A DNA stretch of 64,000 bases, from NCBI GenBank assembly GCA_040261535.1, contig JBDQNU010000001.1, forward strand, positions 75,109 to 139,108. The letters are read 5' to 3'. Every line of letters begins with the position of its first letter. The first letter of the stretch is position 1. This document shows, one piece after another, positions 1 through 64,000 of the stretch. The notes below the pieces were generated by a model. The model worked only from the letters and a program-made list of their open reading frames with translations, ran no database searches and was not told the origin of the DNA. A program made the translations under genes and the position numbers. The DNA is from Poseidonia sp. (GTDB taxonomy: Archaea > Thermoplasmatota > Poseidoniia > Poseidoniales > Poseidoniaceae).

Positions 1-1
1 C

Positions 2-79
2 GACCAAGTGTCCCAAATCGTCACGGAATACTACGTTCGCCCGAACGAGATTTTGGCCCGCGTTGACGGTCTGAAGTGA
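2..79 (+). CDS. 3' end of a gene entering from the left window edge; product not determinable
   Basis: Frame 2 is open from the edge to TGA at 77-79 (...EYYVRPNEILARVDGLK*). A GAGGTGA Shine-Dalgarno-like motif and the ATG at 106 follow. The fragment is too short to assign. Confidence 0.3.
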   Translation, partial: DQVSQIVTEYYVRPNEILARVDGLK

Positions 80-105
80 AATCGAAATGAGCACGAGGTG
101 AGACG

Positions 106-1125
106 ATGGACTTGACAGCATGGCAGCGAATTTGCAATCGCTTGCTGGGTGGGTTTGTCAAGAAACGGGCCCGAAACGACAAGGAATTGTCCGGTAACCT
201 CGTCAAGGGAGCCATGGGCATGATGCCCGAGGTTTACCTCGCAACCGTGATCGTAACGACCATTGCCATCACCTTCATGTCGTGGGCATTTGTGGCGATT
301 TTCTTCGTCCCTGATATCGGTGTCATCGCCTTCTACGAGGGCATTCAGGACTCGTCTTCCCTCGACCCTTGCTTCGAGTGGGAGTACTGGAATCCAACCC
401 TGGTTGACCCCTCCCTTCCCGGCAACGGTTGTCCCGAATACAGGCTTCAGGTCTTCCCGCCCGCCCTCAAGGTCCTGCTTGTGGCGTTGGGTGGTTTCAT
501 CATCCCCTACGGGGCTTTCAAGTACAACAAAGGCGGTGCTGCTCGAGAAGCCCAGCGCCGTGGCGACATGATTGAGAAGTACCTTCCCTACGCTGCTTCC
601 TACACCGCTGCCATGTCCGCTGCCAACGCCACGCCGGCCAAGATTTTCCGCTCCCTCGCCATGAACAAGGACATCTACGGGGATGTCGCCGACGACGCCG
701 CCATGATTTACCGAGACGTGACGTTGCTCGGTTACGACCTGATCACCGCCATCAAACTCAGCGTTGACCGGGCGGCATCGGTCTGGCTAACGGAGTTCTT
801 CCAAGGCATGGTGGGAACGCTGACCGCTGGTGGCCAGCTCAAGTTGTTCTTCCTGAACCGTGCAGAACACTACATGCGTGAAAACCGAACACGGCTGGGC
901 ATGTTCCTCGAATCGATTGCGTTGCTCGCCGAGTCGTACATTGTGGTCGCCGTCGCCATGCCGCTTTTCCTGATCGTCATGCTGGTCATCATGTTCTGGG
1001 TGTCCGGTTCCGGTGCGCAAATGAGCGAAGGCATGCTCTATGGCATTGTTCTGGGCTTCATTCCAATGATTCACATCGCCTACGCGATTTTGGTGTACAC
1101 GAGCAGCAAGGAACAGGACATGTGA
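106..1125 (+). CDS. Type II secretion system F-domain membrane protein (TadB/TadC/FlaJ-like pilus platform subunit, single T2SSF domain)
   Basis: 339 aa and polytopic. The cytoplasmic segment YLPYAASYTAAMSAANATPAKIFRSLA...VWLTEFFQGMVGTLTAGGQL fits the T2SSF (GspF) domain pattern. GAGGTGA lies upstream of the ATG. Confidence 0.7.
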   Translation: MDLTAWQRICNRLLGGFVKKRARNDKELSGNLVKGAMGMMPEVYLATVIVTTIAITFMSWAFVAIFFVPDIGVIAFYEGIQDSSSLDPCFEWEYWNPTLVDPSLPGNGCPEYRLQVFPPALKVLLVALGGFIIPYGAFKYNKGGAAREAQRRGDMIEKYLPYAASYTAAMSAANATPAKIFRSLAMNKDIYGDVADDAAMIYRDVTLLGYDLITAIKLSVDRAASVWLTEFFQGMVGTLTAGGQLKLFFLNRAEHYMRENRTRLGMFLESIALLAESYIVVAVAMPLFLIVMLVIMFWVSGSGAQMSEGMLYGIVLGFIPMIHIAYAILVYTSSKEQDM

Positions 1126-1137
1126 GGGGGTGAAAGC

Positions 1138-2709
1138 ATGGCAAGAAAGAAGGAAAAAATCGTCGTAAATCTTGACCTCCCCAAGGACGATTCCACCCTC
1201 ACACGCTTGTACATCATCTTGTTTTTCTCCATCATTCTCGGCCTCGCCAGCGGTTTGTTTTGGGTCACGAATTCAGGCTTTATCCCAACGGCGAACGGTG
1301 AACCGATGTTCACCAATTTGTACTGCGGTGCCACCGCTCAAGACGAGGTTGGAAACCCTACGGGTGAATTTTTCCAAACCAATCAAAAACCCACTTACAC
1401 GCAGAACCAAACCTGCTCCATCCTCCAAGATCAGCCCGACCGCATCACGTGGGAGGGCGAGGAATGGACCATGGTCACCAAACGTGGCAAAAACTTCGAT
1501 GTTCCGGGTGTTCCGGAAACAGCGACCGGTGGCACGACCGTGTTACAGCCATTGTGGCTCAACTGCACCGTTGAAGCCTCTGGAAATTACGATTACACGG
1601 TCGCCATCCGTTCCTCGGCCGGCGATCTTCTGGAATTCAACAACGCCACGGCCAACCAAGGCGGTTGCGGTTTTGAGATGGTCACCATTTCGCCTGATGA
1701 CCGGTACGAACTGATTTTCATCTCCAGCGGAGAAGGCCAATTTCTCTCAACCGTCACCTTCGACATGACCGTGCATTACTACGACGGGATTCCTACGAAC
1801 ATGAACAACAAGTCCCTGTGGCTTGGTCCTGCCCTTGAAGCCGGCCCCCTCAAGGTGCACCCCACCATTTTCTTGAATTTCTTCGGGCTGACCTTCTTTT
1901 TCTTCATCTTCCCAGCCTCGTACTACTGGGAGAAGGTGGAAGAGGCCAAGAACGAGGTTGAAGAAAAGTTCCCGGACTTCCTTCGTGACCTTGCAGAATA
2001 CTGGAAGGGTGGCCTTTCCATGACGGTGGCTGTTCAAACCCTCGCGACTTCTGAATACGGCGCATTGAATGACGAAGTCAAGAAAATGTCCGACCAACTC
2101 AGTTGGGGCATCAAATTCAGCGACGTGATTCGTCAATTTGCAGACCGGGTCGGCACCCCGTTGGTGCAACGAGCCATTGCCCTCATCGCCGAAGCCGACC
2201 GAGCCGGCGGTAAAATTTCTGACATTTTGGTCACGGCCGCCAACGACTCCCGTGAACTGAAGTTCTTAGAAGGTGAACGAAAACGAGCCATCGGCTCGTA
2301 CATTGCGGTCATTTGGACGTCCTACTTCGTTTTCCTCGGCGTGATCGTCGTTCTCGCGAAGGTGTTTATTCCCGCTATCGCCGGAAGCAATTCCGGTGGG
2401 GAAGACGGGGGCGACAGCGGCGGTCAGACCATCGGGAACATGACCATTCGAAACATCGACCCGTTGTTTTTCCTGACGATTTTCTACTACGGTGTTACCA
2501 TGCAAGCCATGGGCAACGGTTCGATGGCGGGTTTGATGGCCACGGGTCGTTTCTCGACGGGCTTCAAACACTCAGGAATGATGATCGTCGTTGCGTTGGT
2601 CATCTTCAACCTGGTCGCCTTTTCGCCCGACTTGATTGGAATTACGGAAGTGCCGGGGTTGAATCCATCTTCGGGCACCTTCGTCCCCGCGCCGCTGTAT
2701 TGGGGATGA
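1138..2709 (+). CDS. Second T2SSF-domain pilus platform protein with a ~190-aa extracytoplasmic insertion
   Basis: 523 aa, starting 12 nt after the previous gene. The T2SSF-like segment is FPDFLRDLAEYWKGGLSMTVAVQTLA...VQRAIALIAEADRAGGKISDIL. After TM1 there is a Cys- and NxS/T-containing soluble segment (aa ~45-240), then C-terminal TMs. Confidence 0.7.
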   Translation: MARKKEKIVVNLDLPKDDSTLTRLYIILFFSIILGLASGLFWVTNSGFIPTANGEPMFTNLYCGATAQDEVGNPTGEFFQTNQKPTYTQNQTCSILQDQPDRITWEGEEWTMVTKRGKNFDVPGVPETATGGTTVLQPLWLNCTVEASGNYDYTVAIRSSAGDLLEFNNATANQGGCGFEMVTISPDDRYELIFISSGEGQFLSTVTFDMTVHYYDGIPTNMNNKSLWLGPALEAGPLKVHPTIFLNFFGLTFFFFIFPASYYWEKVEEAKNEVEEKFPDFLRDLAEYWKGGLSMTVAVQTLATSEYGALNDEVKKMSDQLSWGIKFSDVIRQFADRVGTPLVQRAIALIAEADRAGGKISDILVTAANDSRELKFLEGERKRAIGSYIAVIWTSYFVFLGVIVVLAKVFIPAIAGSNSGGEDGGDSGGQTIGNMTIRNIDPLFFLTIFYYGVTMQAMGNGSMAGLMATGRFSTGFKHSGMMIVVALVIFNLVAFSPDLIGITEVPGLNPSSGTFVPAPLYWG

Positions 2710-2713
2710 TCCC

Positions 2714-3154
2714 GTGCGGGACGACGAAGAGGCACAAATCCACATTTTGGAGATGCTGACGCTCTTTTGGTTGTTCTTCATGTCTGCGACTTTCTTGATT
2801 CGGGTGCACGTGCCCGATTCGGCTTCGGTTGCCCTGGATGCCTCCTTGGAGATGGCGGGCGAAGACGCCATTCGGTACGGCTTGGGGCTCGACGCCGAAG
2901 TGGCGGGCGAAAATCACTTGTTCGAATTGCTGGAAAACGATGACCGTGAAGGTGCATGTACCTTGCTCCAATCTGCAGTTGCACCCGGGAAAGAGGCCAA
3001 CTGTTGGCTTGCAAAGGACGCCTCGGTTGCCACACCGCACGGCACCGTCGGTACGCCCTCCGGCGGGACGGTGGCGGTACACCAGCTCGTTGGTATCGGC
3101 CCCTATGTTTGGACGGTGACGTTGGACGTGTGGGCCCGGGGAGGCGGTGCCTGA
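2714..3154 (+). CDS. Small membrane-anchored protein, possible minor pilin-like subunit
   Basis: GTG start 4 nt after the upstream stop. It has an N-terminal hydrophobic helix (ILEMLTLFWLFFMSATFLI). Its TGA overlaps the next ATG (TGATG). No family was recognised and the start is uncertain (alternative ATG at 2753). Confidence 0.45.
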   Translation: MRDDEEAQIHILEMLTLFWLFFMSATFLIRVHVPDSASVALDASLEMAGEDAIRYGLGLDAEVAGENHLFELLENDDREGACTLLQSAVAPGKEANCWLAKDASVATPHGTVGTPSGGTVAVHQLVGIGPYVWTVTLDVWARGGGA

Positions 3155-3591
3155 TGCGCTCAACGAGCATGGAGAGGTCCGAAGGCGGGCAAATGCTGCT
3201 CGCCACCGGCGTGGTCCTCCTGATGTCCCTTCTCTCGATGGCGATTTTCGGCGTCAAGGTTGCAGGACTAACGTTGCCCCACGACCCGGCTTCGGACGAC
3301 GTCATCGTCACCACCGAAGAGGTGCTTGAGATCCTCGAGCCGCTGACACAGGCACGAACGGAATTGTGGATGGAAGGCGGCCTTGAGGGGCTTGAGGCGG
3401 CAGAATTGGCCCTCGAAACGGTTCACGACGACCTGCTCCACCACGGGGAAATTCGCGGTGTTGAGGTCAAATTGACCGATTTGGCCGTGGTCCAACTCGA
3501 TGACACCACCCTTTCGATTACCGGTGAACTCGGGGTTTCCGACGGGGAAGCGATGTTGAGTTTTGACGTTGACTTCACGGTGACGCTTTGA
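3154..3591 (+). CDS. Type IV pilin-like protein with putative class III signal peptide
   Basis: The N-terminus MRSTSMERSEGGQMLLATGVVLLMSLLSMAIF has charged residues, then G-Q, then a hydrophobic helix, as in archaeal prepilins and TadE-like proteins. It is translationally coupled to the upstream ORF. The start was moved from the track's 2956 to 3154. Confidence 0.5.
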   Translation: MRSTSMERSEGGQMLLATGVVLLMSLLSMAIFGVKVAGLTLPHDPASDDVIVTTEEVLEILEPLTQARTELWMEGGLEGLEAAELALETVHDDLLHHGEIRGVEVKLTDLAVVQLDDTTLSITGELGVSDGEAMLSFDVDFTVTL

Positions 3592-4251
3592 TCACGAGGT
3601 TGCTTCGTGCACCGCCCGGTTGAGCAGCGTGTGAATGCGTTCAACATCGTCGTCGACTCTCGTGGGGTCCACCAGCGTCCAGTTGGTGATTTTCGCACGC
3701 TCAACAAAAGCGTCCTGAATGGCCCGGATGCGCTTGAAGTTCGCCAAATAGCGGTCCGAGCGTCGGTACGAATGGGCGTCCCTGGTCTTCAACATGTTCT
3801 GGTGGGCGCGTTCCTCGTCGACCATCATCACCACGCCGAGGGCCACGCCACCCGCCTCTTCCCAAGCGCGCAACCAGCGCGAAGCGGGGACGAGATGGAC
3901 GCCTTCGATGAGCAGGTCGATGCCTTCCCTTCGCGCTCGGTCAATGCTTGCGCCGATACCGGCTTCGACCGCACGGCACGTTTCGGTCCAATCCAGGACC
4001 GCCTCACCGCTTTCACCCGTTGAAAAGGAAGAGCGGTGCAAAGCGGGAACGCTTTGTTCGGTATCGGTCGCCCTCATGATTTCCCGAATCGCATCGGTTG
4101 ACATCACTCGGGTAAAACCGGACCGTTGCGCCACACCAACGGCAGCGGTGGACTTTCCCACCCCCGTCGCTCCAGCGATGAGCAGGAGACGGGGTGGCCG
4201 AGTGGTCAGCGTTTGCGCCGTGCTTTGCGCAAGACCAACGGTTCGGGCCAT
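3592..4251 (-). CDS. 2-phosphoglycerate kinase-family P-loop protein (COG2074-like)
   Basis: Motifs LLLIAGATGVGKSTAAVGVAQRSGFTRVMSTDAIREIMR and DLLIEGVHLVP match the family as I recall it. The start is set at the internal Met (MARTVGL...) to avoid a 5' overlap with the divergent ALDH gene. Confidence 0.7.
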   Translation of the reverse strand: MARTVGLAQSTAQTLTTRPPRLLLIAGATGVGKSTAAVGVAQRSGFTRVMSTDAIREIMRATDTEQSVPALHRSSFSTGESGEAVLDWTETCRAVEAGIGASIDRARREGIDLLIEGVHLVPASRWLRAWEEAGGVALGVVMMVDEERAHQNMLKTRDAHSYRRSDRYLANFKRIRAIQDAFVERAKITNWTLVDPTRVDDDVERIHTLLNRAVHEATS

Positions 4252-4370
4252 GCCTACGACGATGGCGCAACGGCACATGAGGCTTCTGTCAGCGTTGTGG
4301 TTTCTTTGGGGGGTTTTGGTGCGGACCGCCTCACCGATGCCCCTTTGAAGCGCTTGGACCTCCCCGATGC

Positions 4371-5807
4371 ATGAGCGAAGAACAGATGTGGATTGGAGGC
4401 GAATGGTGCGCATCGTCCACCGGCGAGACGAGCGATGTTCTCAACCCCGCAACGGGCGAGGTCATCGCCACGGTTCCACGTGCGAGCATCGAGGATGTCG
4501 AGCGCTGCGTGGCTTCCTCCAGAGCGGCCTTCGAACATCCCGATTGGAAAGCGATGGACCCTGCTCAGCGCGGTCGAATCTTGAACAAAATGGCGGCGGT
4601 CACGTACGCGAAAGCGAAGGAATTGGCCGTTTTGGAATCCACCAACAACGGGAAGACCTTCCGTGAAGCACTTTCGGAAATCCGCTACGGTGCATGGACC
4701 TTGGAGTACTTTGCTGGTCTCTCCGATAAGATCGAAGGCAGCACGATTCCCGTCCCCGGTCCTCGTCTGAATTACACCTTGCGTCAACCGTTGGGGGTTA
4801 CCGCTCACATCGTGCCGTGGAACTTTCCCCTGCAACTCGCCCTGCGCTCCATCGCACCGGCGCTTGCTGCTGGATGCACGGTGATTGCGAAACCGGCGTC
4901 GTGGACCCCGCTCTCGCTCTTGGCTTGGGCAAAAGCGGTCGATGAAGCCGACACGGGGCTGCCCTCCGGGGTCCTCCAAGTGTTGACGGGTTCAGGCGCT
5001 CTGGTGGGTGACGGGCTTGCCGGTCACGGTGGCGTTGACGGCGTGGTCTTGACCGGCGGTGTGCCGACGGGACAAACCGTGATGGCCAAAGCCAGTGAAA
5101 ACTTGACCCCCGTTACCCTTGAATTGGGTGGGAAAGGCGCGAACATCGTCTTCCCCGACGCCAACCTCCGATACGCAGCGAAAGCGATTTGCTTTGGCAT
5201 CTTCATGAACGCCGGCCAAATGTGTTGGGCCGGTTCGAGGCTTCTTGTGCACGAAGACGTTCACGATGAATTGGTGAAAGCGGTCTGCGATGAAGTCAGC
5301 AAATGGGCCGTCGGCCCCGGCATGGAGGAAGGTGTGCGCATGGGCAGTTTGGTCCACGAACGCCATCGGGCTGAAGTTCTTGAGAAATTGGAAGCCGGCC
5401 TTGCGCAGGGCGGCACCGTCGTTCTCGGTGGGAAGGCTTTGGAGCGAGAAGGGGCGTTCATGGAGGCCACCGTCGTGACGGGCGTCGGTCATAATGACCT
5501 GTTGTTCCAAGATGAATTGTTTGGCCCTGTTCTCGCCGTCACGTCCTTTGCGAACGACGAGGAAGCGCTTGCGTTGGCCAACAACACACCGTTCGGATTG
5601 CTCAACGGCGTTTGGACCAACGACCTGGGTCGTGCTCACCGCCTTGCACGGGATTTGGAATGCGGTATGGTGTCCATCAACGAGTACCCCATCACCTTCC
5701 CTCAAACGGCGTTCACGGGCTGGAAGCATTCCGGCATTGGCGTTGAACAAAGCCAGGACGCCCTTCGGTTTTACACCAAGGTCAAGAACGTCAACGTCAA
5801 GTTGTGA
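4371..5807 (+). CDS. NAD(P)+-dependent aldehyde dehydrogenase
   Basis: 478 aa. Motifs ELGGKGANIVFPDA and FMNAGQMCWAGSRLLV (catalytic Cys context), with typical ALDH length. Confidence 0.9.
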   Translation: MSEEQMWIGGEWCASSTGETSDVLNPATGEVIATVPRASIEDVERCVASSRAAFEHPDWKAMDPAQRGRILNKMAAVTYAKAKELAVLESTNNGKTFREALSEIRYGAWTLEYFAGLSDKIEGSTIPVPGPRLNYTLRQPLGVTAHIVPWNFPLQLALRSIAPALAAGCTVIAKPASWTPLSLLAWAKAVDEADTGLPSGVLQVLTGSGALVGDGLAGHGGVDGVVLTGGVPTGQTVMAKASENLTPVTLELGGKGANIVFPDANLRYAAKAICFGIFMNAGQMCWAGSRLLVHEDVHDELVKAVCDEVSKWAVGPGMEEGVRMGSLVHERHRAEVLEKLEAGLAQGGTVVLGGKALEREGAFMEATVVTGVGHNDLLFQDELFGPVLAVTSFANDEEALALANNTPFGLLNGVWTNDLGRAHRLARDLECGMVSINEYPITFPQTAFTGWKHSGIGVEQSQDALRFYTKVKNVNVKL

Positions 5808-5816
5808 GGGAGAGCG

Positions 5817-6596
5817 ATGAGCGTCCAAGTGGAGCAGCGCGGTCCGGTTCGAATCATCACGATGGCTGGTCAGTCCTCAACCCAATCGTTTTCTCGGGCC
5901 TTCCTGCCACAAATTGCCGCAGCCGTTGACGACGGCTTGAGGGACGGGGCGACAAAGGCCATCGTCCTGACCGGCGAAGGTCGATTTTTCTCAGCAGGAG
6001 CCGACATCAACGCCTTTCAACAATCCATTGACGACAACGAGGCCCCCGAACTGATTCGAGAACTCACGGGCATCCTCCACCCCTTGCTTCAGCGCATGCG
6101 GACCTCCTCCACGGTTGTGGTTGCTGCGCTCAACGGAGTGTCGGCAGGGGGCGGGTTGGGCTTGGCGCTAGCCTGTGATGCAAGGGTTGGCACCGACGAT
6201 GCTCGGATGGCGGCCTCCTATGCGGGTATGGGGTTGTCACCTGACGGAGGTACCACGTGGTTGCTGCCCCGGCTGGTCGGTGAACAACGAGCGCGTCAAT
6301 TCTTCTTCGGCAACGAGATTTGGTCCGGCCGTGAGGCCTATGGCCACGGTGCAATCGACGTGCTGGTGGACCCCGACGCTTTGCTTGAAACGGCCGTTGG
6401 CCTGGCTACGATGTGGTCTTCTTGGGGACAACACACCAAGGAAGCGACGAAACACCTCTTGCATGTCCAAGCCGACAACGATTTCGCCACGCATCTCGAC
6501 CATGAACGAACGCTCATTGAGGCGGCGGGCACCACCGAAGCTTTTCGTGAAGGCGTCGCCGCTTTCCTTGAGAAGCGAAGTCCCCGTTTTGAGTAA
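5817..6596 (+). CDS. Enoyl-CoA hydratase/isomerase (crotonase) family protein
   Basis: 259 aa. Motifs FFSAGADINAF and LNGVSAGGGLGLALACD. Starts 9 nt after the ALDH gene. Confidence 0.85.
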   Translation: MSVQVEQRGPVRIITMAGQSSTQSFSRAFLPQIAAAVDDGLRDGATKAIVLTGEGRFFSAGADINAFQQSIDDNEAPELIRELTGILHPLLQRMRTSSTVVVAALNGVSAGGGLGLALACDARVGTDDARMAASYAGMGLSPDGGTTWLLPRLVGEQRARQFFFGNEIWSGREAYGHGAIDVLVDPDALLETAVGLATMWSSWGQHTKEATKHLLHVQADNDFATHLDHERTLIEAAGTTEAFREGVAAFLEKRSPRFE

Positions 6597-6597
6597 C

Positions 6598-7428
6598 TCA
6601 GTTCATTTGGTAGTGGACGGTTGGTGGTTTTCCTCCACCGAGGCGTAACAGCCCGATGATCAACGCCACGAGGCCCCCGCATATCGAACAGCAGCCAGCG
6701 AAAAACGACGTGCCCATCAAGGCGGCACTCCCTACAATCTCGCCGAGAACGGGGATGAGCATGGCGTCAATGTCCACGACTTTCATCGAAACGTTGTTGG
6801 CGTTGGAGACAAAAATTTCCTCGCCGATTTCACATTCATTGAACGAATCGGTTTCCACCTCCTGCTCGACGAGGGTGTTGCAGATGACGCCCACGATCAC
6901 GTGGTCTTCGATATCGTAGTAGTCCCACATGGCGGTGCAATCAACGGTAGCGACACGCTCCCCGATATCATCTCCGTCGGAATCGGTGAAACTCAACTCT
7001 CCAAGGTTGTCGCAAGCGTCCGGAACACCGTTTTCATCGATATCCTCTTTCGGGTCGCCTGGAATGAGCAGATACCATCCCATTTCACCAGCGTTGTCTT
7101 CGTCGGTGTGGGTAAGGGCTTCCCCCTGCAGGAGTTCGGAGGTGTAGGGTCCCGTTTCTAGATTCTCGAAGGTCTCCTCCATGGCTGCTCCTGCGATGCC
7201 GCCAACGGCGAGGCCGAGGAGGCCAATCGCCAGGAAAACTGCAGCGAGAATCAAGGGGATTTTCGGTCCTTTTTTTCCGGCATCCACAACGACCGTTTGA
7301 CCAACGGTCCCAAGTTGAAACGATTGCGGCGAGGTTTGGGTCGTGACGGATGCGTCCGTTGTCCCGGTCAACGCCTCTTGCGACGCGTCTTTGAGTGAGT
7401 TCCAAGGAGCAGGTTGAATCTCGTCCAT
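6598..7428 (-). CDS. Hypothetical two-TM membrane protein with an acidic Cys-containing ectodomain
   Basis: 276 aa. It has a TM near aa 55-80, a D/E-rich loop with several Cys, and a C-terminal TM containing CCSICGG. No family was recognised. Confidence 0.55.
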   Translation of the reverse strand: MDEIQPAPWNSLKDASQEALTGTTDASVTTQTSPQSFQLGTVGQTVVVDAGKKGPKIPLILAAVFLAIGLLGLAVGGIAGAAMEETFENLETGPYTSELLQGEALTHTDEDNAGEMGWYLLIPGDPKEDIDENGVPDACDNLGELSFTDSDGDDIGERVATVDCTAMWDYYDIEDHVIVGVICNTLVEQEVETDSFNECEIGEEIFVSNANNVSMKVVDIDAMLIPVLGEIVGSAALMGTSFFAGCCSICGGLVALIIGLLRLGGGKPPTVHYQMN

Positions 7429-7464
7429 GGTGAGAGGACGGTCCCGAATCGTTTGGTTCTTTGC

Positions 7465-8355
7465 TCAGTTTCCGCCAAAGTCGGTTTCTTCCGCCTGCCC
7501 ACTTGACCAATCATAGATGCCTTTCCCGGTCTTTTTCCCGAGCCGGCCTTCGCTCACCAAGCGCTCGAGCAGGGGATGAGGTGCATAGGCGTCGTCGTCG
7601 AACGAGCGTTGTAAATTGAGGAGGATGTCCCGTCGGACGTCAAGCCCGACGAGGTCGGTGAGCGCCAACGGTCCCATGGGATGCTTGTACCCAAGCACCA
7701 TGGCGGTGTCGATGTCCTTCGCGCTGGCCACACCGTCGGCGAGCATTCGGATGGCTTCGTTCCCGAGGACCACGCCGAGGCGGCTGGTGGCAAAACCAGG
7801 GACGTCTTTCACGAGAATCGTGGTTTTGCCCATGGCTTCTCCGGCGCTTTGCGCCAAAGCGATCGTTTGCTCAGAGGTGCTGCCGTGGCGAACCAATTCC
7901 AAGAGTTTCATGATTGGAACGGGATTGAAGAAATGCATACCGATGACCTGTCCGGGTCGAGAGGTGGCTGCAGCGATGTCGGCGATGGACAGCGAGGAGG
8001 TGTTTGTTCCGAGAACAGCATCGGCTGGGGCGTGCTGGTCCAACTCGGCAAAGATGGCGTGTTTCAGATCGGGCAACTCAGGGACCGCTTCAATGACCAA
8101 GTTTGTGTCCGAAACGGCCGCCTTGAGTTCGGTCATTGGGACGAGGTTCTTGGACCACGCATCCCGCTGTTCGGGCGTGGTTTTTCCCCGTTCGATTCCC
8201 TTCTGCCAGAAGGCGTGAATCCGTTCCATGCCCCGGTCAAGACCTTCGGGAAACGCATCGTAGAGCCGGGTTTCCCAGCCTGCCTGAGCACAAACTTGGG
8301 CAATGCCCGCCCCCATGGTTCCTGCTCCGATGACGGCAACACGTTCAATGGCCAT
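7465..8355 (-). CDS. 3-hydroxyacyl-CoA (3-hydroxybutyryl-CoA) dehydrogenase
   Basis: Motifs VAVIGAGTMGAGIAQV (Rossmann) and GMHFFNPVPIMKLLELV. The start is taken at MAIERV (8355), which overlaps the EamA stop by 11 nt. The track start at 8421 is less likely. Confidence 0.88.
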   Translation of the reverse strand: MAIERVAVIGAGTMGAGIAQVCAQAGWETRLYDAFPEGLDRGMERIHAFWQKGIERGKTTPEQRDAWSKNLVPMTELKAAVSDTNLVIEAVPELPDLKHAIFAELDQHAPADAVLGTNTSSLSIADIAAATSRPGQVIGMHFFNPVPIMKLLELVRHGSTSEQTIALAQSAGEAMGKTTILVKDVPGFATSRLGVVLGNEAIRMLADGVASAKDIDTAMVLGYKHPMGPLALTDLVGLDVRRDILLNLQRSFDDDAYAPHPLLERLVSEGRLGKKTGKGIYDWSSGQAEETDFGGN

Positions 8356-9283
8356 GTTCGGAAGCAGACGCTTCTTGTTCATCATGCTTCTCGCTCTGGG
8401 CAATGGCAACGCCTCCCGCAATCAAGGCAAACGACGCCAGCAGGGACCAGCCAAGCTGCTCGTTGAGGAGCACGAAACCCCCCAAGATGCCGAAAGGTGG
8501 AATCAGGTACACGTAGAGGGCGGCTTTACCGGCACCGATTTTGATGATGCCGTCTGCAAACCAGACATAGGACACCACGGTGGAGAAGACGGCAAGGAAG
8601 ACGATGCCAGCCCATGCTGACTGCGACGGAGCGTGCACATTCCCCGCTTGCACGGTTTCAACGATGAGAAAAGGCGTGAGAAACACCAGGCCGGCGACGG
8701 AGGACCAAACGGTGAGATGGAGGGGCGACATCCCCTCCTCTTCGTCCGAATCGGTCATGAGGTTCTTCATGAGGACGGTGGCGCTTGCCCACGAGAGCGC
8801 AGCCAGGGCGATGAAGCCGTTGCCGATGGAGCGCTCAACGAGGTCCAAATCGGTGTTTGGGGAAGCCAAGAACAGAACGGTGACGCCTGCAAACCCCAAC
8901 GCCACACCAAGGCTGTGCCGGCGGGTGAACAATTCGGCCAAAAACAGGCTGGCGAGGATGGCGGTGAACAAGGGGTTGAGGGTGATCATCAACGATGCAT
9001 CGCCTGCTGCGGTTCTGGCCATACCGAACATGAAAAAGAGTTGATAGAGAAAGGTCGAGAAAAAACCGATGAGCAGGATTCGCTTGAATTGGCTCTTCGA
9101 AGGGGTCACGAACGTTCCGCGAAGGCCAAGATAGGCCAAAAAGCAAGCACAGGCGATGACGTATCGTATCCACGACGCAAGAACGGGGGGCGTGTCAAGA
9201 GCAACGACACGACCGGCGGGCCATCCAAAACCCCAAATGATCGCAACGACAAGGAGTCTCAAGTGAACGAGGAGATTTTTCAT
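8345..9283 (-). CDS. EamA/DMT-superfamily transporter
   Basis: 312 aa with ~10 predicted TM helices in two halves, typical of EamA repeats. ATGA overlap with the upstream ORF. Confidence 0.75.
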   Translation of the reverse strand: MKNLLVHLRLLVVAIIWGFGWPAGRVVALDTPPVLASWIRYVIACACFLAYLGLRGTFVTPSKSQFKRILLIGFFSTFLYQLFFMFGMARTAAGDASLMITLNPLFTAILASLFLAELFTRRHSLGVALGFAGVTVLFLASPNTDLDLVERSIGNGFIALAALSWASATVLMKNLMTDSDEEEGMSPLHLTVWSSVAGLVFLTPFLIVETVQAGNVHAPSQSAWAGIVFLAVFSTVVSYVWFADGIIKIGAGKAALYVYLIPPFGILGGFVLLNEQLGWSLLASFALIAGGVAIAQSEKHDEQEASASEHGH

Positions 9284-9846
9284 TCAAATCGCTCCAAGCC
9301 CAACTGGAGCATCCGGGTTCGGGGTAGGCCGATTTCCGGAAGTCCTGCGGCTGGGGCATGAAGTTTCAGTCCTTCAATTCTGCTCACGTACAGTCCGTAG
9401 CTGGCGATGTCGTCTGGGCGGTAGGGCGTGTCCAAACCCATCGTTTGCAAGGTCTTGCATGCTTTTTCAGAATAGATTGGAAAGAGGTTGGTGGAGAAGT
9501 GCATCCATTCGGAGATCCGTTGCGCATCAACGCCATCCAACGTCATCAAATGCTCGAGCAGTGCGACATCGGGATAGACCGTCGTTCGCAAGACCATTTC
9601 GACTTCGTTGACGATGTCTTCGGGCCACGCATAGGGATCACGGTTTGACCATTCGTCGGCGATACGCACGTGCTCGATGGAGTGGTCCGCTTCAACAGCG
9701 TACAGGGCTTCGATGTACGAGCGGTCTTCGTAGGCGTCGTTCACGAGTTCCGGCAGGGCTTCAAAAAAGCGTTCGCAAAGAGCGGCGTCAACGCCGTAGA
9801 GGGCGACGGGGATCATACAGTCCACCTCGCAATCAAACGCTGGCAC
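9280..9846 (-). CDS. Hypothetical acidic protein, coupled to the BoxB-like gene
   Basis: 188 aa with no recognised motif. It overlaps the BoxB-like stop by 14 nt (or starts at the Met at 9816) and overlaps the EamA start via ATGA. Confidence 0.5.
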   Translation of the reverse strand: MPAFDCEVDCMIPVALYGVDAALCERFFEALPELVNDAYEDRSYIEALYAVEADHSIEHVRIADEWSNRDPYAWPEDIVNEVEMVLRTTVYPDVALLEHLMTLDGVDAQRISEWMHFSTNLFPIYSEKACKTLQTMGLDTPYRPDDIASYGLYVSRIEGLKLHAPAAGLPEIGLPRTRMLQLGLERFE

Positions 9847-10993
9847 CGATGCCGGAGGCGATTTGGCGGGCCGTCATTGGCTTTTCAGCCACCCATTGCT
9901 GCTCAAAGAGCGTCTTGAGGTCCTCTTCGTCTTGGGCCGTTGGGAGATGGTTGGCCACGTAGGTGTTCCACTCATCATCGGAGCCCTCGAAGGGGGTTCC
10001 TTCGACGGTGTAGCGTTGGCGCTTGAAGGCACCGATTTCTCGGTTGAAGTTCTCGTGAGGTACGTAGAGCGGAACAGCGCCTTCGGGCAAGTAGCCGCAG
10101 AGTTTCTTGACTTCGGCCACGATCTCTTCGTGGTAATGCTGGCGGGCCTCTTCGTTGAGGTTTTCCTTGGACACCTCAACATCGGCTTCGAGTTTCTTGC
10201 GCTCGTCCCAGCGTCCCTTAATTCCCCAGACGTACGCCCAGTGAGCGGATGAGGATTCATCCACGCCGAACAGGTCGTGGGCGGTTGAAACCCACTTGTT
10301 GATGTAGCGCTGAAGCATGTCGAGGGGAATCACACCGGCTTTGATGATGCGACGCAGGCCGTTGGAACCTGTTCCCAGGTGGAAGGACTCTTCTTTCAGC
10401 ATGGGGCCCATGCTTGCTGCAAGGGGCTTGAACGCCGAGGTGGAGAGCATGCCGAGCTGGAACTTTCCGTCACGGTCCACGAACATGGTGTAGCAGAAGA
10501 AATCCAGCCAGTGAGGCATGGGGCGGTTGAAGGCGCCCAAGAGGCGGTCGCCGTCCTGAGCGTTGCGCTCGAGCAACTTTTGTGCCTCGCGCCGTCCTTG
10601 TTGCCCGAAGTAGGTCATCAGCAAGTAGGCCATCTGCCAGCCGTGGCGCTGTTCTTCCGCCATGATGCGGGCAGCGGCGTATCGGTCGTAATCGGTGGGT
10701 GCGGTTGCCAGAAGGTGGCGTTGTTGTTCGACCGAAGCGAATTCCGTGTCGCCTTGAACGGTGATCATGCTCACGAGCGCATCTCGCATGCTCTGATGAG
10801 GCACTTGGAGCGAGCGCTCCCATTTTGCACGGCCTTCGTAGTCGCCGAACTCGATAACGTCGCCAGCGCGCTCCCAATCGAATTGGATGGAGAGGTCGAA
10901 ATCGCCCATCCATTCGCGCTTGTAGCCGACGTTGTCTTGCCAGGCTTTGAAATTTTCAATCCAGTCGTCCCAGGTCTTCGGAAGGTTGTCCAT
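9833..10993 (-). CDS. Ferritin-like diiron oxygenase related to benzoyl-CoA oxygenase component B (BoxB)
   Basis: 386 aa. The segments ITVQGDTEFASVEQQRHL, AEEQRHGWQMAYLL, FVDRDGKFQLGMLS and MLKEESFHLGTG closely resemble BoxB segments as I recall them (VTQGDTEPASVEQQRHL, DRDGKFQL). Two ExxH diiron motifs are present. Confidence 0.75.
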   Translation of the reverse strand: MDNLPKTWDDWIENFKAWQDNVGYKREWMGDFDLSIQFDWERAGDVIEFGDYEGRAKWERSLQVPHQSMRDALVSMITVQGDTEFASVEQQRHLLATAPTDYDRYAAARIMAEEQRHGWQMAYLLMTYFGQQGRREAQKLLERNAQDGDRLLGAFNRPMPHWLDFFCYTMFVDRDGKFQLGMLSTSAFKPLAASMGPMLKEESFHLGTGSNGLRRIIKAGVIPLDMLQRYINKWVSTAHDLFGVDESSSAHWAYVWGIKGRWDERKKLEADVEVSKENLNEEARQHYHEEIVAEVKKLCGYLPEGAVPLYVPHENFNREIGAFKRQRYTVEGTPFEGSDDEWNTYVANHLPTAQDEEDLKTLFEQQWVAEKPMTARQIASGIGASV

Positions 10994-11051
10994 GGCGGGA
11001 TGATGCCGGGGACCTCCTTATACCCTTTACGAACATGTTCGGCCGAACATG

Positions 11052-11675
11052 TTAGGGGCTCTGGCGCCGAATCTCGTCCGTAAAGGCGTTGAACACCGCT
11101 GATTCAATGCGTTGCAACTGGTTGGAGAGGGTCGATTTTGCAACCTCGAGCAGGCCTGCCAGTTCGGTGAGGTTGATTCGGCGAGGGACGTCCCAGTAGC
11201 CTTCTCGCGAGGCGATTTCAAACACTTCCCGTTGACGAACGGTGAGCAAGCGTGAAGTCGTGCTGCGCGTGGAAAGCAAGCGATGGGGGATTTCATCCGA
11301 ACGAAAGCGGTTGACGAGGGTTCGCATCTGTTCTCGGCTTCCCTCGACGGTCCACTCAACCCACCCGTCCCGAACTTCAAACGGGGTTCGAGGCACCACG
11401 CCGAGATCCACCAGAGGGCGAAGAAAACCTCCGCCACCGGCTGAAATCGTGACGCTGAAGCGCCCGTCCTCAAGAGGGACGCACTCATCGATGCCGTCGT
11501 GTTGTTCGACGGTCGAATGTACCCCTTCGCTGCTCCAACACCGAGCGGTTCCACGCCCTCGGCTGAGCGGCATGTGTTGCTCGATGCGAAGGGTCGCAGA
11601 GGGGTGCGTTCGGGTGACATCACCCGCCCAATGGCCTTCAGGGAGGCGAACATCCAACCGCAGTTGCTGGGCCAT
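11052..11675 (-). CDS. HTH_10 (bacterio-opsin activator-type) transcriptional regulator
   Basis: The C-terminal LTVRQREVFEIASREGYWDVPRRINLTELAGLLEVAKSTLSNQLQRIESAV matches the HTH_10 pattern (LTxRQxEvL..A...GYfd.PR). It lies directly upstream of, and co-directional with, the BoxB-like operon. Confidence 0.7.
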   Translation of the reverse strand: MAQQLRLDVRLPEGHWAGDVTRTHPSATLRIEQHMPLSRGRGTARCWSSEGVHSTVEQHDGIDECVPLEDGRFSVTISAGGGGFLRPLVDLGVVPRTPFEVRDGWVEWTVEGSREQMRTLVNRFRSDEIPHRLLSTRSTTSRLLTVRQREVFEIASREGYWDVPRRINLTELAGLLEVAKSTLSNQLQRIESAVFNAFTDEIRRQSP

Positions 11676-11690
11676 GCTTTCGCCTCGTCA

Positions 11691-12644
11691 TCACAGGGGT
11701 CGTTCTCGTTCCGAGCGCACCACGGTTTTGCCAGCGACGTCGATGAGTTCGTTGAACGTGGTCGTGTGGGTGGCGCCCACGTTCACGCCCGGCAAATAGC
11801 CGTCGCACACGCCGGAGGCGGCGAAGATGGCATCCTCGCTCTTGCACAGGTCGTGAGCTTTCCACAATCGGGTGAGGTCGTCCCCAACCATCGTGCCGGC
11901 TCGTGCTTCCTCTTCGGGTGAACGGAACACAAGACGACCCTCAAACATCCCGCCCACGCCCCGAATGGCCGTGGCGGAAATGACGCCTTCGGGTGCAGCC
12001 CCGATGCCCATCAGCATATCGAACGGACCGTCGTCTTTGGCCGCCCAAATGGCACCTGACACGTCCCCGTCCCCGAGCAGGTCCAGTTGGGCGCCGGTTG
12101 CCTTGATCTCAGCGAACAGGTCACGATGGCGCTCCCGGTCGAGGGCGACGATGCGCACCTCTTCGGCAGGACGGTCAAGCACATGCATCGCCTGTTCCAC
12201 GTTGTAGGCGACCCCACCTTCCAGGGCGACGTGGTCGGCCAAGAGCGGTCCAGCTGCCAGCTTGTCCATGTAACAATCCGGGGCGTGGAGCAGGGTGCCG
12301 CGGGGTGCTGCGGCAAGCACGGCGATGGAGTTGGGCAAGTTGTCGGCGCAATTGTTGGTGCATTCGAGCGGGTCGACGGCAATGTCGATGCGCGTAGCGT
12401 CAGGGTGGCCGACCATGGACCCGAGGGGCTCACCGATGTAGAGCATCGGCGCTTCGTCTCGTTCGCCCTCACCGATGGCGACACGACCATCAAACGGCAC
12501 GGCGTCAAAGGTGCGGCGCATGGCTTCTACGGCTGCATCGTCGGCTGCGTTTTTGTCCCCCTTGCCCCGCCATGCTGCGCTGGCGATGGCTGCCTGGTCA
12601 ACGGCTTCGAGAAAGTGGTGAGCAAGGTCGGCAGTGGTGCCCAT
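11691..12644 (-). CDS. glpX: Class II fructose-1,6-bisphosphatase (GlpX type)
   Basis: 317 aa. Motifs AAWRGKGDKNAADDAAVEAMR, VAIGEGERDEAPMLYIGE and IDIAVDPLECTN. Confidence 0.85.
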   Translation of the reverse strand: MGTTADLAHHFLEAVDQAAIASAAWRGKGDKNAADDAAVEAMRRTFDAVPFDGRVAIGEGERDEAPMLYIGEPLGSMVGHPDATRIDIAVDPLECTNNCADNLPNSIAVLAAAPRGTLLHAPDCYMDKLAAGPLLADHVALEGGVAYNVEQAMHVLDRPAEEVRIVALDRERHRDLFAEIKATGAQLDLLGDGDVSGAIWAAKDDGPFDMLMGIGAAPEGVISATAIRGVGGMFEGRLVFRSPEEEARAGTMVGDDLTRLWKAHDLCKSEDAIFAASGVCDGYLPGVNVGATHTTTFNELIDVAGKTVVRSERERPL

Positions 12645-12695
12645 GGGCTAAAGGAGCCACATCGCATGAATGAACCCAACGGTTGTTGCGTTTGG

Positions 12696-13307
12696 TTATG
12701 CTTCGGGTTGAGCGTAGTGAAACACCTTTGCAGTGATCACCATCAACACGAGAATTTTTGCTGCGTCCCATACCAAAAATGGGCGTGTTCCCCAGGCGAA
12801 GGCCTGCTCGATTCCCACACCGTAGGCCATGGAAAGCCACCACGTGCCTGCAAGGTACACAGGAAGCATGGCCGCTGACCAGCACATCATTTGCGCAGGT
12901 AGGTCGGCCATGCCTTTGCGATGGGAGCGGTCCAAGCCCTCAGCGACCAGGGCCGAGGCGACGGGGAAGGCCAACAGGTAGCCGGCCGAGGGAATGAGCT
13001 GTCCACCTTCCACGATTCCGCTGGCTCCACCTGCAAAGAACGGTGCGCCTGCCGCTCCCAATCCAACGTAGACAAGACCGGAAAGGAAGGCGTCGTTCCG
13101 ACGCAGGTAGACGCCCGTGATCAACACGCCCATCGTCTGAAACGTGTACGGGACAGGGCTCCAAGGGGTGAGGAATGAAAATTGAGCCAACAATGCGGTG
13201 AGTCCAGCAAAGAACAACACGCCCACTGCACGGCTGTTGAGGTTGGCCTCCATTTTTCGAAACAGTGCATGGTGAGAACGCCAAGCGGTCATGCTGGTTA
13301 CTTCCAT
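12696..13307 (-). CDS. bioY: Biotin transporter BioY
   Basis: 203 aa, ~6 TM. Motifs PYTFQTMGVLITG, GAAGAPFFAGGASG and GYLLAFPVASALV. Confidence 0.8.
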   Translation of the reverse strand: MEVTSMTAWRSHHALFRKMEANLNSRAVGVLFFAGLTALLAQFSFLTPWSPVPYTFQTMGVLITGVYLRRNDAFLSGLVYVGLGAAGAPFFAGGASGIVEGGQLIPSAGYLLAFPVASALVAEGLDRSHRKGMADLPAQMMCWSAAMLPVYLAGTWWLSMAYGVGIEQAFAWGTRPFLVWDAAKILVLMVITAKVFHYAQPEA

Positions 13308-13330
13308 GCCGTAAAGGTCCAGTTTGACTC

Positions 13331-13798
13331 TTATTGTCGTTCCGCAATGTACCCCTTGTGTTTGTCCAGCACACGCAGGCCTTCAATCAAGGCGGTTGGG
13401 TATTGACCGTCCTCGTCCTTTTCGAGGGATTTGACCATGTCAAAGGCACACAGCAGTGCAGCGGCCACGCCGGTCAACGCTTCCATTTCGATGCCGGTTT
13501 TGTAGTGTGCCGCCACCTCGACCGTGCAGCAGAGATGGGTGTCTTCCCACCGCCAATCCACGCTGGTCCCTTCGAGTGGGATGGGATGGCAGTGAGGAAT
13601 GATGCGAGGGGTGTCCTTTACGGCTTGCAATGCGGCGATGGTGGAGGCCTCCAACACGTCGCCTTTCTTGATCGAACCTTCCACAATGGCCGTTTTGGTG
13701 GCGGGTTGGAGTCTCAGGCGCCCCTCGGCCACAGCTCTTCGTTCAACCACCGGTTTGTGGCCGATCTCAACAATGCCTTCGATGCTCTTTTCGCTCAA
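13331..13798 (-). CDS. moaC: Cyclic pyranopterin monophosphate synthase MoaC
   Basis: Motifs IPHCHPIPLEG and TGIEMEALTGVAAALLCAFDMVK. The start is proposed at TTG (13798) with GGAGGG upstream, overlapping the moaE stop (TTGA). This gives a typical 155-aa MoaC. The track ATG at 13849 would overlap moaE by 55 nt. Confidence 0.85.
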   Translation of the reverse strand: MSEKSIEGIVEIGHKPVVERRAVAEGRLRLQPATKTAIVEGSIKKGDVLEASTIAALQAVKDTPRIIPHCHPIPLEGTSVDWRWEDTHLCCTVEVAAHYKTGIEMEALTGVAAALLCAFDMVKSLEKDEDGQYPTALIEGLRVLDKHKGYIAERQ

Positions 13799-14229
13799 CC
13801 CAAGCCCTCCTTCCAGGTCTCCCCTTCGGATGTGACCTCCTTCTTCCATATGGGTGCTTGCTTCTTCAATTCGTCAATCAACCACGCACATGCTTGGAAG
13901 GCCTCTTTTCGATGCGGGCTTCCAACATGAATGGCCACGATGGGTTCCTGCGGGCCGACCGAACCGGTGCGATGCGCCATCGCCACGGCCCGGACGCCAA
14001 ACGCCTCGATGGCTTCTTCCGCAAGCCGTTGAAGCACGGGTTTGAGTTTGTCCTGCCAGGCGTCGAATTCGAGGCGGTGCACTTGGGCGCCCCCTTCGGT
14101 TTCGCGAGTGATGCCGAGAAAACTCACGACGGCCCCGCAGCCCATGGTTGGAAGACGGGCCAACAACTTCTGAGGTTCGAGGTCCGATTCGGCTTCTTCA
14201 ACCACCACGATACCCGACATGAAACGCAC
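13795..14229 (-). CDS. moaE: Molybdopterin synthase catalytic subunit MoaE
   Basis: 144 aa. Motifs GAVVSFLGITRE, HRTGSVGPQEPIVAIHVGSPHRKEAF and ELKKQAPIWKKE. Confidence 0.85.
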   Translation of the reverse strand: MRFMSGIVVVEEAESDLEPQKLLARLPTMGCGAVVSFLGITRETEGGAQVHRLEFDAWQDKLKPVLQRLAEEAIEAFGVRAVAMAHRTGSVGPQEPIVAIHVGSPHRKEAFQACAWLIDELKKQAPIWKKEVTSEGETWKEGLG

Positions 14230-14272
14230 GACAACAACACATCATTCAAACCTCACGCCTCCATGGGGGTTC

Positions 14273-15529
14273 ATGGCCGCCTCCCGTGAAACCAGCCCGC
14301 CCGTCCACATCATGGGCGCTGGGCTTTCGGGTCTTGCTGCGGCCATCGTGCTTGCAAAAGCGGGTAAAGAGGTCCACGTCCACGACATTCGAGAGGACTC
14401 AGGGGCCCGATTTGACGGTGATTTTCAAGCCCTCGAAAATTGGAGCATGGACGACGACTTCTTTGACCAACTTGGCGCTTGGGGCCTGGACGCTTCGTCG
14501 TTCAAAGCGACCGAATTCAGCACCGTTGACCTCATCCATCCCGATGACACCATCACCCAAGCCCGCACACAGGGCGCTGCTTACCGGATCGTGGAGCGAG
14601 GTACGTCCTCCCACACCATTGACCAAGGCTTCAAACGCCAAGCGGAAGAAGCGGGTGTTCAGATTCATTACAAGTCTCGGGTGAAGGAAGAGGACTGCAC
14701 CGTCATCGCCTGCGGACCGAAGGGTACATCGGCCGTTGCTTACGGCGAAATTTTCTCCACCGACCATCCCAATCACATCGCTTTCCAACTCAACGATAAA
14801 CTCGCACCGGGGTCGTACTCCTACTTGATCATCATCGACGGCGTCGGCCTCATCTGCACGTGTTTGTGGCGAAAGCAGCGCAAGAGCGAACGTTTCCTGA
14901 ACGAAACCATCGCCTGGTACGAACGCCACTATCCAAACCTGAATCGCACCCCCATCAAACGGGTCGGTGGAAAAGGCGACTTCACCATCAATCGAAGGTA
15001 CAAACAAGACGGCCGGTACTACGTTGGCGAATCCGGGGGCCTTCAGGACTTCATGTGGGGTTTCGGCATGCGAATGGCGGTCTGGTCGGGTGTGCTTGCT
15101 GCCCGCGACATCCTTGGTGAAGGCGATTACGAGCGTGATGTACGCCGTCATTTGATGCCCTACGTTCGCACCAGCGTCGCCAATCGGTGGCTCATGAACC
15201 GGGTCGGCGACCGCACCTTCAAGCGCATGTGCAAGGCTTGGATGAAGGACCAAGAGAAACGCGGTGACGGTCTTGTTTGGATCGGGAAACTCTTCCGCCC
15301 CACGCTGTTCAAGGGGCTGTTGTATCGCGTGGTGAGTCCGTTCATGCTCAAAAGTGATCCCAAGGCCATGGGTCGTGGGGTTCGGAGAATGCCGTTCCGA
15401 CCGGCCCTTTCCCGCGACGTTTGGGAGCCCTCGGAGGAAGCCAAGGCCATTGGACTGCAATGGGACACCGTTCGCCGCGGTGGTGGCCACGTGTCGTTCT
15501 CAAACGATAGCGAGAGCGACGGTCAGTAG
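14273..15529 (+). CDS. FAD-dependent oxidoreductase (FixC/geranylgeranyl-reductase-like)
   Basis: N-terminal dinucleotide fold VHIMGAGLSGLAAAIVLAKAGKEVHVHD. The start is set at 14273 (MAASRE...) because the ATG at 14219 would overlap the divergent moaE start. Confidence 0.7.
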   Translation: MAASRETSPPVHIMGAGLSGLAAAIVLAKAGKEVHVHDIREDSGARFDGDFQALENWSMDDDFFDQLGAWGLDASSFKATEFSTVDLIHPDDTITQARTQGAAYRIVERGTSSHTIDQGFKRQAEEAGVQIHYKSRVKEEDCTVIACGPKGTSAVAYGEIFSTDHPNHIAFQLNDKLAPGSYSYLIIIDGVGLICTCLWRKQRKSERFLNETIAWYERHYPNLNRTPIKRVGGKGDFTINRRYKQDGRYYVGESGGLQDFMWGFGMRMAVWSGVLAARDILGEGDYERDVRRHLMPYVRTSVANRWLMNRVGDRTFKRMCKAWMKDQEKRGDGLVWIGKLFRPTLFKGLLYRVVSPFMLKSDPKAMGRGVRRMPFRPALSRDVWEPSEEAKAIGLQWDTVRRGGGHVSFSNDSESDGQ

Positions 15530-15579
15530 CAAGAAACACCAGCGATTTCTTCTTAATGCCCGCCCTTGTGGGCGGAGAT

Positions 15580-16446
15580 ATGAGCGACCTCTATGGATTG
15601 AAACTCGAGCCCATGCCCAACCGTCTTGTCAATTACGGTGTAACCGAGAACGGTATCGCCGTGATCGAACTGACCTCGGACTCCGCTGGTGCTCCACTCG
15701 AAGGCCCCAACGACCGCTCGCCCAACACCTACACCCACGGCATGATGCGGGACATCGACGAGGCCATCGTCCGTGCCCGCTTTGACGACGACGTCACCTG
15801 CATCGTCCTCACCGGCAACGGAGCCTCGTTCTTCTCGGCAGGCGCATCCATTCAGATGCTCAACAGCGTGACGCCCGGTTTCAAGTACAACTTCTGTCTT
15901 CACGCCAACGAGACCCTCTCCCGGCTTGAGCAAACACCGAAGCTCGTCGTTTGTGCCATCAACGGCCACGCCGTTGGTGGAGGTCTGGAAATCGCCATGG
16001 CGGCCGATATCCGCATCGCTCGGAAGAACTCCGGCAAAGTCGGCCTTCCTGAAATCAACCTCGGTGTCCTCGCAGGAACCGGCGGTACGGCTCGCCTCAC
16101 CCGTCTCATCGGCAAGGCCAAGGCCTTGGAAATGATGGTGACCGGAGAACTCATGTCCTTTGAGGACGCCCACGCTCACAACCTCATCAACCACATCTGG
16201 GAAGGCGATGCAGATGATTTCCGCCGGGACATTTTGGACTGGTGTTCTCAGTTTACGCTGCCCAACAAGGCCGTGAAAGCCGTTGGAAACATCAAGCGGT
16301 CATGTCAAACGGGCCCCGAAATCCCCTTCGAATACCATCTTGCCCTTGAGCGTGAACTCCAAGCTGCTCTCTTCAACAGCAGCGATGCAAAGGAAGGCAT
16401 CGCAGCGTACGTCGAGAAGCGTGTGGCCAACTTCACCGGTGAATGA
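15580..16446 (+). CDS. Enoyl-CoA hydratase/isomerase family protein
   Basis: Motifs FFSAGASIQML and INGHAVGGGLEIAMAADIRIA. The start ATG at 15580 is preceded by GGAG. The track start at 15556 lies inside a short hairpin (CCGCCC-ttgt-GGGCGG). Confidence 0.85.
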   Translation: MSDLYGLKLEPMPNRLVNYGVTENGIAVIELTSDSAGAPLEGPNDRSPNTYTHGMMRDIDEAIVRARFDDDVTCIVLTGNGASFFSAGASIQMLNSVTPGFKYNFCLHANETLSRLEQTPKLVVCAINGHAVGGGLEIAMAADIRIARKNSGKVGLPEINLGVLAGTGGTARLTRLIGKAKALEMMVTGELMSFEDAHAHNLINHIWEGDADDFRRDILDWCSQFTLPNKAVKAVGNIKRSCQTGPEIPFEYHLALERELQAALFNSSDAKEGIAAYVEKRVANFTGE

Positions 16447-17393
16447 AACGGTCTCGGGTGCTGAGGATGACCGAGTTTCATGTTCCTGCTGACGTTCCCG
16501 ATGAACTCATCGAGACGTACCTTGACAACTTGCGTGCAGCAACCGCTGGAACCGGTTCAATGAACCTGTTTGCATGCGATCAAAAAATCGAACACCTGAA
16601 CGACGACTTCTACGACGGAGGGGTGAAGATTCCCCTTTCGTCCAACGATCCCGGACACTTGTTTGAAATCGGGGCGCGAGCGCACGCTGACGGCACCATC
16701 GGTGTCCTCGCTGGTCAGTGCGGTCTCATCGCTCAGTACGCTCGTGACCATCCCGATGTGCCTTACCTCGTCAAGTTGAACTCAAAATCCCACCTCGTCA
16801 AGACCGCTCAGCGCGACCCCATCAGCCAAGCGTTGTGGGACATGGACGACGTCATGTCCTTGGTTCACAACGGCATCAACGTGGTCGGTATCGGCTACAC
16901 CGTCTACATCGGGAGCGAGTACGAACACGAAATGTTGACCGAGGCCGCTCAGTTCATCCGTCAGGCCCACGAACTCGGTATGATCTCCGTCGTGTGGATG
17001 TACCCGCGCGGTCAAGCCGTCACCGACGAGAAAGACCCGCAACTCATCTCGGGCGCAGCCGGCGTTGCAAGTTGCATTGGCGCTGACTTTGCCAAGGTGA
17101 ACTACCCGCGTGCCTGGGAGGGCATGACGCAGGCCGAGTCGCTCAAGGTCGCTGTTGAGGCTGCTGGGCGAACCGGTATCATCTGCTCGGGCGGAGGTTC
17201 GCTGCCAGCTCGGGACTTCCTCCAGCGACTTCACGACCAAATGGCCGTCTCGGGTTGCCGAGGCGCAGCAACCGGTCGAAACATTCACCAAAAGACGACC
17301 GAAGAAGCGGTTCGGATGACGGCCGCATGTCATGCCATCATCTGTGAGGGTGCATCCGTTGACGAAGCGATGGCCATTTTCGAAGGTCAGTGA
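16443..17393 (+). CDS. Class I aldolase of the DhnA/FbaB family (fructose-bisphosphate aldolase-like)
   Basis: Motifs YLVKLNSKSHL, VVGIGYTVYIGSEYE, AHELGMISVVWMYPRG, GADFAKVNYP and GAATGRNIHQ parallel E. coli FbaB segments as I recall them. ATGA overlap with the upstream crotonase gene. Confidence 0.75.
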   Translation: MKRSRVLRMTEFHVPADVPDELIETYLDNLRAATAGTGSMNLFACDQKIEHLNDDFYDGGVKIPLSSNDPGHLFEIGARAHADGTIGVLAGQCGLIAQYARDHPDVPYLVKLNSKSHLVKTAQRDPISQALWDMDDVMSLVHNGINVVGIGYTVYIGSEYEHEMLTEAAQFIRQAHELGMISVVWMYPRGQAVTDEKDPQLISGAAGVASCIGADFAKVNYPRAWEGMTQAESLKVAVEAAGRTGIICSGGGSLPARDFLQRLHDQMAVSGCRGAATGRNIHQKTTEEAVRMTAACHAIICEGASVDEAMAIFEGQ

Positions 17394-17422
17394 ACCCTAG
17401 GTTGAAACACCGGTTGTTTCAC

Positions 17423-17455
17423 GAATCCTGTCCTTGGGATTCCTGCTCAATTTTT
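17423..17455 (+). terminator. Hairpin plus T5 tract downstream of the aldolase gene
   Basis: GAATCC (17423-17428) pairs with GGATTC (17437-17442) and is followed by TTTTT (17451-17455). A second hairpin, GAAACA-ccggt-TGTTTC, lies at 17404-17420. Confidence 0.4.
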
Positions 17456-17497
17456 CGCAGTTGAACTGGATTGGTAACTGAACAGGTGATTCAATAT

Positions 17498-17515
17498 TGA
17501 CCGAACCATCGGTCA
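17498..17515 (-). terminator. Perfect 7-bp hairpin downstream of the small winged-helix gene
   Basis: TGACCGA-acca-TCGGTCA, located 39 nt past the stop of the minus-strand gene, in a convergent intergenic region. Confidence 0.35.
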
Positions 17516-17553
17516 GCGAGAGATTTTCCCGTGGTGGGGTTTGAATGAGGGGC

Positions 17554-17877
17554 TCAGAGCTTCTCGTCAGCGTTGGTCATGAAGTTGCCTTCGCTGTCAA
17601 CGATGATGGGGGTCCCTTCGATCCACTCTGGGCAGTTTTCGGAAACCCAGTCTCGAGTGGCCCATTCGCAAATGTCGTAGCCTCCGGAGAGGATGCCGGA
17701 GCGCTTGATGTAGCCGACCTTCACGATGTCCTTGTCTTTGGACAGCACGTTGCCGAGTTGTTGGCTGGTCGTTCCATGACGCATCGTGCTGTTGATGTGT
17801 TCGAGAATTTCAGCGGTGTTGCGTGGGCGATCGCCCAGAAATTTCTTGATTTTTTCACGGATGCGTGTTGTTTTCAT
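17554..17877 (-). CDS. Small winged-helix-like protein (hypothetical)
   Basis: 107 aa. IREKIKKFLGDRPRNTAEILEHIN...SQQLGNVLSKDKDIVKVG has a wHTH-like helix-turn-helix-wing pattern. It is flanked on both sides by AT-rich intergenic DNA. Confidence 0.55.
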   Translation of the reverse strand: MKTTRIREKIKKFLGDRPRNTAEILEHINSTMRHGTTSQQLGNVLSKDKDIVKVGYIKRSGILSGGYDICEWATRDWVSENCPEWIEGTPIIVDSEGNFMTNADEKL

Positions 17878-18147
17878 TGTTCTTTCCTCCTGTCATTGAA
17901 CGGCTTGTCTCGTTGGAGATGTGCCGCTGACTCCAAGGAGCGAGGCCGCTGATATAATGGTTCCTCCGCCGACCAACGAATTGGTTACGGTTAGTGAACA
18001 AATATCGGTGTAAATCGCACACTATGGGTGGTGAAAGTAAGTTATTTTTGACAGTTCCACCGGAAATATGTAACTTATTGTAACTAATTAATTCTGAGAG
18101 TTCAAGTTTTATCTACGATGAACCGTTGGGCGGTTTGAAGGTGACTG
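17878..18147. promoter_or_regulatory. AT-rich divergent promoter/control region with repeated motifs
   Basis: This 270-bp spacer lies between divergent wHTH genes. It holds the dyad GTTCCACCGGAAA (18054-18066) flanked by GTAAGTTATT (18037-18046), GTAACTTATT (18070-18079) and GTAACTAATT (18080-18089). GC is much lower than in the surroundings. Confidence 0.4.
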
Positions 18148-20667
18148 GTGATGACAACACGCACCATCCGGTCGGGGGCTCATCGACGCATCCTCGGTTT
18201 CCTTCGTTCCGGTCCCGCCACGGTTTCGGAATTGGCGAAGCAATTTGACATGCGTATGTCGCACGCTTCGCTTGCATGTCGTCAGTTAAGGGCCGCTGAG
18301 CTGATCGTTCGAGACGAATCGGGCGGTTTGCGAAACGCTCCCATTTCCCTGAGCCAAAAGGGCGTGGAACGCCTCCGGGAAAACGCCGTAGCGAAGTTGC
18401 GTCAATATTCGGACCAATTTCCGACCAAATCCAGCGCCTGTGTTCTGCAGGTCGACGGTCCAAACGTGTTGATTGGTTACACGGATTTGCCCCCAGGGCC
18501 GTTGATTTTCATCCCGGATGCCTCCGAAACGGCTTCTGAAAGGTCCACCGGAAACCAAGGGGGGGTGTGGGTGCTCTTCGCCGAAGAGAGCGAGGCGTGG
18601 TTCACCCTAACCGATTTCCAGCCCACCACCCCGCCAGCCGCTGCTCAGGGAGTGACGCTGGAGGATTTCTCAAACGTCCCGCAAAAAGTTGGCCTTGTGC
18701 GCGGTTCGATTTTTGAATCCGTTGGCGATTCGAACCTCATTGAAGGGAAGCGGTTCAGGGTTGACGGGGCTTCGGCCACCCCGCCGCCGGCCCGGCTTCG
18801 CGTCGGTCCCGTTTCCTTGGGGACCGTGGTCGGGACGAAGCATTCCTTTTTTCCGCCTCAAGGACTTGTTGCGCGGCTTCCTTCCTCCATTGACCGAAGC
18901 CAAATGCTGGATGCGCTCTCAACGGATGCTCTTCTGGTAAGCGATAAGGGCGCTTTGCGCCGGCGTCAACTTCCCTTCTCGGTTCTGAGGCCGTGGTTGG
19001 AACTCCGTCACCCGCGAATGTCGGATGAACGGCGGGAGAGAACGTGGGAGGAATTGACGGGAGCGCTTGCAGAAAACGAGGCTTCGCTGTCGGTTTCGCT
19101 GAGAAGGGAATTGCTCATCGATTTTGGTCAAGCGGAGTGGTCTGCTGAGGATTGGGCGGCCTCTGAACTCGACATCTACGGCATGTCGCCTCGTGGCGTG
19201 GCCTCCGTCTTGACTTCGGTTTTGGACCGTGTCCACGTTCCGTTTTGCATCGATTGGCCGTTTGAGGACGTTCCCGAGAACCTGTACCAGCGGGCTTTGG
19301 TTCATCCCTCGTGTCGGGTGTGGATCTGGCGGCGCGGAACCCTTCCAGCGCATCGTCCGCAAGGGCTGCTCGTCTTCCCCACCCCTCTGGTTTCGGTGGT
19401 CAACGTTCAGGCAGGACGAAAAGACCCGTTACCGATTCTTCTTGGCGGAGAGGAGCCTCCGGGTAACAACCACCGTGTTTCGTCGCTCTCGACTCCAACG
19501 AATGCGAAAGAGTTGCTTGAACGCCAATGGCTCCACGATGTGCTGAACACCGGCGCTCAACTTCCGGAGGGCAAGCACGGGCTCCGTTTGCGAAAAGCCC
19601 TTGACGCTTATCCATCGGGTGACGAATCGCTTGCTAACCGGTATGAAAGAACGGACGCTTTGGCTGCATGGATTGCCAGCCCGCCGGGCCAACGCCCCGG
19701 TCGGTGGGTTCGTTTGCACGACCGGCTCCCAACATCGTGGGTGAACCTCCTTCCCGTCGAAGAGGTGCCGTTCTCCCATCTCGTTCACGCCATCAAGAAC
19801 GGCGATGCTGCATGGCGCTCTCGGGCCTTGCACCGGTTTGGTTTGGAATTGGAGGCTCGTCCAGAACTGCTGATTTCGGTGGTTGACGGTTTGACCGACG
19901 AGGTGCATGGCCCGTGGTTTGCTGCCTGTTTGCTGGCCTCGGTACGATTGGACCGCCCCGACAACCAGGACGTGCTCGTGCAAGCATTCGATGCATGGTC
20001 TCGAGACCCAGTCTGTGCAGCTGAAGTGCTCGAAAGTCAATTTCACATGACCGTCAACTTGGGGGCCGAGGACCATCCCTTGTTGCAACCGTTCGTTCGT
20101 CTTGGTTTGAATCAACCAGCGGGTTCGTTGTTTTGTGTTTGGTCGAGCAGCGTGGAGGCCCTCATGGATGGACGGCCTTGGTTACCCGAACATCAGCGAC
20201 GAATCATGGAGATTCTTCCGTTGGCGTGGTGGGCGGCGTATGCAAGCGATTGGATCACCGCCCAATTGGCCAGCGTATCAGGGCGAACGTGGCTGCGGGA
20301 CCATGAGGTGCCGTGGACGGCGCAGGTGTTTCAGGCCGCAGGCTATATCGGTGGACTTCCCGGTGCGCCGATACCGCATCCAGCGTGCACGTTGACGTCC
20401 GACCAACTCATCGGCATCAAATTGCTCGGCGAGGGCGTCGGCGTGGCCGGCCTCAACGACCTGTACGAATCGATGTACGCCTTTGAACAAGGACTTCCAC
20501 CGCCTCCCTGCTCAACGCATCCACTGGCCGGATGGTTGGTTCGTCCGGTTGAAACGTGGCCGATGATGAACGAAACCGTTCTCTCGATGGGGGAAGCGGC
20601 CACCGGGCGCCTCCTGTTTTCCAAAGCTTACCACCATCGGGTGCGCTCGCCCAACCCGCTGTCTTGA
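18148..20667 (+). CDS. Large orphan protein with N-terminal ArsR/MarR-like winged helix
   Basis: 839 aa. The N-terminus is HRRILGFLRSGPATVSELAKQFDMRMSHASLACRQLRAAELIVRD. The remaining ~750 aa is W/L/P-rich, with no P-loop or other motif I recognise. Confidence 0.6.
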   Translation: MMTTRTIRSGAHRRILGFLRSGPATVSELAKQFDMRMSHASLACRQLRAAELIVRDESGGLRNAPISLSQKGVERLRENAVAKLRQYSDQFPTKSSACVLQVDGPNVLIGYTDLPPGPLIFIPDASETASERSTGNQGGVWVLFAEESEAWFTLTDFQPTTPPAAAQGVTLEDFSNVPQKVGLVRGSIFESVGDSNLIEGKRFRVDGASATPPPARLRVGPVSLGTVVGTKHSFFPPQGLVARLPSSIDRSQMLDALSTDALLVSDKGALRRRQLPFSVLRPWLELRHPRMSDERRERTWEELTGALAENEASLSVSLRRELLIDFGQAEWSAEDWAASELDIYGMSPRGVASVLTSVLDRVHVPFCIDWPFEDVPENLYQRALVHPSCRVWIWRRGTLPAHRPQGLLVFPTPLVSVVNVQAGRKDPLPILLGGEEPPGNNHRVSSLSTPTNAKELLERQWLHDVLNTGAQLPEGKHGLRLRKALDAYPSGDESLANRYERTDALAAWIASPPGQRPGRWVRLHDRLPTSWVNLLPVEEVPFSHLVHAIKNGDAAWRSRALHRFGLELEARPELLISVVDGLTDEVHGPWFAACLLASVRLDRPDNQDVLVQAFDAWSRDPVCAAEVLESQFHMTVNLGAEDHPLLQPFVRLGLNQPAGSLFCVWSSSVEALMDGRPWLPEHQRRIMEILPLAWWAAYASDWITAQLASVSGRTWLRDHEVPWTAQVFQAAGYIGGLPGAPIPHPACTLTSDQLIGIKLLGEGVGVAGLNDLYESMYAFEQGLPPPPCSTHPLAGWLVRPVETWPMMNETVLSMGEAATGRLLFSKAYHHRVRSPNPLS

Positions 20668-20729
20668 AATAGCCTTGACCGCCACAGCGACTCACCGTAC
20701 CTGCAACATCAGGCTGAGCGACTGTGAAA

Positions 20730-21005
20730 ACTGCAATGATGTCTGACACCATGTGTACGGCCGCAATCGAAGACTGAGCGGACCCTTCGGGGGATGAAGT
20801 TCGGTGCAAATGCGGTAAACCATCGGTGGGTTATGGGTCCTTGTGCGACGCAAGAATGAACACAAGACAACCACCTTACCGGACAGTACGCCCCGCCACC
20901 GAGGGTCAGGCCTTCGAGGAAACCGTGAACAAGGCCGTTAGGTGGCGGGGCACAGACCGTTGAACTGCTGCGAAGGCTTCATTCCGGGCGATGACATCAT
21001 ATCCC
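20730..21005 (+). ncRNA. Candidate signal recognition particle RNA (7S/SRP RNA); ends approximate (+/-25 nt)
   Basis: This lies in a 357-nt non-coding gap. GGUCAGGCC...GGAAACC...AAGGCC resembles the helix 8 core (compare GGUCAGGUCCGGAAGGAAGCAGCCAAGGC) and is closed by a perfect 11-bp stem, GCCCCGCCACC/GGUGGCGGGGC (20890-20900 / 20941-20951). A helix-6-like arm is closed by GGUGG/CCACC and GGUAA/UUACC. The long helix 5 pairs GGGAUGAAG (20791-99) with CUUCAUUCC (20977-85). The closing helix pairs AUGAUGUC (20736-43) with GACAUCAU (20993-21000). An Alu-domain-like UGUAC..GCAAUC motif is also present. Confidence 0.6.
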
Positions 21006-21024
21006 GAAGGCACAAGCCTCGCCC

Positions 21025-22044
21025 ATGGAAGGCGGACGGCGCTTTCGACGCTGCCTGGTCGGCGGCACGTTTGACCGTTTTCACGCCGGCCACCGATTGT
21101 TGTTGGATGCTGCCCAAACGGCCGCGGATTTCGTTGAAATCCACATCACGTCCGACGCCATGGCCGAGCAGAAATCCGACCATATCCAATCCTTCGAAAC
21201 ACGGCGTGAATCCTTGCTCGATTGGATTGAGCAACACGCACCTCGGCGCGCCTCTGTTCACCAACTCACCGATGTCCACGGACCCGCACCGACCCACTCC
21301 AAGGCCGACTGCATCGTTGCCACCCCCGAGACTCGGGGTCAGTGCGAACGCATCAACGAGAAGCGCCTCGCAGGAAACCTGCCTCCACTTGCCGTTCTTG
21401 AGGTCGGCCACATGATGGACATCAACGGGGAGGTCATCAGTTCATCTCGCATCCGAAACGGCCACATCGATCCCGAAGGCCATCCTTGGTTTTCTCCAGA
21501 TTGGGAAGGTCGTACGTTGCGAATGCATCCTCGGGCCGAACCCGAATTGAAATCGCCGATGGGCGTGTTGTACGCTGGCCCCGAGGATGACCCGGAAATC
21601 GCCATGCTCGCTGCATTGGACGACCTTGACCTCGACCGCCTCATGCTCGTCGCTGTGGGGGACGTGACCGTTCGAACCTTGCTGAGCATCGGCATCACGC
21701 CCGACCTTGCTCTGGTCGACGGACAAACCAAGCGGCAAGCACTCGTCAAGGAGGAACAGGTGGACATCGGGGCATTCGGCACCGTTCTTCGTGCTGAAAA
21801 CCCGGCAGGCGTGCTGACGCCCTCGTTGCTTGGAGCCGTGCGGGAAGCACTTTCCAATGAGGTCCCGGTGGTCGTGGTGGTGGACGGCGAAGAAGACCTT
21901 GCGCCGTTGTTCATTCATCTTCTCGCTCCGATCAACGCCGTCGTGATGTACGGCCAGCCCAAGGAAGGGGTGGTGGTTCAGCCCAGCCATTTGGGAACCA
22001 AACAGCGCTGTCGCCGCTTGCTCGAGTTGTTTGAGGTGATTTGA
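21025..22044 (+). CDS. Fusion protein: archaeal-type phosphopantetheine adenylyltransferase (N) + DUF359-type GTP-dependent dephospho-CoA kinase (C)
   Basis: The N-terminal CLVGGTFDRFHAGHRLLL is the cytidylyltransferase (T/H)xGH motif of archaeal PPAT. The C-terminal half, MLVAVGDVTVRTLLSIGITPDLALVDGQTKRQ, fits the DUF359/COG1909 pattern. At 339 aa it is about the sum of the two proteins. Confidence 0.72.
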   Translation: MEGGRRFRRCLVGGTFDRFHAGHRLLLDAAQTAADFVEIHITSDAMAEQKSDHIQSFETRRESLLDWIEQHAPRRASVHQLTDVHGPAPTHSKADCIVATPETRGQCERINEKRLAGNLPPLAVLEVGHMMDINGEVISSSRIRNGHIDPEGHPWFSPDWEGRTLRMHPRAEPELKSPMGVLYAGPEDDPEIAMLAALDDLDLDRLMLVAVGDVTVRTLLSIGITPDLALVDGQTKRQALVKEEQVDIGAFGTVLRAENPAGVLTPSLLGAVREALSNEVPVVVVVDGEEDLAPLFIHLLAPINAVVMYGQPKEGVVVQPSHLGTKQRCRRLLELFEVI

Positions 22045-23147
22045 TGGACACGCCGATGGTGTCCATCACGGTCTGTGTTCGCAACGGGGTCTCGTGGATT
22101 CAAGGGTGCCTTGAGGCACTGCTCGCTCAGACCTACCCTTCGTTTGAGATACTCGCCGTCAACGACGGGTCGATGGACGGTGCAGAAGCCATCATGGACG
22201 CCTTCCACGACCCGGAAGGTCTTCGGGGACCGCCGGTTCGGGTTCACCACCAACCCCCGCTCGGCCTCGCTGCGGGTCGTCAGTGGGCGGTGAAACACGC
22301 TCGTGGGGAATGGGTGGCCATCACGGACATCGACGTTCGTCCTGAACGGGATTGGATCGCCAACATGATGGCTGAATCCGGGCCCGTCGTTGATGCTGAA
22401 CGAGTTGTAGCGGTCACGGGCCGAACCGTGTTTGAACAGGCGGACGACCTCGTCAGTCGTCTGCGTTCGGTGGAAATCGCAGCAAAATACCGGTCACGTC
22501 CCCGTCGAACCAGTTTAGCCAACGGACCGTGTTCCATGTTTCATCGAGCGGCCCTCTTGGAGGTTGGGGGATTTGACCCCTCCTGGTATCACGCTGAAGA
22601 CATGGAAGTCAGCCTCCGTTTGCTCGATGCTGGCGGTACCATCGTCTACGCCCCCAACGCGCTTGTTCGCCATGTGCCGGAAACGGGGATGGCTCACTTC
22701 TTGGCGAAACGAAAACGCGATGCTCGGGCGCACGTTCGTATCGTTCGCCATTTTCCTCGCCGAAAACGCCAGGGCCCCGGCTTTGATTTCCTCGGTTCCT
22801 CTTCGATGGTGTTGTGCCTGCTTCCGTTGTGGTTCGCAACGCTTGTGGGTGGTCTCCCGTTCATCGCTGGCCTTCTCTCGGGAGACGTGACGCAAAACGA
22901 TGCCCTCATGGCCCGATGGGAGGTTCGGTTGTTGACGGTCTCGCTAACGCTCCTCTTGGTTCACGAGGTGTTGTTGTGGTCGGGGCCGCTTGGCGTGGTG
23001 AACCGAGAAGTGGTTCGGACAACGCAGCGCCGAAAGTTAAGGGCGGTTATCGGTGTGCGGTGGCTGACCTTGCGTTGGAGCTTTGCCCTCTGGCACGGTT
23101 TGTTGTTGGGCGCGCTGGATGCAGCGCTCAAGCGAAACGGGCACTGA
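22041..23147 (+). CDS. Family 2 glycosyltransferase with C-terminal TM domain
   Basis: Motifs VSITVCVRNG...LLAQTYPSFEILAVNDGSMDG and ITDIDVRPERDW (DxD), with 3-4 C-terminal TM helices. ATGA overlap with the upstream gene. Confidence 0.8.
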   Translation: MMDTPMVSITVCVRNGVSWIQGCLEALLAQTYPSFEILAVNDGSMDGAEAIMDAFHDPEGLRGPPVRVHHQPPLGLAAGRQWAVKHARGEWVAITDIDVRPERDWIANMMAESGPVVDAERVVAVTGRTVFEQADDLVSRLRSVEIAAKYRSRPRRTSLANGPCSMFHRAALLEVGGFDPSWYHAEDMEVSLRLLDAGGTIVYAPNALVRHVPETGMAHFLAKRKRDARAHVRIVRHFPRRKRQGPGFDFLGSSSMVLCLLPLWFATLVGGLPFIAGLLSGDVTQNDALMARWEVRLLTVSLTLLLVHEVLLWSGPLGVVNREVVRTTQRRKLRAVIGVRWLTLRWSFALWHGLLLGALDAALKRNGH

Positions 23148-23152
23148 TGGCC

Positions 23153-23710
23153 TCAGTCGATGTTTTCGTCGCCCTCTGGAACTCGGCTTGCGTGGTTCAA
23201 TGCGAAACCCGATGCGAGGAGAGCGATGGTCACGGAGTACACGCCGACGTCCATCCATCCGACATACTGAATGCCGTACCAGAAGTAAAACGCAAGACCG
23301 AGCAATAAGCACCAAGCGGCCGTGGTGCGTTGGCCCCCGCCCACAGAGGTGTCGTTCAAGGCCGTCCAGGTGTCGTTGATGATGAGGCCACGGAGCCAAG
23401 CACGCAGGTCGTTGGTTTCGTTGATGGCTTTGAGGCCAAAAACCACGAGCGCAAGACAGGCGGCGATGAAGATCGTGTCACCAAGCACTTCGTAATGGAA
23501 CCCGTCAATGGCTTCTCCAAAAGCGGCGTTGGTGGCTTCGAACGTGAGCAGGCCGCCCCACGAGACGTGTTGCGTCGGGTGGGCCATGCTGAACATGTTC
23601 AGGACGGCGAGCAGGATACCCCATGCGCCGAGGAAGACCATGGCCGGTGCATAGACCGGTGTGGGCCCTCCCGAGTTTCCGGTTGCCTTGGACTGAACGG
23701 TGTCGCTCAT
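23153..23710 (-). CDS. Hypothetical polytopic membrane protein
   Basis: ~185 aa from the internal Met (MSDTVQSK...) with 5-6 hydrophobic helices. The track start at 23818 would overlap the orc1/cdc6 3' end. Confidence 0.55.
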   Translation of the reverse strand: MSDTVQSKATGNSGGPTPVYAPAMVFLGAWGILLAVLNMFSMAHPTQHVSWGGLLTFEATNAAFGEAIDGFHYEVLGDTIFIAACLALVVFGLKAINETNDLRAWLRGLIINDTWTALNDTSVGGGQRTTAAWCLLLGLAFYFWYGIQYVGWMDVGVYSVTIALLASGFALNHASRVPEGDENID

Positions 23711-23777
23711 GGCTTGGGCGACTGACGAGGTGCATTTAAGCACACCGAAAGGAGAACACCCTCCTGCGTTCAACGGT

Positions 23778-25019
23778 TCAAAGGGAGGTTTGGTGGTTGT
23801 AATGGGCGGTAAACACAATGCCCATTTCTTCTTCGGCTGCCGTCATGATTTGCTGCGGGTCGATGTTGTTCGGGATGGAGGAATTGATCTCTTTTGAACG
23901 ACCGTACCTTCCCTTGCTCACGGTCTTGGCCGTGACAAGACCCAACATGTCCAGGTTGGAAATAAGACCGGAAATCCTTCGCTGGGTGAGGGGATTTTGG
24001 CGCACATGTTTGCACGCTTGTTGATAGATGTCGTAGACCTGCCCCGTTTGGACGTTGCGAAGACCGTTGCGTTCGTTGATGATCACGGAGGCAAGCACCA
24101 ATTTTTGTTGACTGGGCAGGGTGGAAATCACCGGTGTAATCTGGTCGGATTCGATTTGACTTTGGGCGATTCGAACGTGGTTTTGATTGACCGTGACATC
24201 CCCGATCTGCTCGGCCTTTTCTGCAGAGATGCGCAGCAAATCCAAGGCGCATCGGGCGTCACCGTGTTCTTGGGCAGCCAGTGCAGCACAGAGCTCAATG
24301 ACCCCAGAACCGAGGACTTCTTCGTTGAGGCCCGACATTGCACGCTGACGCAGAATGTCTTGGAGTTGTTCTGCGTCGTAGGGCTTGAACAAGACATCGA
24401 GTTGGCCCAATCGTGAGCGAACTCTTGGGTCAAGGAAATCCGTAAATTTGAGGTCGTTTGAGATGCCGATAACGCACGCTCTTGCATTTTTCAGGGAAGA
24501 ATTCATGCTCGTCAAATTGTAAAGAAGGTCGTCGCCGGCTTTTCGCACGAGGTGGTCAATCTCGTCAAGAACGATGACGAAAACGCCGCCTTGACGATCC
24601 ATTCGGCGAACAAGTTCGTTGAAGACTCGGTCGGTCGGCCATCCAGTAAAAGGAATCTCATCCCGCTCATGCGCTTCAAGAAGGGAATTTCCAATGTGAC
24701 TCAAGACTCGGTACTGCGTGTCGATTTGACGGCAGTTGACCATGATGGCTTCCACCTTGCGACCCATGCTGTCGCCCTTTTCTTTGAGGTGATGACAGAC
24801 ATAATCGGTTACCGCCGTTTTCCCTGCACCCGTCACGCCGTACAAGGTCATGTTTGACGGAATGTGGCCCTTCAGCGCCTCCCAAAGATTGTAGGAGATT
24901 TTCTCGATCTCTTCCTGACGGTGGGGAAGGTGGGCCGGCCTGAAATCATGCCTCAAGTTTTCCTTGTTTTTGAACAAGGTTTTCTGGGAGATGAATTTGT
25001 CAAAGATGTTGGAATCCAT
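23778..25019 (-). CDS. cdc6: Orc1/Cdc6 replication initiator
   Basis: 413 aa. It has Walker A (LYGVTGAGKTAV), Walker B (VFVIVLDEIDHL), the typical N-terminal LRHDFRPAHLPHRQEEI, and a C-terminal winged helix. Confidence 0.92.
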   Translation of the reverse strand: MDSNIFDKFISQKTLFKNKENLRHDFRPAHLPHRQEEIEKISYNLWEALKGHIPSNMTLYGVTGAGKTAVTDYVCHHLKEKGDSMGRKVEAIMVNCRQIDTQYRVLSHIGNSLLEAHERDEIPFTGWPTDRVFNELVRRMDRQGGVFVIVLDEIDHLVRKAGDDLLYNLTSMNSSLKNARACVIGISNDLKFTDFLDPRVRSRLGQLDVLFKPYDAEQLQDILRQRAMSGLNEEVLGSGVIELCAALAAQEHGDARCALDLLRISAEKAEQIGDVTVNQNHVRIAQSQIESDQITPVISTLPSQQKLVLASVIINERNGLRNVQTGQVYDIYQQACKHVRQNPLTQRRISGLISNLDMLGLVTAKTVSKGRYGRSKEINSSIPNNIDPQQIMTAAEEEMGIVFTAHYNHQTSL

Positions 25020-25218
25020 TGCAAATCACCTCCTGTGTTCTTACCTCGGCGGAGAAGTCTTGAGCCAACCCAGCGCCGTGATTTCGGTGAGTCCGAGTCC
25101 CCCTTATATGCCTGTCCACGGATGAACTTGGGGTCCTTTCTTTTCTGCACCAATTGACCTTTATTAGTGAGTATAAATACAAGTCGGGTTTCTTCAAAAA
25201 TGAACATTTTTCAAGTCG

Positions 25219-26091
25219 TCAGGAAGGCGCGTTGAACATCCATTGTCCGTCCTCCCAAACGAGAACGTGACCGTCACGAAGATGGGTGACATGGTCGGGA
25301 TGGTCGGGAAGTTGGTCGGTCAAAACGGGAGGGTGATCCGACCGGTCGTCAACAAAGGTGTGGGTGATGCCGAGCGGTGTTTTGCATTTCGCGGCCAAGG
25401 CCTGAACGTCGTTCGGCTTGTGGTGATGGGTTGAGGGGACCCAATCGGGAAAACCCATTTCGAGCACAGCGAGATGGGACCGCTCGATGGCTTCGTAGAG
25501 CGCTTCGCAGGGGCCCGAATCCCCGCTATGGACAAAGGACGCCCCATCCTCGTGCTCAAAGCGGTACCCAAAGGGTTCAACAGCGTCGTCGTGGTGAACC
25601 TCAAAGCGCTCCCACCGCCACCCGTCCCCGGTTTCTCCCCGGTCGCCGTATTCCCACTCCACCAAGTCAAGAGCGCTCTCAAGCGAGCCGGAAAACGCGA
25701 GTTCGCACAACGCTGAAAGACGCTCCCGAACAAAGGGCGTTCCCACGACCCGAAGCGGCTTGAGCCCTTCTCGGTCCGAAATGTACTTCCGCTCGAGCAG
25801 CAGAAAAGGGAAACCGAACACGTGGTCACCGTGAACGTGCGTCACGAAGACGGTTTGGACATCAGCAACTGACTGTCCGGCTCTTCGCAAACCTGCAAGC
25901 GCTGTTGGAGGAGCATCGATGATGTGACGCCGGTTCAGCATGGCGAAGGAGTGGAGGCGGCCGTGAGGAAGGAAGGCGTTCCCCGTGCCGAGCATGTCAA
26001 TGCGATGCGTCATGTTCCGGCTAACGGCTTGGGCTTCTTCTTCCCATCGGCGCGGGGCGATGGCCCCGGGATGTGCAATCATACCAACCAT
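25219..26091 (-). CDS. Metallo-beta-lactamase-fold hydrolase
   Basis: Motifs VFVTHVHGDHVFGFPFLL (HxHxDH) and FVHSGDSG. The start is uncertain (Met at 26091, 26082 or 26013). The track start at 26181 would overlap the divergent gene. Confidence 0.72.
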   Translation of the reverse strand: MVGMIAHPGAIAPRRWEEEAQAVSRNMTHRIDMLGTGNAFLPHGRLHSFAMLNRRHIIDAPPTALAGLRRAGQSVADVQTVFVTHVHGDHVFGFPFLLLERKYISDREGLKPLRVVGTPFVRERLSALCELAFSGSLESALDLVEWEYGDRGETGDGWRWERFEVHHDDAVEPFGYRFEHEDGASFVHSGDSGPCEALYEAIERSHLAVLEMGFPDWVPSTHHHKPNDVQALAAKCKTPLGITHTFVDDRSDHPPVLTDQLPDHPDHVTHLRDGHVLVWEDGQWMFNAPS

Positions 26092-26141
26092 GATATAGCG
26101 ACCTTTTGTGGGAAAATCTGTCCACGGACCGAGGTGAAGCG

Positions 26142-27395
26142 ATGTCAGCCAACTGGTCAGCCAAAAACCCCTACATGACAAAAATCACGGAGAACTACAT
26201 CCTCAACGGTGAGGGCTCGCGGAAGGAAACCCGGCACATCGTCTTTGAACTCGGCGATTCCGGATTGGATTACAAAGTCGGGGACGCCCTCGGGGTCATC
26301 GCCGAGAATCCGCCCCACATCGTTGAGGAACTCCTTTCCGTGCAAGGTTGGGACCGGGATGCGAGCGTGACCACGCACAACGGTGAACGGACCCTTTACG
26401 ACGCTCTGAAGAAGGATTTTGAGGTGCACATGGCGAACAAAAAATTCGTCCAATCGCTTGCAGAAAAGGTGGTCTCAAGCGGGATGAACATCAGCATGAG
26501 CATGGTGAGCCGGTCCCGAAACAACTCGACGTGGGTGGCTTCCTCCGATGAGAAAACGCCTCCGTCGCTGTCGCCATCCGCCCCCTCGGACGACCCTGCG
26601 TCAAAGGTTGAAGCCATCAACGCCGATACCAAGGCGGTCGAAGATTATCTCTGGACGAGGGATTACGTTGACATCATGCGCGAGTTTGACGTCAAGTATT
26701 CACCCGAAGAATTCCTTGAGTTGGCCGATCGCCTCAAACCCCGGCTCTACTCCATTGCATCCTCACACGACGCCCACCCTGGATTCGTTGAATTGACCGT
26801 TGGTATTGTCCGATTCGAGTACAACGGTCGAGCTCGTGGCGGCCTATGCACCCAATTCATGGCCGATGAGATCGACACCAGCGGCGCACCAATCGGCGTG
26901 TTCATGTCGCCAACGAAATCGTTCATTTTGCCCGAGGACAAGGACACGGACATCATCATGGTTGGACCCGGAACCGGAATCGCTCCTTTCCGGGCGTTCA
27001 TGGAGCAGCGTGTTCATGACGGGGGTTCTGGGAAAAATTGGTTGTTCTTTGGGGACCAATCAGCAAAGACCGAGTTCTACTACAAAGACGAGATTGAATC
27101 GTGGATTGACGAAGGTCACCTCTACCGGTTCACCACGGCCTGGTCTCGCGACCAAGAGGAGAAAATCTACGTTCAACACCGCCTCAAGGAACACGGCGCA
27201 GAAATCTGGGAATGGTTTGAGCGTGGCGCTTACTTCTACATTTGCGGCGACAAACAATACATGGCGAAGGACGTTCACCGAGCATTGATCCAAATCGCCA
27301 TCGACCACGGCGGCATGTCCGAAGACGACGCAACCCACTTCATCGAGAAGACGATGATGCGTGAAGAGAAACGCTACCTGCGCGACGTCTACTGA
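26142..27395 (+). CDS. FAD/NADPH-binding reductase of the CysJ / cytochrome P450 reductase C-terminal type, with no flavodoxin domain
   Basis: Motifs RLYSIASS, GVFMSP, MVGPGTGIAPFRAF, WLFFGDQ, YVQHRL, FYICGD..YMAKDV and C-terminal RYLRDVY. GAGGTGA lies upstream of the ATG at 26142. A low-complexity insertion (aa ~115-165, S/P-rich) is present. Confidence 0.8.
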   Translation: MSANWSAKNPYMTKITENYILNGEGSRKETRHIVFELGDSGLDYKVGDALGVIAENPPHIVEELLSVQGWDRDASVTTHNGERTLYDALKKDFEVHMANKKFVQSLAEKVVSSGMNISMSMVSRSRNNSTWVASSDEKTPPSLSPSAPSDDPASKVEAINADTKAVEDYLWTRDYVDIMREFDVKYSPEEFLELADRLKPRLYSIASSHDAHPGFVELTVGIVRFEYNGRARGGLCTQFMADEIDTSGAPIGVFMSPTKSFILPEDKDTDIIMVGPGTGIAPFRAFMEQRVHDGGSGKNWLFFGDQSAKTEFYYKDEIESWIDEGHLYRFTTAWSRDQEEKIYVQHRLKEHGAEIWEWFERGAYFYICGDKQYMAKDVHRALIQIAIDHGGMSEDDATHFIEKTMMREEKRYLRDVY

Positions 27396-27459
27396 GCAGC
27401 GCCCTTCGCTAACCGATGCACTCATTCGGCGCACATCGCCACCAAGTGCTCAAAACCTC

Positions 27460-28518
27460 ATGACCGATGTTGATGTCATGGGAGAGGAGAGCATCGGCTT
27501 CAAGGCCCGCATGGTTTCCATGTTCTTGCGTCTCTTGACCCTCGGGTTGATCGCCGTTGCCCTGGTGATTTCAACCGAGGGTATCGTCATCGTCTTGCTG
27601 CTGTTCGTGCTTGTTGTACCGTTTGAGAAACTCTTCCCCCGCCACCGTGGCCAAAAGGTCAGACGCCCTCATTTGGACACCGATGTGGGCTACGCCCTCG
27701 TCTCGCCGTTGATGGGTCTGCTCACGGGGTTTGTGGCCATTGCCATTGGTTTACTCAGTCTTGCATGGATACCTGGCCTGCTCCTTGCACCCTACGTCGC
27801 CAAGATTCCAGCGGCCTACATGCCCGTGGTCGGCTTCCTCTTGTTCGATGCGCTGGTGTACTGGACGCACCGATTCTATCACGAGATTCCGGTTTTGTGG
27901 AAATTTCACGCCATCCACCACTCGACTGAGCACTTGGATTGGGCCAGTGGGTTTCGTGCTCACCCGCTTGACGGGACCATCCTCGCCCCTGCCTTCGTGT
28001 TTCTCGTCACGGCTGGGTTTTCGTTTGAATTGACCGGGGCTCTTGCAGCCGCTCAAATCATTCTTGGGTTGTTCCTCCACGCAAACGTAAGGTGGCGGCT
28101 TAAGTGGCTGCACCGCCTGATTATCACGCCGGAATTTCACCATTGGCATCACACCAATGAACGAGACGCGATTTGGACAAATTACTCCACCTTCCTTCCC
28201 TTGTGGGACCAGCTGTTTGGAACCTACTTCATGCCAAAGGAACGACGGCCGCAAACCTACGGTGTGAACGAACCGATTCCCGACGGTATCCTGCGCCAAT
28301 TACGCCATCCATTCAAGGGATGGCGCAACCCGTTGTGGTACATCCTTCATCCCTTCCAGTCTCTTCGTCGTTCGTTCTCGTTCACGAAGGCCATTCTCCG
28401 CTCCATGCGCAAGTCGATGTTTCGCAAGCGGGGCACGAAGCCATGGGACATTTATACCCTCAACGATGAGCAACAGGTAACCCCAACCCTTCCTTCAGAC
28501 CTATCCACATCAGCATGA
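27460..28518 (+). CDS. Fatty acid hydroxylase / sterol desaturase-superfamily membrane di-iron enzyme
   Basis: The three histidine boxes are HRFYHE, HAIHH and FHHWHH, in a polytopic membrane protein. The start is set at 27460, after the upstream stop. Confidence 0.8.
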   Translation: MTDVDVMGEESIGFKARMVSMFLRLLTLGLIAVALVISTEGIVIVLLLFVLVVPFEKLFPRHRGQKVRRPHLDTDVGYALVSPLMGLLTGFVAIAIGLLSLAWIPGLLLAPYVAKIPAAYMPVVGFLLFDALVYWTHRFYHEIPVLWKFHAIHHSTEHLDWASGFRAHPLDGTILAPAFVFLVTAGFSFELTGALAAAQIILGLFLHANVRWRLKWLHRLIITPEFHHWHHTNERDAIWTNYSTFLPLWDQLFGTYFMPKERRPQTYGVNEPIPDGILRQLRHPFKGWRNPLWYILHPFQSLRRSFSFTKAILRSMRKSMFRKRGTKPWDIYTLNDEQQVTPTLPSDLSTSA

Positions 28519-28585
28519 TGAATTTGGAGGGGCGTCAAATCAATGCACCAGTAGTGGTATATATTGTCCGGAGAAAGTTCCATTC

Positions 28586-30766
28586 ATGTGGACAGACGAA
28601 CAGCTGCTTGCGCAAGGATGGACCCAGCCACAAATCGACCAGTGGCGAAATGAGCAACAACGACCGCTCGCCGACACTCCTGCCGTCCACGAACCGGCCT
28701 TGCCACTTCCAACTCACGAGGCCACAACGACGGTTGCCCCGCCTGAGCCCTCCATCCCCATCACCGAAACAAAGCCTGGTTCGCTCTCGGGGATTTCTAC
28801 TGGCCTCGCATCGGACAAAACTCAACTCATTCTCATCGTTCTCATGCTGGTGATCGCCCCGCTCTCGCTCTATTCTTCGCTCTTCGCCGAAGGACCGACA
28901 GGCCCCCAGGGCGAAGAGGGCGTGGCAGGAGAAAACGGAACGGCGGGCTCAAGTTTTCATCTCGTCTTGAGTGGCGAAGAATTGCCGACATGCGACCAGA
29001 CCATCAATGATCAGATCTTCTTCGTCGCTGATGTTTCTGGATTCGAGGTCTGCCAAAACAACGTCTGGACCACCCTCGACTTGACCGGCGCAGAAGGGCA
29101 ACCTGGCCTTGATGGTGTGAATGGCACCAACGGGCAAGATGGGATCAACGGCACCGACGGGCAAAACGGCGTCAACGGCGCCGATGGGAGTGATGGCGTG
29201 AACGGTCAAGACGGTGCTGACGGCGGGGATGGAAACGACGGTTTGGCATCGCTGATCACCTCAACCATTGAACCAAGCGGCGCGAATTGCCCGACGGGTG
29301 GAACGCGAATCGACACCGGCGTGGACAACGACCGCAACGGCCAACTCACGCTGAACGAAATCGACGCCACCGTCTTTGTGTGCGACGGTTCTGACGGCGC
29401 TGATGGAGCGGACGGGGTGGACGGCACAGACGGTGCTGACGGAGCCAACGGAAGTTCAACCACCACGACGATGGTCGCACGCCTTTCCGTTGCGCCGGCA
29501 TCTCTTGGATGCAATGGAACCGGACAATTGTTTCAGCAGGGACTTGACGATGGTTCAGGCGGCGGCATTCCTCAAAACGGGGTTCTTGAATCTGGAGAAA
29601 TCATGACCAGTTCTCTGATTTGCACCACCTTCGCTGTTGACCAGGTCGAGGACATCAATCCTGGTGCTACAGGGAGCAATCCTGCGAATTTCTGCACCAT
29701 CAACTCGACGTTGTATTTCAGTGCAAACAATGGCACCACGAATGGAATTTGGTCAATGGATGTGAACGGAAATATCTCCTTGGAGTACAGTGGTACTGTT
29801 TTGGGAATGCGCACCATTGGGGACCAGTTGATGTTCCTCGGCCAAGACCCATTGACGTTGGATGTTGAACCGTATGTTTTCGAACCATCCAACCAAACAG
29901 GTTGGCGAATCGAAGATATCTTCCCTGGTGGTTCAGGAAGTTTTGCTGGAGAGTTTACCTTGATAGGGACAACGGTGTTTTTCTCAGCCCGGGACAGTGC
30001 TGGTTCAACTGGAACAGGGTTGTACGACCTTTGGGCCTATGACACCGTGAGTTTCAGTGTATGGAAGGTCGAGCCGGATATTCAGCCAACAAATTTGGTC
30101 GCTGTCAATTCAGACCTCTACTTCTCAGCCAGGTCGAACAATGGAAACGTTGAGTTATGGAAGCATGAAACCGCCACCAACACCACCTTCATGGTCAAGG
30201 ACATCAACCCTGGACAACTCTCTTCCTCGCCACAGGACCTTGTGGTGATGGGAACGACCCTCTACATGGCTGCAAATGCAGGCACGACCTATGGAACAGA
30301 ATTGTATGCATACGAGACAACGAACAACTCGACATGGCTTGCAGCAGACATCCGACCCGGAGTTGCAGGAAGTGCGCCTTCAGGAATGGTCGTATCAGGA
30401 ACACGAATTTACCTGCAGGCAACATCTGGACAACATTTCGAAATGTGGGCTTATGAGGCCACCAACTCGTCATACTGGGAGGTCACCGATTTACAATCAA
30501 CATCCGGAACAGGCGCACCAAACGAGTTCACTGTTCGTGGAAACACCGTATATTTCTCGGCAGATGATGGGACGACCGGAGAAGAATTGTGGGCATATAA
30601 TGCAATCAATCAAACCACATGGCAAGTGATTGATCTGAAACCAACTGGTGGCTACATTGGCGACATTCATGTTCACGAAGACAATGTATACTTCGCAGGT
30701 GAGGACAACTGGGGCGGCATTGAATTGTGGCGGCTTATCTTCTCAAGAACCGTGACATTTGTTTGA
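28586..30766 (+). CDS. Signal-anchored surface protein with collagen-like G-X-Y runs, a Cys-bracketed EPSGANCPTGG module and ELWxxDGT-type repeats
   Basis: 726 aa with a TM at aa 81-100. There are three G-X-Y runs, and a module IEPSGANCPTGGTRIDTGVDNDRNGQLTLNEIDATVFVCDG. About 7 repeats carry DI(N/R)PG...LYFSA...G.ELW(A/K)Y(D/E/N). Confidence 0.8.
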   Translation: MWTDEQLLAQGWTQPQIDQWRNEQQRPLADTPAVHEPALPLPTHEATTTVAPPEPSIPITETKPGSLSGISTGLASDKTQLILIVLMLVIAPLSLYSSLFAEGPTGPQGEEGVAGENGTAGSSFHLVLSGEELPTCDQTINDQIFFVADVSGFEVCQNNVWTTLDLTGAEGQPGLDGVNGTNGQDGINGTDGQNGVNGADGSDGVNGQDGADGGDGNDGLASLITSTIEPSGANCPTGGTRIDTGVDNDRNGQLTLNEIDATVFVCDGSDGADGADGVDGTDGADGANGSSTTTTMVARLSVAPASLGCNGTGQLFQQGLDDGSGGGIPQNGVLESGEIMTSSLICTTFAVDQVEDINPGATGSNPANFCTINSTLYFSANNGTTNGIWSMDVNGNISLEYSGTVLGMRTIGDQLMFLGQDPLTLDVEPYVFEPSNQTGWRIEDIFPGGSGSFAGEFTLIGTTVFFSARDSAGSTGTGLYDLWAYDTVSFSVWKVEPDIQPTNLVAVNSDLYFSARSNNGNVELWKHETATNTTFMVKDINPGQLSSSPQDLVVMGTTLYMAANAGTTYGTELYAYETTNNSTWLAADIRPGVAGSAPSGMVVSGTRIYLQATSGQHFEMWAYEATNSSYWEVTDLQSTSGTGAPNEFTVRGNTVYFSADDGTTGEELWAYNAINQTTWQVIDLKPTGGYIGDIHVHEDNVYFAGEDNWGGIELWRLIFSRTVTFV
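29087..29242 (+). repeat. Longest collagen-like triplet repeat (17 consecutive G-X-Y)
   Basis: GAEGQPGLDGVNGTNGQDGINGTDGQNGVNGADGSDGVNGQDGADGGDGNDG. Shorter runs lie at 28892-28948 and 29387-29452. Confidence 0.85.
29648..30733 (+). repeat. ELWxxDGT-like ~48-aa protein repeats
   Basis: The recurrent signatures are DLWAYDT, ELWKHET, ELYAYET, EMWAYEA, ELWAYNA and ELWRL, each preceded by ...YF(S/A)A. GC is visibly lower than in flanking genes. Confidence 0.7.
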
Positions 30767-30889
30767 GATTCCTCTGTGCTCTGCACGAAGATAACTTGGA
30801 AAGCGGGTTTCGGTGTCAAGTCATAGTTGAAGCTTTCATGACTCGTGTTTACCGCTTTCCTCATAGATTGAGTCGGCCGACGGGACATC

Positions 30890-32230
30890 ATGGGATTCAA
30901 GCGCGTGCTGATTGCCAACCGCGGAGAGATTGCGCTGCGAATTCTGCGCACCTTGCGAGACATGGGCATCGAAGCGGCCATCATCCACGGCCGTGAAGAC
31001 CGTCTTTCGCTTCCGGTCCAACTTGCCGACATCGCTTATCCCAACTACCGAACCAATCCTCTGGATTCCTATTTGGACATCGAAGCCGTGGTCAAAGCGG
31101 CCAAAGAACTCGAGTGCGACGCTGTCCACCCTGGCTACGGCTTTTTGGCCGAGAACGCAGCGTTCGTTGCTCGCCTCGAGGAAGAAGGCATCACTTTCAT
31201 TGGGCCAGCCTCCAACGTCATCACCTTGCTCGGGGATAAAATCCAGGCTCGCGCGGCGATGGAAGCCGCAGGTCTTCCCACGGCAAAGGGTTCGTCTGAA
31301 CCGATCTCAAGTGCGGAGGTCGCCAGTGCACTTGCCGACGAAATCGGCTACCCTGTCATCATCAAAGCGGCAGCCGGCGGTGGCGGCATCGGTATGCAAA
31401 TCGTGGAGGAAGCCGGTGAGTTCGAGGGCGCTCTGAAACTCTGTCAGTCCCGGGCCAAATCGGCCTTTGGGGACGAGCGTGTCTTTGTTGAGAAGTACAT
31501 CCAAGGCGCTCAACACGTTGAGTTTCAGGTGCTGGCCGACGGGAAAAACGCGATTCATTTCGGTGAGCGGTTTTGCTCGATTCAGCGCCGCCATCAAAAA
31601 TTGGTCGAGGAGGGTCCGTGGCTCAGCGATGAAAAAAGGGCTGAAATCGGGGCATTGGTCTGCAAGGGCGCTGAAGCCGTGGGCTACAAAGGCTTGGCGA
31701 CCTTCGAATTTCTACGGGACGCCAACGGGGATTTCTACTTCCTCGAAGTCAACCCTCGGGTGCAGGTTGAGCACACGGTGACCGAACTCATCACGGGACA
31801 CAACCTCGTTGAACTTGGCGTGCGTGTCGCTCAAGGTGAATCCCTGCCCCTTCAGCAGGACGAAATCACTTGGCGCGGCCACGCCATCCAATGCCGGCTG
31901 AATGCAGAGGACCCCCGTGCCTTCGTCCCCAGCCCCGGTCGCCTTTGGGAATGCCATTTTCCCAGTGGGTTTGGCATCCGTTGCGACACCCATGCGCATC
32001 CCGGATACGAGATGCCGGGTTGTTTTGATTCGCTGCTGGCCAAATTGCTGACCTGGGGTCACGACCGTGAGGACGCCATTCGTCGCATGCGAACCGCCCT
32101 TGACGAGACGATGATCACCGGTGTTGAACACCTGATCCCCCTCCACCGCCGCATCATGGACGAGGCCGATTTCAACGCCGGCGACATCACCATTCAATAC
32201 ATCGATATGCACCAGGAATTGCTGGGCTGA
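30890..32230 (+). CDS. accC: Biotin carboxylase (AccC/PycA-type ATP-grasp subunit)
   Basis: 446 aa. Motifs VLIANRGEIALRILRTLRDMGI, HPGYGFLAENAAF, GYPVIIKAAAGGGGIGM and EVNPRVQVEHTVTE. Confidence 0.88.
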   Translation: MGFKRVLIANRGEIALRILRTLRDMGIEAAIIHGREDRLSLPVQLADIAYPNYRTNPLDSYLDIEAVVKAAKELECDAVHPGYGFLAENAAFVARLEEEGITFIGPASNVITLLGDKIQARAAMEAAGLPTAKGSSEPISSAEVASALADEIGYPVIIKAAAGGGGIGMQIVEEAGEFEGALKLCQSRAKSAFGDERVFVEKYIQGAQHVEFQVLADGKNAIHFGERFCSIQRRHQKLVEEGPWLSDEKRAEIGALVCKGAEAVGYKGLATFEFLRDANGDFYFLEVNPRVQVEHTVTELITGHNLVELGVRVAQGESLPLQQDEITWRGHAIQCRLNAEDPRAFVPSPGRLWECHFPSGFGIRCDTHAHPGYEMPGCFDSLLAKLLTWGHDREDAIRRMRTALDETMITGVEHLIPLHRRIMDEADFNAGDITIQYIDMHQELLG

Positions 32231-32245
32231 GGGGAAGGTGAACGG

Positions 32246-33169
32246 ATGAGCGTCTTGATCGTTGGAAGTCTTGCGTACGATTCGGTGGCCTCGCCCGAAG
32301 GCGAAATCGAGCGTGCGCTCGGTGGTTCCGCCACGTACGGGGGTCTCTCGTGCCAGTTTCACCTGAAACGCAAGGGCCTTGCCGATGCGGGCATCGTGGG
32401 CGTTGTTGGTGAGGACTTTTCAAACGACGACCGGGCCGTGTTGGAACGCTCAGGCTTGAATCTCTCCGGCCTTGAAGTCGCATCCGGAGAGACCTTCCGC
32501 TGGGAGGGCGCATACCACGGGTCCATGGCCGAAGCGGAAACGCTGGCGACGCACCTCAACGTCTTCGAGCATTTTGAGCCCCACGTTCCAGAAGCCCTTC
32601 GGGCCCCCTCCGTTTTGTTCTGCGCCAACTTGCATCCGCTCATACAGCAACAGGTCATGCACCAAACCCAACCTGCCCGTTTGACGATGCTGGACTCGAT
32701 GAACCTCTGGATTTCCATCGCCAAAGAATCGCTTCTCGAGGTGATGACGGAGGCGGATTTGGTCATCATCAACGACGGCGAGGTTCGCCAACTCACGGAA
32801 GACGCCAACATCGTCCGGGCCATGCACACATTGGCCGAGCAAACGGCGACCAAAACCTTGGTCGTTAAACGAGGGGAACACGGCGTGATCGCCCTTCATG
32901 ACGGCTCGGTGTTGGCCCTTCCCGCCTACCCAACCGCTCGCGTGGTCGACCCGACGGGATGCGGGGATACGTTTGCAGGAGCTCTTGCAGCCCACTTTGC
33001 ACACGGCGAAGGTCCGGTGACCCTGTCTGAACTTCGGCAAGGTTTGCTCTTTGCAACGGTCACGGCGAGTTTTACGCTCGAGCGCTTTGGTACCGATGCC
33101 TTGCAGAACTTAACGGGCGATGAGTTTGAGGCCCGCCTGATGGATTACCGTTCCATGGTGATGGGCTAA
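32246..33169 (+). CDS. PfkB-family carbohydrate/nucleoside kinase
   Basis: 307 aa. Motif DPTGCGDTFAGALAAHF (PfkB signature 2), with an N-terminal GSLAYD. Confidence 0.8.
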   Translation: MSVLIVGSLAYDSVASPEGEIERALGGSATYGGLSCQFHLKRKGLADAGIVGVVGEDFSNDDRAVLERSGLNLSGLEVASGETFRWEGAYHGSMAEAETLATHLNVFEHFEPHVPEALRAPSVLFCANLHPLIQQQVMHQTQPARLTMLDSMNLWISIAKESLLEVMTEADLVIINDGEVRQLTEDANIVRAMHTLAEQTATKTLVVKRGEHGVIALHDGSVLALPAYPTARVVDPTGCGDTFAGALAAHFAHGEGPVTLSELRQGLLFATVTASFTLERFGTDALQNLTGDEFEARLMDYRSMVMG

Positions 33170-33170
33170 T

Positions 33171-34721
33171 TCAATCCTCATCAAGGCGTGGAAGGCCGTC
33201 AAGGTCGTCCTGGCTTTTGCTTGGTTGCAGGTCTTCAAACGTAAATCCGTTCAAATCCCCTCGGGTCGATTGCTCAATTTCCATCGCAGCGGCTTGGAGG
33301 ATCTCGGCTCTCTCGGCCAATCGGGCTGCCTCTTCAGGCGGCAGCGACCCGCCGTTTTCAGTTGAAAGCGAATCGTGCACGTTGCTCGGTTCCGTTCGCG
33401 CTGCTTCGGCGTGTTCCCGTAGAGCACTCGAAGTGGCCGTGGTGCCGTAAGGGGAAGGTGAGCGAGCGGGGAGCATCGACCCTAAGACGGCACGGGAGCG
33501 CTCGCGCACGTTTCTGAGCAGGCCGTTCCCGGGCCGCCGAGGATGAATGGCTCGTGGCCGACGTGGGGTGAACATCGTTTCGGAGAGTTCTCGTGGGCGG
33601 CGCAGCGTGAAGAGGCGTTCTTTGGGAGGTTGAGGGGTTGGGTTTTCCCAAGGCGTGGTTGAATCAGGTTCGTGGTCGGCGAGGGCCTGCTCAACTTGCT
33701 CAGCGTCGAGAATCTGTTCGGTCTCCTCGTCGATGTCCGGGAGGTTTGGTGTTGCCACGGGTTCGCCGTTCGGGCCGGTCCCGGTTGGGAGAACGTTCCC
33801 TCTTGATGGTTGGTTCACGGGGATGCCTTGGTGCATGGGGGGCGTCCCAACGGGGACCAGCACGTGTCCTGCGGTCGGCGTTGGGCGGTGATCGTCCGGG
33901 TTTGAGCCGGTCAACGCTTCGGTGTAGGTGGTGAGGAACGTCGGGAAAAAGCCCGTGATTTGCGAAGGCGCAACGGGTTCGGGTTCCTGAACGGGTGTCC
34001 AGTCGGGTTCAACGTGTTCAGCGAGGTGCGGTTTTGCATCCACCTCCTCTCCGGTCGAAGCGAGGAAGGCGTCCACTGCATGCGGCGTGTGAAGGGCGTT
34101 GGGCAGAAGGGGTGCGGGGGGGACGTCTTCTGCGAGGCGCCCGTGGTCCATGCCGGCTTCGATGGCCTCCATCATCGCGATGACATCCTTCATGCTCTTT
34201 CCGTTGGCGAGTTGATGAAACATGAAACTCAAACGGTTCAGGGCGCGTTCGTTGCCAAACATCACGTGGGTGTCACCCGATTGGGTTTGGACGGTGAGGG
34301 TGGGCTGTTTGGTCACGAATCGAGCCAAAACCAAGGCCGAGCCGACCGCCATGAATCCGAGGCGATACAGCGGGGGGACCATCACTCGGTACCCGATCCA
34401 AAGGAAGCAGAGGCCAAAGACCACCATCCAACCGGGGACGAGTTGGGAGGAGTGATGCTTGATGGTATGGATGGCGTTGAGGCGAATGTCCAAACTGCCC
34501 TGCTTGCGTCCTTGAACGCTCAGCATCCGCTCATCGAGCATGATGTCAACCCGCTCTTTCGTTTCCGCCAACCGCAACGAGGAGAAGGTCACCCCCTCCA
34601 GTTCGCCGGTTGGAACAGAACTCTGCCCAATCTCGCGCATCCCGTTCTGCCTCCACCCGTACGGGGTTATGAAACCACCGCCATGCGAGTGGGGCATGAG
34701 GGACGTCTCGCCCCGTTGCAA
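33171..34721 (-). CDS. Hypothetical membrane protein with a long Pro-rich disordered tail
   Basis: 516 aa. The N-terminal ~200 aa has two TM helices embedded in a PH-like segment. The rest is P/E/T-rich with RRPR repeats and an acidic C-terminus. The start is uncertain. Confidence 0.5.
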   Translation of the reverse strand: MQRGETSLMPHSHGGGFITPYGWRQNGMREIGQSSVPTGELEGVTFSSLRLAETKERVDIMLDERMLSVQGRKQGSLDIRLNAIHTIKHHSSQLVPGWMVVFGLCFLWIGYRVMVPPLYRLGFMAVGSALVLARFVTKQPTLTVQTQSGDTHVMFGNERALNRLSFMFHQLANGKSMKDVIAMMEAIEAGMDHGRLAEDVPPAPLLPNALHTPHAVDAFLASTGEEVDAKPHLAEHVEPDWTPVQEPEPVAPSQITGFFPTFLTTYTEALTGSNPDDHRPTPTAGHVLVPVGTPPMHQGIPVNQPSRGNVLPTGTGPNGEPVATPNLPDIDEETEQILDAEQVEQALADHEPDSTTPWENPTPQPPKERLFTLRRPRELSETMFTPRRPRAIHPRRPGNGLLRNVRERSRAVLGSMLPARSPSPYGTTATSSALREHAEAARTEPSNVHDSLSTENGGSLPPEEAARLAERAEILQAAAMEIEQSTRGDLNGFTFEDLQPSKSQDDLDGLPRLDED

Positions 34722-34736
34722 AAAACGCCGTCTCGT

Positions 34737-35762
34737 TCAAGCGTCCAGCGGGGTCGCTGTCGCCGAGCCCATGATGCGCGGTCGAGAATCGAGTTGAGCC
34801 AACAAGACGGGCGGCGGGTTCGTTCGGCGAACAAAGAGGGGCGTCTCCCATGCGACGGTGAGTTGGGCGCCCTCCACCGCAGCGATTCGGCCGACCACAA
34901 ACTGCAGGTCGACGCTGGCGTGCACAACATCGCCGGCGGCCAACACCCGTTTTTGGAACGGCGATGTGGATAAGTTGAGGACGGAGCGTTCGTGGCGAAC
35001 GATCGCAAGCGGCGTTTCCGTGTTGCTTTGTTTGTCAACCACCGGGGGATGAACGATGATGGTATCCCCGTTCAAATGGTCCTCTTTGGCGTTGCGTAAG
35101 GCCAAACCAACCCGGTCACCGGCTTTGGCGACCTCCACGTCGTCGTCCATGACCTGGAGGGATTTTGCCGTCCCGCTACCGTTGGCTGGAAGCAATTTCA
35201 ACTCGTCGTGAACCTTGACGCAGCCCGCTTGGACATAGCCAATGGCGACCAGGCCGATGCCTTTGACGTTGAAGTGCTGGTCGACGGGGAGGACCAACGG
35301 TGCCTGTGCATTCTCCAACAAGTCGCCTTCGATCTCCTTCATCAAGTCGAACAAAGCCTCTCGAAGTTGAATGCCGTCGTTGGCTTCAAATCGCCAACCA
35401 CCCAGACCTGCTTGCTTGAACAGCATGTTGACCTGGTCTTCATCGATCCACCCGCCTTCGCTGGGATTGAGCACCGCGATGCCTCGTTGAATGCCTGCGC
35501 TTGCAAAGGCCACCAAGGCTTCTCCGAGCGTAGCGTCCACGGCCGTGACTTCGATAAGGCCAGCCTCGGCCGTCGAGAGGGCGTTGAGGAAGGGTCGCAA
35601 ACGTTCGGGGTATTTTGCTGGGCGAATCAACGAGAGGATCCGGGCATCATCGCCCGTTCCCTCTTTGTGGACATAGGTGTGAACGTCGCGTTGGTCGGCT
35701 GCTTTCGCCACGCTTTTGGCCAACTCATCCGATGCGATCACGGCCACGTTCAGGACGACCAT
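34737..35762 (-). CDS. EF-Tu/SelB-like protein with degenerate G domain
   Basis: A beta-barrel domain-2 signature is present (LPVDQHFNVKGIGLVAIGYVQAGCVKVHDELKLLP...GDRVGLALR). The N-domain is collinear with a G domain, but the P-loop position reads VIASDELAKS, DxxG reads RPAKYPE, and NKxD reads LNPSEG. Confidence 0.65.
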   Translation of the reverse strand: MVVLNVAVIASDELAKSVAKAADQRDVHTYVHKEGTGDDARILSLIRPAKYPERLRPFLNALSTAEAGLIEVTAVDATLGEALVAFASAGIQRGIAVLNPSEGGWIDEDQVNMLFKQAGLGGWRFEANDGIQLREALFDLMKEIEGDLLENAQAPLVLPVDQHFNVKGIGLVAIGYVQAGCVKVHDELKLLPANGSGTAKSLQVMDDDVEVAKAGDRVGLALRNAKEDHLNGDTIIVHPPVVDKQSNTETPLAIVRHERSVLNLSTSPFQKRVLAAGDVVHASVDLQFVVGRIAAVEGAQLTVAWETPLFVRRTNPPPVLLAQLDSRPRIMGSATATPLDA

Positions 35763-35802
35763 GTTGGCTCCAAAGGCATCGGCTTGAAGAACCAATGGGT
35801 GG

Positions 35803-36312
35803 TTAAGCGTCCCGCTTTGCCTTCTGCGCCAACATGTTGTCACGAATCCGTTTGGCCTTTTCCCATTCCTCTTGCTCCTCGTCGTTCGAGGGTGAGAATT
35901 GCGGTACGGGAATCGGGCGCATCATGGAATCGATGGCGACGAAAAAGAAGTAGCCTTCGCAGATGATCTTCTTTTCCCACGTCGCCTTGCTCATGGTGTA
36001 GGCCGTGACTTTGGTGCAGGCCGTGTGGCTGCTGGTGTAGACCACCTGTCCCGTGACTTCAAGCAGGTCACCTTGCCGAGCGGGGGCGATGAACGTCAGG
36101 GTGTCGATGGAGATGGTGACGAATTCGCGATGAGCAAACTTCGCACAGGCAATACCGCCAGCCTTGTCCATCAGCGAGAGCAAGCGTCCACCGAACAGGG
36201 TGTCGTAGGCGTTGGTGTCTTGGGGAAACACCTCCTCGATGAGGGTCACGGGTTCGGTGGAATAGGGCTCCATGACTACGGCAAAGGGTCCACCCTCATA
36301 ATTCATCGTCAA
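35803..36312 (-). CDS. Acyl-CoA thioesterase (hotdog fold, YciA/BFIT-like)
   Basis: 169 aa. Motif VFPQDTNAYDTLFGGRLLSLMDKAGGIACAKFA...VTISIDTLTFIAPARQGDLL. Confidence 0.8.
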   Translation of the reverse strand: MTMNYEGGPFAVVMEPYSTEPVTLIEEVFPQDTNAYDTLFGGRLLSLMDKAGGIACAKFAHREFVTISIDTLTFIAPARQGDLLEVTGQVVYTSSHTACTKVTAYTMSKATWEKKIICEGYFFFVAIDSMMRPIPVPQFSPSNDEEQEEWEKAKRIRDNMLAQKAKRDA

Positions 36313-36405
36313 GCCAAGCCGTACGCTGTCGTCATTTCAGTCGCCGAGTCCGAGAAGCGACGGGATTTTATGCGTTCAAAGTGTGGCGGGACCGTAGGTG
36401 ACACC

Positions 36406-39400
36406 ATGCAAAACGAATCACCCCGTAAAACGACGCCAATTTTCTTGATGATGCTGATGGTGCTCGCACCGCTTGCAGCAGCCAACGTCACCAACTTTTC
36501 GGACGGCTCCGCTTCGGTTTCCGTTGAAATCCGGGACGGCGGCGATCTTCAAAACCTCGTCGATGGAAGCATCGACCTTCCCGACGGTGAGACCGTCACC
36601 AGTGCCTCTATGAAGGTCTCCACGACCATGGTCGAGCACGGCGCACAGGTTCGCATTGACACGGATACGATGCCCCGCGTCTGGAATCCGCAATACAACA
36701 ACCAATTGACCAACTTCTCCGACCAGTCCTTGTTCCAAATCGAGGACGGTTCCGACGCCACGCCGGTTTCGTTGGCTGCAGAAGGTTACCTCACTGATTT
36801 CGAGGGCACCGACGGTGGATTCATCGACGCCACGGACCCCGGTGCCATGCCCGCCTCCGGCATCGGTTGGGAACACGGGTCGTTGACATCCTCGGACACG
36901 CCCGCCGGGTGCAAGTCCGGCTCGGAATGTTGGGGGACGAACTTGGGCGACACCAACTACACGGACGATAACAACGGCCAACCCTTCACGGTCGCCATGT
37001 TCAGCGAAGAGTTGTTCGTTGACCCGCTGCTCAAGAGCAAAACGGCCACCTTTGACTCCTGGCACAACCTCGAAGCTCGTGACGGTACCCAACAGAACAC
37101 GGTTCGTTTTACCGACTGTGCCTACATGGAAATCCGCGCCTCTCCGAATCCCGGCTTCCCTCCCGGCGCCGTTTACAACCCTCAAGAGTGGGATTTCCTG
37201 CCCATTGACGACCAAGCCAGCACGGGCCTGAGCTTTGGTAGCAACTATGCCCAAGGTGGAAGCACGATCAACGGCCGCATCGGTACGGCGTGCACCAAAC
37301 TCGCTGACACCGACGGTTCAGGAACCGACGGATGGGGTCTTGCAGGCTCCTCCACCAACCCAACGTCGAATCCCTCGGGCTGGACCACCATTGCCGTTGA
37401 CTTGACCGACTACATCGACCAGTACATCCAGATTCGCTTTGTGATGCAACACGTCGCCACGCCAAATGACCCGATCGACGACAACATGTCCGGCTGGTAC
37501 ATTGACAACTTCCGTCTTGGCGACTTGTTGCCCCAAAGCGCCAGCATGACGGTTCGAGGCATGACGCCCTCCGTTCTTGGCGGCGAAAACCACCCCAACG
37601 GGTACGGCATCCTCGCCTTGGAAGCCGAGACCACCTCCTCAGCCACCATCACGGTTGACGTTCTCGACACGAGCGGTAACCAGGTCTACGGGAAGGACGG
37701 CTCGGCCATGAGCGGCTTGCGAGGCGACATCATCGAACTCTGGAACATCGATTCTCAACAGTACCGTGCGGTGAACCTGAAGTTCACCTTCGACTCCGGC
37801 CCAGACCGCCTTTCAACGCCGGTCCTGCACGGCTTCAGCATCGGTTCTCGGGTCGGTACCGGGTTCAACTTCACCGCCTTTGGCCCCTCCACCATCGACG
37901 ACGGTGTCTGGCAGACCAGCGGCGGTGGCTTCCCGATGATCTACGCTCCTGAGATCCGCCAGACCGCACACAATCCGGTTCTCGAGCGCAGCAAATTCAG
38001 TTACCCCATCACGTCGATTCAGCCGATGATTCAAGACGATTGTACGGAGTCCCCGAGCATCGAAATCACGCCGACGGGGTCCAACCGCGTCGTTAATTTG
38101 ACCGACGGCGTCAAAACGTCGTTCTTCGATGAGCCGTTGTTTGGTTTTACCTCGGTGACGGCTTACCAAGGCCCCTGCAACGTTGGCGGCATCTGGTTCG
38201 ACCTTGAGTTTGGCCACCATGCAAGCCACATGCGTATCGACGTGGCCGACGACGGCGACGTTGATTACGGGTTCACGGAACCGGCGTTTGACATGTTCGG
38301 CCGACAGACCACGTTTGTCTCAAGCACGGTTGACGGCGTCAACTACGCAACGGATTCCGCTACCCTAACCTTGGATTTGAACGGCGAGGCCAACGGTGGC
38401 GTGTTCATGTTGCCCGAAGGCGCCGAAGTCTCTTCCGCAGACCTCAGCTTCGATCAGGTCAGCATTCGTTCCAACACCGACCCAACCGAAGGGTTCGAGT
38501 TGTCCTTGATGGCCGGATCCCAATCCGTATCGTTGGGCGACATGCCCAACAGCACGGTTCTCTTCCCCGAGTCGCTTTCCCCTGCGATGGACTTCAAGGC
38601 CGCCTTGAATTCGCTGCTCACCAACCCCTCCGTTGCTGGAACACACCAAGACGAGTTCGGCCGCTACTGGATCAAGTTCCGATTCATGGTCGACTCTCCA
38701 AACGCCTCCTCGGGAACGTCGTTGAACATTGTGAACCTCGACGTCGTCTACAACTATTCGACGACCCTGACCTCCACCGATGGATTGGACATTGAACTCA
38801 ACCAAGGCGTGGCCTTGTGGACCGGTGGCGCAACCGCAACGGTGCCCGTTGGCCTGTACACCGACACCGGCGGCGGCGTGTTGCTCAGCGACCTGAACGT
38901 CGCCTCAAGCACCGGATACAGCAACACCATCGCCATCACCGGCAACCCCGTTGGGCTCTACCCCAACGGCGATATCTACGAAATCGTCACCACGCACACC
39001 GTTGACTCGCTGACGGGAACCGCGCTCTCCGAGGCTTGGCTGACGTTTGAATCCGAATCGAGCTACATCAAGTTCTCATGGAGCGACTTCATGTCGTTCA
39101 CCGAGGCCAGCGACGAACACGACCACGTCACGCTTGAATCGACGTCATCGGTCAGCGCCATTACCGACGGCTACGAAGTCACCTGGCATTTCCGTGTCAA
39201 CCCGACTTGGGACGACACGGAAGCGGTTCGGGTGTACGCTGGATTGACCACGGCGAACAACATCAACGGCTTGCCGGACGCTGTCTTGCTCGACCCTTCC
39301 GTTGGAAATGCAGTGGAGAACGATGCTGGGATCACGATGTTTGAGTTGAAGAACAGCATCGGCGTCACGCAGGCGCTGACCGGCGCAGAATCGGGGCAAG

Positions 39401-42291
39401 ACATCAATCTCGTCGGCCAAATCCGACTCCAAGACCTCAGCGAAGCCCCTGACCCCAGTTCCTACTTCCTCGTGCTCGAACTCAAGCACGTCAACACCAC
39501 CGACGGTAACATCACCATCGAATGGGAAGAGGTCGCCAACCGCTCGGGCGTGATCGGTGGGGACTTCAACTGGAACATCAATCTGGGCAGCGCAGCAGGA
39601 AGCGAGACCTACCGTTTCGCCGTGCGAGGCTACGAAGGCGGCGACTTGCTCTGCCCTCCGTCGGAGTATAACCCTGACGAGACCTGTGCTATTCCGTTCG
39701 ACATCACCATCGACACCTACGAACCGAACCTTTTGGACATCCAAGTACTCAGTCCGGGAACCGATGAAAACGTGGACTCCAACTGGCGAACGTTGCTCGA
39801 CGACACTTGGGTCGTCCCTCAACAGGCGCAAAAGATCCGCATGTCAAGCCAAGACTTGCCCAGCCCTCCCGCATCGCTCGACCTTCACCTCTGGGTGGAG
39901 CATGACCACGATGCCAACAGCGACGGTCAACCCAATGCAGATGAATACATCACCATCACCATGAACGGCGATGGCGAAGCACCCACGGCAAACTATTCCG
40001 GTGAGTACAACGACTACGCCAATGAAGGATTGGAAGGCAAAGTTTCGCTATGGATTGAAGGTTACGACCTTGCAGGAAACCCCATCGACGGTGGCGGTCC
40101 AGGGTTCGCCAACGACCAAGTCACCTACGTTTCGATGTCGTCAAAATCCCCCGTCATTCGCAACTTCTTCATCGAGGACTCCAAGGGCAACGGTTTCCTG
40201 AACTCAAACGAACTTCAGTGGGACGGTACGTGGAACCAAACCATGTACGCCGGCAACACCTACCACCTCATCCTCGAGGCAAGCGACGACAACGGATGGC
40301 GTGACGTTGACTTCTTCAAGATCAACTTGGACAAAACCACCGACGCAGAAGGCGTGACTCAAGACCTGAACGTGTGGTATTTCCCTCGTAACGAAACCGC
40401 ATGGACCGACAGCCCGTATCTGGAAATCGTCTACGACGGCAACGTGGCCCCCTCCATGCTCACGATGGACAACACCGCCCTCATCGACCCCTTCGAAGCC
40501 GATTTCATCCTCAACATTCCCGTTCGCTTGAAGTGGGGCGTCGTCGGCTTGGACGGCAAGGACATCGAACCGAAACTCCAGATGCAGGACCTCGACAACC
40601 CGCTCTACACCATGCTCTCCGGCGTTCCCGGACGCTACATCCAGGACTGGCGATACAGCGATGGGATTCAACTTGATTTCCGAACGGACGAAGTGAACAA
40701 CGAAATGGTGACGCCGTACTTCGACGACCTGAGCGAGCCGTTCACGAACGACGTGCGCGAAGGCTTCGTCTACGCCGGTGACACCGTCCGATTTTCGGGT
40801 CAATTCGCCTTTAGGGAGGGTATTTTCTACAGCGTCTTCATCAACCCTGAGGTTGAATTGACGATGGAGATTACACGCCAGGATGCCGCTGAAGATTTCG
40901 GCAAAGGGTACATTTCAACCCCTGGTGAAACGGTGACGCACACTTTCACTGGCGGCGTGTTTGACATCAACATCACCGCCCCGGTGTTCACCAACGAGTA
41001 CGTCTACACCTTCCGACTGATCAACTTGCCCGATGGAGCGGAAGATTACACCTCGGCCTTCTGTGCGACTTCAACCGACTACGGCTGCCAGAGCTTTACG
41101 CTGAAGGTCGACCGCACCTCTCCGAAGGTGGTCTCCAATTCTTGGCTTGCCGAGAAAGGTGCGCTTCCTCAAGGGGATACTAACCGACCCATAGCGAACG
41201 TGCTTTCCACCGCAACCTACCACTGCGTTGACCTCCAAGTTCAAATTGAAGAAAAGGAAGCCATGTTCCCCGGTGACTTGCAGGTCAATTGGATGTTCTA
41301 CAGCAACACCGCCAACTACATGCCATGGCTTGAGTACACCAAGTACTTCGACTCTCAACCGGCTTCCCAAACCTTGACCCTGACGACCATCCCCGGTGGA
41401 TACCTTGGTTCAGCGAGCTGCGTTGACCTTTGGCCGTTGGACGACAACACCTTCGAGCCGGATCAGCAGAAGATCACCGAGGAAGTCCCAACCCTCATCT
41501 TCTGGTTGACGGGCGTCGACTCCGCAGGTTCCACCATCCCCAACGGCGGAGGCCCGCAAGAGGACGGCACCGTGTTGCCGATCTTCTCCAGCCAGGCGCA
41601 GTACAAATCCCAGTACACGTTCATTCACGAGAAAGCGACCTTCGACGTTCAGGACGTGTTGCTCAACGACGACCCTCGTGTTGGCGACTCGATGAAGATG
41701 CAAATCAAGATCAAGAACACGGGGACCATGGCCGGTGTCGCTGAACTGGTCATCAAGTCGGTGACCGACGGCGGCACGCCCGTTGTTGAGCAGACCGTGA
41801 ACAGCGCCGAGTTGAGCATTGCCGAGGTCAGCGACTGGATTGTCGTGGATCTGGAGCCCTTCGCAGAGCAGACGACGGGCATGTACTACATCATAAGCCT
41901 GAACGGTTCAAACGACGCCATTTACGACGGTTCCGATGCGCAATGGAGCGACGTGTTCAATGTCAAGGTGGCCGAGGAGGAATCCTCCTCATCGCTGCTC
42001 TTGATCGTGGTTCTCCTCGTCGTGGTCATCGGCGTTCTCGGGACCCTCGTCTTGGTTCTGGCTCGCCGTAATAGCGGCGATCTCTCGCTGCTGGACGATG
42101 AGTACGAGGATGACGATGACGGCGCTTTTGCTGACGGAGGAAAGGTGCTCGCTGAAATCCCTGCCGATGTCGACCCCGAAATGGCTCGTGCGATGAAGGA
42201 GTTCCCCCAGTGGACCCAGGAAGAGATTCAAGGGTACTTCGACCAAGGTTGGAACGTGGAATCCCTTCGAGACTGGGTCAATAACCAGTGA
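36406..42291 (+). CDS. Giant (1961-aa) secreted, C-terminally TM-anchored surface glycoprotein/adhesin candidate
   Basis: It has a signal peptide (MQNESPRKTTPIFLMMLMVLAPLAAANV), many NxS/T sequons, a jelly-roll/MAM-like segment ending GWYIDNFRLGD, and a C-terminal TM (LLLIVVLLVVVIGVLGTLVLVLA) followed by an acidic tail. The start was moved from 35899 because the upstream 169 codons overlap the thioesterase on the other strand. Confidence 0.8.
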   Translation: MQNESPRKTTPIFLMMLMVLAPLAAANVTNFSDGSASVSVEIRDGGDLQNLVDGSIDLPDGETVTSASMKVSTTMVEHGAQVRIDTDTMPRVWNPQYNNQLTNFSDQSLFQIEDGSDATPVSLAAEGYLTDFEGTDGGFIDATDPGAMPASGIGWEHGSLTSSDTPAGCKSGSECWGTNLGDTNYTDDNNGQPFTVAMFSEELFVDPLLKSKTATFDSWHNLEARDGTQQNTVRFTDCAYMEIRASPNPGFPPGAVYNPQEWDFLPIDDQASTGLSFGSNYAQGGSTINGRIGTACTKLADTDGSGTDGWGLAGSSTNPTSNPSGWTTIAVDLTDYIDQYIQIRFVMQHVATPNDPIDDNMSGWYIDNFRLGDLLPQSASMTVRGMTPSVLGGENHPNGYGILALEAETTSSATITVDVLDTSGNQVYGKDGSAMSGLRGDIIELWNIDSQQYRAVNLKFTFDSGPDRLSTPVLHGFSIGSRVGTGFNFTAFGPSTIDDGVWQTSGGGFPMIYAPEIRQTAHNPVLERSKFSYPITSIQPMIQDDCTESPSIEITPTGSNRVVNLTDGVKTSFFDEPLFGFTSVTAYQGPCNVGGIWFDLEFGHHASHMRIDVADDGDVDYGFTEPAFDMFGRQTTFVSSTVDGVNYATDSATLTLDLNGEANGGVFMLPEGAEVSSADLSFDQVSIRSNTDPTEGFELSLMAGSQSVSLGDMPNSTVLFPESLSPAMDFKAALNSLLTNPSVAGTHQDEFGRYWIKFRFMVDSPNASSGTSLNIVNLDVVYNYSTTLTSTDGLDIELNQGVALWTGGATATVPVGLYTDTGGGVLLSDLNVASSTGYSNTIAITGNPVGLYPNGDIYEIVTTHTVDSLTGTALSEAWLTFESESSYIKFSWSDFMSFTEASDEHDHVTLESTSSVSAITDGYEVTWHFRVNPTWDDTEAVRVYAGLTTANNINGLPDAVLLDPSVGNAVENDAGITMFELKNSIGVTQALTGAESGQDINLVGQIRLQDLSEAPDPSSYFLVLELKHVNTTDGNITIEWEEVANRSGVIGGDFNWNINLGSAAGSETYRFAVRGYEGGDLLCPPSEYNPDETCAIPFDITIDTYEPNLLDIQVLSPGTDENVDSNWRTLLDDTWVVPQQAQKIRMSSQDLPSPPASLDLHLWVEHDHDANSDGQPNADEYITITMNGDGEAPTANYSGEYNDYANEGLEGKVSLWIEGYDLAGNPIDGGGPGFANDQVTYVSMSSKSPVIRNFFIEDSKGNGFLNSNELQWDGTWNQTMYAGNTYHLILEASDDNGWRDVDFFKINLDKTTDAEGVTQDLNVWYFPRNETAWTDSPYLEIVYDGNVAPSMLTMDNTALIDPFEADFILNIPVRLKWGVVGLDGKDIEPKLQMQDLDNPLYTMLSGVPGRYIQDWRYSDGIQLDFRTDEVNNEMVTPYFDDLSEPFTNDVREGFVYAGDTVRFSGQFAFREGIFYSVFINPEVELTMEITRQDAAEDFGKGYISTPGETVTHTFTGGVFDINITAPVFTNEYVYTFRLINLPDGAEDYTSAFCATSTDYGCQSFTLKVDRTSPKVVSNSWLAEKGALPQGDTNRPIANVLSTATYHCVDLQVQIEEKEAMFPGDLQVNWMFYSNTANYMPWLEYTKYFDSQPASQTLTLTTIPGGYLGSASCVDLWPLDDNTFEPDQQKITEEVPTLIFWLTGVDSAGSTIPNGGGPQEDGTVLPIFSSQAQYKSQYTFIHEKATFDVQDVLLNDDPRVGDSMKMQIKIKNTGTMAGVAELVIKSVTDGGTPVVEQTVNSAELSIAEVSDWIVVDLEPFAEQTTGMYYIISLNGSNDAIYDGSDAQWSDVFNVKVAEEESSSSLLLIVVLLVVVIGVLGTLVLVLARRNSGDLSLLDDEYEDDDDGAFADGGKVLAEIPADVDPEMARAMKEFPQWTQEEIQGYFDQGWNVESLRDWVNNQ

Positions 42292-42300
42292 GGCCCTCCG

Positions 42301-43107
42301 ATGGCCGGACCGCTGGATTGGGCAGACCCAGAGTGGTCCGACCCCGACGGTGGCACCGTGGTGCTTCACGGGACCTTACCCACCGTGGTGTACCCCAATG
42401 TTTTGCGCCCACGCTACGCTTGGGACGGTCTGGCGTTGCTTGAAACGCCCGACGTGGTTGAGTTATGGGAGCAAGAAGAGGCGGACGAGGCCGAATCACA
42501 GGGCGTCAACCTCACGTACGCCATGTTGTCCGGGGGAGCTTTTGGGAGGTATGCCGAGGGCATATCGATGCTTTCTGAACTTCAAGGTGGACGTTTTCCC
42601 GACCCCGAACCGCGTCGCTTGCAGCGCAACGCTGCGCGGCACGACCGACCCGTGTTCTTTTTGGAACCGATGGCCGATGACCCGGAGTGGAACGATTTCT
42701 TGACCCGTGAAGCCAAAGTCATGTCCCACTGGAAGAAACTGCTCAGCATGGTTCGCATCAAGAAACGGTGGAAAAAGGCCGTTAAGCGCCATATCTTCGG
42801 CATCACGCCTCCCCCCAAGGGTCAATCAGCCGACTACGCCAGTGCGAGCGTCATGGCTTCGGCTTGGTGGGACATCAACTGCGAGATGAGCACGCCCTCG
42901 CTGAACCAGGAACGGAACGACCGATACGCTGCTCGCCTCCGAGGGGCGCTCGCATCGCTTCGGTCCACGCACGGCGACGAGGCCGTGCTGATGTTGGTCG
43001 TCCACCAGCCGCAACGAGAGGCGTTGTTGGCGTCGTTGAGAGGCCTCCCCGCTGCGGAGGAGATTTCATCAACATCCACCGACACCCTGCACTCGGAGGA
43101 GGAATGA
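42301..43107 (+). CDS. Hypothetical cytoplasmic protein
   Basis: 268 aa, starting 9 nt after the giant gene. It has a basic patch (RIKKRWKKAVKRH). No family was recognised. Confidence 0.55.
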   Translation: MAGPLDWADPEWSDPDGGTVVLHGTLPTVVYPNVLRPRYAWDGLALLETPDVVELWEQEEADEAESQGVNLTYAMLSGGAFGRYAEGISMLSELQGGRFPDPEPRRLQRNAARHDRPVFFLEPMADDPEWNDFLTREAKVMSHWKKLLSMVRIKKRWKKAVKRHIFGITPPPKGQSADYASASVMASAWWDINCEMSTPSLNQERNDRYAARLRGALASLRSTHGDEAVLMLVVHQPQREALLASLRGLPAAEEISSTSTDTLHSEEE

Positions 43108-43108
43108 C

Positions 43109-43651
43109 GTGGCCGCCGGTTCCATCGATGTTCGGGTTGAAAACCAGCTCGTCCGCTTCATTTGTCCTGTTCGTATCGATCCTGACCGCGTCGTGGACGA
43201 GTTGGGAGGGACGAGAAACAGCGGCGTGGTCATCAAGGCCATGGACCGCCCCCGTGCAACGATCGTCATCGACGAGGAAGGTCGCATCGTGGTTCACGGG
43301 ACCCACCGGGTTGAGGCAGCACGAGCAGCAGCCAAGGAACTCTTGCTTCGCTTGGGCATGGACGACAACGGCTTGGTTGCGGAAATGGGTCCGGTGGTGG
43401 CTTCCTTCAAATTTGAAAACGACATCAACCTTCAGGCCATCCCGGCACAGTTGCCCTCCGGAACGGCGGTGTACGACGCTCGACTTGGGTGCACGGTCCT
43501 CTCCGATGAACGTCACAACTTGACCGTGAACATTTGGCCCAACGGCACGTGCGTCGTTTCCGATTCCCGTCACGCCAACATGGTGGCCATGGCTGCCGTG
43601 TATTGGAAATCGGTCTTTGCGGACCGTGGGTTCTTCGTTGAACGCCTTTGA
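43109..43651 (+). CDS. Divergent TATA-binding-protein-fold (two TBP-like repeats) protein
   Basis: 180 aa, GTG start preceded by GGAGGAGGA. Repeat 1 is VRVENQLVRF...RPRATIVIDEEGRIVVHGTHRVEAARAAAKELLLRLG. Repeat 2 is VVASFKFENDINLQAI...NLTVNIWPNGTCVVSDSRHANMVAMAAV. Both are collinear with the TBP pattern I.NIVAS..L...ldL...P.a.LiF.sGKiV.tGAks.e....A...l. The conserved FPG phenylalanines are absent. Confidence 0.55.
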   Translation: MAAGSIDVRVENQLVRFICPVRIDPDRVVDELGGTRNSGVVIKAMDRPRATIVIDEEGRIVVHGTHRVEAARAAAKELLLRLGMDDNGLVAEMGPVVASFKFENDINLQAIPAQLPSGTAVYDARLGCTVLSDERHNLTVNIWPNGTCVVSDSRHANMVAMAAVYWKSVFADRGFFVERL

Positions 43652-43661
43652 GGTTGAGCCC

Positions 43662-44540
43662 ATGGTCTACGACGGCCCCGTGCTCGACAATCATTTCCAC
43701 CTCAACCGGCGTGGGTTGTTTCTTGATGCAGCGCGTGGGTTCAAACAAGCCGGTGGGACGGACGTTGTCTTGGTGCACTGTCCGGATTTTTCAGCACCAC
43801 CAGAAACGTATGATGGGCATCGAGAGGCGTATGCGGACACCCTCGCCATGGCCCAAAGCGTCCGCACCGAAGTTGAGTTGGGCGTTCGTGTTGTTCTGGG
43901 GCCGCATCCAGCAGCCTTTGCTCACCAATTTGAGCGATGGGTGGCGGAGGAGGGTCAATCCGGTCGTGAGCGAGCCGTTCAGAATTACCGCCATTCCATT
44001 GACGCAGCGCTCCACTTTGTCCACGAAGGTCAAGCCCATGCCATCGGTGAGGTCGGTCGGCCTCACTGGCCGGTTTCCGATGAAATTTGGGATTTATCCA
44101 ACGAATTGCTCGAAGAGACCATGCACCTCGCTGCACAGGAGGGCATCCCTTTGCAACTCCACGTCGAAGGTGAATCGGCGTCCACGTATCCCGACCTCGC
44201 CCAGCGAGCGGTCCGACAAGGCATGGATTTGCTGAAACTGGTTCGTCATTACTCGCCCCCCGACGTGCGATCCGAGAACACCCACGGGTTGACGCCCAGC
44301 GTTCTTTGCGGAAAAGGAGCGATTGAGCGGTTGTTGGAAACCCACGAAGCCGCCCGCAACGGATTCTTCCTCGAGACCGACTACATGGACGACCCACGTC
44401 GTCCAGGCGCCGTTCTTGGACCGAAAACCGTGCCCAAGCGAACCCGCCAACTTCTCGAGGGAGGCATGGCCGAAGAGGTGCTTTGGCACACCCATCACGA
44501 CCTGCCGATGAAGGTCTACGGGGCTTTGGAAGACGTGTAG
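43662..44540 (+). CDS. TatD-family metal-dependent hydrolase
   Basis: Motifs DNHFHL (HxH), IGEVGRPHW and LQLHVE. ~292 aa from the Met at 43662. Confidence 0.78.
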   Translation: MVYDGPVLDNHFHLNRRGLFLDAARGFKQAGGTDVVLVHCPDFSAPPETYDGHREAYADTLAMAQSVRTEVELGVRVVLGPHPAAFAHQFERWVAEEGQSGRERAVQNYRHSIDAALHFVHEGQAHAIGEVGRPHWPVSDEIWDLSNELLEETMHLAAQEGIPLQLHVEGESASTYPDLAQRAVRQGMDLLKLVRHYSPPDVRSENTHGLTPSVLCGKGAIERLLETHEAARNGFFLETDYMDDPRRPGAVLGPKTVPKRTRQLLEGGMAEEVLWHTHHDLPMKVYGALEDV

Positions 44541-44614
44541 GAATCAACGACCGTTCGGCGCAATTCTCCCATCACATTGATGAAAGAGGATTTGCAGGCA
44601 ACGATGTGAGCGCC

Positions 44615-45697
44615 ATGCCCCGCCGAAGCCGCTGGCCGTTGCTTGTCGCGCTCTTGTTGTGCGGATTGCTCCTCCCTCTCGGAGCCGCTCAACTCCCGAC
44701 CGCACCCGGCGTTGAGATCGATTGCGAGGACAAGCAACCGGAACTCGACGTCCATCCGCTCAACGACCCGGAGGTGACCATCACCTGCACCGTGCGAAAC
44801 CCTTCTTCCTTCCAAGAATCCATCAGCGTCGAAAAAGAATGGGACGGGATGGAAGTCGACATGATGCTCGAGGAAGATACTTTTGACCTCGGTCCCGATG
44901 AAGAAGAAGACTTCACCGTCACCTTCTCAGGACAAACCCGCCTGTCCGCATCGCTTTCCTACGACTTTACTCTGGTCGCCACCGTCACCAACGTGGGGAT
45001 GCTTGATTGGCCGGAAGCCATGGCTTCCAATGCAAGCGTGAGCGGCGACCTGAACATCGCCTCCTACGGCATGGTTGAACTGGACATCTCCGACAAAAGC
45101 ACGCGAACCATGCAAGAAGACGATGAAGTCAAAATCACCTTCCAATTTCAAAACAACGGCAACGATGACGACAAGATTCGGGTGAGCATCGCCAACGCTG
45201 CAGAACTCGAAGAGGTTGGATTCTCGTTCCCCGGAGGCACGTTTGTTGCTGAAAACGTCGTTGAGGACGGAACTTCCACGGTTCGTGAATTGACCGTTCG
45301 GGCACCTTCCGATGTTCTTGTCGACGAACGCTACCAATTGGTGTTCCAAGCCCAGAGCGAAAACGACGATGAGGCACCGGTCATCGAGAGCACGGTCTCC
45401 ATTCAACTCGAGGCAGGCAAGACCGCTGGAGGCCTTGGCGGTGGCCTTGAAGAGGTGGACAAGGACACGGTCGTCCTGTACGGCAGCATCGGTGCTGCGG
45501 TCATCTTTGGCTTGGTGTTCGTTGCCGCCTTCGCACGTGCTCTTCGTCGTAGAGCCAACTCACAACCGATGTACGTCCCCCCTGTCGAGGTCCCTGACGA
45601 ACCCGAAGATGACGACCTCGACCTCTCCGAGTTGGACGATTTGTTTGCCGATGAAGAAGACGGTGACGACTTCGATTCGGTCTTTGCCGATTTGTAG
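44615..45697 (+). CDS. Secreted, C-terminally TM-anchored protein with acidic cytoplasmic tail
   Basis: It has a signal peptide (MPRRSRWPLLVALLLCGLLLPLGAAQ), a beta-rich acidic ectodomain, a TM (VVLYGSIGAAVIFGLVFVAAFA) and the tail ...PEDDDLDLSELDDLFADEEDGDDFDSVFADL. Confidence 0.7.
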   Translation: MPRRSRWPLLVALLLCGLLLPLGAAQLPTAPGVEIDCEDKQPELDVHPLNDPEVTITCTVRNPSSFQESISVEKEWDGMEVDMMLEEDTFDLGPDEEEDFTVTFSGQTRLSASLSYDFTLVATVTNVGMLDWPEAMASNASVSGDLNIASYGMVELDISDKSTRTMQEDDEVKITFQFQNNGNDDDKIRVSIANAAELEEVGFSFPGGTFVAENVVEDGTSTVRELTVRAPSDVLVDERYQLVFQAQSENDDEAPVIESTVSIQLEAGKTAGGLGGGLEEVDKDTVVLYGSIGAAVIFGLVFVAAFARALRRRANSQPMYVPPVEVPDEPEDDDLDLSELDDLFADEEDGDDFDSVFADL

Positions 45698-45782
45698 GCG
45701 GTTCACGCCACCGCCCGCCCTTGTCCGCCGCCGCTGAACTCGGCCGATGTGCCCCGATTTTAGGAGGAACACTCAAAGGCTT

Positions 45783-45820
45783 GGTGTAGCGCACTACACC
45801 TGTTCCCCAAGGGTGTTTTT
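45783..45820 (+). promoter_or_regulatory. Two mutually exclusive hairpins in the fabI leader
   Basis: Hairpin 1 is GGTGTAG-cgca-CTACACC (45783-45800). Its ACACC (45796-45800) can alternatively pair with GGTGT (45812-45816), which is followed by TTTTT immediately before the fabI ATG (45822). Confidence 0.3.
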
Positions 45821-45821
45821 C

Positions 45822-46613
45822 ATGTTGGGACTTGAAGGAAAAACAGCGTTCGTGTTTGGAGTTGCCAGTGAAGACTCCATCGCTTGGGCGATTTGCAAGC
45901 AACTTGCGGCTGCGGGCGTTACGCTCTATTTGGGCTATCAAAAGCGGTTCATGAGCCGGATTTTCCAACTCAAAGACCAGCTCCCCGCCATCGGGGGGTT
46001 CTATCCCTTGGACGTCTCCTCAGACGCCACCACCAAGGAATTCTTCACCGCTTTTGCAGCAGATCACCCCGGAAAAAAGGCAGACATCCTCATCCACGCC
46101 ATCGGTTTCGCCCCACGTTCCTGCTTTGACCGCCCCATCCTGTTCGTTGAAGACGAGGACATCAACACCGCCATGACCATCTCGGCCAACTCCTTGCAGC
46201 GCTGCCTTAAACACGCCTTGCCCTACTTGGCCGACGGCTCCTCGACCATCACCCTGACGTATGCGGCCTCCAATCGGTTCGTTCCGAGTTACGGCATCAT
46301 GTCGATGGCCAAAGCGGCCTTGGAGTGCTGGACGCGGGAGTTGGCCTGTCATCTCGGTCCCGAGGGTCACCGCATCAACGCCATCTCCTCCGGGCCCATC
46401 CGAACCATCGCTGCGAGCGGTATACCCGGTTTTGACCGAATTCTCGACCACGTGGAAGCCAACGCTCCGCTACGGCGCAACGTGAGCCAAGACGATGTCG
46501 CCGGAGCAACGCTGTGGCTCGCCAGTCCGCTCGCAGGTGGAGTGACGGGCCAGTGCATCTACGTCGATGCGGGCTATTCGATCACGATGGTGCCGGAGAG
46601 CATCATGAACTGA
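45822..46613 (+). CDS. fabI: Enoyl-[acyl-carrier-protein] reductase, FabI (SDR) type
   Basis: GKTAFVFGVASEDSIAWAI, HAIGFAP, YGIMSMAKAALE (Y-x6-K) and INAISSGPIRTIAASGI are collinear with E. coli FabI as I recall it. Confidence 0.92.
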   Translation: MLGLEGKTAFVFGVASEDSIAWAICKQLAAAGVTLYLGYQKRFMSRIFQLKDQLPAIGGFYPLDVSSDATTKEFFTAFAADHPGKKADILIHAIGFAPRSCFDRPILFVEDEDINTAMTISANSLQRCLKHALPYLADGSSTITLTYAASNRFVPSYGIMSMAKAALECWTRELACHLGPEGHRINAISSGPIRTIAASGIPGFDRILDHVEANAPLRRNVSQDDVAGATLWLASPLAGGVTGQCIYVDAGYSITMVPESIMN

Positions 46614-46622
46614 GGTGAGAGC

Positions 46623-49600
46623 ATGGGGTTGACCACGGAAGACGGCAAACCTTGCGAGGGGATTGAACAAGGCCCGTTTGAACCCGTTGCCATCGTGGGT
46701 CTCGGGGCGCTCATGCCCGACGCTTCGGACATCGATGCCTTTTGGGACAACATCTTGAATGCGAAAATCAGCATTCGTGAATTGCCCGAAGGTCGATGGC
46801 CGGGGCCGACTGAGCATTTTTGGAAAGAAGGCGGACCGGGCGAGCACACTGAAGGGTACACCTATGCGAAAATTGGGGCGCTTGTGGAAGGTGCGGAGTT
46901 TGATTGGCGACGCTGGCGCCAACCGCCGGGGACGCTGCCCCAAATCGACCCCTGTCAACAGTGGGCCGTGACCGTCTCGGCCGACGCCATCGAGCACGCA
47001 GGATACGACGGGGAAGAGAGAGACATCGACCGAACCCGAACGGGGGTGGTTTTTGCCAACGCTCTGGGCGGTGAAAACCGAAACATGTCAAACATCCGTG
47101 TATGGTCCAACCACACCACGACCCTCGCCAAGGAGCACGGTCTGCCTGCAGACAAGGCCGATGCGTTCCAGGATGCCGTTTTGGAAGGCACGCCGAGGGT
47201 TGACGAAGACACCATGCCCGGAGAGCTGGCGAACGTGGTTTCGGGTCGCGTGGCGAATTTGCTCGATTTGCAAGGTCCCAACCACGCCATGGACGCAGCG
47301 TGTGCTTCCTCGATGGCGGCCGTCCTCGATGCCTGCCGATTGTTGCAGACGCGACAGGTCGACGTCATGCTGGCCGGTGCTGCTGACCGGACGATGGATC
47401 CGGCCACCTTTGCGAAATTTTCAGCCATCGGGGCCCTGTCACCCACGCATTCCTCCCCGTTCGATGCTCGGGCCAACGGCTTCGTCATGGGCGAAGGTGC
47501 GGGGGTTCTCGTCCTCAAGCGCTTGAGCGACGCGATTCGTTCCGGCGATGAGATCTACAGCGTGATTCGCGGCGTCGGCGGCTCTTCGGATGGCCGAGGC
47601 AAAGGCATCACGGCGCCGAGTCAACGGGGTCAAGTGCAAGCCATCGCCAGGGCGTACAGCCAAGCCGGATATGCACCGTCAAGCGTTGAATTGGTGGAAG
47701 CGCACGGGACCTCGACCAAAGTTGGAGATGCTACCGAACTTTCGACCCTCTCTCGGTTGTGGACGGGAGTCGAGGGCACCGGCAAAGTCGCCGTGGGTTC
47801 CATCAAGTCCCAGATCGGCCACCTCAAGGCCGCAGCCGGCATTGCTGGCATCATGAAATCGGTGATGGCGCTCCACCATCGAACCATTCCCCCCAGCGCC
47901 AATTTCCAGACGCCCAACCCTACCGTGGATTGGGGCGCTATCCCGTTCTTCGTTCCCACCCAGCCCTTGGACTGGCCACGTCCCGCCGACCATCCTCGCC
48001 GGGCAGGCGTTTCCGCGTTCGGCTTTGGAGGCACCAACTTCCACATCGCTTTGGAAGGATACGAGCCCGATTTCCACGCTCCTCTGGCCGCCCAGTGGGA
48101 GGGTCGATGGCAGGCGTACAGCGGACAGGGCGATGCAGCTGCACCATCCGTGTTCGATGCCTCGCTTTCGCCAACCCTCACCCATGAAGCCCTCAAAGCG
48201 ATTGAGGGCGGCGTGTTGCTGCGCTCGGCTGCCTCGGTTGAGGCTTTGAGCGCCGATCTGGCTTCGCTCAGTTTCGAAGGCCCGTTGTTTGACGACGACC
48301 CTCGCGGCTTGCGGCTCTCGCAGGCGCTTCAGGAAGCCAGCGAGGCTTACAACGTGGGCCACCCCGTACGCTTGGCTTTGGTGGCGACCTCGTGGGCCGA
48401 ATTCACAAAACGTCAGTCCTTGGCCGTCCAAGCGATGGGCGACAAGGAAAAGTGGGGCTTTTTGCAAGCCCAAGGTGTCTTGCTCACGGACGAGGCAGCG
48501 CTACCCCCCGAGGCGAAAGCCGTTCACATGTATCCCGGTCAAGGCAGCCAATACGTCGGGATGACCGCTGACCTCGTCAAGCGATTCACGGCGCCGGACG
48601 ATGTTTGGCGTCAAGCCGACGAGACGATGGTCGAGGTGCTTGACGGCGAAACCCTCTCCAGTTTTGTGCTGCGCTCGGACCTCTCCAAAGAAGAGCGTCA
48701 AGAAGCCGAGCACAAACTCAAACAAACCGAATACACCCAACCGGCCATGCTCACGGCCGATTTGGCCATTGAGCGCACCCTGAACGCCTTCGGTCACCAA
48801 CCCGATATGGTCGCAGGGCACTCCCTTGGAGAATACGCAGCGCTGATGTCATCGGGGATTTTGGATATGGACGGTGCGTTGCGAGCCGCCGCTGCGCGGG
48901 GCACCGAGATGGGCTCGGTCGTCATCGACGACAAGGGCCTCATGGCGAGCGTGACCGCACCGTACGCCGAAGTCGAAGCGGTTTTGGAGGCGACCGACGG
49001 CTACGTCATCGCCGCCAACAAGAATTCGCCAAAGATGACGGTCATCGCCGGTGAAACCGCCCCCGTTCGGGCGGCCATGGCGTCGTTTGAAGCGAAGGGT
49101 TTCTCGTGCGTTGAACTCGCTACTTCACACGCCTTCCACTCAAGAATCGTGGCTCCTGCCAACGAACCGCTGCGCCGATTTTTGGAAGGCCTGGAGATTC
49201 GCTGGCCCAGCGTCCCCATCACCGCCAACGTTGACGGGACGTTTTATCCGACGAAGGGAGAGGAAGCCAAGGCTGCCATTTTGGAAAAACTTGCACCACA
49301 GATGGCGTCCTCGGTGGAATGGACCAAGCAGATCGAGACCATGTACGGTGCCGGAGGGCGCCTTTTCGTTGAAGTCGGGCCGAAACGTGCGCTGACGATG
49401 TTTGCCATGCAGATCTTGGAAGGCAAACCGCACGTTCCCGTCATGACCAATCATCCCAAACAGGGCGGAATCGCTTCGTTTTTCACGGCCATCGGGGCCC
49501 TTGCGTTGGCCGGCCGCCCACCCGAATGGCCTGCTCTCGACTCCCCTTCCCTCCAAGACGCCTTCAAGGCCGGTCCAATCGAAGCCCAAGGGGGCGCCGG

Positions 49601-52600
49601 TTTGGTCGCTTCTTCGACCACAGCAGAACTCGAAGCACTCCGTGTGCGTGCCCGTCCGCTGCCCGGAAGCGGCTCGCCTGCGCCGTCAGTGCCTGCGAAT
49701 TCAGCCGTGATGGCACCCCCCTCCAACGACGAGGCCGCTCTTGGTCGAGCGATACGAGGCTACGTCGGTGACCGCATCGCCGCCTTTAGCGGGTATCCAG
49801 CATCGTTCTGTCACGGTCATGTGGCTCTTGTTGACGGGTTGGGTTTGACGCCTGCGCAAGTGCAACAGGTTGCCGCAACGCTCGCTTCGGAAGCGACGAC
49901 TGACCCCGAAGTCGACGGCTATGCCGCGGTGACGGCTGGCGATTTCGAACGTTGGGTTCGCCGCCCTCCTGCAACGTGGCGCCCGATGGCTTCCGTCACC
50001 GCTCCTTCGTCTCCAATGAACGTCCCCGTTCACACGGTTGGCGCGCTTCAAACCGCTTCACGCCGGGACCAAGACCCCTACGTCGTGACGGGCGTCTCGT
50101 TGGGCCTGCCGGGAATGGACCGGGTGTTTTCAGAGGATGCGTTTGAGAAGCTTGTTCGCGGCGAGACCTGCATTAGCGAAGTCTCGGATGAATACAAACA
50201 ACGCCTGCTCGACAAGAACATCGTTCGGCTGATCAAAGGACGTGACGGCTCGGTGAACATGGACCAAGCCACCGTGTTTGGCGATATCCCGCAACTTGCC
50301 GGTCTCAAAGGGGCCTTTGACCTCGCCGACGAGTTTGGCATCGACCCCAAAGCGATTGTCGCTTGGGACATCAGCACCCAACTGTCCGTGGCCGCAGGCC
50401 TCCTTGCTCTGCGTGATGCTGGTATTCCGCTCACGCCGGTGGAGCAGGTCGGAAAGGGCGGGCTGAGGCTGATTCGGAACTGGCAGGTGCCTCAAATCCA
50501 GCGAGAGCGAACGGGGATCGTCTTCTCCTCCTGTTTCCCGGGCCTCCAAATGGCCTCAAAACATGCGAAATCCAACGGGGATGACGGCGAGGGACGCTTT
50601 GACCGGCGCTACCTCTTCCAAACGCTGAACATGGGCCATTCCCAATTCGCTCAGTACACCGGTATTCGAGGCCCCAACACCACGATCAACCTCGCTTGTG
50701 CTTCGGCCACCGCCGCCTTTGGCGTCGCCGAGGATTGGCTTGATGCGGGCCGTGTCGACCGCGTGGTCATCATCAGCGGTGACGATGTGACGGGAGACGA
50801 TCTCTGGGAATGGATTGCCGGTGGCTTTGCCGCGTCGGGCGCCGCCGCGACCAACAACGTCGTTGAAGAAACCGCACTGCCCTTTGACCGTAGACGCAAC
50901 GGGCTGATTTTGGGGATGGGCGCCGCTGCGTTCGTCGTGGAACGGCATTCGGAAGCCCAGCAAAGAGGCGTCCAGCCGATCGCCGAATTCCTCGGTTCAA
51001 CCACGGCAAATTCGGCCTACCACGGCACCCGGCTTGACGTTGAACACGTCGGGCAGGTCGTGAACGAGTTCATTACGAGCATGGAGCGGCGCTGGGGCTT
51101 TGACCGGCACCAAATCGCCCCCAACACCGTGTTCTACTCCCACGAAACCTACACGCCAGCGAGAGGGGGCTCGGCCCAATCGGAAGTGCGGGCTCTGCGG
51201 GAAACCTTTGGCGACTCAACGAACAAACTGGTCATTGCCAACACGAAAGGATTCACCGGCCATCCGATGGCGGTGGGCATTGAAGACGCGAGCATGTTCT
51301 ACGGTCTCTTGACCGGTCGGCTGCCCCCCATCGCCAACCACAAGGAGAAGGACCCCGAATTGGGAGATTTGAACCTCTCCACCGGTGGCGATTATCCAAA
51401 CGTGACCTATGGGCTTCGCTTTGCAGCCGGCTTTGGGTCGCAAATAGCGCTCTCGCTGATGCGAAAATGGCCGGTGGAAGGCGACCGCATCGACGGTGGG
51501 AAGTTGCTCGCTTGGGCCCGAGGACTCGCCGGAACGGACGATGTTGTCATGCGGGTCTTGCAAAACAAACTCGTGGCCTACGTCAACGGAGACGACAATT
51601 TGCACGGCGGCGTTCAAGGCGATGCTTGGCTCCCTACCGAGGCGTGGGAAGGAAAACCCTCTGCGCAACCGGTCGTCGCCTCAACACCCGTGGCGACCGA
51701 ACCCGCGGCGCCCTCGGTGGCTGAACCACCGGCAACGCCACCCGCACCAACTCCGGCCCCTCCTGCGCCCGTTGTTGGCGATGCAGACATGATTTCAACG
51801 GTCGTGGACGTGGTGGTTCACCACACCGGTTACCCGGCAGATTTCGTTGAGCTGGACCAGGACCTTGAGGGCGAATTGGGCATCGACACGGTGAAACAAG
51901 CCGAGATCATGGCGGACATCCGGGAACGATTCTCCCTCCCTGTCGACGAAGACTTCGTTCTTGCCGATTATCCAACCCTCAACCACATGATCGGCTACAT
52001 CCAGCGCATGACCGGCGGCGAAGCCGCCCCTGTTGTGGCGCCCGTTGCCGCCGCCACGTCTCCCGTAACCCTTCCTGAGGCCACCCCGCAGCCAGCAAAC
52101 GAAAGCGCTCCATCTGCGCCCCCGGTTGAGACGGTTGACGACGCTACGATGGTTGAAACCGTTGTTTCGGTGGTCGTTCATCACACCGGTTACCCGGCCG
52201 ACTTTATCGAACTCGACCAAGACCTCGAAGGGGAATTGGGCATTGATACGGTGAAGCAAGCCGAGATCATGGCGGACATTCGGGACCGATTTTCGCTCCC
52301 GGTCGACGAAGACTTTGTCTTGGCGGACCACCCTACGCTAAACCACATGATCGGGTACATCCAACGGATGAAGGGAGGCGCCTCCAAGGCCGCTCCAAGC
52401 GTCGTTTCCCCGCCCTCCCCGTCAAATGATCAACCGATGGCTGAACCCAAATCCGCTCCGCCCGCTTCATCCCCTGCTCCGGTCGCGACGGGCGGCCACG
52501 ACGAGATTGAATCCGTGTTGGTCGAAGTGGTGGTCAACCACACGGGCTATCCTGCGGATTTCATCGAGATGGACCAGGACCTCGAGGGTGAACTTGGCAT

Positions 52601-55454
52601 TGACACGGTGAAACAAGCTGAGATCATGGGGGAGATTCGGGAACGCTTCTCCTTGCCGGTCGACGAGGACTTCGTGTTGGCCGACCATCCAACGCTCAAC
52701 CATTTCACGGCCTACATCGTGAGGATGCAAGGCGGTGATGCAGCGGCAACCCAAGCGGAATCCAACGCTGAAGCCTCACCAGCCTCAGCCCAAGCCCCAG
52801 CATCGGCGCCTGCCGAGTCGGTGGCCACGGGCACCCGTCGGTGGCAGGTTGAGGTTGAAGCCTGTCCGGGCGTGCCATCCCCGCTTTCCCTTTCGGGAAC
52901 GGTTGTGGTTTCCGATGACGGTTGGGGCATCGCCGAGGCCTTCTGTCAACGCATGGAGGCAAGAGGTTTGAAGGCCGTGCGCGTTGGTTTTGAAAGCAAA
53001 ATCAGGGACCCATCTCGGCTTGAAGAAAACGGAAGGGTGGTCCTCAGGGCCGACCCGGAACAGCCCGAGCATCTCCAATGGATCGCCAGCGAACTCAGCG
53101 AAACCGCCTTGGCGGCCTTGGTTCACATGGCGCCAATAAAACTCGCCTCTGAACAATGGGGCGAGGACACCTACCCTTCCTCGCAGGTTGCCCTTGCCGC
53201 TCACGGATGGTTTGGACTGCTCAAGGAGTTGGGCGGGCATCTTTCAACCGAAAAGCCGGGGCTTGTCGCCTCGGTCACGGCCCTTGACGGACGCCACGGA
53301 AACATCGGCGACCGGTTCAACGCCGTTCAATGCGCTGCGAGCGGCATCACGAAATCCTATGCGTTTGAGCGCCCTGATTTGCGATGCCGTGCCTTGGATT
53401 TGCATCCTGACGTGGTATTGGACGAAACGGCCGCTGCTGAAGCCATTGAGCACGACTTGTTCGGTCTCGACGGCGAGGTTGAGGTCGGTCTGGACCGTGA
53501 CGGTCGCCGATGGGCACTCGTCGCCTTTGCGGAAGACGTCGTGGACGAGGTGAAACCGCTGACAGCGGCCGATACGTGGCTCGTCTCGGGCGGAGGCTCG
53601 GGCGTGACGGCTGCGTCCATCATCGGGGTGGCGAAGGCTTCGCCGAAAGCCGGGGCGCATTTCGTCTTGCTCGGTCGTTCGGTGCTCATCGAATCAACCG
53701 AATCTTGGATTGATTGGACGGAAGCCCAATTGACCGAAGAGAAGAACGCTTTGCGACAGCGCCTCGTCGATGCGAGCGATTCAGGCAAAGTAACGATGGT
53801 GGAATGGAACAAAGCATGGCGGGCCTTCACGCGAAGTTGCGATGTTTACCGGACGCTCCACGTCATTCAGCAAACCGGAAACACCGCTGAATACCGGTCC
53901 GTGGACGTCATGGACGCCGACGGTTTGCGTGACCTTGGCTCTTCGTTGGGCCGCCCCATCACCGGGGTGGTTCACGGAGCGGGCTTGGAAGATTCCAAGT
54001 TGGTCGCTGACAAAGGCTACGACGTCTTTGATCGTGTGGTCCGCGTCAAGGTTGACGGCTGGCGTGCTTTGCTGGGAGCCGTGAACGCCTCGGGATTGGA
54101 CGTCCCTGAATTTGCGTGTTGTTTCACGAGCGTCGCTGGACGGTTCGGCAACGGTGGGCAAACCGATTATGCGGCGGCCAACTCGATTCTTGACGCTGAA
54201 ATGGCCCGTTTGACCGCGACCTCTTCAGCTCGGGGGGTCGCCATCGGTTGGACCGGCTGGCGGGACGTCGGCATGGCGACTCGTGGGTCCATCGAAGCGG
54301 TTTTCGCCGCTGCGGGCATTGAGACGTTGGCGGTGGACGACGGCGTCGCCATCTTCGTCGCCGAGGCGTTGCAGGGCGGCAAGCGACGCGTTCTGGGCTG
54401 CGGCTCGCTCGGGCTGATGGACCGATTCTCGTCTTTCCGAGAAGCCCCGGTGAAGTTGCCTGCACCGATGTCGGAGTTGATGGCGGACCCGTCCCGTTTC
54501 CCGTTCATTGACAAGATGGTTGAACTGGAAGAACACGAGCGTCTTGTCTCGCAATGCACGCTGTCCACTGAAGACCATCCGTTCCTCATCGACCACGCCA
54601 TCGAAGGCGTTCCTTACCACCCCGGCGTGATGGCGTTGGAGATGTTTGCACAAAACGCCCTGTTGTTGCGCCCCACCACTTGCCTTGCAGGGTTTGAGGA
54701 CGTGGCGTTCGGCCTCCCCGTGAAACTTCTCAAGGGACCGATAACGGTGCGTGTCGAGGCTGAGTATCTTCGTTCCAAAGACGACATGACCTGGGTGCGT
54801 TGCCGCTTGGTTTCGGATTTGACGAATTCAAAAGGCGAGCGTTTCGGTGAGCGAGAACACCACGTGGCCACGGTTCGTCTGGTCAACAAGCAGGAAGACC
54901 TTCGGCCGTTTTTGCAGCATGAAGTCGAAGCGTTGCCCACGATCGGCACGCCGCCGGGCGGTGTGTTGCTCCACGGCCCCGAGTTCATCTATTCGCGATA
55001 TTTCCACGGGCCCCGCTTCCAATCTCACGGTGGCGTGCTCGCTGGGTTTGGTGACGAGAATGCCATCGGCATCGATGGCGTGGCCCTGATGCGCCATCAA
55101 CTTCCGGCCACCGATCAGTTTGCTAACGAGCAAGCCGGCGAGACGGTGCTGCTCGAAGCCCTGCCCATGCTCATCGAAGCCGGCTTCCAAAATGCCGGTT
55201 TGGTGGCCATGGAATCGCTTGGATACAGCAGCCTTCCCGTCGGCATCGCATGGTCCACCATGCTTCGCGTTCCTGAAGCGGACGAACACCTTCGTCTCCG
55301 CAGTTTGCAAACGGCTCATCACGACGACGGCGTCACCGAGCACGATGTGTTGATCGTCGGCGAGGACGACGCGCCCGTGCTTTCCCTCAAGGGATTGAAA
55401 CTGAAGGCCATGGCCACGGTTGAAGAGGGCCAACGGTTCTCGCTCGAGCGCTGA
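46623..55454 (+). CDS. 2943-aa type-I FAS/PKS-like megasynthase: KS - AT - degenerate carrier - KS - 3x carrier - KR - DH
   Basis: It is a single uninterrupted ORF, with a 9-nt gap after fabI and a 1-nt overlap (TGATG) with the PPTase gene. Domain motifs are listed in the sub-features below. Confidence 0.95.
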   Translation: MGLTTEDGKPCEGIEQGPFEPVAIVGLGALMPDASDIDAFWDNILNAKISIRELPEGRWPGPTEHFWKEGGPGEHTEGYTYAKIGALVEGAEFDWRRWRQPPGTLPQIDPCQQWAVTVSADAIEHAGYDGEERDIDRTRTGVVFANALGGENRNMSNIRVWSNHTTTLAKEHGLPADKADAFQDAVLEGTPRVDEDTMPGELANVVSGRVANLLDLQGPNHAMDAACASSMAAVLDACRLLQTRQVDVMLAGAADRTMDPATFAKFSAIGALSPTHSSPFDARANGFVMGEGAGVLVLKRLSDAIRSGDEIYSVIRGVGGSSDGRGKGITAPSQRGQVQAIARAYSQAGYAPSSVELVEAHGTSTKVGDATELSTLSRLWTGVEGTGKVAVGSIKSQIGHLKAAAGIAGIMKSVMALHHRTIPPSANFQTPNPTVDWGAIPFFVPTQPLDWPRPADHPRRAGVSAFGFGGTNFHIALEGYEPDFHAPLAAQWEGRWQAYSGQGDAAAPSVFDASLSPTLTHEALKAIEGGVLLRSAASVEALSADLASLSFEGPLFDDDPRGLRLSQALQEASEAYNVGHPVRLALVATSWAEFTKRQSLAVQAMGDKEKWGFLQAQGVLLTDEAALPPEAKAVHMYPGQGSQYVGMTADLVKRFTAPDDVWRQADETMVEVLDGETLSSFVLRSDLSKEERQEAEHKLKQTEYTQPAMLTADLAIERTLNAFGHQPDMVAGHSLGEYAALMSSGILDMDGALRAAAARGTEMGSVVIDDKGLMASVTAPYAEVEAVLEATDGYVIAANKNSPKMTVIAGETAPVRAAMASFEAKGFSCVELATSHAFHSRIVAPANEPLRRFLEGLEIRWPSVPITANVDGTFYPTKGEEAKAAILEKLAPQMASSVEWTKQIETMYGAGGRLFVEVGPKRALTMFAMQILEGKPHVPVMTNHPKQGGIASFFTAIGALALAGRPPEWPALDSPSLQDAFKAGPIEAQGGAGLVASSTTAELEALRVRARPLPGSGSPAPSVPANSAVMAPPSNDEAALGRAIRGYVGDRIAAFSGYPASFCHGHVALVDGLGLTPAQVQQVAATLASEATTDPEVDGYAAVTAGDFERWVRRPPATWRPMASVTAPSSPMNVPVHTVGALQTASRRDQDPYVVTGVSLGLPGMDRVFSEDAFEKLVRGETCISEVSDEYKQRLLDKNIVRLIKGRDGSVNMDQATVFGDIPQLAGLKGAFDLADEFGIDPKAIVAWDISTQLSVAAGLLALRDAGIPLTPVEQVGKGGLRLIRNWQVPQIQRERTGIVFSSCFPGLQMASKHAKSNGDDGEGRFDRRYLFQTLNMGHSQFAQYTGIRGPNTTINLACASATAAFGVAEDWLDAGRVDRVVIISGDDVTGDDLWEWIAGGFAASGAAATNNVVEETALPFDRRRNGLILGMGAAAFVVERHSEAQQRGVQPIAEFLGSTTANSAYHGTRLDVEHVGQVVNEFITSMERRWGFDRHQIAPNTVFYSHETYTPARGGSAQSEVRALRETFGDSTNKLVIANTKGFTGHPMAVGIEDASMFYGLLTGRLPPIANHKEKDPELGDLNLSTGGDYPNVTYGLRFAAGFGSQIALSLMRKWPVEGDRIDGGKLLAWARGLAGTDDVVMRVLQNKLVAYVNGDDNLHGGVQGDAWLPTEAWEGKPSAQPVVASTPVATEPAAPSVAEPPATPPAPTPAPPAPVVGDADMISTVVDVVVHHTGYPADFVELDQDLEGELGIDTVKQAEIMADIRERFSLPVDEDFVLADYPTLNHMIGYIQRMTGGEAAPVVAPVAAATSPVTLPEATPQPANESAPSAPPVETVDDATMVETVVSVVVHHTGYPADFIELDQDLEGELGIDTVKQAEIMADIRDRFSLPVDEDFVLADHPTLNHMIGYIQRMKGGASKAAPSVVSPPSPSNDQPMAEPKSAPPASSPAPVATGGHDEIESVLVEVVVNHTGYPADFIEMDQDLEGELGIDTVKQAEIMGEIRERFSLPVDEDFVLADHPTLNHFTAYIVRMQGGDAAATQAESNAEASPASAQAPASAPAESVATGTRRWQVEVEACPGVPSPLSLSGTVVVSDDGWGIAEAFCQRMEARGLKAVRVGFESKIRDPSRLEENGRVVLRADPEQPEHLQWIASELSETALAALVHMAPIKLASEQWGEDTYPSSQVALAAHGWFGLLKELGGHLSTEKPGLVASVTALDGRHGNIGDRFNAVQCAASGITKSYAFERPDLRCRALDLHPDVVLDETAAAEAIEHDLFGLDGEVEVGLDRDGRRWALVAFAEDVVDEVKPLTAADTWLVSGGGSGVTAASIIGVAKASPKAGAHFVLLGRSVLIESTESWIDWTEAQLTEEKNALRQRLVDASDSGKVTMVEWNKAWRAFTRSCDVYRTLHVIQQTGNTAEYRSVDVMDADGLRDLGSSLGRPITGVVHGAGLEDSKLVADKGYDVFDRVVRVKVDGWRALLGAVNASGLDVPEFACCFTSVAGRFGNGGQTDYAAANSILDAEMARLTATSSARGVAIGWTGWRDVGMATRGSIEAVFAAAGIETLAVDDGVAIFVAEALQGGKRRVLGCGSLGLMDRFSSFREAPVKLPAPMSELMADPSRFPFIDKMVELEEHERLVSQCTLSTEDHPFLIDHAIEGVPYHPGVMALEMFAQNALLLRPTTCLAGFEDVAFGLPVKLLKGPITVRVEAEYLRSKDDMTWVRCRLVSDLTNSKGERFGEREHHVATVRLVNKQEDLRPFLQHEVEALPTIGTPPGGVLLHGPEFIYSRYFHGPRFQSHGGVLAGFGDENAIGIDGVALMRHQLPATDQFANEQAGETVLLEALPMLIEAGFQNAGLVAMESLGYSSLPVGIAWSTMLRVPEADEHLRLRSLQTAHHDDGVTEHDVLIVGEDDAPVLSLKGLKLKAMATVEEGQRFSLER
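46680..48056 (+). other. KS1 domain (PKS/PfaA-type ketosynthase)
   Basis: VAIVGLGALMPDA; active Cys227 in NHAMDAACASS (TGT at 47301-47303); EAHGTSTKVGD; SQIGHLKAAAG; GFGGTNFHIALE. Confidence 0.9.
48522..49427 (+). other. Acyltransferase domain (malonyl-type)
   Basis: YPGQGSQYVGM; GHSLGEYAA (Ser734); TSHAFHS (HAFH motif, associated with malonyl specificity in the PKS literature). Confidence 0.9.
49740..49958 (+). other. Degenerate carrier-protein-like domain (CP0)
   Basis: IRGYVGDRIAAFSGYPASFCHGHVALVDGLGLTPAQVQQVAATL is collinear with the downstream carrier domains (TGYPADF...DLEGELGIDTVKQAEIMADI). The D-T dipeptide reads L-T (Thr1076). Confidence 0.55.
50073..51467 (+). other. KS2 domain (FabF/FabB-like, catalytic triad intact)
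   Basis: PYVVTGVSLGLPG; Cys1359 in TTINLACASATAA (TGT at 50697-50699); YSHETYTPARGG (compare HGTSTPAGD); NTKGFTGHPMAVG (compare STKSMTGHLLGAAG). Confidence 0.85.
51786..52730 (+). repeat. Three tandem carrier-protein (ACP-like) domains separated by A/P-rich linkers; DNA period ~357-360 nt
   Basis: The units lie at ~51786-52013, 52146-52373 and 52503-52730. Each encodes ...VVHHTGYPADF(V/I)E(L/M)DQDLEGELGIDTVKQAEIM(A/G)(D/E)IR(E/D)RFSLPVDEDFVLAD(Y/H)PTLNH.... Thr codons ACG sit at 51888-90, 52248-50 and 52605-07, at the position of the usual DSL serine. Confidence 0.9.
53565..54302 (+). other. Ketoreductase domain
   Basis: TWLVSGGGSGVTAASIIGVA (Rossmann), VVHGAG and FTSVAGRFGNGGQTDYAAANSILD (S...YxxxN). 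A structural sub-domain precedes it from ~52845. Confidence 0.85.
54495..55451 (+). other. PKS-type dehydratase (double hotdog) domain
   Basis: HPFLIDHAIEGVPYHPG contains HxxxGxxxxP (His2658). The ~320-aa C-terminal region fits a PS-DH fold in length. Confidence 0.8.
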
Positions 55455-56221
55455 TGGTGGTGTCCATGACGGGCATGACGGAATTGAGTTCACCCGTGCC
55501 CGGCGTCCGCCTCTTTGCAAGTCCCGTGCACGCTCATGCTCTCGCCGACGTCCCGCTGGCAGACGCCGGCGAGGTGGCGACGTTTGCAACCGAGAAACGG
55601 CGCAACGAACACTTGACCGGACGGTGGTTGCTCGGCCAAGCCCTGATGGCGCACGGAGAGCGGGATTTGTCCGCCCTGGAGGTCCTGCGAAGCGAACAGC
55701 GTGCTCCGTCACTTGCCTTCATCCAAGGTGCGTGGCGTCGTACACCGTTGCCGTCCATCTCCATCGCTCACAGCGGCGGAAGGGCGGTGGTGGCGTTGGG
55801 TCCTGCTGGCCGATGCATCGGCATTGACCTCGAACCGTTGGAGCGTGCGTTGGCTCAAAACGCGTTTGATCTCATCGCCAAAGGCGAGGAACTTGAACAA
55901 CTTCGGCTGCATCCTGAACAGGCCATGCGGTTGTGGACGGGGAAGGAAGCGGTCCAGAAAGCGATGGGTTTGGGGATGCACCTCAACCCGAGGGATATTC
56001 AAATTCCAATTGATAACAATAGGAGTCAGATTCCAATTGAAAAATCAAAAATCCAATTGGAATATTGGACTGACGAGGAGTATCATTTTTCCCTCGCCTC
56101 TCGACCAAAACCAGTCCCCGAACGCACGCCCGAGGACGTGCTCTTGGACCAAACCAAGGCGGCGATGAACGCCAATCCCGATTGGGGCGTGGGTTGCAAC
56201 ACCCAACGAAACGCTCGGTAA
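55454..56221 (+). CDS. 4'-phosphopantetheinyl transferase (Sfp/EntD type)
   Basis: 255 aa. Motifs SIAHSGGRAVVAL, IGIDLEPLER (metal-binding D/E) and LWTGKEAVQKAMG (WxxKEAxxK). The start overlaps the megasynthase stop (TGATG). Confidence 0.85.
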   Translation: MVVSMTGMTELSSPVPGVRLFASPVHAHALADVPLADAGEVATFATEKRRNEHLTGRWLLGQALMAHGERDLSALEVLRSEQRAPSLAFIQGAWRRTPLPSISIAHSGGRAVVALGPAGRCIGIDLEPLERALAQNAFDLIAKGEELEQLRLHPEQAMRLWTGKEAVQKAMGLGMHLNPRDIQIPIDNNRSQIPIEKSKIQLEYWTDEEYHFSLASRPKPVPERTPEDVLLDQTKAAMNANPDWGVGCNTQRNAR

Positions 56222-56656
56222 TCACTCCCAGAAGCGACTGCTCTCCCAAGGCAGGTCCAAGGCAATGCCCACCTCGGTTAACACGACGTAGTTGAACACC
56301 AGATAGATCAGCGTGCTCAAAATCAACACGACCAGAGAGGTGTTGACGATGCGTGTTCGTTGTTTCTTGGCCTGGTCGAGCGTGCAGATGCCTTCGCTTC
56401 GGAAATAGAGGGTCAACCCAACGAGCACCAAAACCACGCTTACGGCGGACAGCAACGGACGGAACCAGCCCATCCCGTTGGTTCCCCAATACAAGTCGTT
56501 GGAAAGCGCAGCGGCGGAGGAGACGCTCGCAAGGCCGAAGAACACCAACACGACGCTTGGAAAACAACACATGGATGCGAGGAAGGCCGAGCCTCCAATG
56601 TACTTCCAAAGCGCTTTGATGTCCTGCCCGATGCTCTGTTCTCCCACGTTGTTCAT
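56222..56656 (-). CDS. Small 4-TM membrane protein with a vicinal Cys-Cys motif in TM1 (MerT-like feature; function unknown)
   Basis: 144 aa. FLASMCCFPSVVLVFFGL resembles the CC-x-x-P helix of MerT-type transporters. One further Cys lies in a loop (SEGICTLD). The assignment is weak. Confidence 0.5.
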   Translation of the reverse strand: MNNVGEQSIGQDIKALWKYIGGSAFLASMCCFPSVVLVFFGLASVSSAAALSNDLYWGTNGMGWFRPLLSAVSVVLVLVGLTLYFRSEGICTLDQAKKQRTRIVNTSLVVLILSTLIYLVFNYVVLTEVGIALDLPWESSRFWE

Positions 56657-56660
56657 CTCC

Positions 56661-58313
56661 TCAGGTGCACGTTTTGAAGGCTGTATCGGTGTTGATGGCG
56701 TCGTGAATCAACCGGAGAGGCAGGACGGGCGTCCCGTCTTCCCATTGACCCATCCCGGTGAGCATCGTTTCATCGGTCATGTATTGATAGGCAAAGTCTG
56801 CCGTGAAGGTGTCGTTTCGGCCTTGGGCGACGATGTAATCCGCTTGAGCGTCAATGCGACGGTAAAAGCCCCAATCGGACAACCGGTCGTGGGCGGGGTC
56901 GGTTTGCATGTAGTGGCTCGCCACGAGTCGAGGGAACCCGTATTTGTCGGAACGGACCACAATGAGTTGGTTTCGCTCTTCGGGAAGGGTTCCAAACTGT
57001 GCCTGATGGAAGGCTCCGGGGCACATCCCGACGCTCATGTCGTCTTCGGCGACGGCGATTTGGACCAGCGTATTGGCCGGAATCCGGGCGAAATCGTGCT
57101 GCAAGGCGTCCTGCATCGGCCGACTTGCGGGGGCCTCAAGGGCGACGACCAATGCATGGTCCCCCCATCCTCGCTCAAAGGCGTCGTCAAGACTCAGGAA
57201 GGTGTAGGCCGCCCCCAAACTGTGACCACCCACCCAGAGCGATGAAGGGTCGATGATCACGCCCCCAATGGTTTTGTCAATGCGGGGGTCGCGATCTTCA
57301 CCCATCGCCAAGGCGTCCAGATGGTCCATCGCCGCCCGTATCGAAAGGTTCCGGTAGGTGTGTTGCAAGAAGTTCGAGGTGCCCGCATCGTAGACCTCAT
57401 CAAAGGTTTCATGCCCTTCCGGCCTCAGATCCGAAGGGTATTGCAGGAATGCCACAGCCATGCCCTTGGCCGCTAGGTGGGAAATCCAAGTCTGGTACGC
57501 ATTGACGTCGGGATAACCAAAGCCGTGGAGCAAGACGGCCAGCGGGACCGTTGTCAGCGGGGTGTCTTCGGGAAGGTCAGGAAGGGTGAGATGGACGCTG
57601 AACGTGACGTCGTCTTCGAGATCGCCTTGAACCGCAAGGACCTCGGCGGGCATGGTGTAGGGCGAGGAGAATTGAACCGTGTCGTACGGCCCGGGGGTTG
57701 AACCGTATCCAATTCGGGGTGCATCGGGAGGTGCCGGGGCCATGCCCACAAGCGCAGGGATGCCCGGCATGACCAACCAAGCCGCAAAAAAAACCCCCAA
57801 GAGGTGGGCGGTTTTGGGCCAAGAGACACCTTCACCACCGGGTGAACGCAGGGTCGGCGGGCCCCCGAGCACCAATAACACCATCGCAAGGGTCCATCCG
57901 TAAAGGGTGGGCAAGAGCAAGAACGCCCCTCGCAAGTACGCAACGTCCATGATGAAATGAATCGTGAGGAAGCCGAGAACGAAGCCCAGCACAGCAAACA
58001 GAACCAACCGGATTCGTTCGTGATGTTTCGAGGTGAGGTAAGCACGGCGTCCGAAAAAGGACGAGGCGGAGAGGACGATGGCGATGGAGAACGGCAACGC
58101 TGCTGACGCACGCAACGCCATGGTCCAATCCAGCGAACGAACCGCATGAGGCCAAACGGCGTCAACCACGTTGTCGCCGGTCATCAGGTTGAAGACGATT
58201 TCACTGAAGGCAAGCAGGAAGCCTGCCGTAAGCGAGAGCGACGCTGCATGACGGGCCCGGAACGGGAGCTTGGGTTGAGGCGCCAACCCTTCACCGAGTT
58301 CGTCTTCACCCAC
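56661..58313 (-). CDS. Polytopic-membrane-anchored alpha/beta hydrolase (lipase/esterase-like)
   Basis: 550 aa. The N-terminal ~200 aa has ~6 TM helices. The C-terminal domain has LAVLLHGFGYP (oxyanion region) and the nucleophile elbow WVGGHSLGAAY (GxSxG). Confidence 0.75.
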   Translation of the reverse strand: MGEDELGEGLAPQPKLPFRARHAASLSLTAGFLLAFSEIVFNLMTGDNVVDAVWPHAVRSLDWTMALRASAALPFSIAIVLSASSFFGRRAYLTSKHHERIRLVLFAVLGFVLGFLTIHFIMDVAYLRGAFLLLPTLYGWTLAMVLLVLGGPPTLRSPGGEGVSWPKTAHLLGVFFAAWLVMPGIPALVGMAPAPPDAPRIGYGSTPGPYDTVQFSSPYTMPAEVLAVQGDLEDDVTFSVHLTLPDLPEDTPLTTVPLAVLLHGFGYPDVNAYQTWISHLAAKGMAVAFLQYPSDLRPEGHETFDEVYDAGTSNFLQHTYRNLSIRAAMDHLDALAMGEDRDPRIDKTIGGVIIDPSSLWVGGHSLGAAYTFLSLDDAFERGWGDHALVVALEAPASRPMQDALQHDFARIPANTLVQIAVAEDDMSVGMCPGAFHQAQFGTLPEERNQLIVVRSDKYGFPRLVASHYMQTDPAHDRLSDWGFYRRIDAQADYIVAQGRNDTFTADFAYQYMTDETMLTGMGQWEDGTPVLPLRLIHDAINTDTAFKTCT

Positions 58314-58357
58314 AACCCAAGGTTGTTGAATTCATTGATGAAGTTTCGTTCCTTCCC

Positions 58358-59773
58358 TCAGGCGTTGACATTGCGAATTTCCGGCGTTTGGTCGGCGAAG
58401 AAGAACTCCAGCATGGCCGCCCACATCACGAATTCAATGCTGGCCTCGAGGTTTTCCTGACCCCCGACCACGGCAACCATGTTCTCAAGGGTGTCTTGAG
58501 GGGAGTGATAGGCCGAATAATCGTCGTCGTAGGCACCGAGATGGAAGATGGTCTGTGCGCCCAAGTTCCTGAACGTGACGTGGTCCGATCGTCCAAAGGT
58601 GTCCTCGTGGACGTCCATCACCAAATTGCTGTGGTCGTCCCAATGCTGGTCGCATCCAGCGCCGTACGAACCGTCGATGCGCAGGTCCATGGGTGCGTTG
58701 AGGATGTTTCGATGAACGTGGTCCAGAATGCTCGTGATGGCGACGTCTTGGGTTTCAGGGTCGCTATCGGGCCCGGACCATGCGTGGTAGGGGAACGGGT
58801 CGCCGTTTTCTTTCACGGCGGGCCAGGAGATGCCCATCATGTCCATGTTGATGTAGAAGCGGAGTTCCTTATCTTGGGGCAAGCAGGCATCGCAGTCGTT
58901 GTTGGCGAAGGCGTTGGAGCCTCGCAAACCCTCTTCTTCAGAGGACCAGAGGGCGAGGAACGTGTCGCATTCCACCTCCATATCGGCAAGAACCTGAGCG
59001 TAGAGCATCATGGTCACGGTTCCGGCCGTGTTGTCGTAGGCGCCTTCCCATGTACCGCCGCCCGGGGGCCCTGCAGGCGGTGCAATGTCCATGTGAGCGC
59101 CCATGCCTTGCACGCACTCGCTCGAACGTCCTTGCTTCCAGGCGATCACGTTCAAGGATTCGGGTTGCGTTGGGTTGAGGGTGTCAACCACGCGCATCAA
59201 GTGGGTGTCGTAGCCGAGGCCCTCAAAGTGACCTTGGAAGTAGGCCGCTGCTCGCTCGAATTGCGGGTTTGGACTTCCCATCCAGCGGTGGTTGTAGGCA
59301 CCGCAATCGTCGGATGGCGTGTCGCAGGTGATGTAATCCATTTTTTCGTACCACGCCTCACCGCTGACGATCGGCGTTCCGTTGGTGATGGGCAAGTCAA
59401 CCACCGTCTTTTGACCGTCCTTGGCGTAGACGGTCAACTCAACAGCGGTCGTGTACGGCGTTGTGAGCAATTGAACCAGCACCCGGTCGCCGTTCACCGG
59501 CACCGAACTGTCAAGGTCCAGGCTACCGTTGACGAACAGCAGAATGTCGTGTGCGGACGCACTCAGACGAAGGCCTTCGCCCATGAGCAGCACATCGTGC
59601 CATTCTCCGGCGCGCAGCGTCACTTCGCTGGCGGCGACGCCGTCGATGGTGAGGGCGTTCTCGGCGGTCATGGGTTTGACCTCGTCTTCACCAAAGCACC
59701 CCGAGAGCGGGGCGATGAGCATCAACGAGACCAGCAGGAGGGCTCGAGCGGTGGCGTTGGAGGTGCCCATCAT
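58358..59773 (-). CDS. M28-family metallo-aminopeptidase, lipoprotein-like signal
   Basis: MMGTSNATARALLLVSLMLIAPLSGC (lipobox-like LSGC). Metal ligand contexts are GAHMDIAP, WSSEEEGLRGS, INMDMMG and GRSDHVTF. The start was moved from the track's 60034 to 59773. Confidence 0.8.
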   Translation of the reverse strand: MMGTSNATARALLLVSLMLIAPLSGCFGEDEVKPMTAENALTIDGVAASEVTLRAGEWHDVLLMGEGLRLSASAHDILLFVNGSLDLDSSVPVNGDRVLVQLLTTPYTTAVELTVYAKDGQKTVVDLPITNGTPIVSGEAWYEKMDYITCDTPSDDCGAYNHRWMGSPNPQFERAAAYFQGHFEGLGYDTHLMRVVDTLNPTQPESLNVIAWKQGRSSECVQGMGAHMDIAPPAGPPGGGTWEGAYDNTAGTVTMMLYAQVLADMEVECDTFLALWSSEEEGLRGSNAFANNDCDACLPQDKELRFYINMDMMGISWPAVKENGDPFPYHAWSGPDSDPETQDVAITSILDHVHRNILNAPMDLRIDGSYGAGCDQHWDDHSNLVMDVHEDTFGRSDHVTFRNLGAQTIFHLGAYDDDYSAYHSPQDTLENMVAVVGGQENLEASIEFVMWAAMLEFFFADQTPEIRNVNA

Positions 59774-59828
59774 GCCGAGGCGTCCTGTTTGGCCTTCATA
59801 GGGCTTGGCCCTCACCAACGGCTTCGCG

Positions 59829-60482
59829 TCAATACGGAACGTCTTTCCAACCGATTTTGTAACCGATGAGATTGAACGAGCGGTGAAGGACCGGCGTGAT
59901 GAGAACGAGGGCGAGCATCGGCAAGCGGAGTTCTTCTGCAGCCAACACGGAGGGCCCGAGGAAAAGTTGACCGAGCAAAAACACCATGATTGCAAAGGGC
60001 AAGGTATCCAAGAGCGGCGCTTTTGAGGAGACATCGCCTTCTCGTTTCAGGCCTCGACGGCGTTTCGCGAAGGAGCCAACGCTGTCGCCGAGCAGGCAGG
60101 CAAAGCCCAGAAAGGTCCCCAGGACGAAGGCAGCCCCGGTGGTGCCACCGATGTAGAACCAGGCCGATTCTGCCCCGACCAAGGGATGAGCAAAGACGGT
60201 TGCCCCGTCGTCAAAGACCGTGGCCATGCTTCCTTCGCTCACGAGGTTGGCCAGCAGCACGCAAAGAAGGCCGGACGTGAGCGACCCACCGATCAAACCG
60301 TTCCATGTCTTCCCGTCCCCCAGGATTCGGTTGCCGTCTTTCCATCGGCGTCCCCCGTCGATGGGCCAAGGTCCGTATCCCGTTTTGGGCAGCCATTTCC
60401 CCCACATCATGGCGAAGGTGTTCGCCAGGAAACCGGGGAGGTACAGCCACAAGGTCAGCAAGCAAAGGAGCAGGAAGTTCAC
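59829..60482 (-). CDS. carS: CDP-archaeol synthase (CarS, DUF46)
   Basis: WLYLPGFLANTFAMM...PIDGGRRWKDGNRILGDGKTWNGLIGG, LGDSVGSFAKRRRGLKRE, LLDTLPF and C-terminal NLIGYKIGWKDVPY are collinear with A. fulgidus CarS as I recall it. The start is proposed at GTG 60482 (GAGG upstream) because the track start at 60605 overlaps the tRNA. Confidence 0.8.
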   Translation of the reverse strand: MNFLLLCLLTLWLYLPGFLANTFAMMWGKWLPKTGYGPWPIDGGRRWKDGNRILGDGKTWNGLIGGSLTSGLLCVLLANLVSEGSMATVFDDGATVFAHPLVGAESAWFYIGGTTGAAFVLGTFLGFACLLGDSVGSFAKRRRGLKREGDVSSKAPLLDTLPFAIMVFLLGQLFLGPSVLAAEELRLPMLALVLITPVLHRSFNLIGYKIGWKDVPY

Positions 60483-60580
60483 ATCAATCGCCTCGTTGTT
60501 CGTTACAACAACCCCTTGGCTCAGCCTTTCATGTTTGTTGGTCCAAGGATGTCGAGGGCCTTGCTTCCTGCGAGAAGAGG

Positions 60581-60652
60581 TGCGGATAGCGGGAGTCGAA
60601 CCCACGACATAAGGTTGGAAACCTCAGATGATAACCACTTCACCATATCCGC
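60581..60652 (-). tRNA. tRNA-Gly(UCC): tRNA-Gly (anticodon UCC), CCA not encoded
   Basis: Manual cloverleaf: acceptor GCGGATA/TATCCGC with discriminator A; D arm GTGA-AGTGGTTA-TCAT; anticodon arm TGAGG-TTTCCAA-CCTTA (anticodon TCC); 4-nt variable loop; T arm GTGGG-TTCGACT-CCCGC. The 3' flank reads CCT. Confidence 0.9.
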
Positions 60653-60711
60653 TTGTGGTGATTTTAGCCAATCGCCTCCCCCCTTTGAGGGAATCGGTTG
60701 GAGGGGCTCGC

Positions 60712-63700
60712 TCAACGCTTCCGGAACTCGTCGAAAATGGAGCTCTCCCGCAGCCGACTTGCTGGTGGCGGACGTTGCTGCTGGACCATGCTTCGCTGCG
60801 GCAGGTCCACCATGCCGTGCGTGTCTCGGTAATCGGCCATGCGGCGCGCACGGCGCTCGCTTTCTTTCGCACTTTTCGCACGGCCCCGAAGCATCAGGGC
60901 GCCCATCAGGACAAAGAGAATCAACACCGCCATGCTGGCCTGAATCACCGGATTCTCAATGAGGGTGCTCAACCCCGAACCTTCCGCTTCATCGGCGGTG
61001 ATCACGGGTGCGTTGGAATCGGTGGCCCGAATCACGACCGTCACGGTGTCCATGGGGTACTCCGCACCGGGCTCTCGGGCGGAGAGCTGCAGTTGGTGGT
61101 TCCCGGTGGCTTTTGCCGTCCCCGAGAAGGTGACCGTTTGCGAGGTTCCGCTCTCCGAGGTGAAGGTGATGAAGTGGTTGGAATTCTCGCCCACGATGTT
61201 GTTGGTTGCCTCCCAGTTCACGTTGGCGGCAAACGCCGAAGCCATGGTCGTGCTCAAGGTGCAAGTAAAGGAGAACCAACCGCTTGCGGCCAAATCAACG
61301 TGGATGCTCACCGGCGAACAGGTCATCGCTGCTTCTGCAGCGTACCGGGTGCCGTCGTTCGGGTAGTGGTCGGGGCGATGGGCGCCGAGACTGGCGTTGT
61401 CGCCGTACCCGTCACCGTCTCCATCGGCGTGTTGGCTCGCCTGGTCGGGGAAGGCGTCCTGATCGTTGGCCCAGCCGTCGCCGTCGTTGTCCGGGCAGCC
61501 TGCGGTTCCGCCCATGGTCGAGGTTCCAGCCTCGCCGGGACAGGCGTCGCCATCGGTCCCTGAGGCTTCGTCACCGTAGCCGTCACCGTCGCTGTCGAAC
61601 CATTGGGTGGCGTCCGTGGGCCACAGGTCAAGTTCGTCGCCCGCTCCGTCGCCGTCGCCGTCAGGGCATCCAAACCCGCCCAAGGTGGAGGTTCCCACCG
61701 CATTTGGACAAGCATCGGCTTGGGTGCCGTTTGGATGATCGCCAAAGCCGTCGCCATCAGCATCGTTCCATTGGCTCGCATCATCGGCAAAGGCATCGTT
61801 CGTGTCCGAAGTTCCGTCGCCGTCGCCGTCCTCGCATCCAAACCGGTCCACGGTAGACGTGCCGGACGTGGTGGGACACGCATCGGCTTGCATCCCCGAA
61901 GCGTTGTCACCGAAGCCGTCGCCGTCCTGATCGGCGGTTTGGGTGGCGTCGTAAGGGAAGGCATCGGCCCCATCGCTGAGGTTCCATCCCGATTGATTAC
62001 CGACCGCCGGGCTCGGGTTGGAAACACCGTCGCCGTCGTAGTCCAAGCAGCCGAAGCGGTCCAGACTTGAGTTGCCGTTGGTGAACGGACAGGCGTCTTC
62101 AGCATCGTCGTAGCCGTCACCATCGGTGTCGACCCAGCGAGTAGGGTCGTCGGGGAAGGCGTCGCTCGCATTGGAGTAGCCGTCACCGTCGTCGTCAACA
62201 CAGCCGTAGCGGTCTTCGGTTGAGGTTCCGCTTTCGCCGGGACAAGCGTCCGGCTGCAAGCCGCTGGCGTTATCGCCGTAGCCGTCACCGTCCTGGTCAA
62301 GCCATTGCGTCGCCAAATTGGGGAGGGCATCGATGGCGTCGTCCCAACCGTCGCCGTCGGTATCGGGGCAACCAAGTCGGTTACCTTGGGTGGAGTTTCC
62401 GTAGGCCGTCGGGCATGCATCTGGGTTGACACCGCCGGGGTTGTCACCGTAGCCGTCACCGTCACCGTCCAACCATTGCGTGACCTCGTTTGGATGGCTG
62501 TCCTCGCTGTCGGCCCAACCGTCCTCATCGGCGTCAGGACAACCCAAGGTGCCGTTCTGCCACGACTCACCGTAGGTGTTGGGGCAGGCATCGGGCAGGG
62601 AACCGGTGGGCTCGTCCCCAAAACCGTCGCCGTCGGTGTCGTTCCACTGCGATGAATCGGTCATGAAGGCGTCGGCGCCGTCGCCCGTCGTCCAACCGCT
62701 GTCGGGGTCCGAGTAGCCGTCCCCGTCTTGGTCCGGACAGCCTTTCCGGTCGTGGACGGACGTTCCAAACACGGTTGGACAATCGTCGTCCAAGCCATCG
62801 TCGAACCCGTCACCGTCGTTGTCGCCCCAGCGGGTGGGGTCGAGAGGGTACGCATCGGCGCCGTCGTCCGTGGTCCACAACACGTCAGGATCGGAGTAGC
62901 CGTCGCCGTCGCTGTCGGTGCAGCCTCGTCGGTCGTTGGTCGAGTTCCCTGCGATGAGGGGGCAAGCGTCGCCGTTGGTTCCGGAGGGATTGTCGCCGTA
63001 ACCGTCGCCGTCCGAGTCCAACCATTGGGTGGAATCGTTCGGGGCGATGTCAGCGCCGTCGGTCGTCGTCCAGTTTGCATCCCCGTCCGATGACCCGTCG
63101 TTGTCGGTGTCGGTGCACCCGAACCGGTCCCGGGTCGACGTACCGCTGGTGCTCGGACACGCATCGCCTTCGAACCCGCTGGCTTCGTCGCCGTAGCCGT
63201 CGCTATCGCTGTCGGCCCATTGGGTGGCTTCGCTCGGGAAGGCATCGTCCACGTCGGCGTAGCCGTCCCCGTCGGTGTCGGTGCAGCCGAGTCGACCGGC
63301 TTCCGTCGAGGTTCCGAATTGACTCGGGCACGCATCGGGGTTGTTTCCGGTGGCGTTGTCGCCGTAGCCGTCACCGTCGCTGTCAGCCCATTGGGTGTTG
63401 TCGGAAGCGAAGGCGTCCGCACCGCTTGAGGTTGTCCACAACACGTCGGGGTCCGAATACCCGTCCCCGTCGGTGTCGGTGCACCCGTAGCGGTCGTGAA
63501 TCGAGGTGCCTGAGGTGCTCGGACATCCATCGCCTGAAGTGGCGGGAGGGGGATTGTCGCCGTAGCCGTCGCCATCGCTGTCGGCCCATTGGGTGCTGTC
63601 GGTGGGGAAGGCGTCTGCGCCGTTGGCCGTGGTCCAACCGCTGTCGGGGTCGGAGTACCCGTCCCCGTCCTGGTCTGCACACCCGTTCCGGTCTTCGTCC

Positions 63701-64000
63701 GAGGGTCCTGCTACGGTTGTGCACGCATCGGCCCCGTTGGAGGTTGTCCACCCGCTGTCGCCGTCGGAGAACCCGTCGCCGTCGGTGTCGGTGCAGCCGA
63801 AGCGGTCGCTTGTGGAATTCCCTGCCAGCGAAATGCACGCGTCGGGTTCGGTACCGGCAGCGTTGTCGCCGTAGCCATCAAAGTCGCTGTCTTCCCACTG
63901 GGTCGCATCGGACGGGAAGGCATCGGCGCCGTCGTTCACCGTCCAGTTGCCGTCGGGGTTGGAGTACCCGTCGTTGTCGGTATCGGGGCATCCCGTTCGA
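60712..64000 (-). CDS. Very large thrombospondin-type-3-repeat (Ca-binding DxDxDGxxD) surface protein, C-terminally TM-anchored; 5' end outside the window
   Basis: The repeat pattern continues in frame to the window edge, beyond the first Met at 63939. About 17 units of ...DACP..(S/A)G.S..DR.GC.D.DGDG(Y/W)(S/A)D..D.FP.D.TQW.DSDGDGYGDN.... The C-terminus has an Ig-like non-repeat region, a TM (VIQASMAVLILFVLMGALML) and a basic tail. Confidence 0.85.
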   Translation of the reverse strand, partial: RTGCPDTDNDGYSNPDGNWTVNDGADAFPSDATQWEDSDFDGYGDNAAGTEPDACISLAGNSTSDRFGCTDTDGDGFSDGDSGWTTSNGADACTTVAGPSDEDRNGCADQDGDGYSDPDSGWTTANGADAFPTDSTQWADSDGDGYGDNPPPATSGDGCPSTSGTSIHDRYGCTDTDGDGYSDPDVLWTTSSGADAFASDNTQWADSDGDGYGDNATGNNPDACPSQFGTSTEAGRLGCTDTDGDGYADVDDAFPSEATQWADSDSDGYGDEASGFEGDACPSTSGTSTRDRFGCTDTDNDGSSDGDANWTTTDGADIAPNDSTQWLDSDGDGYGDNPSGTNGDACPLIAGNSTNDRRGCTDSDGDGYSDPDVLWTTDDGADAYPLDPTRWGDNDGDGFDDGLDDDCPTVFGTSVHDRKGCPDQDGDGYSDPDSGWTTGDGADAFMTDSSQWNDTDGDGFGDEPTGSLPDACPNTYGESWQNGTLGCPDADEDGWADSEDSHPNEVTQWLDGDGDGYGDNPGGVNPDACPTAYGNSTQGNRLGCPDTDGDGWDDAIDALPNLATQWLDQDGDGYGDNASGLQPDACPGESGTSTEDRYGCVDDDGDGYSNASDAFPDDPTRWVDTDGDGYDDAEDACPFTNGNSSLDRFGCLDYDGDGVSNPSPAVGNQSGWNLSDGADAFPYDATQTADQDGDGFGDNASGMQADACPTTSGTSTVDRFGCEDGDGDGTSDTNDAFADDASQWNDADGDGFGDHPNGTQADACPNAVGTSTLGGFGCPDGDGDGAGDELDLWPTDATQWFDSDGDGYGDEASGTDGDACPGEAGTSTMGGTAGCPDNDGDGWANDQDAFPDQASQHADGDGDGYGDNASLGAHRPDHYPNDGTRYAAEAAMTCSPVSIHVDLAASGWFSFTCTLSTTMASAFAANVNWEATNNIVGENSNHFITFTSESGTSQTVTFSGTAKATGNHQLQLSAREPGAEYPMDTVTVVIRATDSNAPVITADEAEGSGLSTLIENPVIQASMAVLILFVLMGALMLRGRAKSAKESERRARRMADYRDTHGMVDLPQRSMVQQQRPPPASRLRESSIFDEFRKR
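61400..64000 (-). repeat. Tandem ~180-195-nt coding repeats (TSP type 3-like calcium-binding units)
   Basis: GACGGCGACGGCTACGG-type strings (seen as ccgtagccgtcgccgtc on the plus strand) recur throughout. This explains the many shadow ORFs in other frames. Confidence 0.85.

What the first reader, a model, noticed from the sequence alone, without database searches (positions are those of the whole stretch)
45822..56221. Complete fatty-acyl synthase toolkit (FabI + KS-AT-CP'-KS-CP3-KR-DH megasynthase + PPTase) embedded in an archaeal chromosome
Three co-directional genes are packed tightly (9-nt gap, then a TGATG overlap).

Components:
- An SDR-type FabI, with YGIMSMAKAALE and INAISSGPIRTIAASGI.
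- A 2943-aa synthase. Its motifs give KS1 (Cys227, EAHGTST, GHLKAAAG), a malonyl-type AT (GHSLGE, HAFH), a degenerate carrier, KS2 (Cys1359 with both His motifs), three near-identical carriers, KR (YAAAN) and a PKS-type DH (HxxxGxxxxP).
- An Sfp-type PPTase (GIDLEP, WTGKEAVQKAMG).

With FabI acting in trans, this covers every activity of a full reductive elongation cycle.

The flanking genes are clearly archaeal: orc1/cdc6, carS, a tRNA without encoded CCA, PPAT-DUF359 and HTH_10. By eye, GC and codon style do not change at the cluster borders.

The layout resembles PfaA/HglE-type secondary-lipid synthases (KS-AT-ACPn-KR-DH) but differs in three ways. It has an extra, apparently active KS. It uses FabI instead of a PfaD/FabK-type enoyl reductase. 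It has no FabA-like DH/isomerase or chain-length-factor partner.

Archaea are generally held to lack ACP-dependent fatty acid synthesis, so a self-contained cluster with its own carrier-activating enzyme is the most system-like novelty in this window. I cannot tell from the sequence alone whether homologs are already described.
Basis: partly seen in the sequence, partly recalled or inferred. Interest (0 to 1): 0.9.

Follow-up and report, generated by a model that had tools for sequence, protein, structure and literature searches.

The report
Archaeal fatty-acyl megasynthase with threonine carriers
A marine group II archaeon carries a real, anciently inherited three-gene operon (enoyl reductase, 2943-residue PfaA-like synthase, carrier-activating enzyme) of a catalogued but uncharacterised bacterial "Type R" lipid-synthase family, and every carrier in it has threonine where the cofactor-bearing serine normally sits.

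Summary
FabI (45822-46613), a 2943-aa KS-AT-ACP'-KS-ACP3-KR-DH synthase (46623-55454) and an Sfp-type PPTase (55454-56221) are present, with a 9-nt gap and a TGATG overlap.

The host is a Poseidoniales (Marine Group II) archaeon. Composition does not change across the cluster. The cluster sits in the same TBP/TatD/M28 neighbourhood in distant relatives and is under strong purifying selection. Mis-assembly and recent transfer are excluded.

The layout is not new. It matches the "Type R secondary lipid synthase" of Shulse & Allen 2011 (KS-MAT-"CLF"-ACP3-6-KR plus downstream PPTase), whose product is unknown. The family occurs in Acidobacteriota, Elusimicrobiota, Chloroflexota, Actinomycetota, Myxococcota and Heimdallarchaeota.

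Poseidoniales add two things: an operon-encoded FabI and a degenerate ACP-fold domain.

- The second KS keeps an invariant Cys-His-His triad plus Lys, so it is an active KS rather than a chain-length factor.
- All carriers read GIDTVKQAE, with Thr at the phosphopantetheine position. Across the family the count is 411 Thr to 31 Ser, with several independent switches.

Best reading: a self-contained ACP-dependent iterative fatty-acyl synthase. Product and release step are unknown.

The parts
45783..45800 (+). Conserved inverted repeat GGTGT-N8-ACACC, 22 nt upstream of the FabI start. A TATA-like GATTTTAGG lies at 45756-45764. Candidate operator or 5'-UTR element of the operon.
   Evidence: The same palindrome sits at the same place in Poseidoniaceae loci L004, L005, L046 and L051. 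It occurs once in the window. Its function was not tested.
45822..46613 (+). FabI-type (SDR) enoyl-ACP reductase, 263 aa from Met26 of the ORF that begins at 45747.
   Evidence: Pfam adh_short_C2 231 bits. The best NCBIfam hits are all FabI equivalogs (220 bits, below their cut-offs of 299-477). GVASEDSIAW, Tyr-x6-Lys (YGIMSMAK) and the upstream Tyr are present. Homologs at 59-93% identity occur in MGIIa and MGIIb, and several are named FabI by NCBI or JGI.
46623..55454 (+). 2943-aa iterative type I synthase: KS1-AT-ACP'-KS2-ACP-ACP-ACP-KR-DH.
   Evidence: The best NCBIfam hit is TIGR02813 omega_3_PfaA at 862 bits (cut-off 1010). More than 100 full-length homolog clusters at 69-99% identity are named Poseidonia or Poseidoniales. 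dN/dS is about 0.04 against L084.
46680..47906 (+). KS1 (Cys227, His362, His400).
   Evidence: ketoacyl-synt plus Ketoacyl-synt_C. Its closest solved relatives are type I PKS KS-AT didomains.
48522..49466 (+). Malonyl-type acyltransferase (GHSLGE 732, HAFH 836).
   Evidence: Acyl_transf_1 131 bits; TIGR00128 fabD 195 bits. Malonyl specificity is inferred from the HAFH motif (established knowledge).
49710..49997 (+). ACP', a degenerate carrier-fold domain (aa 1030-1125). Its motif is GLGL[T/S/N/A]P instead of GxD[S/T].
   Evidence: No Pfam hit. hhalign against the carriers gives probability 38%, E 3e-4. AF2 pLDDT is 88, and the top 50 Foldseek hits are all ACPs (TM 0.5-0.75). It is conserved within Poseidoniales but not across the wider family.
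50082..51470 (+). KS2, a FabF-like second ketosynthase with Cys1359, His1507, Lys1542 and His1547.
   Evidence: ketoacyl-synt 58 bits. It matches FabF structures at E 5e-26 over both halves. The four residues are invariant in 131 family members.
51801..52718 (+). Three tandem carrier domains (51801-52001, 52158-52361, 52518-52718). Each reads LGIDTVKQAEI. The Thr codons are ACG at 51888-51890, 52248-52250 and 52605-52607.
   Evidence: PP-binding 34-36 bits each. Thr aligns with the phosphopantetheine Ser of the PigH ACPs and of B. subtilis ACP.
53490..54266 (+). Ketoreductase (Rossmann GGGSGVT at aa 2323, catalytic YAAAN at 2516, LED motif of B-type KRs).
   Evidence: Pfam KR 83 bits over aa 2409-2548. 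It matches PKS KR structures. The B-type assignment is by motif and was not tested.
54501..55415 (+). PKS-type double-hotdog dehydratase (HAIEGVPYHP at aa 2658).
   Evidence: PKS_DH_N 36 bits; PS-DH is weak at 15.5 bits.
55454..56221 (+). Sfp-type 4'-phosphopantetheinyl transferase, translationally coupled to the synthase (TGATG).
   Evidence: ACPS 43 bits and 4PPT_N 26.8 bits. GIDLE 123, WTGKEAVQK 161 and ISIAHS 103 are present. A PPTase follows the synthase in Poseidoniales and in many bacterial members.

Best explanation
The three genes form one operon. It encodes a self-contained, carrier-protein-dependent, iterative type I fatty-acyl synthase of the 'Type R secondary lipid synthase' family. 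An ancestor of Poseidoniales acquired it from bacteria, and it has been inherited vertically since.

Proposed mechanism.
- The PPTase transfers phosphopantetheine from CoA to the three tandem carriers, most probably onto the conserved Thr (inferred).
- The AT loads malonyl units.
- KS1 and KS2, both catalytically competent, carry out the decarboxylative condensations. They probably divide the work by chain length or by initiation versus elongation, as the several KS domains of PUFA synthases do (inferred).
- The B-type KR and the PKS-type DH produce a trans-2-enoyl thioester.
- FabI, supplied by the operon because this archaeon has no FAS II of its own, reduces the enoyl thioester in trans (inferred).

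The product would be a long, largely saturated acyl chain. The release enzyme and the fate of the product are not encoded in the operon. The most likely fate is acylation of glycerol-3-phosphate lipids through the PlsC homologs reported in this order.
For: Shown here.
- All domains and catalytic motifs are present.
- The KS2 catalytic residues are invariant in 131 relatives.
- The operon junctions are tight.
- The FabI-synthase-PPTase order and the TBP/TatD...M28 neighbourhood are conserved in homologs at 70% and at 48% identity.
- FabI occurs in both MGIIa and MGIIb.
- dN/dS is about 0.04 for the synthase and 0.21 for the PPTase.
- There is no composition break.

Family membership.
- The layout equals Type R (PMC3098273).
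Nearly all that hold enough of the gene show collinear KS1-AT/KS2/KR-DH matches.

FAS-like use of malonyl-CoA.
- In bacterial members the commonest co-directional downstream neighbour is an acetyl-CoA carboxylase. BC-containing neighbours occur in 29 loci and CT neighbours in 13.
- The same link is seen in a Thermoplasmatota locus and a Heimdallarchaeota locus.
- A biotin carboxylase lies at 30890-32230 in the window.

FabI is needed.
- It is adjacent only in Poseidoniales loci. By published accounts this lineage lacks ACP-dependent FAS.

Thr as the attachment site.
- It aligns to the modified Ser of solved ACPs.
- In 150 representatives the position is Thr 411 and Ser 31, with almost nothing else.
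- One protein mixes Ser-Thr-Ser.
- Each Ser-type member has Thr-type nearest relatives.
- A Ser-type relative carries a homologous PPTase downstream.

PlsC is reported in most Poseidoniales genera (Rinke 2019 supplement).
Against: - No member of the Type R family has a characterised product in the literature I could search.
- No thioesterase or acyltransferase is in the operon.
- The FabI scores lie below NCBIfam equivalog cut-offs, so its substrate is not certain.
- To my knowledge phosphopantetheinylation of Thr has no precedent. I recall that E. coli ACP S36T is not modified by AcpS; I did not check this here.
- I could not scan a whole Poseidoniales genome for other carriers, FAS II genes or PlsX/Y.
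- MGII lipid surveys cited in the papers I read discuss ether lipids and fatty-acid degradation, not fatty-acid synthesis.
Confidence: 0.68

Rival explanations
1. The cluster makes a specialised 'secondary lipid' or polyketide rather than bulk membrane fatty acids. Candidates include a hydroxy or partly unsaturated long chain, an alkyl moiety for a glycolipid or phenolic lipid, or a hydrocarbon precursor. FabI would act in only some cycles.
For: - The family was defined as secondary-lipid synthases.
- The related characterised types make heterocyst glycolipids, phenolic-lipid alkyl chains or PUFAs (PMC3098273).
- Bacterial hosts of the family have their own FAS II, so there the product must be additional to membrane fatty acids.
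- Two KS domains and three or more tandem carriers are hallmarks of PUFA-type rather than housekeeping synthases (best model is PfaA).
Against: - In Poseidoniales the cluster is order-wide, syntenic and sits among housekeeping genes.
- FabI was recruited into the operon only there.
- The order lacks G1P dehydrogenase but has G3P dehydrogenase and plsC, which creates a need for acyl chains.
- The two readings differ in product fate, not in mechanism.
Confidence: 0.25
2. The Thr carriers are not phosphopantetheinylated. The tandem domains would then be structural or docking elements. The synthase would work on CoA thioesters or on a separate, unlinked carrier, or it would be catalytically dead in this lineage.
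For: - Ser is otherwise near-universal at this position (own knowledge).
- No paper on Thr-linked phosphopantetheine was found.
- The upstream ACP' domain shows that carrier folds without an attachment motif do occur in this protein.
Against: - A PPTase gene is translationally coupled to the synthase and conserved (dN/dS 0.21) in a lineage with no other reported carrier.
- The position tolerates only Thr and Ser across hundreds of divergent proteins, with repeated switches and a mixed Ser-Thr-Ser protein.
- The whole GIDTVKQAE helix-II start is invariant.
- All catalytic domains are under strong constraint.
Confidence: 0.08
3. The region is bacterial DNA joined to an archaeal contig by mis-assembly or binning error, or it is a very recent horizontal acquisition.
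For: The closest characterised relatives are bacterial. The family is mostly bacterial.
Against: - The same gene order with the archaeal flanks TBP, TatD and M28 recurs on independent contigs from different samples. Contigs carrying synthase homologs reach 2-3 Mb.
- Tetranucleotide and GC3 values match the flanks.
- Identities between the families of the order are 48-60%, as expected for old vertical descent.
Confidence: 0.01

Closest known systems
Type R secondary lipid synthase (Shulse & Allen 2011, PLoS One 6:e20146): pfaA homolog KS-MAT-CLF-ACP(3-6)-KR followed by a PPTase gene. Reported in Koribacter, Solibacter, Elusimicrobium minutum and Roseiflexus.
   Same: - Same domain order and same downstream PPTase.
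- Collinear homology to the E. minutum gene (KS1-AT 43%, KS2 38%, KR-DH 26% identity).
- The PPTase has the hShxH (ISIAH) motif that the paper assigns to Types M-T.
- The family link to acetyl-CoA carboxylase genes noted in the paper is confirmed here.
   Different: - Archaeal host.
- FabI encoded immediately upstream in the operon.
- An extra degenerate ACP-fold domain between AT and KS2.
- The paper's 'CLF' is here, and in all 131 relatives examined, a KS with an intact Cys-His-His triad plus Lys.
- The paper does not list the C-terminal PKS-type DH or the Thr-for-Ser carriers. Its product is uncharacterised.
PfaA of bacterial PUFA synthases (PfaABCDE), and HglE of heterocyst glycolipid synthesis.
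   Same: - KS-MAT-tandem ACP-KR-(DH) core.
- Best NCBIfam model is TIGR02813 (862 bits).
- A dedicated Sfp-type PPTase.
   Different: - The score is below the family cut-off (1010).
- A second active KS is inserted in the same polypeptide.
- There are no PfaB, PfaC (KS-CLF-FabA-DH2) or PfaD (FMN ER) partners.
- The ER is an SDR FabI.
- The carriers read GIDTVKQAE, not GIDSIKRVEI (compare P0191).
Enediyne PKSE (KS-AT-ACP-KR-DH-PPTase). This resemblance is from memory and is a lead only.
   Same: An iterative KS-AT-ACP-KR-DH order with the PPTase function at the 3' end. Here the PPTase is a separate but overlapping gene.
   Different: PKSE has one KS, one ACP, a fused PPTase and no ER, and it makes a conjugated polyene. 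This comparison was not tested here.
Bacterial type II FAS enoyl-ACP reductase FabI.
   Same: - SDR fold.
- Gly-rich dinucleotide motif.
- Tyr/Tyr-x6-Lys catalytic residues.
- The best hits are 12 FabI equivalog models.
   Different: - It scores below every equivalog cut-off.
- Its only plausible substrate is an enoyl chain on a megasynthase carrier domain, not on free ACP.
ACP-independent archaeal fatty acid synthase complex of Sulfolobus acidocaldarius (bioRxiv 10.1101/2024.07.05.601840).
   Same: It is also a proposed route to fatty acids in an archaeon.
   Different: That system uses CoA thioesters, a thiolase/DUF35 complex, a FabG-like SDR, MaoC and an MDR reductase. The present one is carrier-dependent, malonyl-driven and of bacterial type.

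Membership tests
Type R secondary lipid synthase (Shulse & Allen 2011) | A single pfaA homolog with the order KS - MAT - second KS-like ('CLF') domain - 3 to 6 tandem ACPs - KR. | tested here: met
   Pfam on the whole protein and on pieces: KS 20-428, AT 634-948, KS 1154-1445(-1616), three PP-binding domains, KR 2407-2548.
Type R secondary lipid synthase (Shulse & Allen 2011) | A PPTase gene directly downstream, with the P1b' motif hShxH. | tested here: met
   ACPS plus 4PPT_N hits and the TGATG overlap. ISIAHS is at residue 103.
Type R secondary lipid synthase (Shulse & Allen 2011) | Homology to the genes of the named Type R organisms. | tested here: met
   Elusimicrobium minutum locus L117 was retrieved by the carrier motif. 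It matches KS1-AT, KS2 and KR-DH in order. Roseiflexus, Koribacter and Solibacter themselves were not among the rows returned.
Type R secondary lipid synthase (Shulse & Allen 2011) | The proximal KS groups with the Type R clade in a KS phylogeny. | not tested
   The reference sequences of the other types were not available, and no tree was built.
Chain-length factor (CLF) identity of the second KS-like domain | Loss of the active-site Cys (typically replaced by Gln). | tested here: not met
   Cys1359, His1507, Lys1542 and His1547 are invariant in 131 aligned family members. The domain is a KS, not a CLF.
PUFA synthase PfaA (TIGR02813) | Score above the curated cut-off. | tested here: not met
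   862 bits against a cut-off of 1010.1.
PUFA synthase PfaA (TIGR02813) | Partner genes pfaB, pfaC (KS-CLF-FabA-type DH2) and pfaD (FMN ER). | tested here: not met
   None is present in the 64-kb window or in the syntenic loci.
FabI enoyl-ACP reductase | Score above an NCBIfam FabI equivalog cut-off. | tested here: not met
   The best is 220 bits (NF005615, cut-off 391). The lowest cut-off among the FabI models is 299, where the protein scores 161.5.
FabI enoyl-ACP reductase | SDR fold with the FabI catalytic Tyr, Tyr-x6-Lys and the Gly-rich cofactor motif. | tested here: met
   adh_short_C2 231 bits over the full profile. TYAAS 146, YGIMSMAK 157 and GVASEDSIAW 13 are present.
FabI enoyl-ACP reductase | Reduces trans-2-enoyl thioesters bound to a carrier. 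| not testable with these tools
   This needs an enzyme assay.
Sfp-type (group II) PPTase | Two-lobed protein of about 230 aa with ACPS and 4PPT_N domains and the GxDxE and WxxKEAxxK motifs. | tested here: met
   ACPS 43.4 bits (cut-off 25). 4PPT_N scores 26.8 bits against a cut-off of 27, so it is marginal. The motifs are at residues 123 and 161.
Phosphopantetheine-binding carrier domain (PF00550) | Profile match. | tested here: met
   34-36 bits each against a cut-off of 20.8.
Phosphopantetheine-binding carrier domain (PF00550) | Conserved Ser at the start of helix II (GxDS) as the attachment site. | tested here: not met
   Thr is found in all three carriers, in all 373 carriers of the 120 closest homologs, and in 411 of 449 carriers of 150 representatives.

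The most novel reading that the evidence does not exclude
The Type R family, including this archaeal operon, uses threonine-linked phosphopantetheine. As far as I know this is an undescribed variant of the universal carrier-protein modification, installed by the co-encoded PPTase. In Poseidoniales, with the recruited FabI, this machinery would be the missing fatty-acid source for the ester-type or 'mixed' membrane lipids proposed for one of the ocean's most abundant archaeal groups.
Probability: 0.35. Interest if true: 0.85.

Novelty: new variant of a known kind. Interest (0 to 1): 0.62.

Why it matters
- Archaea are described as lacking ACP and ACP synthase, and MGII archaea as lipid degraders. 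MGII also lacks G1P dehydrogenase while having G3P dehydrogenase and plsC. That combination prompted the 'mixed membrane' hypothesis, but no acyl-chain source was identified.
- This operon is a concrete, order-wide candidate for that source. It has only three genes, so it is small enough to express heterologously, which makes the hypothesis directly testable.
- The whole family, thousands of genes in soil, gut and marine bacteria and in Heimdallarchaeota, carries Thr at the cofactor site. If Thr is modified, textbook carrier-protein chemistry and PPTase specificity need a footnote, and motif-based annotation of 'inactive' carriers would be wrong for this family.
- The frequent pairing with dedicated acetyl-CoA carboxylases suggests a high-flux lipid pathway whose product is still unknown.

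Tried and rejected
- Mis-assembly or recent transfer: rejected by composition and by conserved synteny on independent long contigs.
- PfaA membership: rejected. The score is below the cut-off and no partner genes are present.
- CLF identity of the second KS: rejected.
- An alternative nearby Ser as the attachment site: none lies within about 10 residues of the motif, and Thr aligns to the modified Ser.
- Literature searches found no description of the MGII synthase or of Thr-linked phosphopantetheine. Terms covered MGII/Poseidoniales with PKS, PUFA synthase, ketoacyl, ACP, PPTase, hglE-KS and Type R organisms. Villanueva et al. 2017 is not held, so I could not see which MGII 'fatty acid genes' it lists.
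- Sequence searches of the 550-aa downstream protein gave only sub-threshold Lipase_3 and chlorophyllase hints. Structure prediction was needed to place it. It is not conserved next to the cluster (absent in L004 and L006), so I do not count it as the release enzyme.
- Comparing the PPTase of a Ser-type relative with this one (33% identity, same motifs) showed nothing that explains Thr against Ser specificity.
ORFs under 150 aa were not scanned.
Full report
**1. Observation**

The window holds three co-directional ORFs: 45747..46613, 46623..55454 (2943 aa) and 55454..56221.
- FabI's stop is followed by 9 nt (GGTGAGAGC) and then the synthase ATG. The synthase stop and the PPTase start overlap as TGATG.
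- Homologous FabI genes are called at 263-264 aa.
- Pfam, NCBIfam and piecewise scans confirm every domain:
  - KS1 20-428 with its C-terminal extension
  - AT 634-948
  - a second ketoacyl-synt domain from 1154, which aligns to FabF structures over both halves (E 5e-26)
  - three PP-binding domains
  - KR 2407-2548
  - a PKS-type DH
- FabI gives 231 bits to adh_short_C2, and its best NCBIfam hits are twelve FabI models. All lie below their equivalog cut-offs.
- The PPTase hits ACPS and, marginally, 4PPT_N.

**2. Host and integrity**

- The 120 best homolog clusters are full length and 69-99% identical. Where named, they come from Poseidonia, Poseidoniaceae or Poseidoniales, on contigs up to 2 Mb.
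- The window also encodes TBP, Orc1/Cdc6, PPAT-DUF359 and a tRNA-Gly without an encoded CCA.
- The tetranucleotide correlation of the cluster with the rest of the window is 0.953. Equal-sized chunks give 0.943-0.978. GC3 matches the neighbours.
- The order [large protein]-[268 aa]-TBP-TatD-[about 380 aa]-FabI-synthase-PPTase-[small membrane protein]-...-M28 peptidase recurs on independent contigs whose synthases are 70% identical. It recurs in shortened form (TatD-FabI-synthase-PPTase ... M28) on a 3-Mb contig whose synthase is 48% identical.
- FabI homologs occur in both MGIIa and MGIIb.
- Against a relative at 80% identity, dN/dS is about 0.04 for the synthase (dS is saturated) and 0.21 for the PPTase.
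- Mis-assembly, contamination, decay and recent transfer are all excluded.

**3. What it is**

- Shulse & Allen define the 'Type R' secondary lipid synthase as one pfaA homolog, KS-MAT-CLF-ACP(3-6)-KR, followed by a PPTase gene. They report it in Acidobacteria, Elusimicrobium minutum and Roseiflexus, with an unknown product and frequent linkage to lipid genes such as ACC (PMC3098273).
- A search of 1.84 billion representatives with the KS2-carrier segment found 1143 proteins at E<1e-30. The best 150 mostly have KS2 at about residue 1200-1300 of a 2800-4000 aa protein.
- Some of these carry names: Polyangiaceae, another Thermoplasmatota archaeon and a Heimdallarchaeote.
- I scanned one genome per GTDB species for the DNA pattern encoding G[IV]DT[VI]KQAE.
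  - About 12 are archaeal: Poseidoniales and relatives, plus two Heimdallarchaeota, one from a complete genome.
  - The rest come from Acidobacteriota, Chloroflexota, Actinomycetota, Myxococcota, Elusimicrobiota (including E. minutum), Gemmatimonadota, Rhodothermales and others.
- tblastn shows the same collinear KS1-AT, KS2 and KR-DH, often with a PPTase, in nearly all loci that hold enough of the gene.
- The cluster is therefore a member of this family.

**4. What is particular to Poseidoniales**

- FabI is adjacent only in the Poseidoniales loci.
- The segment between AT and KS2 is a variable linker in most of the family. In Poseidoniales it is a conserved domain of about 95 residues.
  - It models with pLDDT 88, and its 50 best structural matches are all ACPs.
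  - It has GLGL[T/S/N/A]P where the carriers have LGIDTV.

**5.

(a) KS2 is not a chain-length factor. Cys1359, His1507, Lys1542 and His1547 are invariant in 131 aligned members.

(b) None of the carriers has the canonical Ser.
- All three window carriers read LGIDTVKQAEI, with ACG codons at 51888, 52248 and 52605.
- All 373 carriers in the 120 closest homologs read the same.
- The Thr aligns with the phosphopantetheinylated Ser of the PigH ACPs and of B. subtilis ACP.
- In 150 representatives the position is Thr 411 times and Ser 31 times, with only stray others in poorly aligned copies.
- 17 of the 31 Ser come from two proteins with canonical PfaA-type carriers (GIDSIKRVEI/GVDSIKRVEI).
- Four members of the family proper are Ser-type or mixed. 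One reads GIDSVKQAE and one mixes Ser-Thr-Ser. Each has Thr-type nearest relatives by KS2 identity.
- The Ser-type relative closest to the Poseidoniales clade has a homologous PPTase just downstream.
- Only Ser and Thr are tolerated, the switches are repeated, and a conserved, translationally coupled PPTase persists in a lineage otherwise reported to lack carriers. Together these argue that Thr is a working attachment site.
- This is inference. I know of no precedent, and a phrase and motif search of the library found none.

**6. Mechanism**

Steps shown by sequence:
- a malonyl-type AT (GHSLGE, HAFH)
- two competent KS domains
- a KR with the LED variant of the B-type LDD motif and a YAAAN tyrosine
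- a HxxxGxxxxP dehydratase
- a FabI with its catalytic residues
- an Sfp-type PPTase

Steps inferred:
- The PPTase primes the Thr carriers.
- KS1 and KS2 share iterative elongation.
- KR and DH yield trans-2-enoyl intermediates that FabI reduces in trans, giving a largely saturated chain.

The argument for FabI is comparative. Bacterial hosts have a housekeeping enoyl reductase, whereas the archaeal lineage had to bring one into the operon. In some bacterial members an acyl-CoA-dehydrogenase-like gene occupies the upstream position.

Demand for malonyl-CoA is supported by neighbourhood analysis.
- The commonest co-directional downstream neighbour in bacterial members is an acetyl-CoA carboxylase: 29 loci have a biotin-carboxylase-containing neighbour and 13 have a carboxyltransferase neighbour. 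One of the former is a single-chain BC-BCCP-central-CT enzyme.
- BioY, biotin carboxylase and BCCP follow the synthase in another Thermoplasmatota genome.
- A carboxyltransferase and a KAS III-like gene lie upstream in a Heimdallarchaeote.
- In the window, a biotin carboxylase (30890-32230) and BioY (12696-13307) are present but not adjacent.

Nothing in the operon releases the chain.

**7. Fate of the product**

- Rinke et al. report that no Poseidoniales MAG encodes G1P dehydrogenase. [quoted passage not shown]
- Villanueva et al. [quoted passage not shown]
- None of the MGII genome papers I could read mentions this synthase.
- The cluster is the obvious candidate source of acyl chains.
- The family's bacterial members must make something additional to housekeeping fatty acids. 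A specialised lipid therefore remains a serious rival.

**8. Verdict**

The cluster is an ACP-type synthase operon native to an archaeal lineage. Its architecture, however, belongs to a known though uncharacterised family, and the toolkit lacks a release step.
- Novelty lies in three things: the archaeal variant (operon FabI, ACP'), the correction of 'CLF' to an active KS, and the family-wide Thr carriers.
- Interest is moderate to high, at 0.62.

Noticed in passing
window 45756-45800: A TATA-like GATTTTAGG is followed by a conserved block and a perfect inverted repeat GGTGT-N8-ACACC (45783-45800), 22 nt before the FabI start. The same palindrome sits at the same place in four other Poseidoniaceae loci and occurs once in the window. 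It is a candidate operator or leader element for the operon.
   Followed up: partly
window 56661-58313 (-): A 550-aa protein found only in Poseidoniales. It has an N-terminal helical membrane bundle and a C-terminal alpha/beta-hydrolase of the cutinase/PETase/chlorophyllase/PAF-AH-lipase fold (AF2 pLDDT 82; Foldseek E about 3e-8, TM 0.63-0.69). The GGHSLG motif is invariant. It converges on the PPTase gene here and in L005 but is absent in L004 and L006. It could be an esterase or lipase, and a role in chain release is unproven.
   Followed up: yes
window 56222-56656 (-): A 144-aa membrane protein with a CC pair in its first helix (MCCFPS) lies directly downstream of the PPTase on the opposite strand. 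Proteins of similar size occupy the same position in L004 and L005. No family match was found.
   Followed up: partly
window 26106-28518 (+): A FAD/NAD-binding reductase (CYPOR-like) is followed by a FA_hydroxylase-superfamily membrane di-iron enzyme. This is a possible lipid hydroxylase/desaturase pair, about 18 kb upstream of the synthase.
   Followed up: no
window 30890-32230 (+), 12696-13307 (-), 5817-8421: A biotin carboxylase, a BioY biotin transporter and beta-oxidation genes (enoyl-CoA hydratase, 3-hydroxyacyl-CoA dehydrogenase) share the window with the synthase. No carboxyltransferase was found in the window.
   Followed up: partly
L021 (CP084166, Ca. Heimdallarchaeum aukensis, complete genome), L054, L002: Heimdallarchaeota carry synthases of the same family. 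Some have Thr carriers and one (P0146) has Ser carriers. In L002 an acetyl-CoA carboxylase carboxyltransferase and a KAS III-like gene lie upstream. This bears on debates about fatty-acid lipids in the archaeal relatives of eukaryotes.
   Followed up: partly
L035:2991-7997, L121:3596-5335, L100:4325-6142 and 29+13 further loci: Bacterial members of the family are very often followed by a dedicated acetyl-CoA carboxylase. In Ilumatobacter this is a eukaryote-like single-chain BC-BCCP-ACC_central-CT enzyme. Several members are preceded by an acyl-CoA-dehydrogenase-like gene at the position where Poseidoniales have FabI.
   Followed up: yes
window 35899-42291 (+), 60712-63939 (-), 44483-45697 (+): Large, very acidic proteins (2130, 1075 and 404 aa) with no Pfam match. 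The 404-aa one has a signal-like N-terminus and a C-terminal membrane anchor. They are probably surface proteins.
   Followed up: no
window 45697-45715: A GC-rich hairpin (GGCGG-N9-CCGCC) lies immediately after the stop of the upstream 404-aa gene. It may be a transcript-end structure separating that gene from the operon.
   Followed up: no

What the first reader, a model, noticed from the sequence alone, without database searches (positions are those of the whole stretch)
51786..52730. All carrier domains carry Thr instead of the canonical phosphopantetheinyl-Ser
In ACP/PCP domains the prosthetic group is attached to the Ser of the (D/E)xGxDS(L/I/V) motif at the start of helix II, as in E. 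coli ACP DLGADSLDTVELV.

All three tandem carriers here read GELGIDTVKQAEIM. ACG Thr codons sit at 51888-51890, 52248-52250 and 52605-52607. The degenerate upstream carrier-like domain also has Thr at the aligned position (GLGLTPAQV, 49848-49850).

The three copies differ at other synonymous and non-synonymous sites, which argues against a sequencing error and for selection on Thr.

Three readings are possible:
- The adjacent PPTase modifies threonine, which would be an unusual chemistry.
- The domains are non-canonical carriers or scaffolds.
- The system uses an unmodified domain.

Each of these would be unusual for a KS-AT-KR-DH assembly line.
Basis: seen in the sequence. Interest (0 to 1): 0.85.

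Follow-up and report, generated by a model that had tools for sequence, protein, structure and literature searches.

The report
Carrier domains with threonine attachment site
An archaeal fatty-acid/polyketide megasynthase, together with more than 500 related species genomes found in bacteria and archaea, has threonine instead of the supposedly universal serine where the phosphopantetheine arm is attached, next to its own dedicated transferase, pointing to an undescribed protein modification.

Summary
The three tandem ACP domains of the 2943-aa synthase (46623-55454) read LGIDTVKQAEIM, with ACG Thr codons at 51888, 52248 and 52605.

**Thr sits at the attachment position.**
- It aligns without gaps to the attachment Ser of solved ACPs and of genuine PfaA ACPs (LGIDSIKRVEI).
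- It is the first residue of helix II in a confident model.

**It is a family trait, not an artefact.**
- Among 120 homologues, 313 motifs carry Thr and 2 carry Ser. In 79 genomic loci the count is 254 Thr, using all four ACN codons, against 2 Ser.
- Only Ser or Thr ever occurs at the site, and never both in one protein.
- The family spans Marine Group II archaea and at least nine bacterial phyla.

**What the family is.** It matches the "Type R secondary lipid synthase" of Shulse & Allen (2011), whose product is unknown. Its Thr was not mentioned there or in any paper I could search.

**Evidence for modification.** A canonical Sfp-type PPTase is adjacent in 65 of 79 loci, or fused to the synthase. 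No Ser-type carrier lies nearby.

**Best reading (about 0.65, unproven):** the Thr is phosphopantetheinylated by the cluster's own PPTase.

The parts
45747..46613 (+). FabI-like enoyl-ACP reductase, the trans-acting ER. It lies directly upstream in the same operon.
   Evidence: Pfam adh_short_C2 E=1.6e-68. NCBIfam FabI models reach E=2.6e-65 but fall below the equivalog cut-offs. Homologues are present in 15 other loci. The ORF ends at 46613, with GGTGA upstream of the synthase ATG.
46623..55454 (+). Megasynthase of 2943 aa with the order KS1-AT-(pseudo-ACP)-KS2-ACP1-ACP2-ACP3-KR-DH.
   Evidence: The best NCBIfam hit is PfaA TIGR02813 at 862 bits, below the 1010 cut-off.
46680..47906 (+). KS1 (ketoacyl synthase, aa 20-428).
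   Evidence: Pfam ketoacyl-synt and Ketoacyl-synt_C.
48522..49460 (+). Acyltransferase (aa 634-946), with GHSLGE and HAFH motifs.
   Evidence: Pfam Acyl_transf_1 E=1.4e-36. The motifs were read in the translation. Malonyl specificity is inferred from HAFH, from general knowledge.
49710..50069 (+). Degenerate carrier-like linker domain found only in the archaeal lineage. It carries GLGLT, with Thr1076 at 49848-49850.
   Evidence: Found only in 15 Poseidoniales loci. The aligned position is S, T or N and the Asp is absent.
50133..51602 (+). KS2 (aa 1171-1660), the 'CLF' of Shulse & Allen. It retains Cys-His-His-Lys.
   Evidence: A second ketoacyl-synt stretch. The catalytic C/H/H/K residues are conserved in 46 of 46 family members.
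51783..52013 (+). ACP1. Thr1756 is encoded by ACG at 51888-51890.
52143..52373 (+). ACP2. Thr1876 is encoded by ACG at 52248-52250.
52500..52730 (+). ACP3. Thr1995 is encoded by ACG at 52605-52607.
53841..54266 (+). Ketoreductase core (aa 2407-2548).
   Evidence: Pfam KR E=7.6e-22.
54501..55451 (+). PKS-type dehydratase (aa 2627-2943), with the HxxxGxxxxP motif.
   Evidence: Pfam PKS_DH_N. The motif HAIEGVPYHP was read.
55454..56221 (+). Sfp-type 4'-phosphopantetheinyl transferase. Its start codon overlaps the synthase stop codon (TGATG).
   Evidence: Pfam ACPS plus 4PPT_N. The family profile hits Sfp 1QR0/4MRT at E about 4e-16, with the GIDlE, ISHS and WsaKEavlK motifs aligned. The overlap was read. 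A PPTase is syntenic in 65 of 79 loci and fused in 8.

Best explanation
The three domains are working acyl carrier domains of an iterative PfaA-like type I fatty-acid/polyketide synthase, with a FabI-like enoyl reductase acting in trans. The 4'-phosphopantetheine arm is attached to a threonine hydroxyl (Thr1756, Thr1876, Thr1995) instead of the canonical serine.

The arm would be installed from CoA by the translationally coupled Sfp-type PPTase at 55454-56221. The holo-domains then carry malonyl and growing acyl thioesters between KS, AT, KR, DH and ER in the usual way.

The Thr state is ancestral to a whole family (Type R secondary lipid synthases) and is kept by purifying selection.

Shown here:
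- the position and conservation of the Thr;
- the carrier fold;
- the canonical PPTase catalytic motifs;
- synteny and fusion of the PPTase with the synthase.

Inferred:
- that Thr is actually modified;
- that the dedicated PPTase is what makes this possible;
- why Thr is preferred, which might be insulation from housekeeping PPTases or hydrolases, or a more elimination-resistant secondary phosphoester.
For: 1. Homologous position.
- The Thr aligns to the Ser of solved ACPs.
- It aligns without gaps to LGIDSIKRVEI of a bona fide PfaA (P0135, TIGR02813 at 2202 bits). Tandem PfaA ACPs are shown by ESI-MS to be modified by PPTase plus CoA (PMC3585217).
- It is the first residue of helix II in a pLDDT-91 model that matches ACP structures.

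2. Only hydroxyl residues occur at the site.
- 306 T and 1 S in 307 unique domains.
- 254 ACN codons (ACG 134, ACC 98, ACT 11, ACA 11) against 2 TCA in the loci.
- No Ala, Val or Asn ever appears.
- The Ser-bearing archaeal lineage L010 nests inside the Thr clade.
- A Type-R-like protein with Ser carriers and a fused PPTase exists (P0220).

3. The residues flanking the Thr are kept.
- The preceding Asp is invariant in 307 of 307 domains, and Glu at +5 in 302 of 307.
- These are the equivalents of E. coli ACP D35 and E41, whose mutation blocks modification by AcpS (bioRxiv 10.1101/2025.01.28.635281).

4. These are the only carriers available.
- No Ser-type ACP lies within 10 kb in 79 loci or anywhere in the window.
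- The archaeal pseudo-ACP is degenerate.

5. A PPTase is tied to the synthase.
- It lies downstream in 65 of 79 loci and is fused to the synthase C-terminus in 8.
- In the window its start overlaps the synthase stop.
- It carries all Sfp-type catalytic motifs.

6. The tandem copies are each under purifying selection.

7. No protein mixes Ser and Thr carriers: 271 are all-Thr and 47 all-Ser.
Against: - No phosphopantetheinyl-threonine has been reported in anything I could search.
- Ser-to-Thr replacement at the attachment site of spinach ACP-I abolishes function (as cited in PMC9310384).
- The cluster PPTases show no clade-specific active-site change that would explain acceptance of a beta-branched nucleophile. 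I found no residue that convincingly covaries with the Ser/Thr state. The only lead is an Arg in GLRxDxR, against just two Ser-type comparators.
- All evidence is comparative. Nothing here measures a modification.
Confidence: 0.65

Rival explanations
1. The Thr domains are never modified. They would serve as scaffolds, spacers or docking domains. The synthase would use a discrete Ser-type ACP, or CoA-bound substrates, supplied from elsewhere in the genome, and the adjacent PPTase would serve that other carrier.
For: - S-to-T mutants of a canonical ACP lose function (PMC9310384).
- The PPTase looks entirely canonical.
- Only the window and 10-kb flanks could be inspected, not whole genomes.
Against: - No Ser carrier lies in any of 79 loci.
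- Eight lineages fuse the PPTase to the very protein that carries the Thr domains.
- A scaffold would not need an invariant Asp-Thr, a conserved Glu at +5, and exclusion of every non-hydroxyl residue across more than 560 domain copies.
- The copy number varies from 1 to 7, as in PUFA synthases. There, according to Shulse & Allen and Hayashi et al., more ACPs raise throughput (PMC3098273; abstract of PMC5067506).
- From my own recollection of the literature on archaeal fatty-acid synthesis, not checked here, most archaea lack ACPs.
Confidence: 0.15
2. The Thr hydroxyl is used, but not for a standard phosphopantetheine thiol arm. One option is that acyl or malonyl groups are carried directly as oxoesters on Thr. 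Another is that the PPTase transfers an already acylated or otherwise altered CoA-derived group.
For: - Only hydroxyl residues are tolerated.
- Bacterial clusters add an acyl-CoA-dehydrogenase-like gene and a single-chain acetyl-CoA carboxylase, which hints at unusual CoA-level chemistry.
- Sfp-type enzymes are known to accept acyl-CoAs (general knowledge).
Against: - KS, KR and DH active sites of this superfamily are reached through a roughly 20 Å pantetheine arm.
- All catalytic motifs are canonical.
- A conserved PPTase argues for a CoA-derived arm.
- There is no precedent for direct Thr oxoester carriers in KS-based condensation.
Confidence: 0.1
3. Artefact or decay: a sequencing or assembly error, a pseudogene, or a non-standard decoding of ACG.
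For: None found. The idea arises only because Thr is unexpected.
Against: - The synthase is an intact 8.8-kb ORF.
- The three copies differ mostly at synonymous sites.
- The same residue is encoded by all four ACN codons in independent assemblies and cultured strains. These include Nonomuraea rosea, Planobispora takensis, Amycolatopsis sp. and Ectobacillus funiculus.
Confidence: 0.01

Closest known systems
Type R secondary lipid synthase cluster (Shulse & Allen 2011, PLoS One 6:e20146; PMC3098273)
   Same: - A single pfaA homologue with the order KS-MAT-'CLF'-ACP(3-6)-KR, followed by a PPTase gene.
- The same phyla: Acidobacteria, Elusimicrobia and Chloroflexi.
- An ACC gene lies between the synthase and the PPTase in Koribacter, as in my Terriglobales locus L048.
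- The PPTase has the hShxH (ISIAHS) P1b' motif described for Type R.
   Different: - The paper does not mention threonine at all, and the product is uncharacterised.
- The 'CLF' keeps a full Cys-His-His triad.
- The archaeal version adds a degenerate carrier-like domain after the AT, and has a FabI-like ER in place of the bacterial ACAD and ACC genes.
- Archaeal (Marine Group II) members were not in that survey.
PfaA tandem ACP domains of PUFA synthases (TIGR02813; PMC3585217)
   Same: - Tandem carrier domains joined by Ala/Pro-rich linkers.
- The same TGY...DLExDLGIDxxK..E signature, with 34% identity and a gapless alignment.
- A dedicated Sfp-type PPTase (PfaE).
- The KS-AT-ACPn-KR-DH order.
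   Different: - PfaA has Ser (LGIDSIKRVEI), whereas here it is Thr (LGIDTVKQAEI).
- The window protein scores 862 bits against a cut-off of 1010.
- It has an extra KS2 between the AT and the ACPs.
- My survey of ORFs shared among the loci turned up no PfaB, PfaC or PfaD partners.
Canonical ACP/PCP with a Ser attachment site, such as E. coli AcpP Ser36 and spinach ACP-I Ser38
   Same: - A four-helix bundle.
- The attachment residue is the first residue of helix II and is preceded by Asp.
- An acidic helix II.
   Different: The nucleophile is a secondary alcohol (Thr). In spinach ACP-I the S38T change abolishes function (PMC9310384).
Enediyne PKS (PksE: KS-AT-ACP-KR-DH-PPTase)
   Same: An iterative type I synthase with a C-terminally fused PPTase, as in 8 family members. 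This comparison rests on my own knowledge of PksE architecture.
   Different: PksE has a single Ser-type ACP and no KS2. It is not a close sequence relative in any search here.

Membership tests
Carrier protein (Pfam PP-binding, PF00550) | Sequence matches the PP-binding profile above the gathering score. | tested here: met
   85.2 bits against 20.8, in three stretches.
Carrier protein (Pfam PP-binding, PF00550) | Four-helix-bundle ACP fold, with the attachment residue at the N-terminus of helix II. | tested here: met
   The AF2 model has pLDDT 91.3 and helix II starts at the Thr. Foldseek top hits are ACPs with TM 0.80-0.87.
Carrier protein (Pfam PP-binding, PF00550) | Conserved Ser in the (D/H)S(L/I/V) motif as the phosphopantetheine acceptor. 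| tested here: not met
   Thr is present in all three domains and in 306 of 307 family domains. There is no alternative conserved Ser.
Carrier protein (Pfam PP-binding, PF00550) | Is actually converted to the holo form by a PPTase. | not testable with these tools
   This needs intact-protein and MS/MS analysis. Only indirect support is available, from PPTase synteny and fusion.
PfaA (PUFA synthase subunit A, TIGR02813) | Scores above the curated cut-off of the PfaA model. | tested here: not met
   862 bits against a cut-off of 1010.1. For comparison, a true PfaA (P0135) scores 2202 bits.
PfaA (PUFA synthase subunit A, TIGR02813) | Works with PfaB, PfaC and PfaD partners encoded alongside. | tested here: not met
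   Conserved neighbours are only ER or ACAD, ACC and PPTase genes. The ORFs of the window that I scanned with Pfam showed nothing resembling PfaC or PfaD.
Type R secondary lipid synthase (Shulse & Allen 2011) | A single pfaA homologue with the order KS-MAT-CLF-ACP(3-6)-KR. | tested here: met
   The order here is KS-AT-KS2-ACP x3-KR-DH. Family members carry 1-7 ACPs.
Type R secondary lipid synthase (Shulse & Allen 2011) | A PPTase gene directly downstream, with the P1b' hShxH motif. | tested here: met
   The PPTase start overlaps the synthase stop. The ISIAHS motif is present.
Type R secondary lipid synthase (Shulse & Allen 2011) | The KS groups phylogenetically with the reference Type R genomes (Koribacter, Solibacter, Elusimicrobium, Roseiflexus). 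| tested here: inconclusive
   The reference sequences themselves were not retrieved. Homologues at 40-50% identity come from the same phyla, and a Terriglobales locus reproduces the Koribacter ACC insertion.
Sfp-type (group II) PPTase, for the adjacent ORF | Two pseudo-symmetric halves, the Mg-binding GxDxE motif, and the catalytic (W/F)xxKE(S/A)xxK motif. | tested here: met
   Pfam 4PPT_N plus ACPS. The motifs GIDLE and WTGKEAVQK are present. The family profile aligns to Sfp at E about 4e-16.

The most novel reading that the evidence does not exclude
O-(4'-phosphopantetheinyl)-threonine would be a natural and widespread post-translational modification. A whole family of tandem carrier domains would use Thr as the prosthetic-group site. 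The family has at least 569 species-representative genomes and about 2,500 clusters at 50% identity, and includes the abundant marine Group II archaea. A co-evolving clade of Sfp-type PPTases would serve these domains. The Thr linkage might give orthogonality to housekeeping PPTases and hydrolases, or a more stable phosphoester. That would overturn the 'invariant serine' rule for carrier proteins and widen the known substrate scope of PPTases.
Probability: 0.6. Interest if true: 0.88.

Novelty: new variant of a known kind. Interest (0 to 1): 0.78.

Why it matters
Every textbook and annotation rule treats the Ser of the DSL motif as the obligatory phosphopantetheine acceptor. Examples are the PROSITE and UniProt term 'O-(pantetheine 4'-phosphoryl)serine' and active-site checks in tools such as antiSMASH. 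I cite these from memory and did not check them here. S-to-T mutants are used as dead controls.

A large natural family that has fixed Thr, and keeps its own PPTase, implies one of two things. Either it is a new protein modification with a new PPTase specificity, which would be useful as an orthogonal tagging pair. Or carrier domains can work without the arm. Either outcome would be new.

It also matters for annotation. Tools that demand the Ser may call these domains inactive.

It matters for archaeal biology too. Marine Group II archaea, which are abundant in the surface ocean, carry a complete ACP-dependent fatty-acyl synthase of bacterial type. This bears on the debate about fatty acids and membrane lipids in archaea.

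Tried and rejected
- **Whole-protein homologue search.** It failed internally. I used the KS2 plus ACP fragment instead.
- **Ten literature searches**. None found a report of Thr phosphopantetheinylation, of the DTVKQAE motif, or of this synthase in Poseidoniales. The PPTase review by Beld et al. 2014 is not held, and subscription literature is largely unsearched.
- **A different conserved Ser as the real site.** Rejected, because no other Ser is conserved in 307 domains.
- **The upstream pseudo-ACP as the real carrier.** Rejected. It is archaeal-only, the position is S, T or N, and there is no Asp.
- **A discrete Ser-ACP in the cluster.** None was found in 79 loci or in the window.
- **A PPTase residue that covaries with the Ser/Thr state.** Nothing convincing emerged. 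There are only two Ser-type comparators, and the only lead is the Arg of GLRxDxR. The KEA versus KES difference does not track the state.
- **Single-sequence match of the PPTase to solved structures.** It was too weak, at E=0.06. A profile was needed.
- **Recent gene conversion as the reason all copies share Thr.** Rejected for this window, because the copies are 22-30% divergent at the DNA level.
Full report
**1. Observation**

The region lies inside one 8.8-kb ORF (46623-55454, + strand, 2943 aa). Pfam gives the order KS, AT, a second KS, three PP-binding domains, KR and a PKS-type DH.

Translation of 51786-52730 shows three carrier domains, each reading GELGIDTVKQAEIM. The Thr codons are ACG at 51888-51890, 52248-52250 and 52605-52607, exactly as reported. 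These are Thr1756, Thr1876 and Thr1995. The upstream GLGLTPAQV has ACG at 49848-49850.

The three copies differ at 50-69 of 231 nt. Most of the differences are synonymous. Each copy has therefore been under purifying selection for a long time. This excludes a sequencing error and excludes recent homogenisation.

**2. Is the Thr really at the attachment position?**

Three independent lines say yes.

- phmmer against the PDB aligns the Thr with the DS serine of the two PigH ACPs, the S. coelicolor FAS ACP, the mupirocin didomain ACP and spinach ACP.
- An AlphaFold2 model built on a family alignment (pLDDT 91.3) has helix I at residues 3-15, helix II at 36-49 and the last helix at 66-77. Helix II begins exactly at the Thr. 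Foldseek against the PDB returns only ACPs, with TM 0.80-0.87.
- The nearest Ser-bearing relatives in a scan of 1.84 billion proteins are PfaA-type tandem ACPs. In a gapless blastp alignment, DLEGELGIDTVKQAEI pairs with DLETDLGIDSIKRVEI.
  - The comparator P0135 is a genuine PfaA, scoring 2202 bits on TIGR02813 against a cut-off of 1010.
  - PfaA tandem ACPs have been shown by ESI-MS to be modified by PPTase plus CoA (PMC3585217).

No other Ser is conserved anywhere in the domain, across 307 unique domains.

**3. How general is it?**

The closest homologues (60-95% identity) are from Marine Group II archaea: Poseidoniaceae, Poseidoniales and Thermoplasmatota MAGs. At 40-50% identity there are hundreds of bacterial proteins.

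Motif counts:

| Data set | Thr | Ser |
|---|---|---|
| 120 homologues | 313 (LG[IV]DTVKQAE) | 2 |
| 79 genomic loci plus the window | 254 | 2 |

The Thr codons in the loci are ACG 134, ACC 98, ACT 11 and ACA 11. Both Ser codons are TCA and lie in one archaeal genome, L010.

They include:
- Actinomycetota, among them cultured Amycolatopsis, Planobispora takensis and Nonomuraea rosea;
- Ectobacillus funiculus;
- Acidobacteriota, Myxococcota, Chloroflexota, Elusimicrobiota, Gemmatimonadota, Thermodesulfobacteriota and Leptospiraceae.

In the 50%-identity library, 2571 representatives match at E<=1e-10.

The signature TGYP...DLE[AG][DE]LG[IV]DTVKQAE...R...L.D[YF]PTL is nearly invariant.

Every Thr codon is one substitution away from a Ser codon. 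Yet only Ser or Thr is ever seen at the site, and no protein mixes the two. Among proteins with two or more carriers, 271 are all-Thr and 47 are all-Ser.

A neighbour-joining tree of KS2 nests the Ser lineage L010 inside the Thr-bearing archaeal clade. Its Ser is therefore most simply a reversion. A Type-R-like synthase with Ser carriers and a fused PPTase also exists (P0220).

The hydroxyl group is what is conserved. That is what one expects of a nucleophile, not of a structural residue.

**4. Surroundings**

*The operon.* In the window, a FabI-like enoyl reductase (45747-46613), the synthase and a 255-aa PPTase (55454-56221) form a tight operon. The synthase stop codon and the PPTase start codon overlap as TGATG.

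*The PPTase.*
- It has both Sfp-type halves (4PPT_N and ACPS) and the motifs ISIAHS, GIDLE and WTGKEAVQK.
- A profile of 20 cluster PPTases aligns to Sfp (1QR0, 4MRT) at E about 4e-16 and to human AASDHPPT at about 4e-15, with the catalytic motifs in register.
- An iterative search finds this PPTase in 65 of 79 loci. Many of the remaining loci are cut by contig ends or by the flank limit.
- In eight loci it is fused to the C-terminus of the synthase (L043, L054, L060, L061, L064, L072, L076, L079).

*Other carriers.*
- No Ser-type carrier occurs in any locus within 10 kb, or anywhere in the 64-kb window.
- The carrier-like domain between AT and KS2 exists only in the 15 Poseidoniales loci. It lacks the Asp and has S, T or N at the aligned position.

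*Bacterial clusters.* They replace the FabI-like gene with an acyl-CoA-dehydrogenase-like gene. They also insert a single-chain acetyl-CoA carboxylase between the synthase and the PPTase.

**5. What it is**

The architecture and neighbourhood match the 'Type R secondary lipid synthase' defined by Shulse & Allen 2011 (PMC3098273). Its features are:
- one pfaA homologue with the order KS-MAT-CLF-ACP(3-6)-KR;
- a downstream PPTase with the hShxH motif;
- occurrence in Koribacter, Solibacter, Elusimicrobium and Roseiflexus;
- an ACC gene between the two genes in Koribacter.

The product is uncharacterised.

That paper never mentions threonine. None of ten full-text searches found a report of Thr phosphopantetheinylation or of this motif. 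The subscription literature is largely outside the searchable corpus, so prior notice cannot be excluded.

The window protein is not a PfaA by the curated model: it scores 862 bits against a cut-off of 1010. Its 'CLF' keeps the full Cys-His-His-Lys set in 46 of 46 members.

**6. Mechanism**

The best-supported reading has three parts.
- These are the working carriers of an iterative KS/AT/KR/DH synthase with a trans ER.
- The co-encoded Sfp-type PPTase transfers phosphopantetheine from CoA to the Thr hydroxyl.
- The holo-domains then shuttle malonyl and acyl thioesters as usual.

*Support.* The Thr is flanked by an invariant Asp (307/307) and by Glu at +5 (302/307). These correspond to E. coli ACP D35 and E41, whose mutation prevents modification by AcpS. 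The remaining support is the synteny and fusion of the PPTase, the absence of any alternative carrier, and the exclusive Ser/Thr alternation.

*Against.* There is no precedent. S38T in spinach ACP-I abolishes function (cited in PMC9310384). The PPTase clade shows no evident active-site adaptation. The only lead is an Arg in GLRxDxR, present in 80% of Thr-type enzymes and replaced in the two Ser-type ones.

*Why Thr is preferred is unexplained.* Two hypotheses are insulation from housekeeping PPTases or hydrolases, and greater resistance of a secondary phosphoester to beta-elimination.

I put this reading at about 0.65. An unmodified scaffold that uses an external carrier is at about 0.15. A non-standard use of the hydroxyl is at about 0.10. 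An artefact is at about 0.01.

**7. Verdict**

It extends from one archaeal gene to a large cross-domain family. The gene-cluster type was already catalogued, but the Thr attachment site appears to be unreported. It is a new variant of the carrier-protein paradigm and can be tested directly with one co-expression and mass-spectrometry experiment.

Noticed in passing
window 50133-51602 (KS2); 46 family members in loci L001-L079: The domain called 'CLF' in the Type R description keeps the complete Cys-His-His-Lys catalytic set in 46 of 46 members. The synthase may therefore have two active ketosynthases rather than a KS/CLF pair.
   Followed up: partly
window 49710-50069: A degenerate carrier-like domain sits between AT and KS2. 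It is homologous to the true ACPs (GYPAxFCxGxVxLxxGLG[LM][STN]) and is present only in the 15 Poseidoniales loci, not in the bacterial homologues.
   Followed up: yes
window 56000-56221 (C-terminus of the PPTase); also L001, L003, L006, L011: PPTases of the Poseidoniales lineages closest to the window carry a C-terminal extension of about 70 aa. It ends in a conserved ...DWGVGC(K/N)T(Q/T)R... motif that the bacterial cluster PPTases lack. Its function is unknown.
   Followed up: no
L043, L054, L060, L061, L064, L072, L076, L079: In eight loci the PPTase is fused to the C-terminus of the megasynthase. The loci come from Thermoplasmata/Thermoplasmatota, Thermodesulfobacteriota and other groups. 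The arrangement recalls enediyne PKSs.
   Followed up: partly
L048:3017-19638 (Terriglobales); similar in L068 (Nonomuraea rosea): Bacterial Type R clusters have the order acyl-CoA-dehydrogenase-like gene, synthase, single-chain eukaryote-like acetyl-CoA carboxylase (BC-BCCP-central-CT, 1864 aa), PPTase. The archaeal clusters have a FabI-like reductase instead.
   Followed up: partly
window 21025-22044 (+): An ORF fuses a cytidylyltransferase-like domain (the family that includes PPAT) with DUF359, which I recall to be the archaeal dephospho-CoA kinase family. If so, these are the last two steps of CoA synthesis. It lies about 33 kb upstream of the PPTase, which consumes CoA.
   Followed up: no
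window 23778-25019 (-): An Orc1/Cdc6 replication initiator (Cdc6_C, Cdc6_lid, AAA). This confirms that the window is archaeal chromosomal DNA. A replication origin may be nearby.
   Followed up: no
window 26106-28518 (+) and 30890-32230 (+): An FAD/NAD-binding reductase overlaps a fatty-acid-hydroxylase-superfamily protein, and a stand-alone biotin carboxylase follows. These are further lipid-related genes 15-20 kb upstream of the synthase.
   Followed up: no
window 35899-42291 (+), 60712-63939 (-), 56661-58313 (-), 18148-20667 (+): Very large ORFs of 2130, 1075, 550 and 839 aa have no Pfam hit. The 2130-aa ORF, the only one also scanned against NCBIfam, has no hit there either, and it has homologues in only 5 of the related loci.
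   Followed up: no
window 28586-30766 (+): A 726-aa protein has collagen triple-helix repeats followed by DUF7151. This is unusual in an archaeon.
   Followed up: no
L010:1431-9761 (Euryarchaeota archaeon UBA596); P0059; P0219; P0220: Rare members of the family have Ser at the site in all of their carrier domains (LGVDSVKQAE, LGIDSIKQAEI, LGIDSVKVAEI). No protein mixes Ser and Thr. These are natural comparators for testing PPTase specificity.
   Followed up: partly

What the first reader, a model, noticed from the sequence alone, without database searches (positions are those of the whole stretch)
49740..51467. Second, catalytically intact FabF-like KS preceded by a decayed carrier domain suggests a fused two-module design sharing one AT
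Between the AT and the triple carrier lies a carrier-like relic (SGYPASF...VDGLGLTPAQVQQVAATL). A full KS follows it.

The KS2 motifs (NLACASATAA, SHETYTPARGG, KGFTGHPMAVG) look like type II FabF/FabB enzymes. They do not look like KS1, which is PKS-type (EAHGTSTKVGD, SQIGHLKAAAG).

KS2 is not a chain-length factor, because Cys1359 and both His contexts are retained. It also carries a ~100-aa N-terminal elaboration (aa ~1165-1290) not seen in standard KS domains.

The organisation reads as KS1-AT-CP0 (priming or starter module) fused to KS2-CP3-KR-DH (iterative elongation module). A mixture of PKS-type and FAS-II-type KS in one polypeptide is not a standard PfaA/HglE layout.
Basis: partly seen in the sequence, partly recalled or inferred. 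Interest (0 to 1): 0.65.

Follow-up and report, generated by a model that had tools for sequence, protein, structure and literature searches.

The report
Second ketosynthase in archaeal lipid megasynthase
A marine archaeon (Poseidonia, Marine Group II) carries a bacterial-style fatty-acid/polyketide megasynthase whose second, fully intact condensing domain and degenerate extra carrier domain are real, but the layout belongs to a family already catalogued in bacteria in 2011 with no known product; the more surprising feature is that all its carrier domains have threonine where the cofactor-bearing serine should be.

Summary
A 2943-aa ORF (46623-55454) reads KS1-AT-[carrier-like relic]-KS2-ACPx3-KR-DH. 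It is flanked by a FabI-type enoyl reductase gene and a translationally coupled Sfp-type PPTase gene.

KS2 (aa 1150-1620) keeps Cys1359, His1507, His1547 and Lys1542, invariant in 44/44 relatives. It folds like FabF (TM 0.87) and is the most conserved domain among 49 archaeal orthologues, so it is not a chain-length factor.

The relic (aa 1040-1118) has a carrier fold. Profile-profile P is 9e-5 against the protein's own ACPs, and all top 50 Foldseek hits are ACPs. It lacks an attachment residue. Four bacterial relatives have an intact ACP at that place.

The layout is not new. It matches the "Type R" secondary-lipid synthase of Shulse & Allen 2011 (KS-MAT-CLF-ACP3-6-KR plus PPTase), which is widespread in bacteria and has no known product. 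New here:
- The host is an archaeon, with conserved synteny in the Poseidoniales loci long enough to show it.
- KS2 is mislabelled as a CLF.
- The relic is a decayed ACP0.

The "100-aa elaboration" is about 50 aa of insertions. KS1 scores higher against FabF than KS2 does.

Noticed in passing: every carrier reads LG(I/V)DTVK, with Thr at the phosphopantetheine site. This is family-wide and co-occurs with KS2.

The parts
45747..46613 (+). FabI-type enoyl-ACP reductase gene, 9 bp upstream of the megasynthase; supplies the ER step in trans
   Evidence: Pfam adh_short_C2 at 1.6e-68. NCBIfam FabI models at up to 2.6e-65. 81-99% identical and syntenic in the archaeal loci long enough to include it.
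46623..55454 (+). 2943-aa megasynthase ORF: KS1-AT-relic-KS2-ACPx3-KR-DH
   Evidence: best NCBIfam match is the PfaA subfamily at 862 bits, below its cut-off of 1010
46680..48092 (+). KS1 (aa 20-490), PfaA/PKS-type, with Cys227/His362/His400
   Evidence: Pfam ketoacyl-synt, Ketoacyl-synt_C and KAsynt_C_assoc; motif positions
48522..49460 (+). The only acyltransferase domain (aa 634-946); motifs GHSLGE and HAFH
   Evidence: Pfam Acyl_transf_1 at 1.4e-36; fabD model at 2.5e-57. GHSLGE located at aa 732; HAFH read from the translation. That HAFH marks malonyl specificity is my own knowledge.
49740..49976 (+). Carrier-fold relic (decayed ACP0, aa 1040-1118); no attachment Ser/Thr by the ungapped register
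   Evidence: hhalign P 8.9e-5 vs shuffles. AF2 pLDDT 87-95 and Foldseek top 50 all ACPs. No Pfam PP-binding hit. Conserved only in the archaeal clade. dN/dS about 0.10 vs 0.19-0.34 in the flanking linkers.
49977..50069 (+). Disordered linker (aa 1119-1149)
   Evidence: pLDDT below 50 at model residues 95-113; 39% mean identity among orthologues
50070..51482 (+). KS2 (aa 1150-1620): divergent FabF-fold ketosynthase. Catalytic codons: Cys1359 at 50697-50699, His1507 at 51141-51143, Lys1542 at 51246-51248, His1547 at 51261-51263. Family motif HETYT.
51774..52742 (+). Three tandem carrier domains (aa 1718-2040), each with Thr at the phosphopantetheine position (codons 51888-51890, 52248-52250, 52605-52607)
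   Evidence: Pfam PP-binding x3. Thr aligns to the Ser of solved ACPs. Conserved in orthologues and bacterial relatives.
53070..54302 (+). Ketoreductase region (aa ~2150-2560; YAAAN motif)
   Evidence: Pfam KR at 7.6e-22, aa 2407-2548; motif read from the translation
54501..55412 (+). PKS-type dehydratase (aa 2627-2930; HxxxGxxxxP = HAIEGVPYHP)
   Evidence: Pfam PKS_DH_N at 6.7e-08; motif read from the translation
55454..56221 (+). Sfp-type phosphopantetheinyl transferase gene; its ATG overlaps the megasynthase stop codon (TGATG)
   Evidence: Pfam ACPS and 4PPT_N; GIDLE and WTGKEA motifs and the start/stop overlap; syntenic in the archaeal loci long enough to include it

Best explanation
The window comes from a Poseidonia (Marine Group II) archaeon. 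The gene is the archaeal member of the 'Type R' PfaA-like iterative synthase family. It sits in a three-gene operon: FabI-type enoyl reductase, megasynthase, dedicated PPTase.

Shown:
- One malonyl-type AT and two ketosynthases that both keep a full Cys-His-His(+Lys) set.
- Three tandem carriers, an active-looking KR and a PKS-type DH.
- KS2 is a strongly constrained, FabF-fold condensing domain.
- The segment before KS2 is a folded, constrained carrier-like domain without an attachment residue. It sits at the place where a few bacterial relatives have a real ACP.

Inferred:
- The enzyme runs iterative, FAS-like cycles on the three downstream carriers: condensation, then KR, DH and FabI in trans.
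- Both KS domains condense on those same carriers and divide the cycles between them, by chain length or by priming versus elongation. KS2 would take the role that the separate PfaC KS-CLF pair has in canonical PUFA synthases; no such pair is in this window.
- The relic is a former ACP0 kept as a structural or docking element.
- The product is probably a saturated or mono-functionalised fatty acyl chain, released by an enzyme encoded elsewhere, since there is no TE domain.
For: Host and conservation:
- The 80 best loci, 78-98% identical over KS2, are almost all labelled Poseidonia or Poseidoniales. They include CM001443.1, the MG-II genome.
- The synteny TBP-TatD-orf404-FabI-synthase-PPTase is conserved in the loci long enough to show it.

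Domains and context:
- Domain content.
- No other KS, AT or ACP in the window.

KS2:
- Cys1359, His1507, His1547 and Lys1542 are invariant in 44/44.
- They align to FabF C163, H303, K335 and H340; F400 also aligns.
- AF2 pLDDT is 86, and the top 50 PDB matches are all FabF or mitochondrial KAS, with TM 0.87-0.88.
- It is the most conserved domain among 49 archaeal orthologues (89% aa identity, dN/dS about 0.03).

Relic:
- Carrier fold.
- Intact ACP0 in P0044, P0064, P0206 and P0244. Their KS2 domains form the clade next to the archaeal one.

Family:
- Type R is described as KS-MAT-CLF-ACP(3-6)-KR plus PPTase, with an ACC gene between them in Koribacter (PMC3098273).
- Bacterial loci L081 and L082 show the same megasynthase with ACC and PPTase.

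Precedent for division of labour: in PUFA synthases one KS acts early and the KS-CLF pair acts later (as stated in PMC13291983).
Against: - No biochemical data exist for any member of the family, and the product is unknown.
- Which KS primes and which elongates cannot be read from sequence.
- Whether KS1 and KS2 form homodimers or a KS1:KS2 pair was not testable.
- All carriers have Thr instead of Ser at the attachment site. Normal phosphopantetheinylation is therefore assumed, not shown.
- dS is saturated, so the dN/dS values are rough.
- The NJ tree has no bootstrap support.
- I did not compare directly with the five genomes named for Type R. I compared only with relatives from the same taxa (Roseiflexaceae, Bryobacteraceae, Acidobacteria).
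Confidence: 0.7

Rival explanations
1. KS2 is a chain-length-factor-like partner, as it was labelled in 2011. It would pair with KS1 in a KS/CLF-type heterodimer and shape the tunnel or decarboxylate malonyl-ACP for priming, rather than condense.
For: - Shulse & Allen call the domain at this position 'CLF'.
- FabF-like pairs can form KS/CLF heterodimers (PDB 9s5h, bioRxiv 10.64898/2026.05.19.726425). 9s5h_B is among KS2's best PDB sequence hits.
- KS2 carries insertions in the region that aligns to FabF's helix-loop-helix dimer and tunnel region.
Against: - By definition CLFs lack the Cys-His-His triad. KS2 keeps Cys, His, His and Lys in 44/44 sequences.
- KS2 is the most conserved domain of the protein.
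- It gives 0 bits against the CLF-like second KS of a related synthase, P0151.
Confidence: 0.12
2. One reading: KS1-AT-CP0 makes a starter on CP0 and hands it to KS2, which alone iterates with CP1-3, KR and DH.
For: - Relatives have an intact Thr-type ACP0 between AT and KS2.
- The relic is folded and constrained.
- Position 1076 is Ser or Thr in 71/76 orthologues.
Against: - By the ungapped register to the protein's own ACPs, residue 1076 matches the Asp and residue 1077 (D/P/E/A, variable) matches the attachment site.
- Five orthologues have N, L or A at 1076.
- Pfam PP-binding does not detect the relic.
- Most bacterial members have no domain there at all.
Confidence: 0.1
3. The synthase is not a fatty-acid synthase. 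It would make a specialised secondary lipid (polyene, hydroxy- or branched-chain product). The neighbouring FabI would be an unrelated housekeeping gene, and KS2 would do a special non-iterative condensation such as a head-to-head Claisen step.
For: - Bacterial relatives sit beside a single-chain multi-domain acyl-CoA carboxylase and acyl-CoA dehydrogenase/ETF genes, and in one case beside aromatic ammonia lyases. These contexts are compatible with unusual extender or starter units.
- The family was classed as a 'secondary lipid' synthase.
Against: - In the archaeon FabI is 9 bp upstream, is 81-99% conserved and is present in the loci long enough to include it.
- The AT carries the HAFH motif and matches FabD.
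- No tailoring genes are adjacent.
Confidence: 0.2

Closest known systems
'Type R' secondary lipid synthase cluster (Shulse & Allen 2011, PLoS One, PMC3098273): Koribacter, Solibacter, Elusimicrobium, Roseiflexus
   Same: - A single pfaA homologue with a second KS-like domain between the AT and 3-6 tandem ACPs, then KR, followed by a PPTase gene.
- 45-51% identical relatives in the same phyla share the Thr carriers and the HETYT KS2.
   Different: - The host is an archaeon.
- The ER is a FabI-type gene upstream, not the ACAD/ETF genes seen in the bacterial loci examined.
- No ACC gene lies between synthase and PPTase.
- A folded carrier relic precedes KS2.
- The 2011 paper calls KS2 a CLF and does not list the DH.
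PfaA subunit of bacterial PUFA synthases (TIGR02813)
   Same: The KS-AT-tandem ACP-KR-DH backbone. It is the best NCBIfam match (862 bits).
   Different: - The score is below the family cut-off (1010).
- An extra KS2 is inserted after the AT.
- No pfaB, pfaC or pfaD partners are in the window.
- The carriers have Thr, not Ser.
PfaC / HglC KS-CLF didomain and type II PKS KS/CLF pairs
   Same: Two KS-fold domains work in one synthase, and they may divide the elongation cycles between them.
   Different: The second domain here keeps the whole catalytic set, is separated from KS1 by the AT, and shows no sequence similarity to a CLF-like domain (0 bits).
FabF (KAS II) of type II fatty acid synthesis
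   Same: It is the best structural and sequence match of KS2 (TM 0.87-0.88, about 22% identity, E down to 4e-26). Cys, His, His, Lys and the gating Phe align.
   Different: - KS2 is embedded in a megasynthase.
- It scores 137 bits against a cut-off of 494 for TIGR03150.
- It has about 50 aa of insertions.
- It has HETYT instead of HGTST.
Anammox amxFabF2/amxFabFmut heterodimer (PDB 9s5h; bioRxiv 10.64898/2026.05.19.726425)
   Same: FabF-like domains recruited in pairs for a specialised lipid pathway. 9s5h_B scores 85 bits against KS2.
   Different: There one partner has lost the triad, and the proteins are free-standing.

Membership tests
Type R secondary lipid synthase (Shulse & Allen 2011) | One pfaA homologue with the order KS-MAT-(second KS-like domain, 'CLF')-ACP(3-6)-KR | tested here: met
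   Pfam and NCBIfam order KS1, AT, KS2, 3x PP-binding, KR, plus DH
Type R secondary lipid synthase (Shulse & Allen 2011) | PPTase gene immediately downstream | tested here: met
   ACPS/4PPT_N gene at 55454-56221, with its start overlapping the synthase stop codon
Type R secondary lipid synthase (Shulse & Allen 2011) | Common descent with the named members (KS phylogeny) | tested here: inconclusive
   45-51% identical relatives with the same layout come from Roseiflexaceae, Bryobacteraceae and Acidobacteria. The five named genomes themselves were not compared.
PfaA of PUFA synthase (TIGR02813) | Score above the curated cut-off | tested here: not met
   862 bits against a cut-off of 1010.1
PfaA of PUFA synthase (TIGR02813) | Works with pfaB, pfaC (KS-CLF-DH2) and pfaD partners in one cluster | tested here: not met
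   No further KS, AT or DH similarity in the 64-kb window. The neighbours are FabI, a PPTase, TBP, TatD and surface proteins.
Chain length factor (CLF) | Loss of the Cys-His-His catalytic triad (definition as in bioRxiv 10.64898/2026.05.19.726425) | tested here: not met
   Cys1359, His1507 and His1547 are retained and invariant in 44/44
Chain length factor (CLF) | Obligate heterodimer with an active KS | not testable with these tools
   No multimer prediction or biochemistry was available
FabF / KAS II (TIGR03150) | Thiolase-fold KS with Cys-His-His-Lys | tested here: met
   Foldseek TM 0.87-0.88 to FabF structures; catalytic residues in register
FabF / KAS II (TIGR03150) | Equivalog-level sequence score | tested here: not met
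   136.8 bits against a cut-off of 493.75
Acyl carrier domain (PF00550), applied to the relic aa 1040-1118 | Four-helix carrier fold | tested here: met
   AF2 pLDDT 87; Foldseek top 50 all ACPs, TM up to 0.74; hhalign P 8.9e-5
Acyl carrier domain (PF00550), applied to the relic aa 1040-1118 | Conserved Ser (or hydroxyl residue) at the start of helix II for phosphopantetheine attachment | tested here: not met
   The aligned position 1077 is D/P/E/A and variable. The neighbouring position 1076 is S/T/N, which fits a helix N-cap. A one-residue register error cannot be excluded.
Acyl carrier domain (PF00550), applied to the three tandem carriers | Attachment residue is Ser | tested here: not met
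   Thr in all three carriers, aligned to the Ser of PigH, S. coelicolor ACP and MupA ACPs. The same holds in all orthologues examined and in 68/68 carriers of relatives.

The most novel reading that the evidence does not exclude
The whole synthase family carries its phosphopantetheine arm on threonine rather than serine. A dedicated, divergent PPTase would install it, and a HETYT-type KS2 would have co-evolved with it. In Poseidoniaceae this machine would be a complete ACP-dependent de novo fatty-acid synthase inside an archaeon. That would give Marine Group II the acyl chains for the 'mixed' G3P-based membranes proposed from their genomes.
Probability: 0.35. Interest if true: 0.85.

Novelty: new member of a known kind. 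Interest (0 to 1): 0.55.

Why it matters
Archaea are textbook examples of organisms without ACP-dependent fatty-acid synthesis. Marine Group II archaea are among the most abundant planktonic archaea, and the enzyme for the archaeal glycerol-phosphate backbone was not found in any of 270 Poseidoniales MAGs (Rinke 2019, PMC6461757).

A conserved, strongly constrained operon with all six FAS activities plus its own PPTase gives a concrete, clonable candidate for fatty-acid production in these uncultured cells. The two pangenome papers I could read do not mention it.

For enzymology the case corrects a label: 'CLF' should read active KS. It also defines a widespread two-KS, one-AT iterative design. 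Finally, it exposes a carrier family with Thr at the cofactor site. If that Thr is modified, it would extend what PPTases are known to do and would offer an orthogonal carrier/PPTase pair.

Tried and rejected
- **Pfam on the relic:** Pfam on aa 960-1726 at E<=1 found no PP-binding in the relic.
- **HMM on the relic:** a plain HMM of the family ACPs against the relic gave only 1-9 bits. Only profile-profile comparison and structure prediction were informative.
- **MAFFT register:** the first MAFFT run aligned the relic to the bacterial post-AT 'NHPK...SFNQALCGLYAAGLG' stretch. That was a register artefact of where I cut the window sequence.
- **Literature:** searches linking Marine Group II/Poseidoniales to polyketide or fatty-acid synthases, KS-AT-KS layouts other than the 2011 paper, or Thr as a phosphopantetheine site found nothing relevant. 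Villanueva et al. 2017 is not held.
- **Chain-length factor:** considered and rejected because the triad is intact.
- **Pseudogene or decaying domain:** rejected because KS2 is the most conserved domain.
- **Bacterial contamination of the window:** rejected because of the archaeal TBP and Cdc6 genes, and because synteny is conserved in the Poseidoniales MAG loci long enough to show it.
- **Strict KS2/Thr-carrier linkage:** rejected because of P0140 (Thr carriers, no KS2) and P0216 (KS2, Ser carriers).
Full report
**What is there.**
The finding lies inside one 2943-aa ORF (46623-55454, + strand). Pfam gives this order:
- KS (aa 20-428, plus the KS C-terminal extension)
- acyltransferase (aa 634-946)
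- a second ketoacyl-synt hit
- three PP-binding domains
- KR
- PKS_DH_N

The gene 9 bp upstream (45747-46613) is a FabI-type enoyl-ACP reductase. The gene downstream (55454-56221) is an Sfp-type PPTase. It has GIDLE and WTGKEA motifs, and its ATG overlaps the synthase stop codon. No other KS, AT, ACP, KR or DH similarity exists in the 64-kb window.

**Whose genome.**
The window is archaeal. It encodes TBP and Cdc6/Orc1. The KS2 region is 78-98% identical to 80 listed loci that are almost all labelled Poseidonia, Poseidoniaceae or Poseidoniales (Marine Group II). These include CM001443.1, the MG-II genome. The order TBP-TatD-orf404-FabI-synthase-PPTase is kept in the loci long enough to show it. 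This is a vertically inherited core locus of that lineage, not a stray island.

**KS2.**
- Pfam detects only the N-terminal KS model (56.8 bits) for aa ~1155-1445.
- phmmer against the PDB aligns aa ~1290-1610 to FabF enzymes (E down to 3.9e-26), with the Cys, both His and the Lys in register.
- An alignment with E. coli FabF puts Cys1359, His1507, Lys1542, His1547 and the gating Phe on C163, H303, K335, H340 and F400.
- In 44 family sequences (3 archaeal, including the window, and 41 bacterial) these four residues are invariant. So is an unusual HETYT in place of HGTST.
- An AF2 model of aa 1030-1640 has pLDDT 86. All of its 50 best PDB matches are FabF or mitochondrial KAS (TM 0.87-0.88, about 22% identity).
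- Among 49 full-length archaeal orthologues, KS2 is the most conserved part of the protein: 89% mean identity and dN/dS about 0.03. KS1 and AT are at 84%. dS is saturated, so only the ranking is safe.

KS2 is therefore a working-looking condensing domain and fails the defining test of a chain-length factor, which is loss of the triad.

1. The 'N-terminal elaboration' is the ordinary KS N-terminal subdomain with about 50 aa of insertions. These are about 28 aa near aa 1188-1214, about 19 aa near aa 1269-1290, and a short insertion near aa 1310-1325 that is 50-60 aa long in most bacterial members. The last one aligns to FabF residues ~105-150, a span that includes the FabF helix-loop-helix dimer and tunnel region described.
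2. KS2 is not 'the FabF-like one' as opposed to KS1.
   - KS1 scores higher against E. coli FabF than KS2 does (134 vs 84 bits).
   - It also scores higher against the fabF model TIGR03150.
   - KS2 is simply a divergent KS clade whose nearest solved relatives are FabF. It shares only 34 bits with KS1 and nothing with a CLF-like domain of a related synthase.

**The relic.**
Aa 1040-1118 give no Pfam hit and only 1-9 bits against an HMM of the family's own carriers. Three further lines show a carrier fold:
- The segment is conserved across the archaeal clade, with consensus YVGDRI..SGYPA.FC.G.V.L..GLG(L/M)(S/T)...I..V...EA.TD...D...TA.D..RWV.
- Profile-profile alignment to 253 family ACPs spans the whole domain: 70 columns, score 27.7, P 8.9e-5. 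Thirty column shuffles reach at most 14.7 and the reversed alignment reaches 10.6.
- AF2 models it confidently, both in context (pLDDT 92-97) and alone (pLDDT 87). All 50 best Foldseek PDB matches are acyl carrier proteins, with TM up to 0.74; E-values are weak, as usual for an 80-residue domain.

In the ungapped register the attachment position is residue 1077, which is D, P, E or A and variable. Residue 1076 matches the Asp before the attachment site. It is S/T in 71 of 76 orthologues and N, L or A in the rest, which fits a helix N-cap. A one-residue register error cannot be ruled out.

The relic is more constrained (dN/dS about 0.10) than the linkers on either side (0.19-0.34). It is a maintained fold, not debris.

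Most bacterial relatives have only a Pro/Ala-rich linker with a short conserved helix here. Four of them (P0044, P0064/L085, P0206, P0244) have an intact carrier with LGIDTV or LGVDTV at this place. Their KS2 domains fall in the clade next to the archaeal one in an NJ tree without bootstrap. 'Decayed ACP0' is the best reading.

**Is the layout new?**
No. [quoted passage not shown] They found it in Koribacter, Solibacter, Elusimicrobium and Roseiflexus, with an ACC gene in between in Koribacter, and the product is unknown.

My homologue search finds 45-51% identical proteins with AT-KS2-ACP context in Acidobacteria, Bryobacteraceae, Roseiflexaceae, Actinomycetota, Myxococcota, Gemmatimonadota and others. 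Two bacterial loci show the same synthase with acyl-CoA dehydrogenase (plus ETF genes in L081), a single-chain multi-domain acyl-CoA carboxylase and a PPTase.

The archaeal gene is thus a new member of a known but uncharacterised family. I found no paper that reports it in Marine Group II. The two pangenome studies I could read mention neither polyketide synthases nor acyl carrier proteins, and the other searches were empty.

**How it most likely works.**
Shown:
- One AT with GHSLGE and HAFH motifs. I take HAFH as the malonyl signature from my own knowledge.
- Two intact KS domains and three tandem carriers.
- KR with YAAAN and DH with HxxxGxxxxP.
- ER in trans and a dedicated PPTase.
- No thioesterase domain.

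Inferred:
- The enzyme runs iterative FAS-like cycles.
- CP0 is dead here and absent in most relatives, so both KS domains must serve the same carriers.
- They probably divide the cycles between them, as the PfaA KS and the PfaC KS-CLF pair do in PUFA synthases (stated in PMC13291983). KS2 would replace the missing PfaC.
- Which domain primes and which elongates, and whether the KS domains pair with themselves or with each other, cannot be decided here.

**Noticed on the way: threonine carriers.**
- All three carriers read ...DQDLEGELGIDTVKQAEIM.... The Thr aligns to the phosphopantetheine Ser of four solved ACP sequences.
- Every carrier found in the archaeal orthologues examined has LGIDTV. 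All 68 carriers in the first homologue set, bacteria included, have LG(I/V)DTVK.
- A search of 1.84 billion representative proteins with ACP1 gave 4780 hits. In the best 150, nearly every protein is uniformly Thr or uniformly Ser at this column: 382 Thr, 237 Ser, 3 other residues and 3 gaps. Five of the 150 carry one deviant residue.
- Among 55 long proteins, Thr carriers go with a HETYT KS2 in 31 and Ser carriers go with no KS2 in 22. There is one exception each way (Fisher P 4e-13; the sequences are not phylogenetically independent).
- Close relatives differ only by Ser or Thr at this site. One example is P0223, inside the archaeal clade, with ELGVDSVKQAEIM. Another is the pair P0216 and P0174.

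The hydroxyl is what is conserved. That argues the Thr is the functional attachment site. I found no report of this. From memory, Ser-to-Thr ACP mutants are poor substrates for standard PPTases, so this needs an experiment.

**Verdict.**
It is not a functioning two-module line, and the layout is not new. The value lies in the archaeal host, the corrected role of KS2, and the threonine carriers.

Noticed in passing
window 51888-51890, 52248-52250, 52605-52607 (Thr1756, Thr1876, Thr1995): All three carrier domains have Thr where the phosphopantetheine-bearing Ser should be (LGIDTVK). The same holds in every carrier found in the archaeal orthologues and in 68/68 carriers of bacterial and archaeal relatives. 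I found no report of this.
   Followed up: yes
representative proteins P0121-P0270 (search with window 51765-52037): Nearly every protein is uniformly Thr or uniformly Ser at the attachment column (382 Thr, 237 Ser, 3 other residues, 3 gaps). Thr carriers co-occur with a HETYT-type KS2 (31 vs 1; 1 vs 22). S/T swaps occur between close relatives (P0223, and P0216 vs P0174). Exceptions: P0140 is NMO-KS-AT-ACP(T)5-KR-DH-PPTase, and P0216 has KS2 with Ser carriers.
   Followed up: partly
L081 4792-22255; L082 5928-21678: Bacterial homologues of the synthase sit with an acyl-CoA dehydrogenase (plus ETF genes in L081), a single-chain multi-domain acyl-CoA carboxylase (biotin carboxylase, BCCP, ACC_central, carboxyltransferase) and a PPTase. 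In both assemblies the synthase is broken into several ORFs, probably by frameshifts.
   Followed up: no
L085 3220-6341: In the relative with an intact ACP0, two aromatic ammonia-lyase genes lie just upstream of the synthase. This hints at an aromatic starter unit in that lineage.
   Followed up: no
window 26106-28518: A cytochrome-P450-reductase-like flavoprotein (FAD_binding_1 plus NAD_binding_1) overlaps a fatty-acid hydroxylase family gene. The best NCBIfam match of the latter is the ornithine-lipid hydroxylase OlsE, below its cut-off. This is another bacterial-style lipid-modifying pair in an archaeon.
   Followed up: no
window 30890-32230: A stand-alone biotin carboxylase gene lies about 14 kb upstream of the synthase. 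The ORFs I scanned next to it carry no carboxyltransferase domain, and no BCCP was found. It is a possible malonyl-CoA supply.
   Followed up: no
window 35899-42291 and 44483-45697: A 2130-aa ORF has no Pfam match at all. A 404-aa 'choice-of-anchor T' surface protein lies between TatD and FabI and is syntenic in the archaeal loci long enough to include it.
   Followed up: no
L027, L077; protein P0003: Contigs labelled Verrucomicrobiales, Salipiger bermudensis and Flavobacteriales carry the archaeal gene at 78-94% identity. L077 also has the archaeal TBP-TatD synteny. These are most likely mis-binned Poseidoniales contigs.
   Followed up: partly
L045, L060, L069, L075: Some orthologues have four instead of three tandem carriers. 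P0121 has four carriers that are nearly identical over the motif regions printed. Carrier number therefore varies by recent tandem duplication.
   Followed up: no
window 28586-30766: A 726-aa protein has collagen triple-helix repeats and a DUF7151 domain, which is unusual for an archaeon.
   Followed up: no
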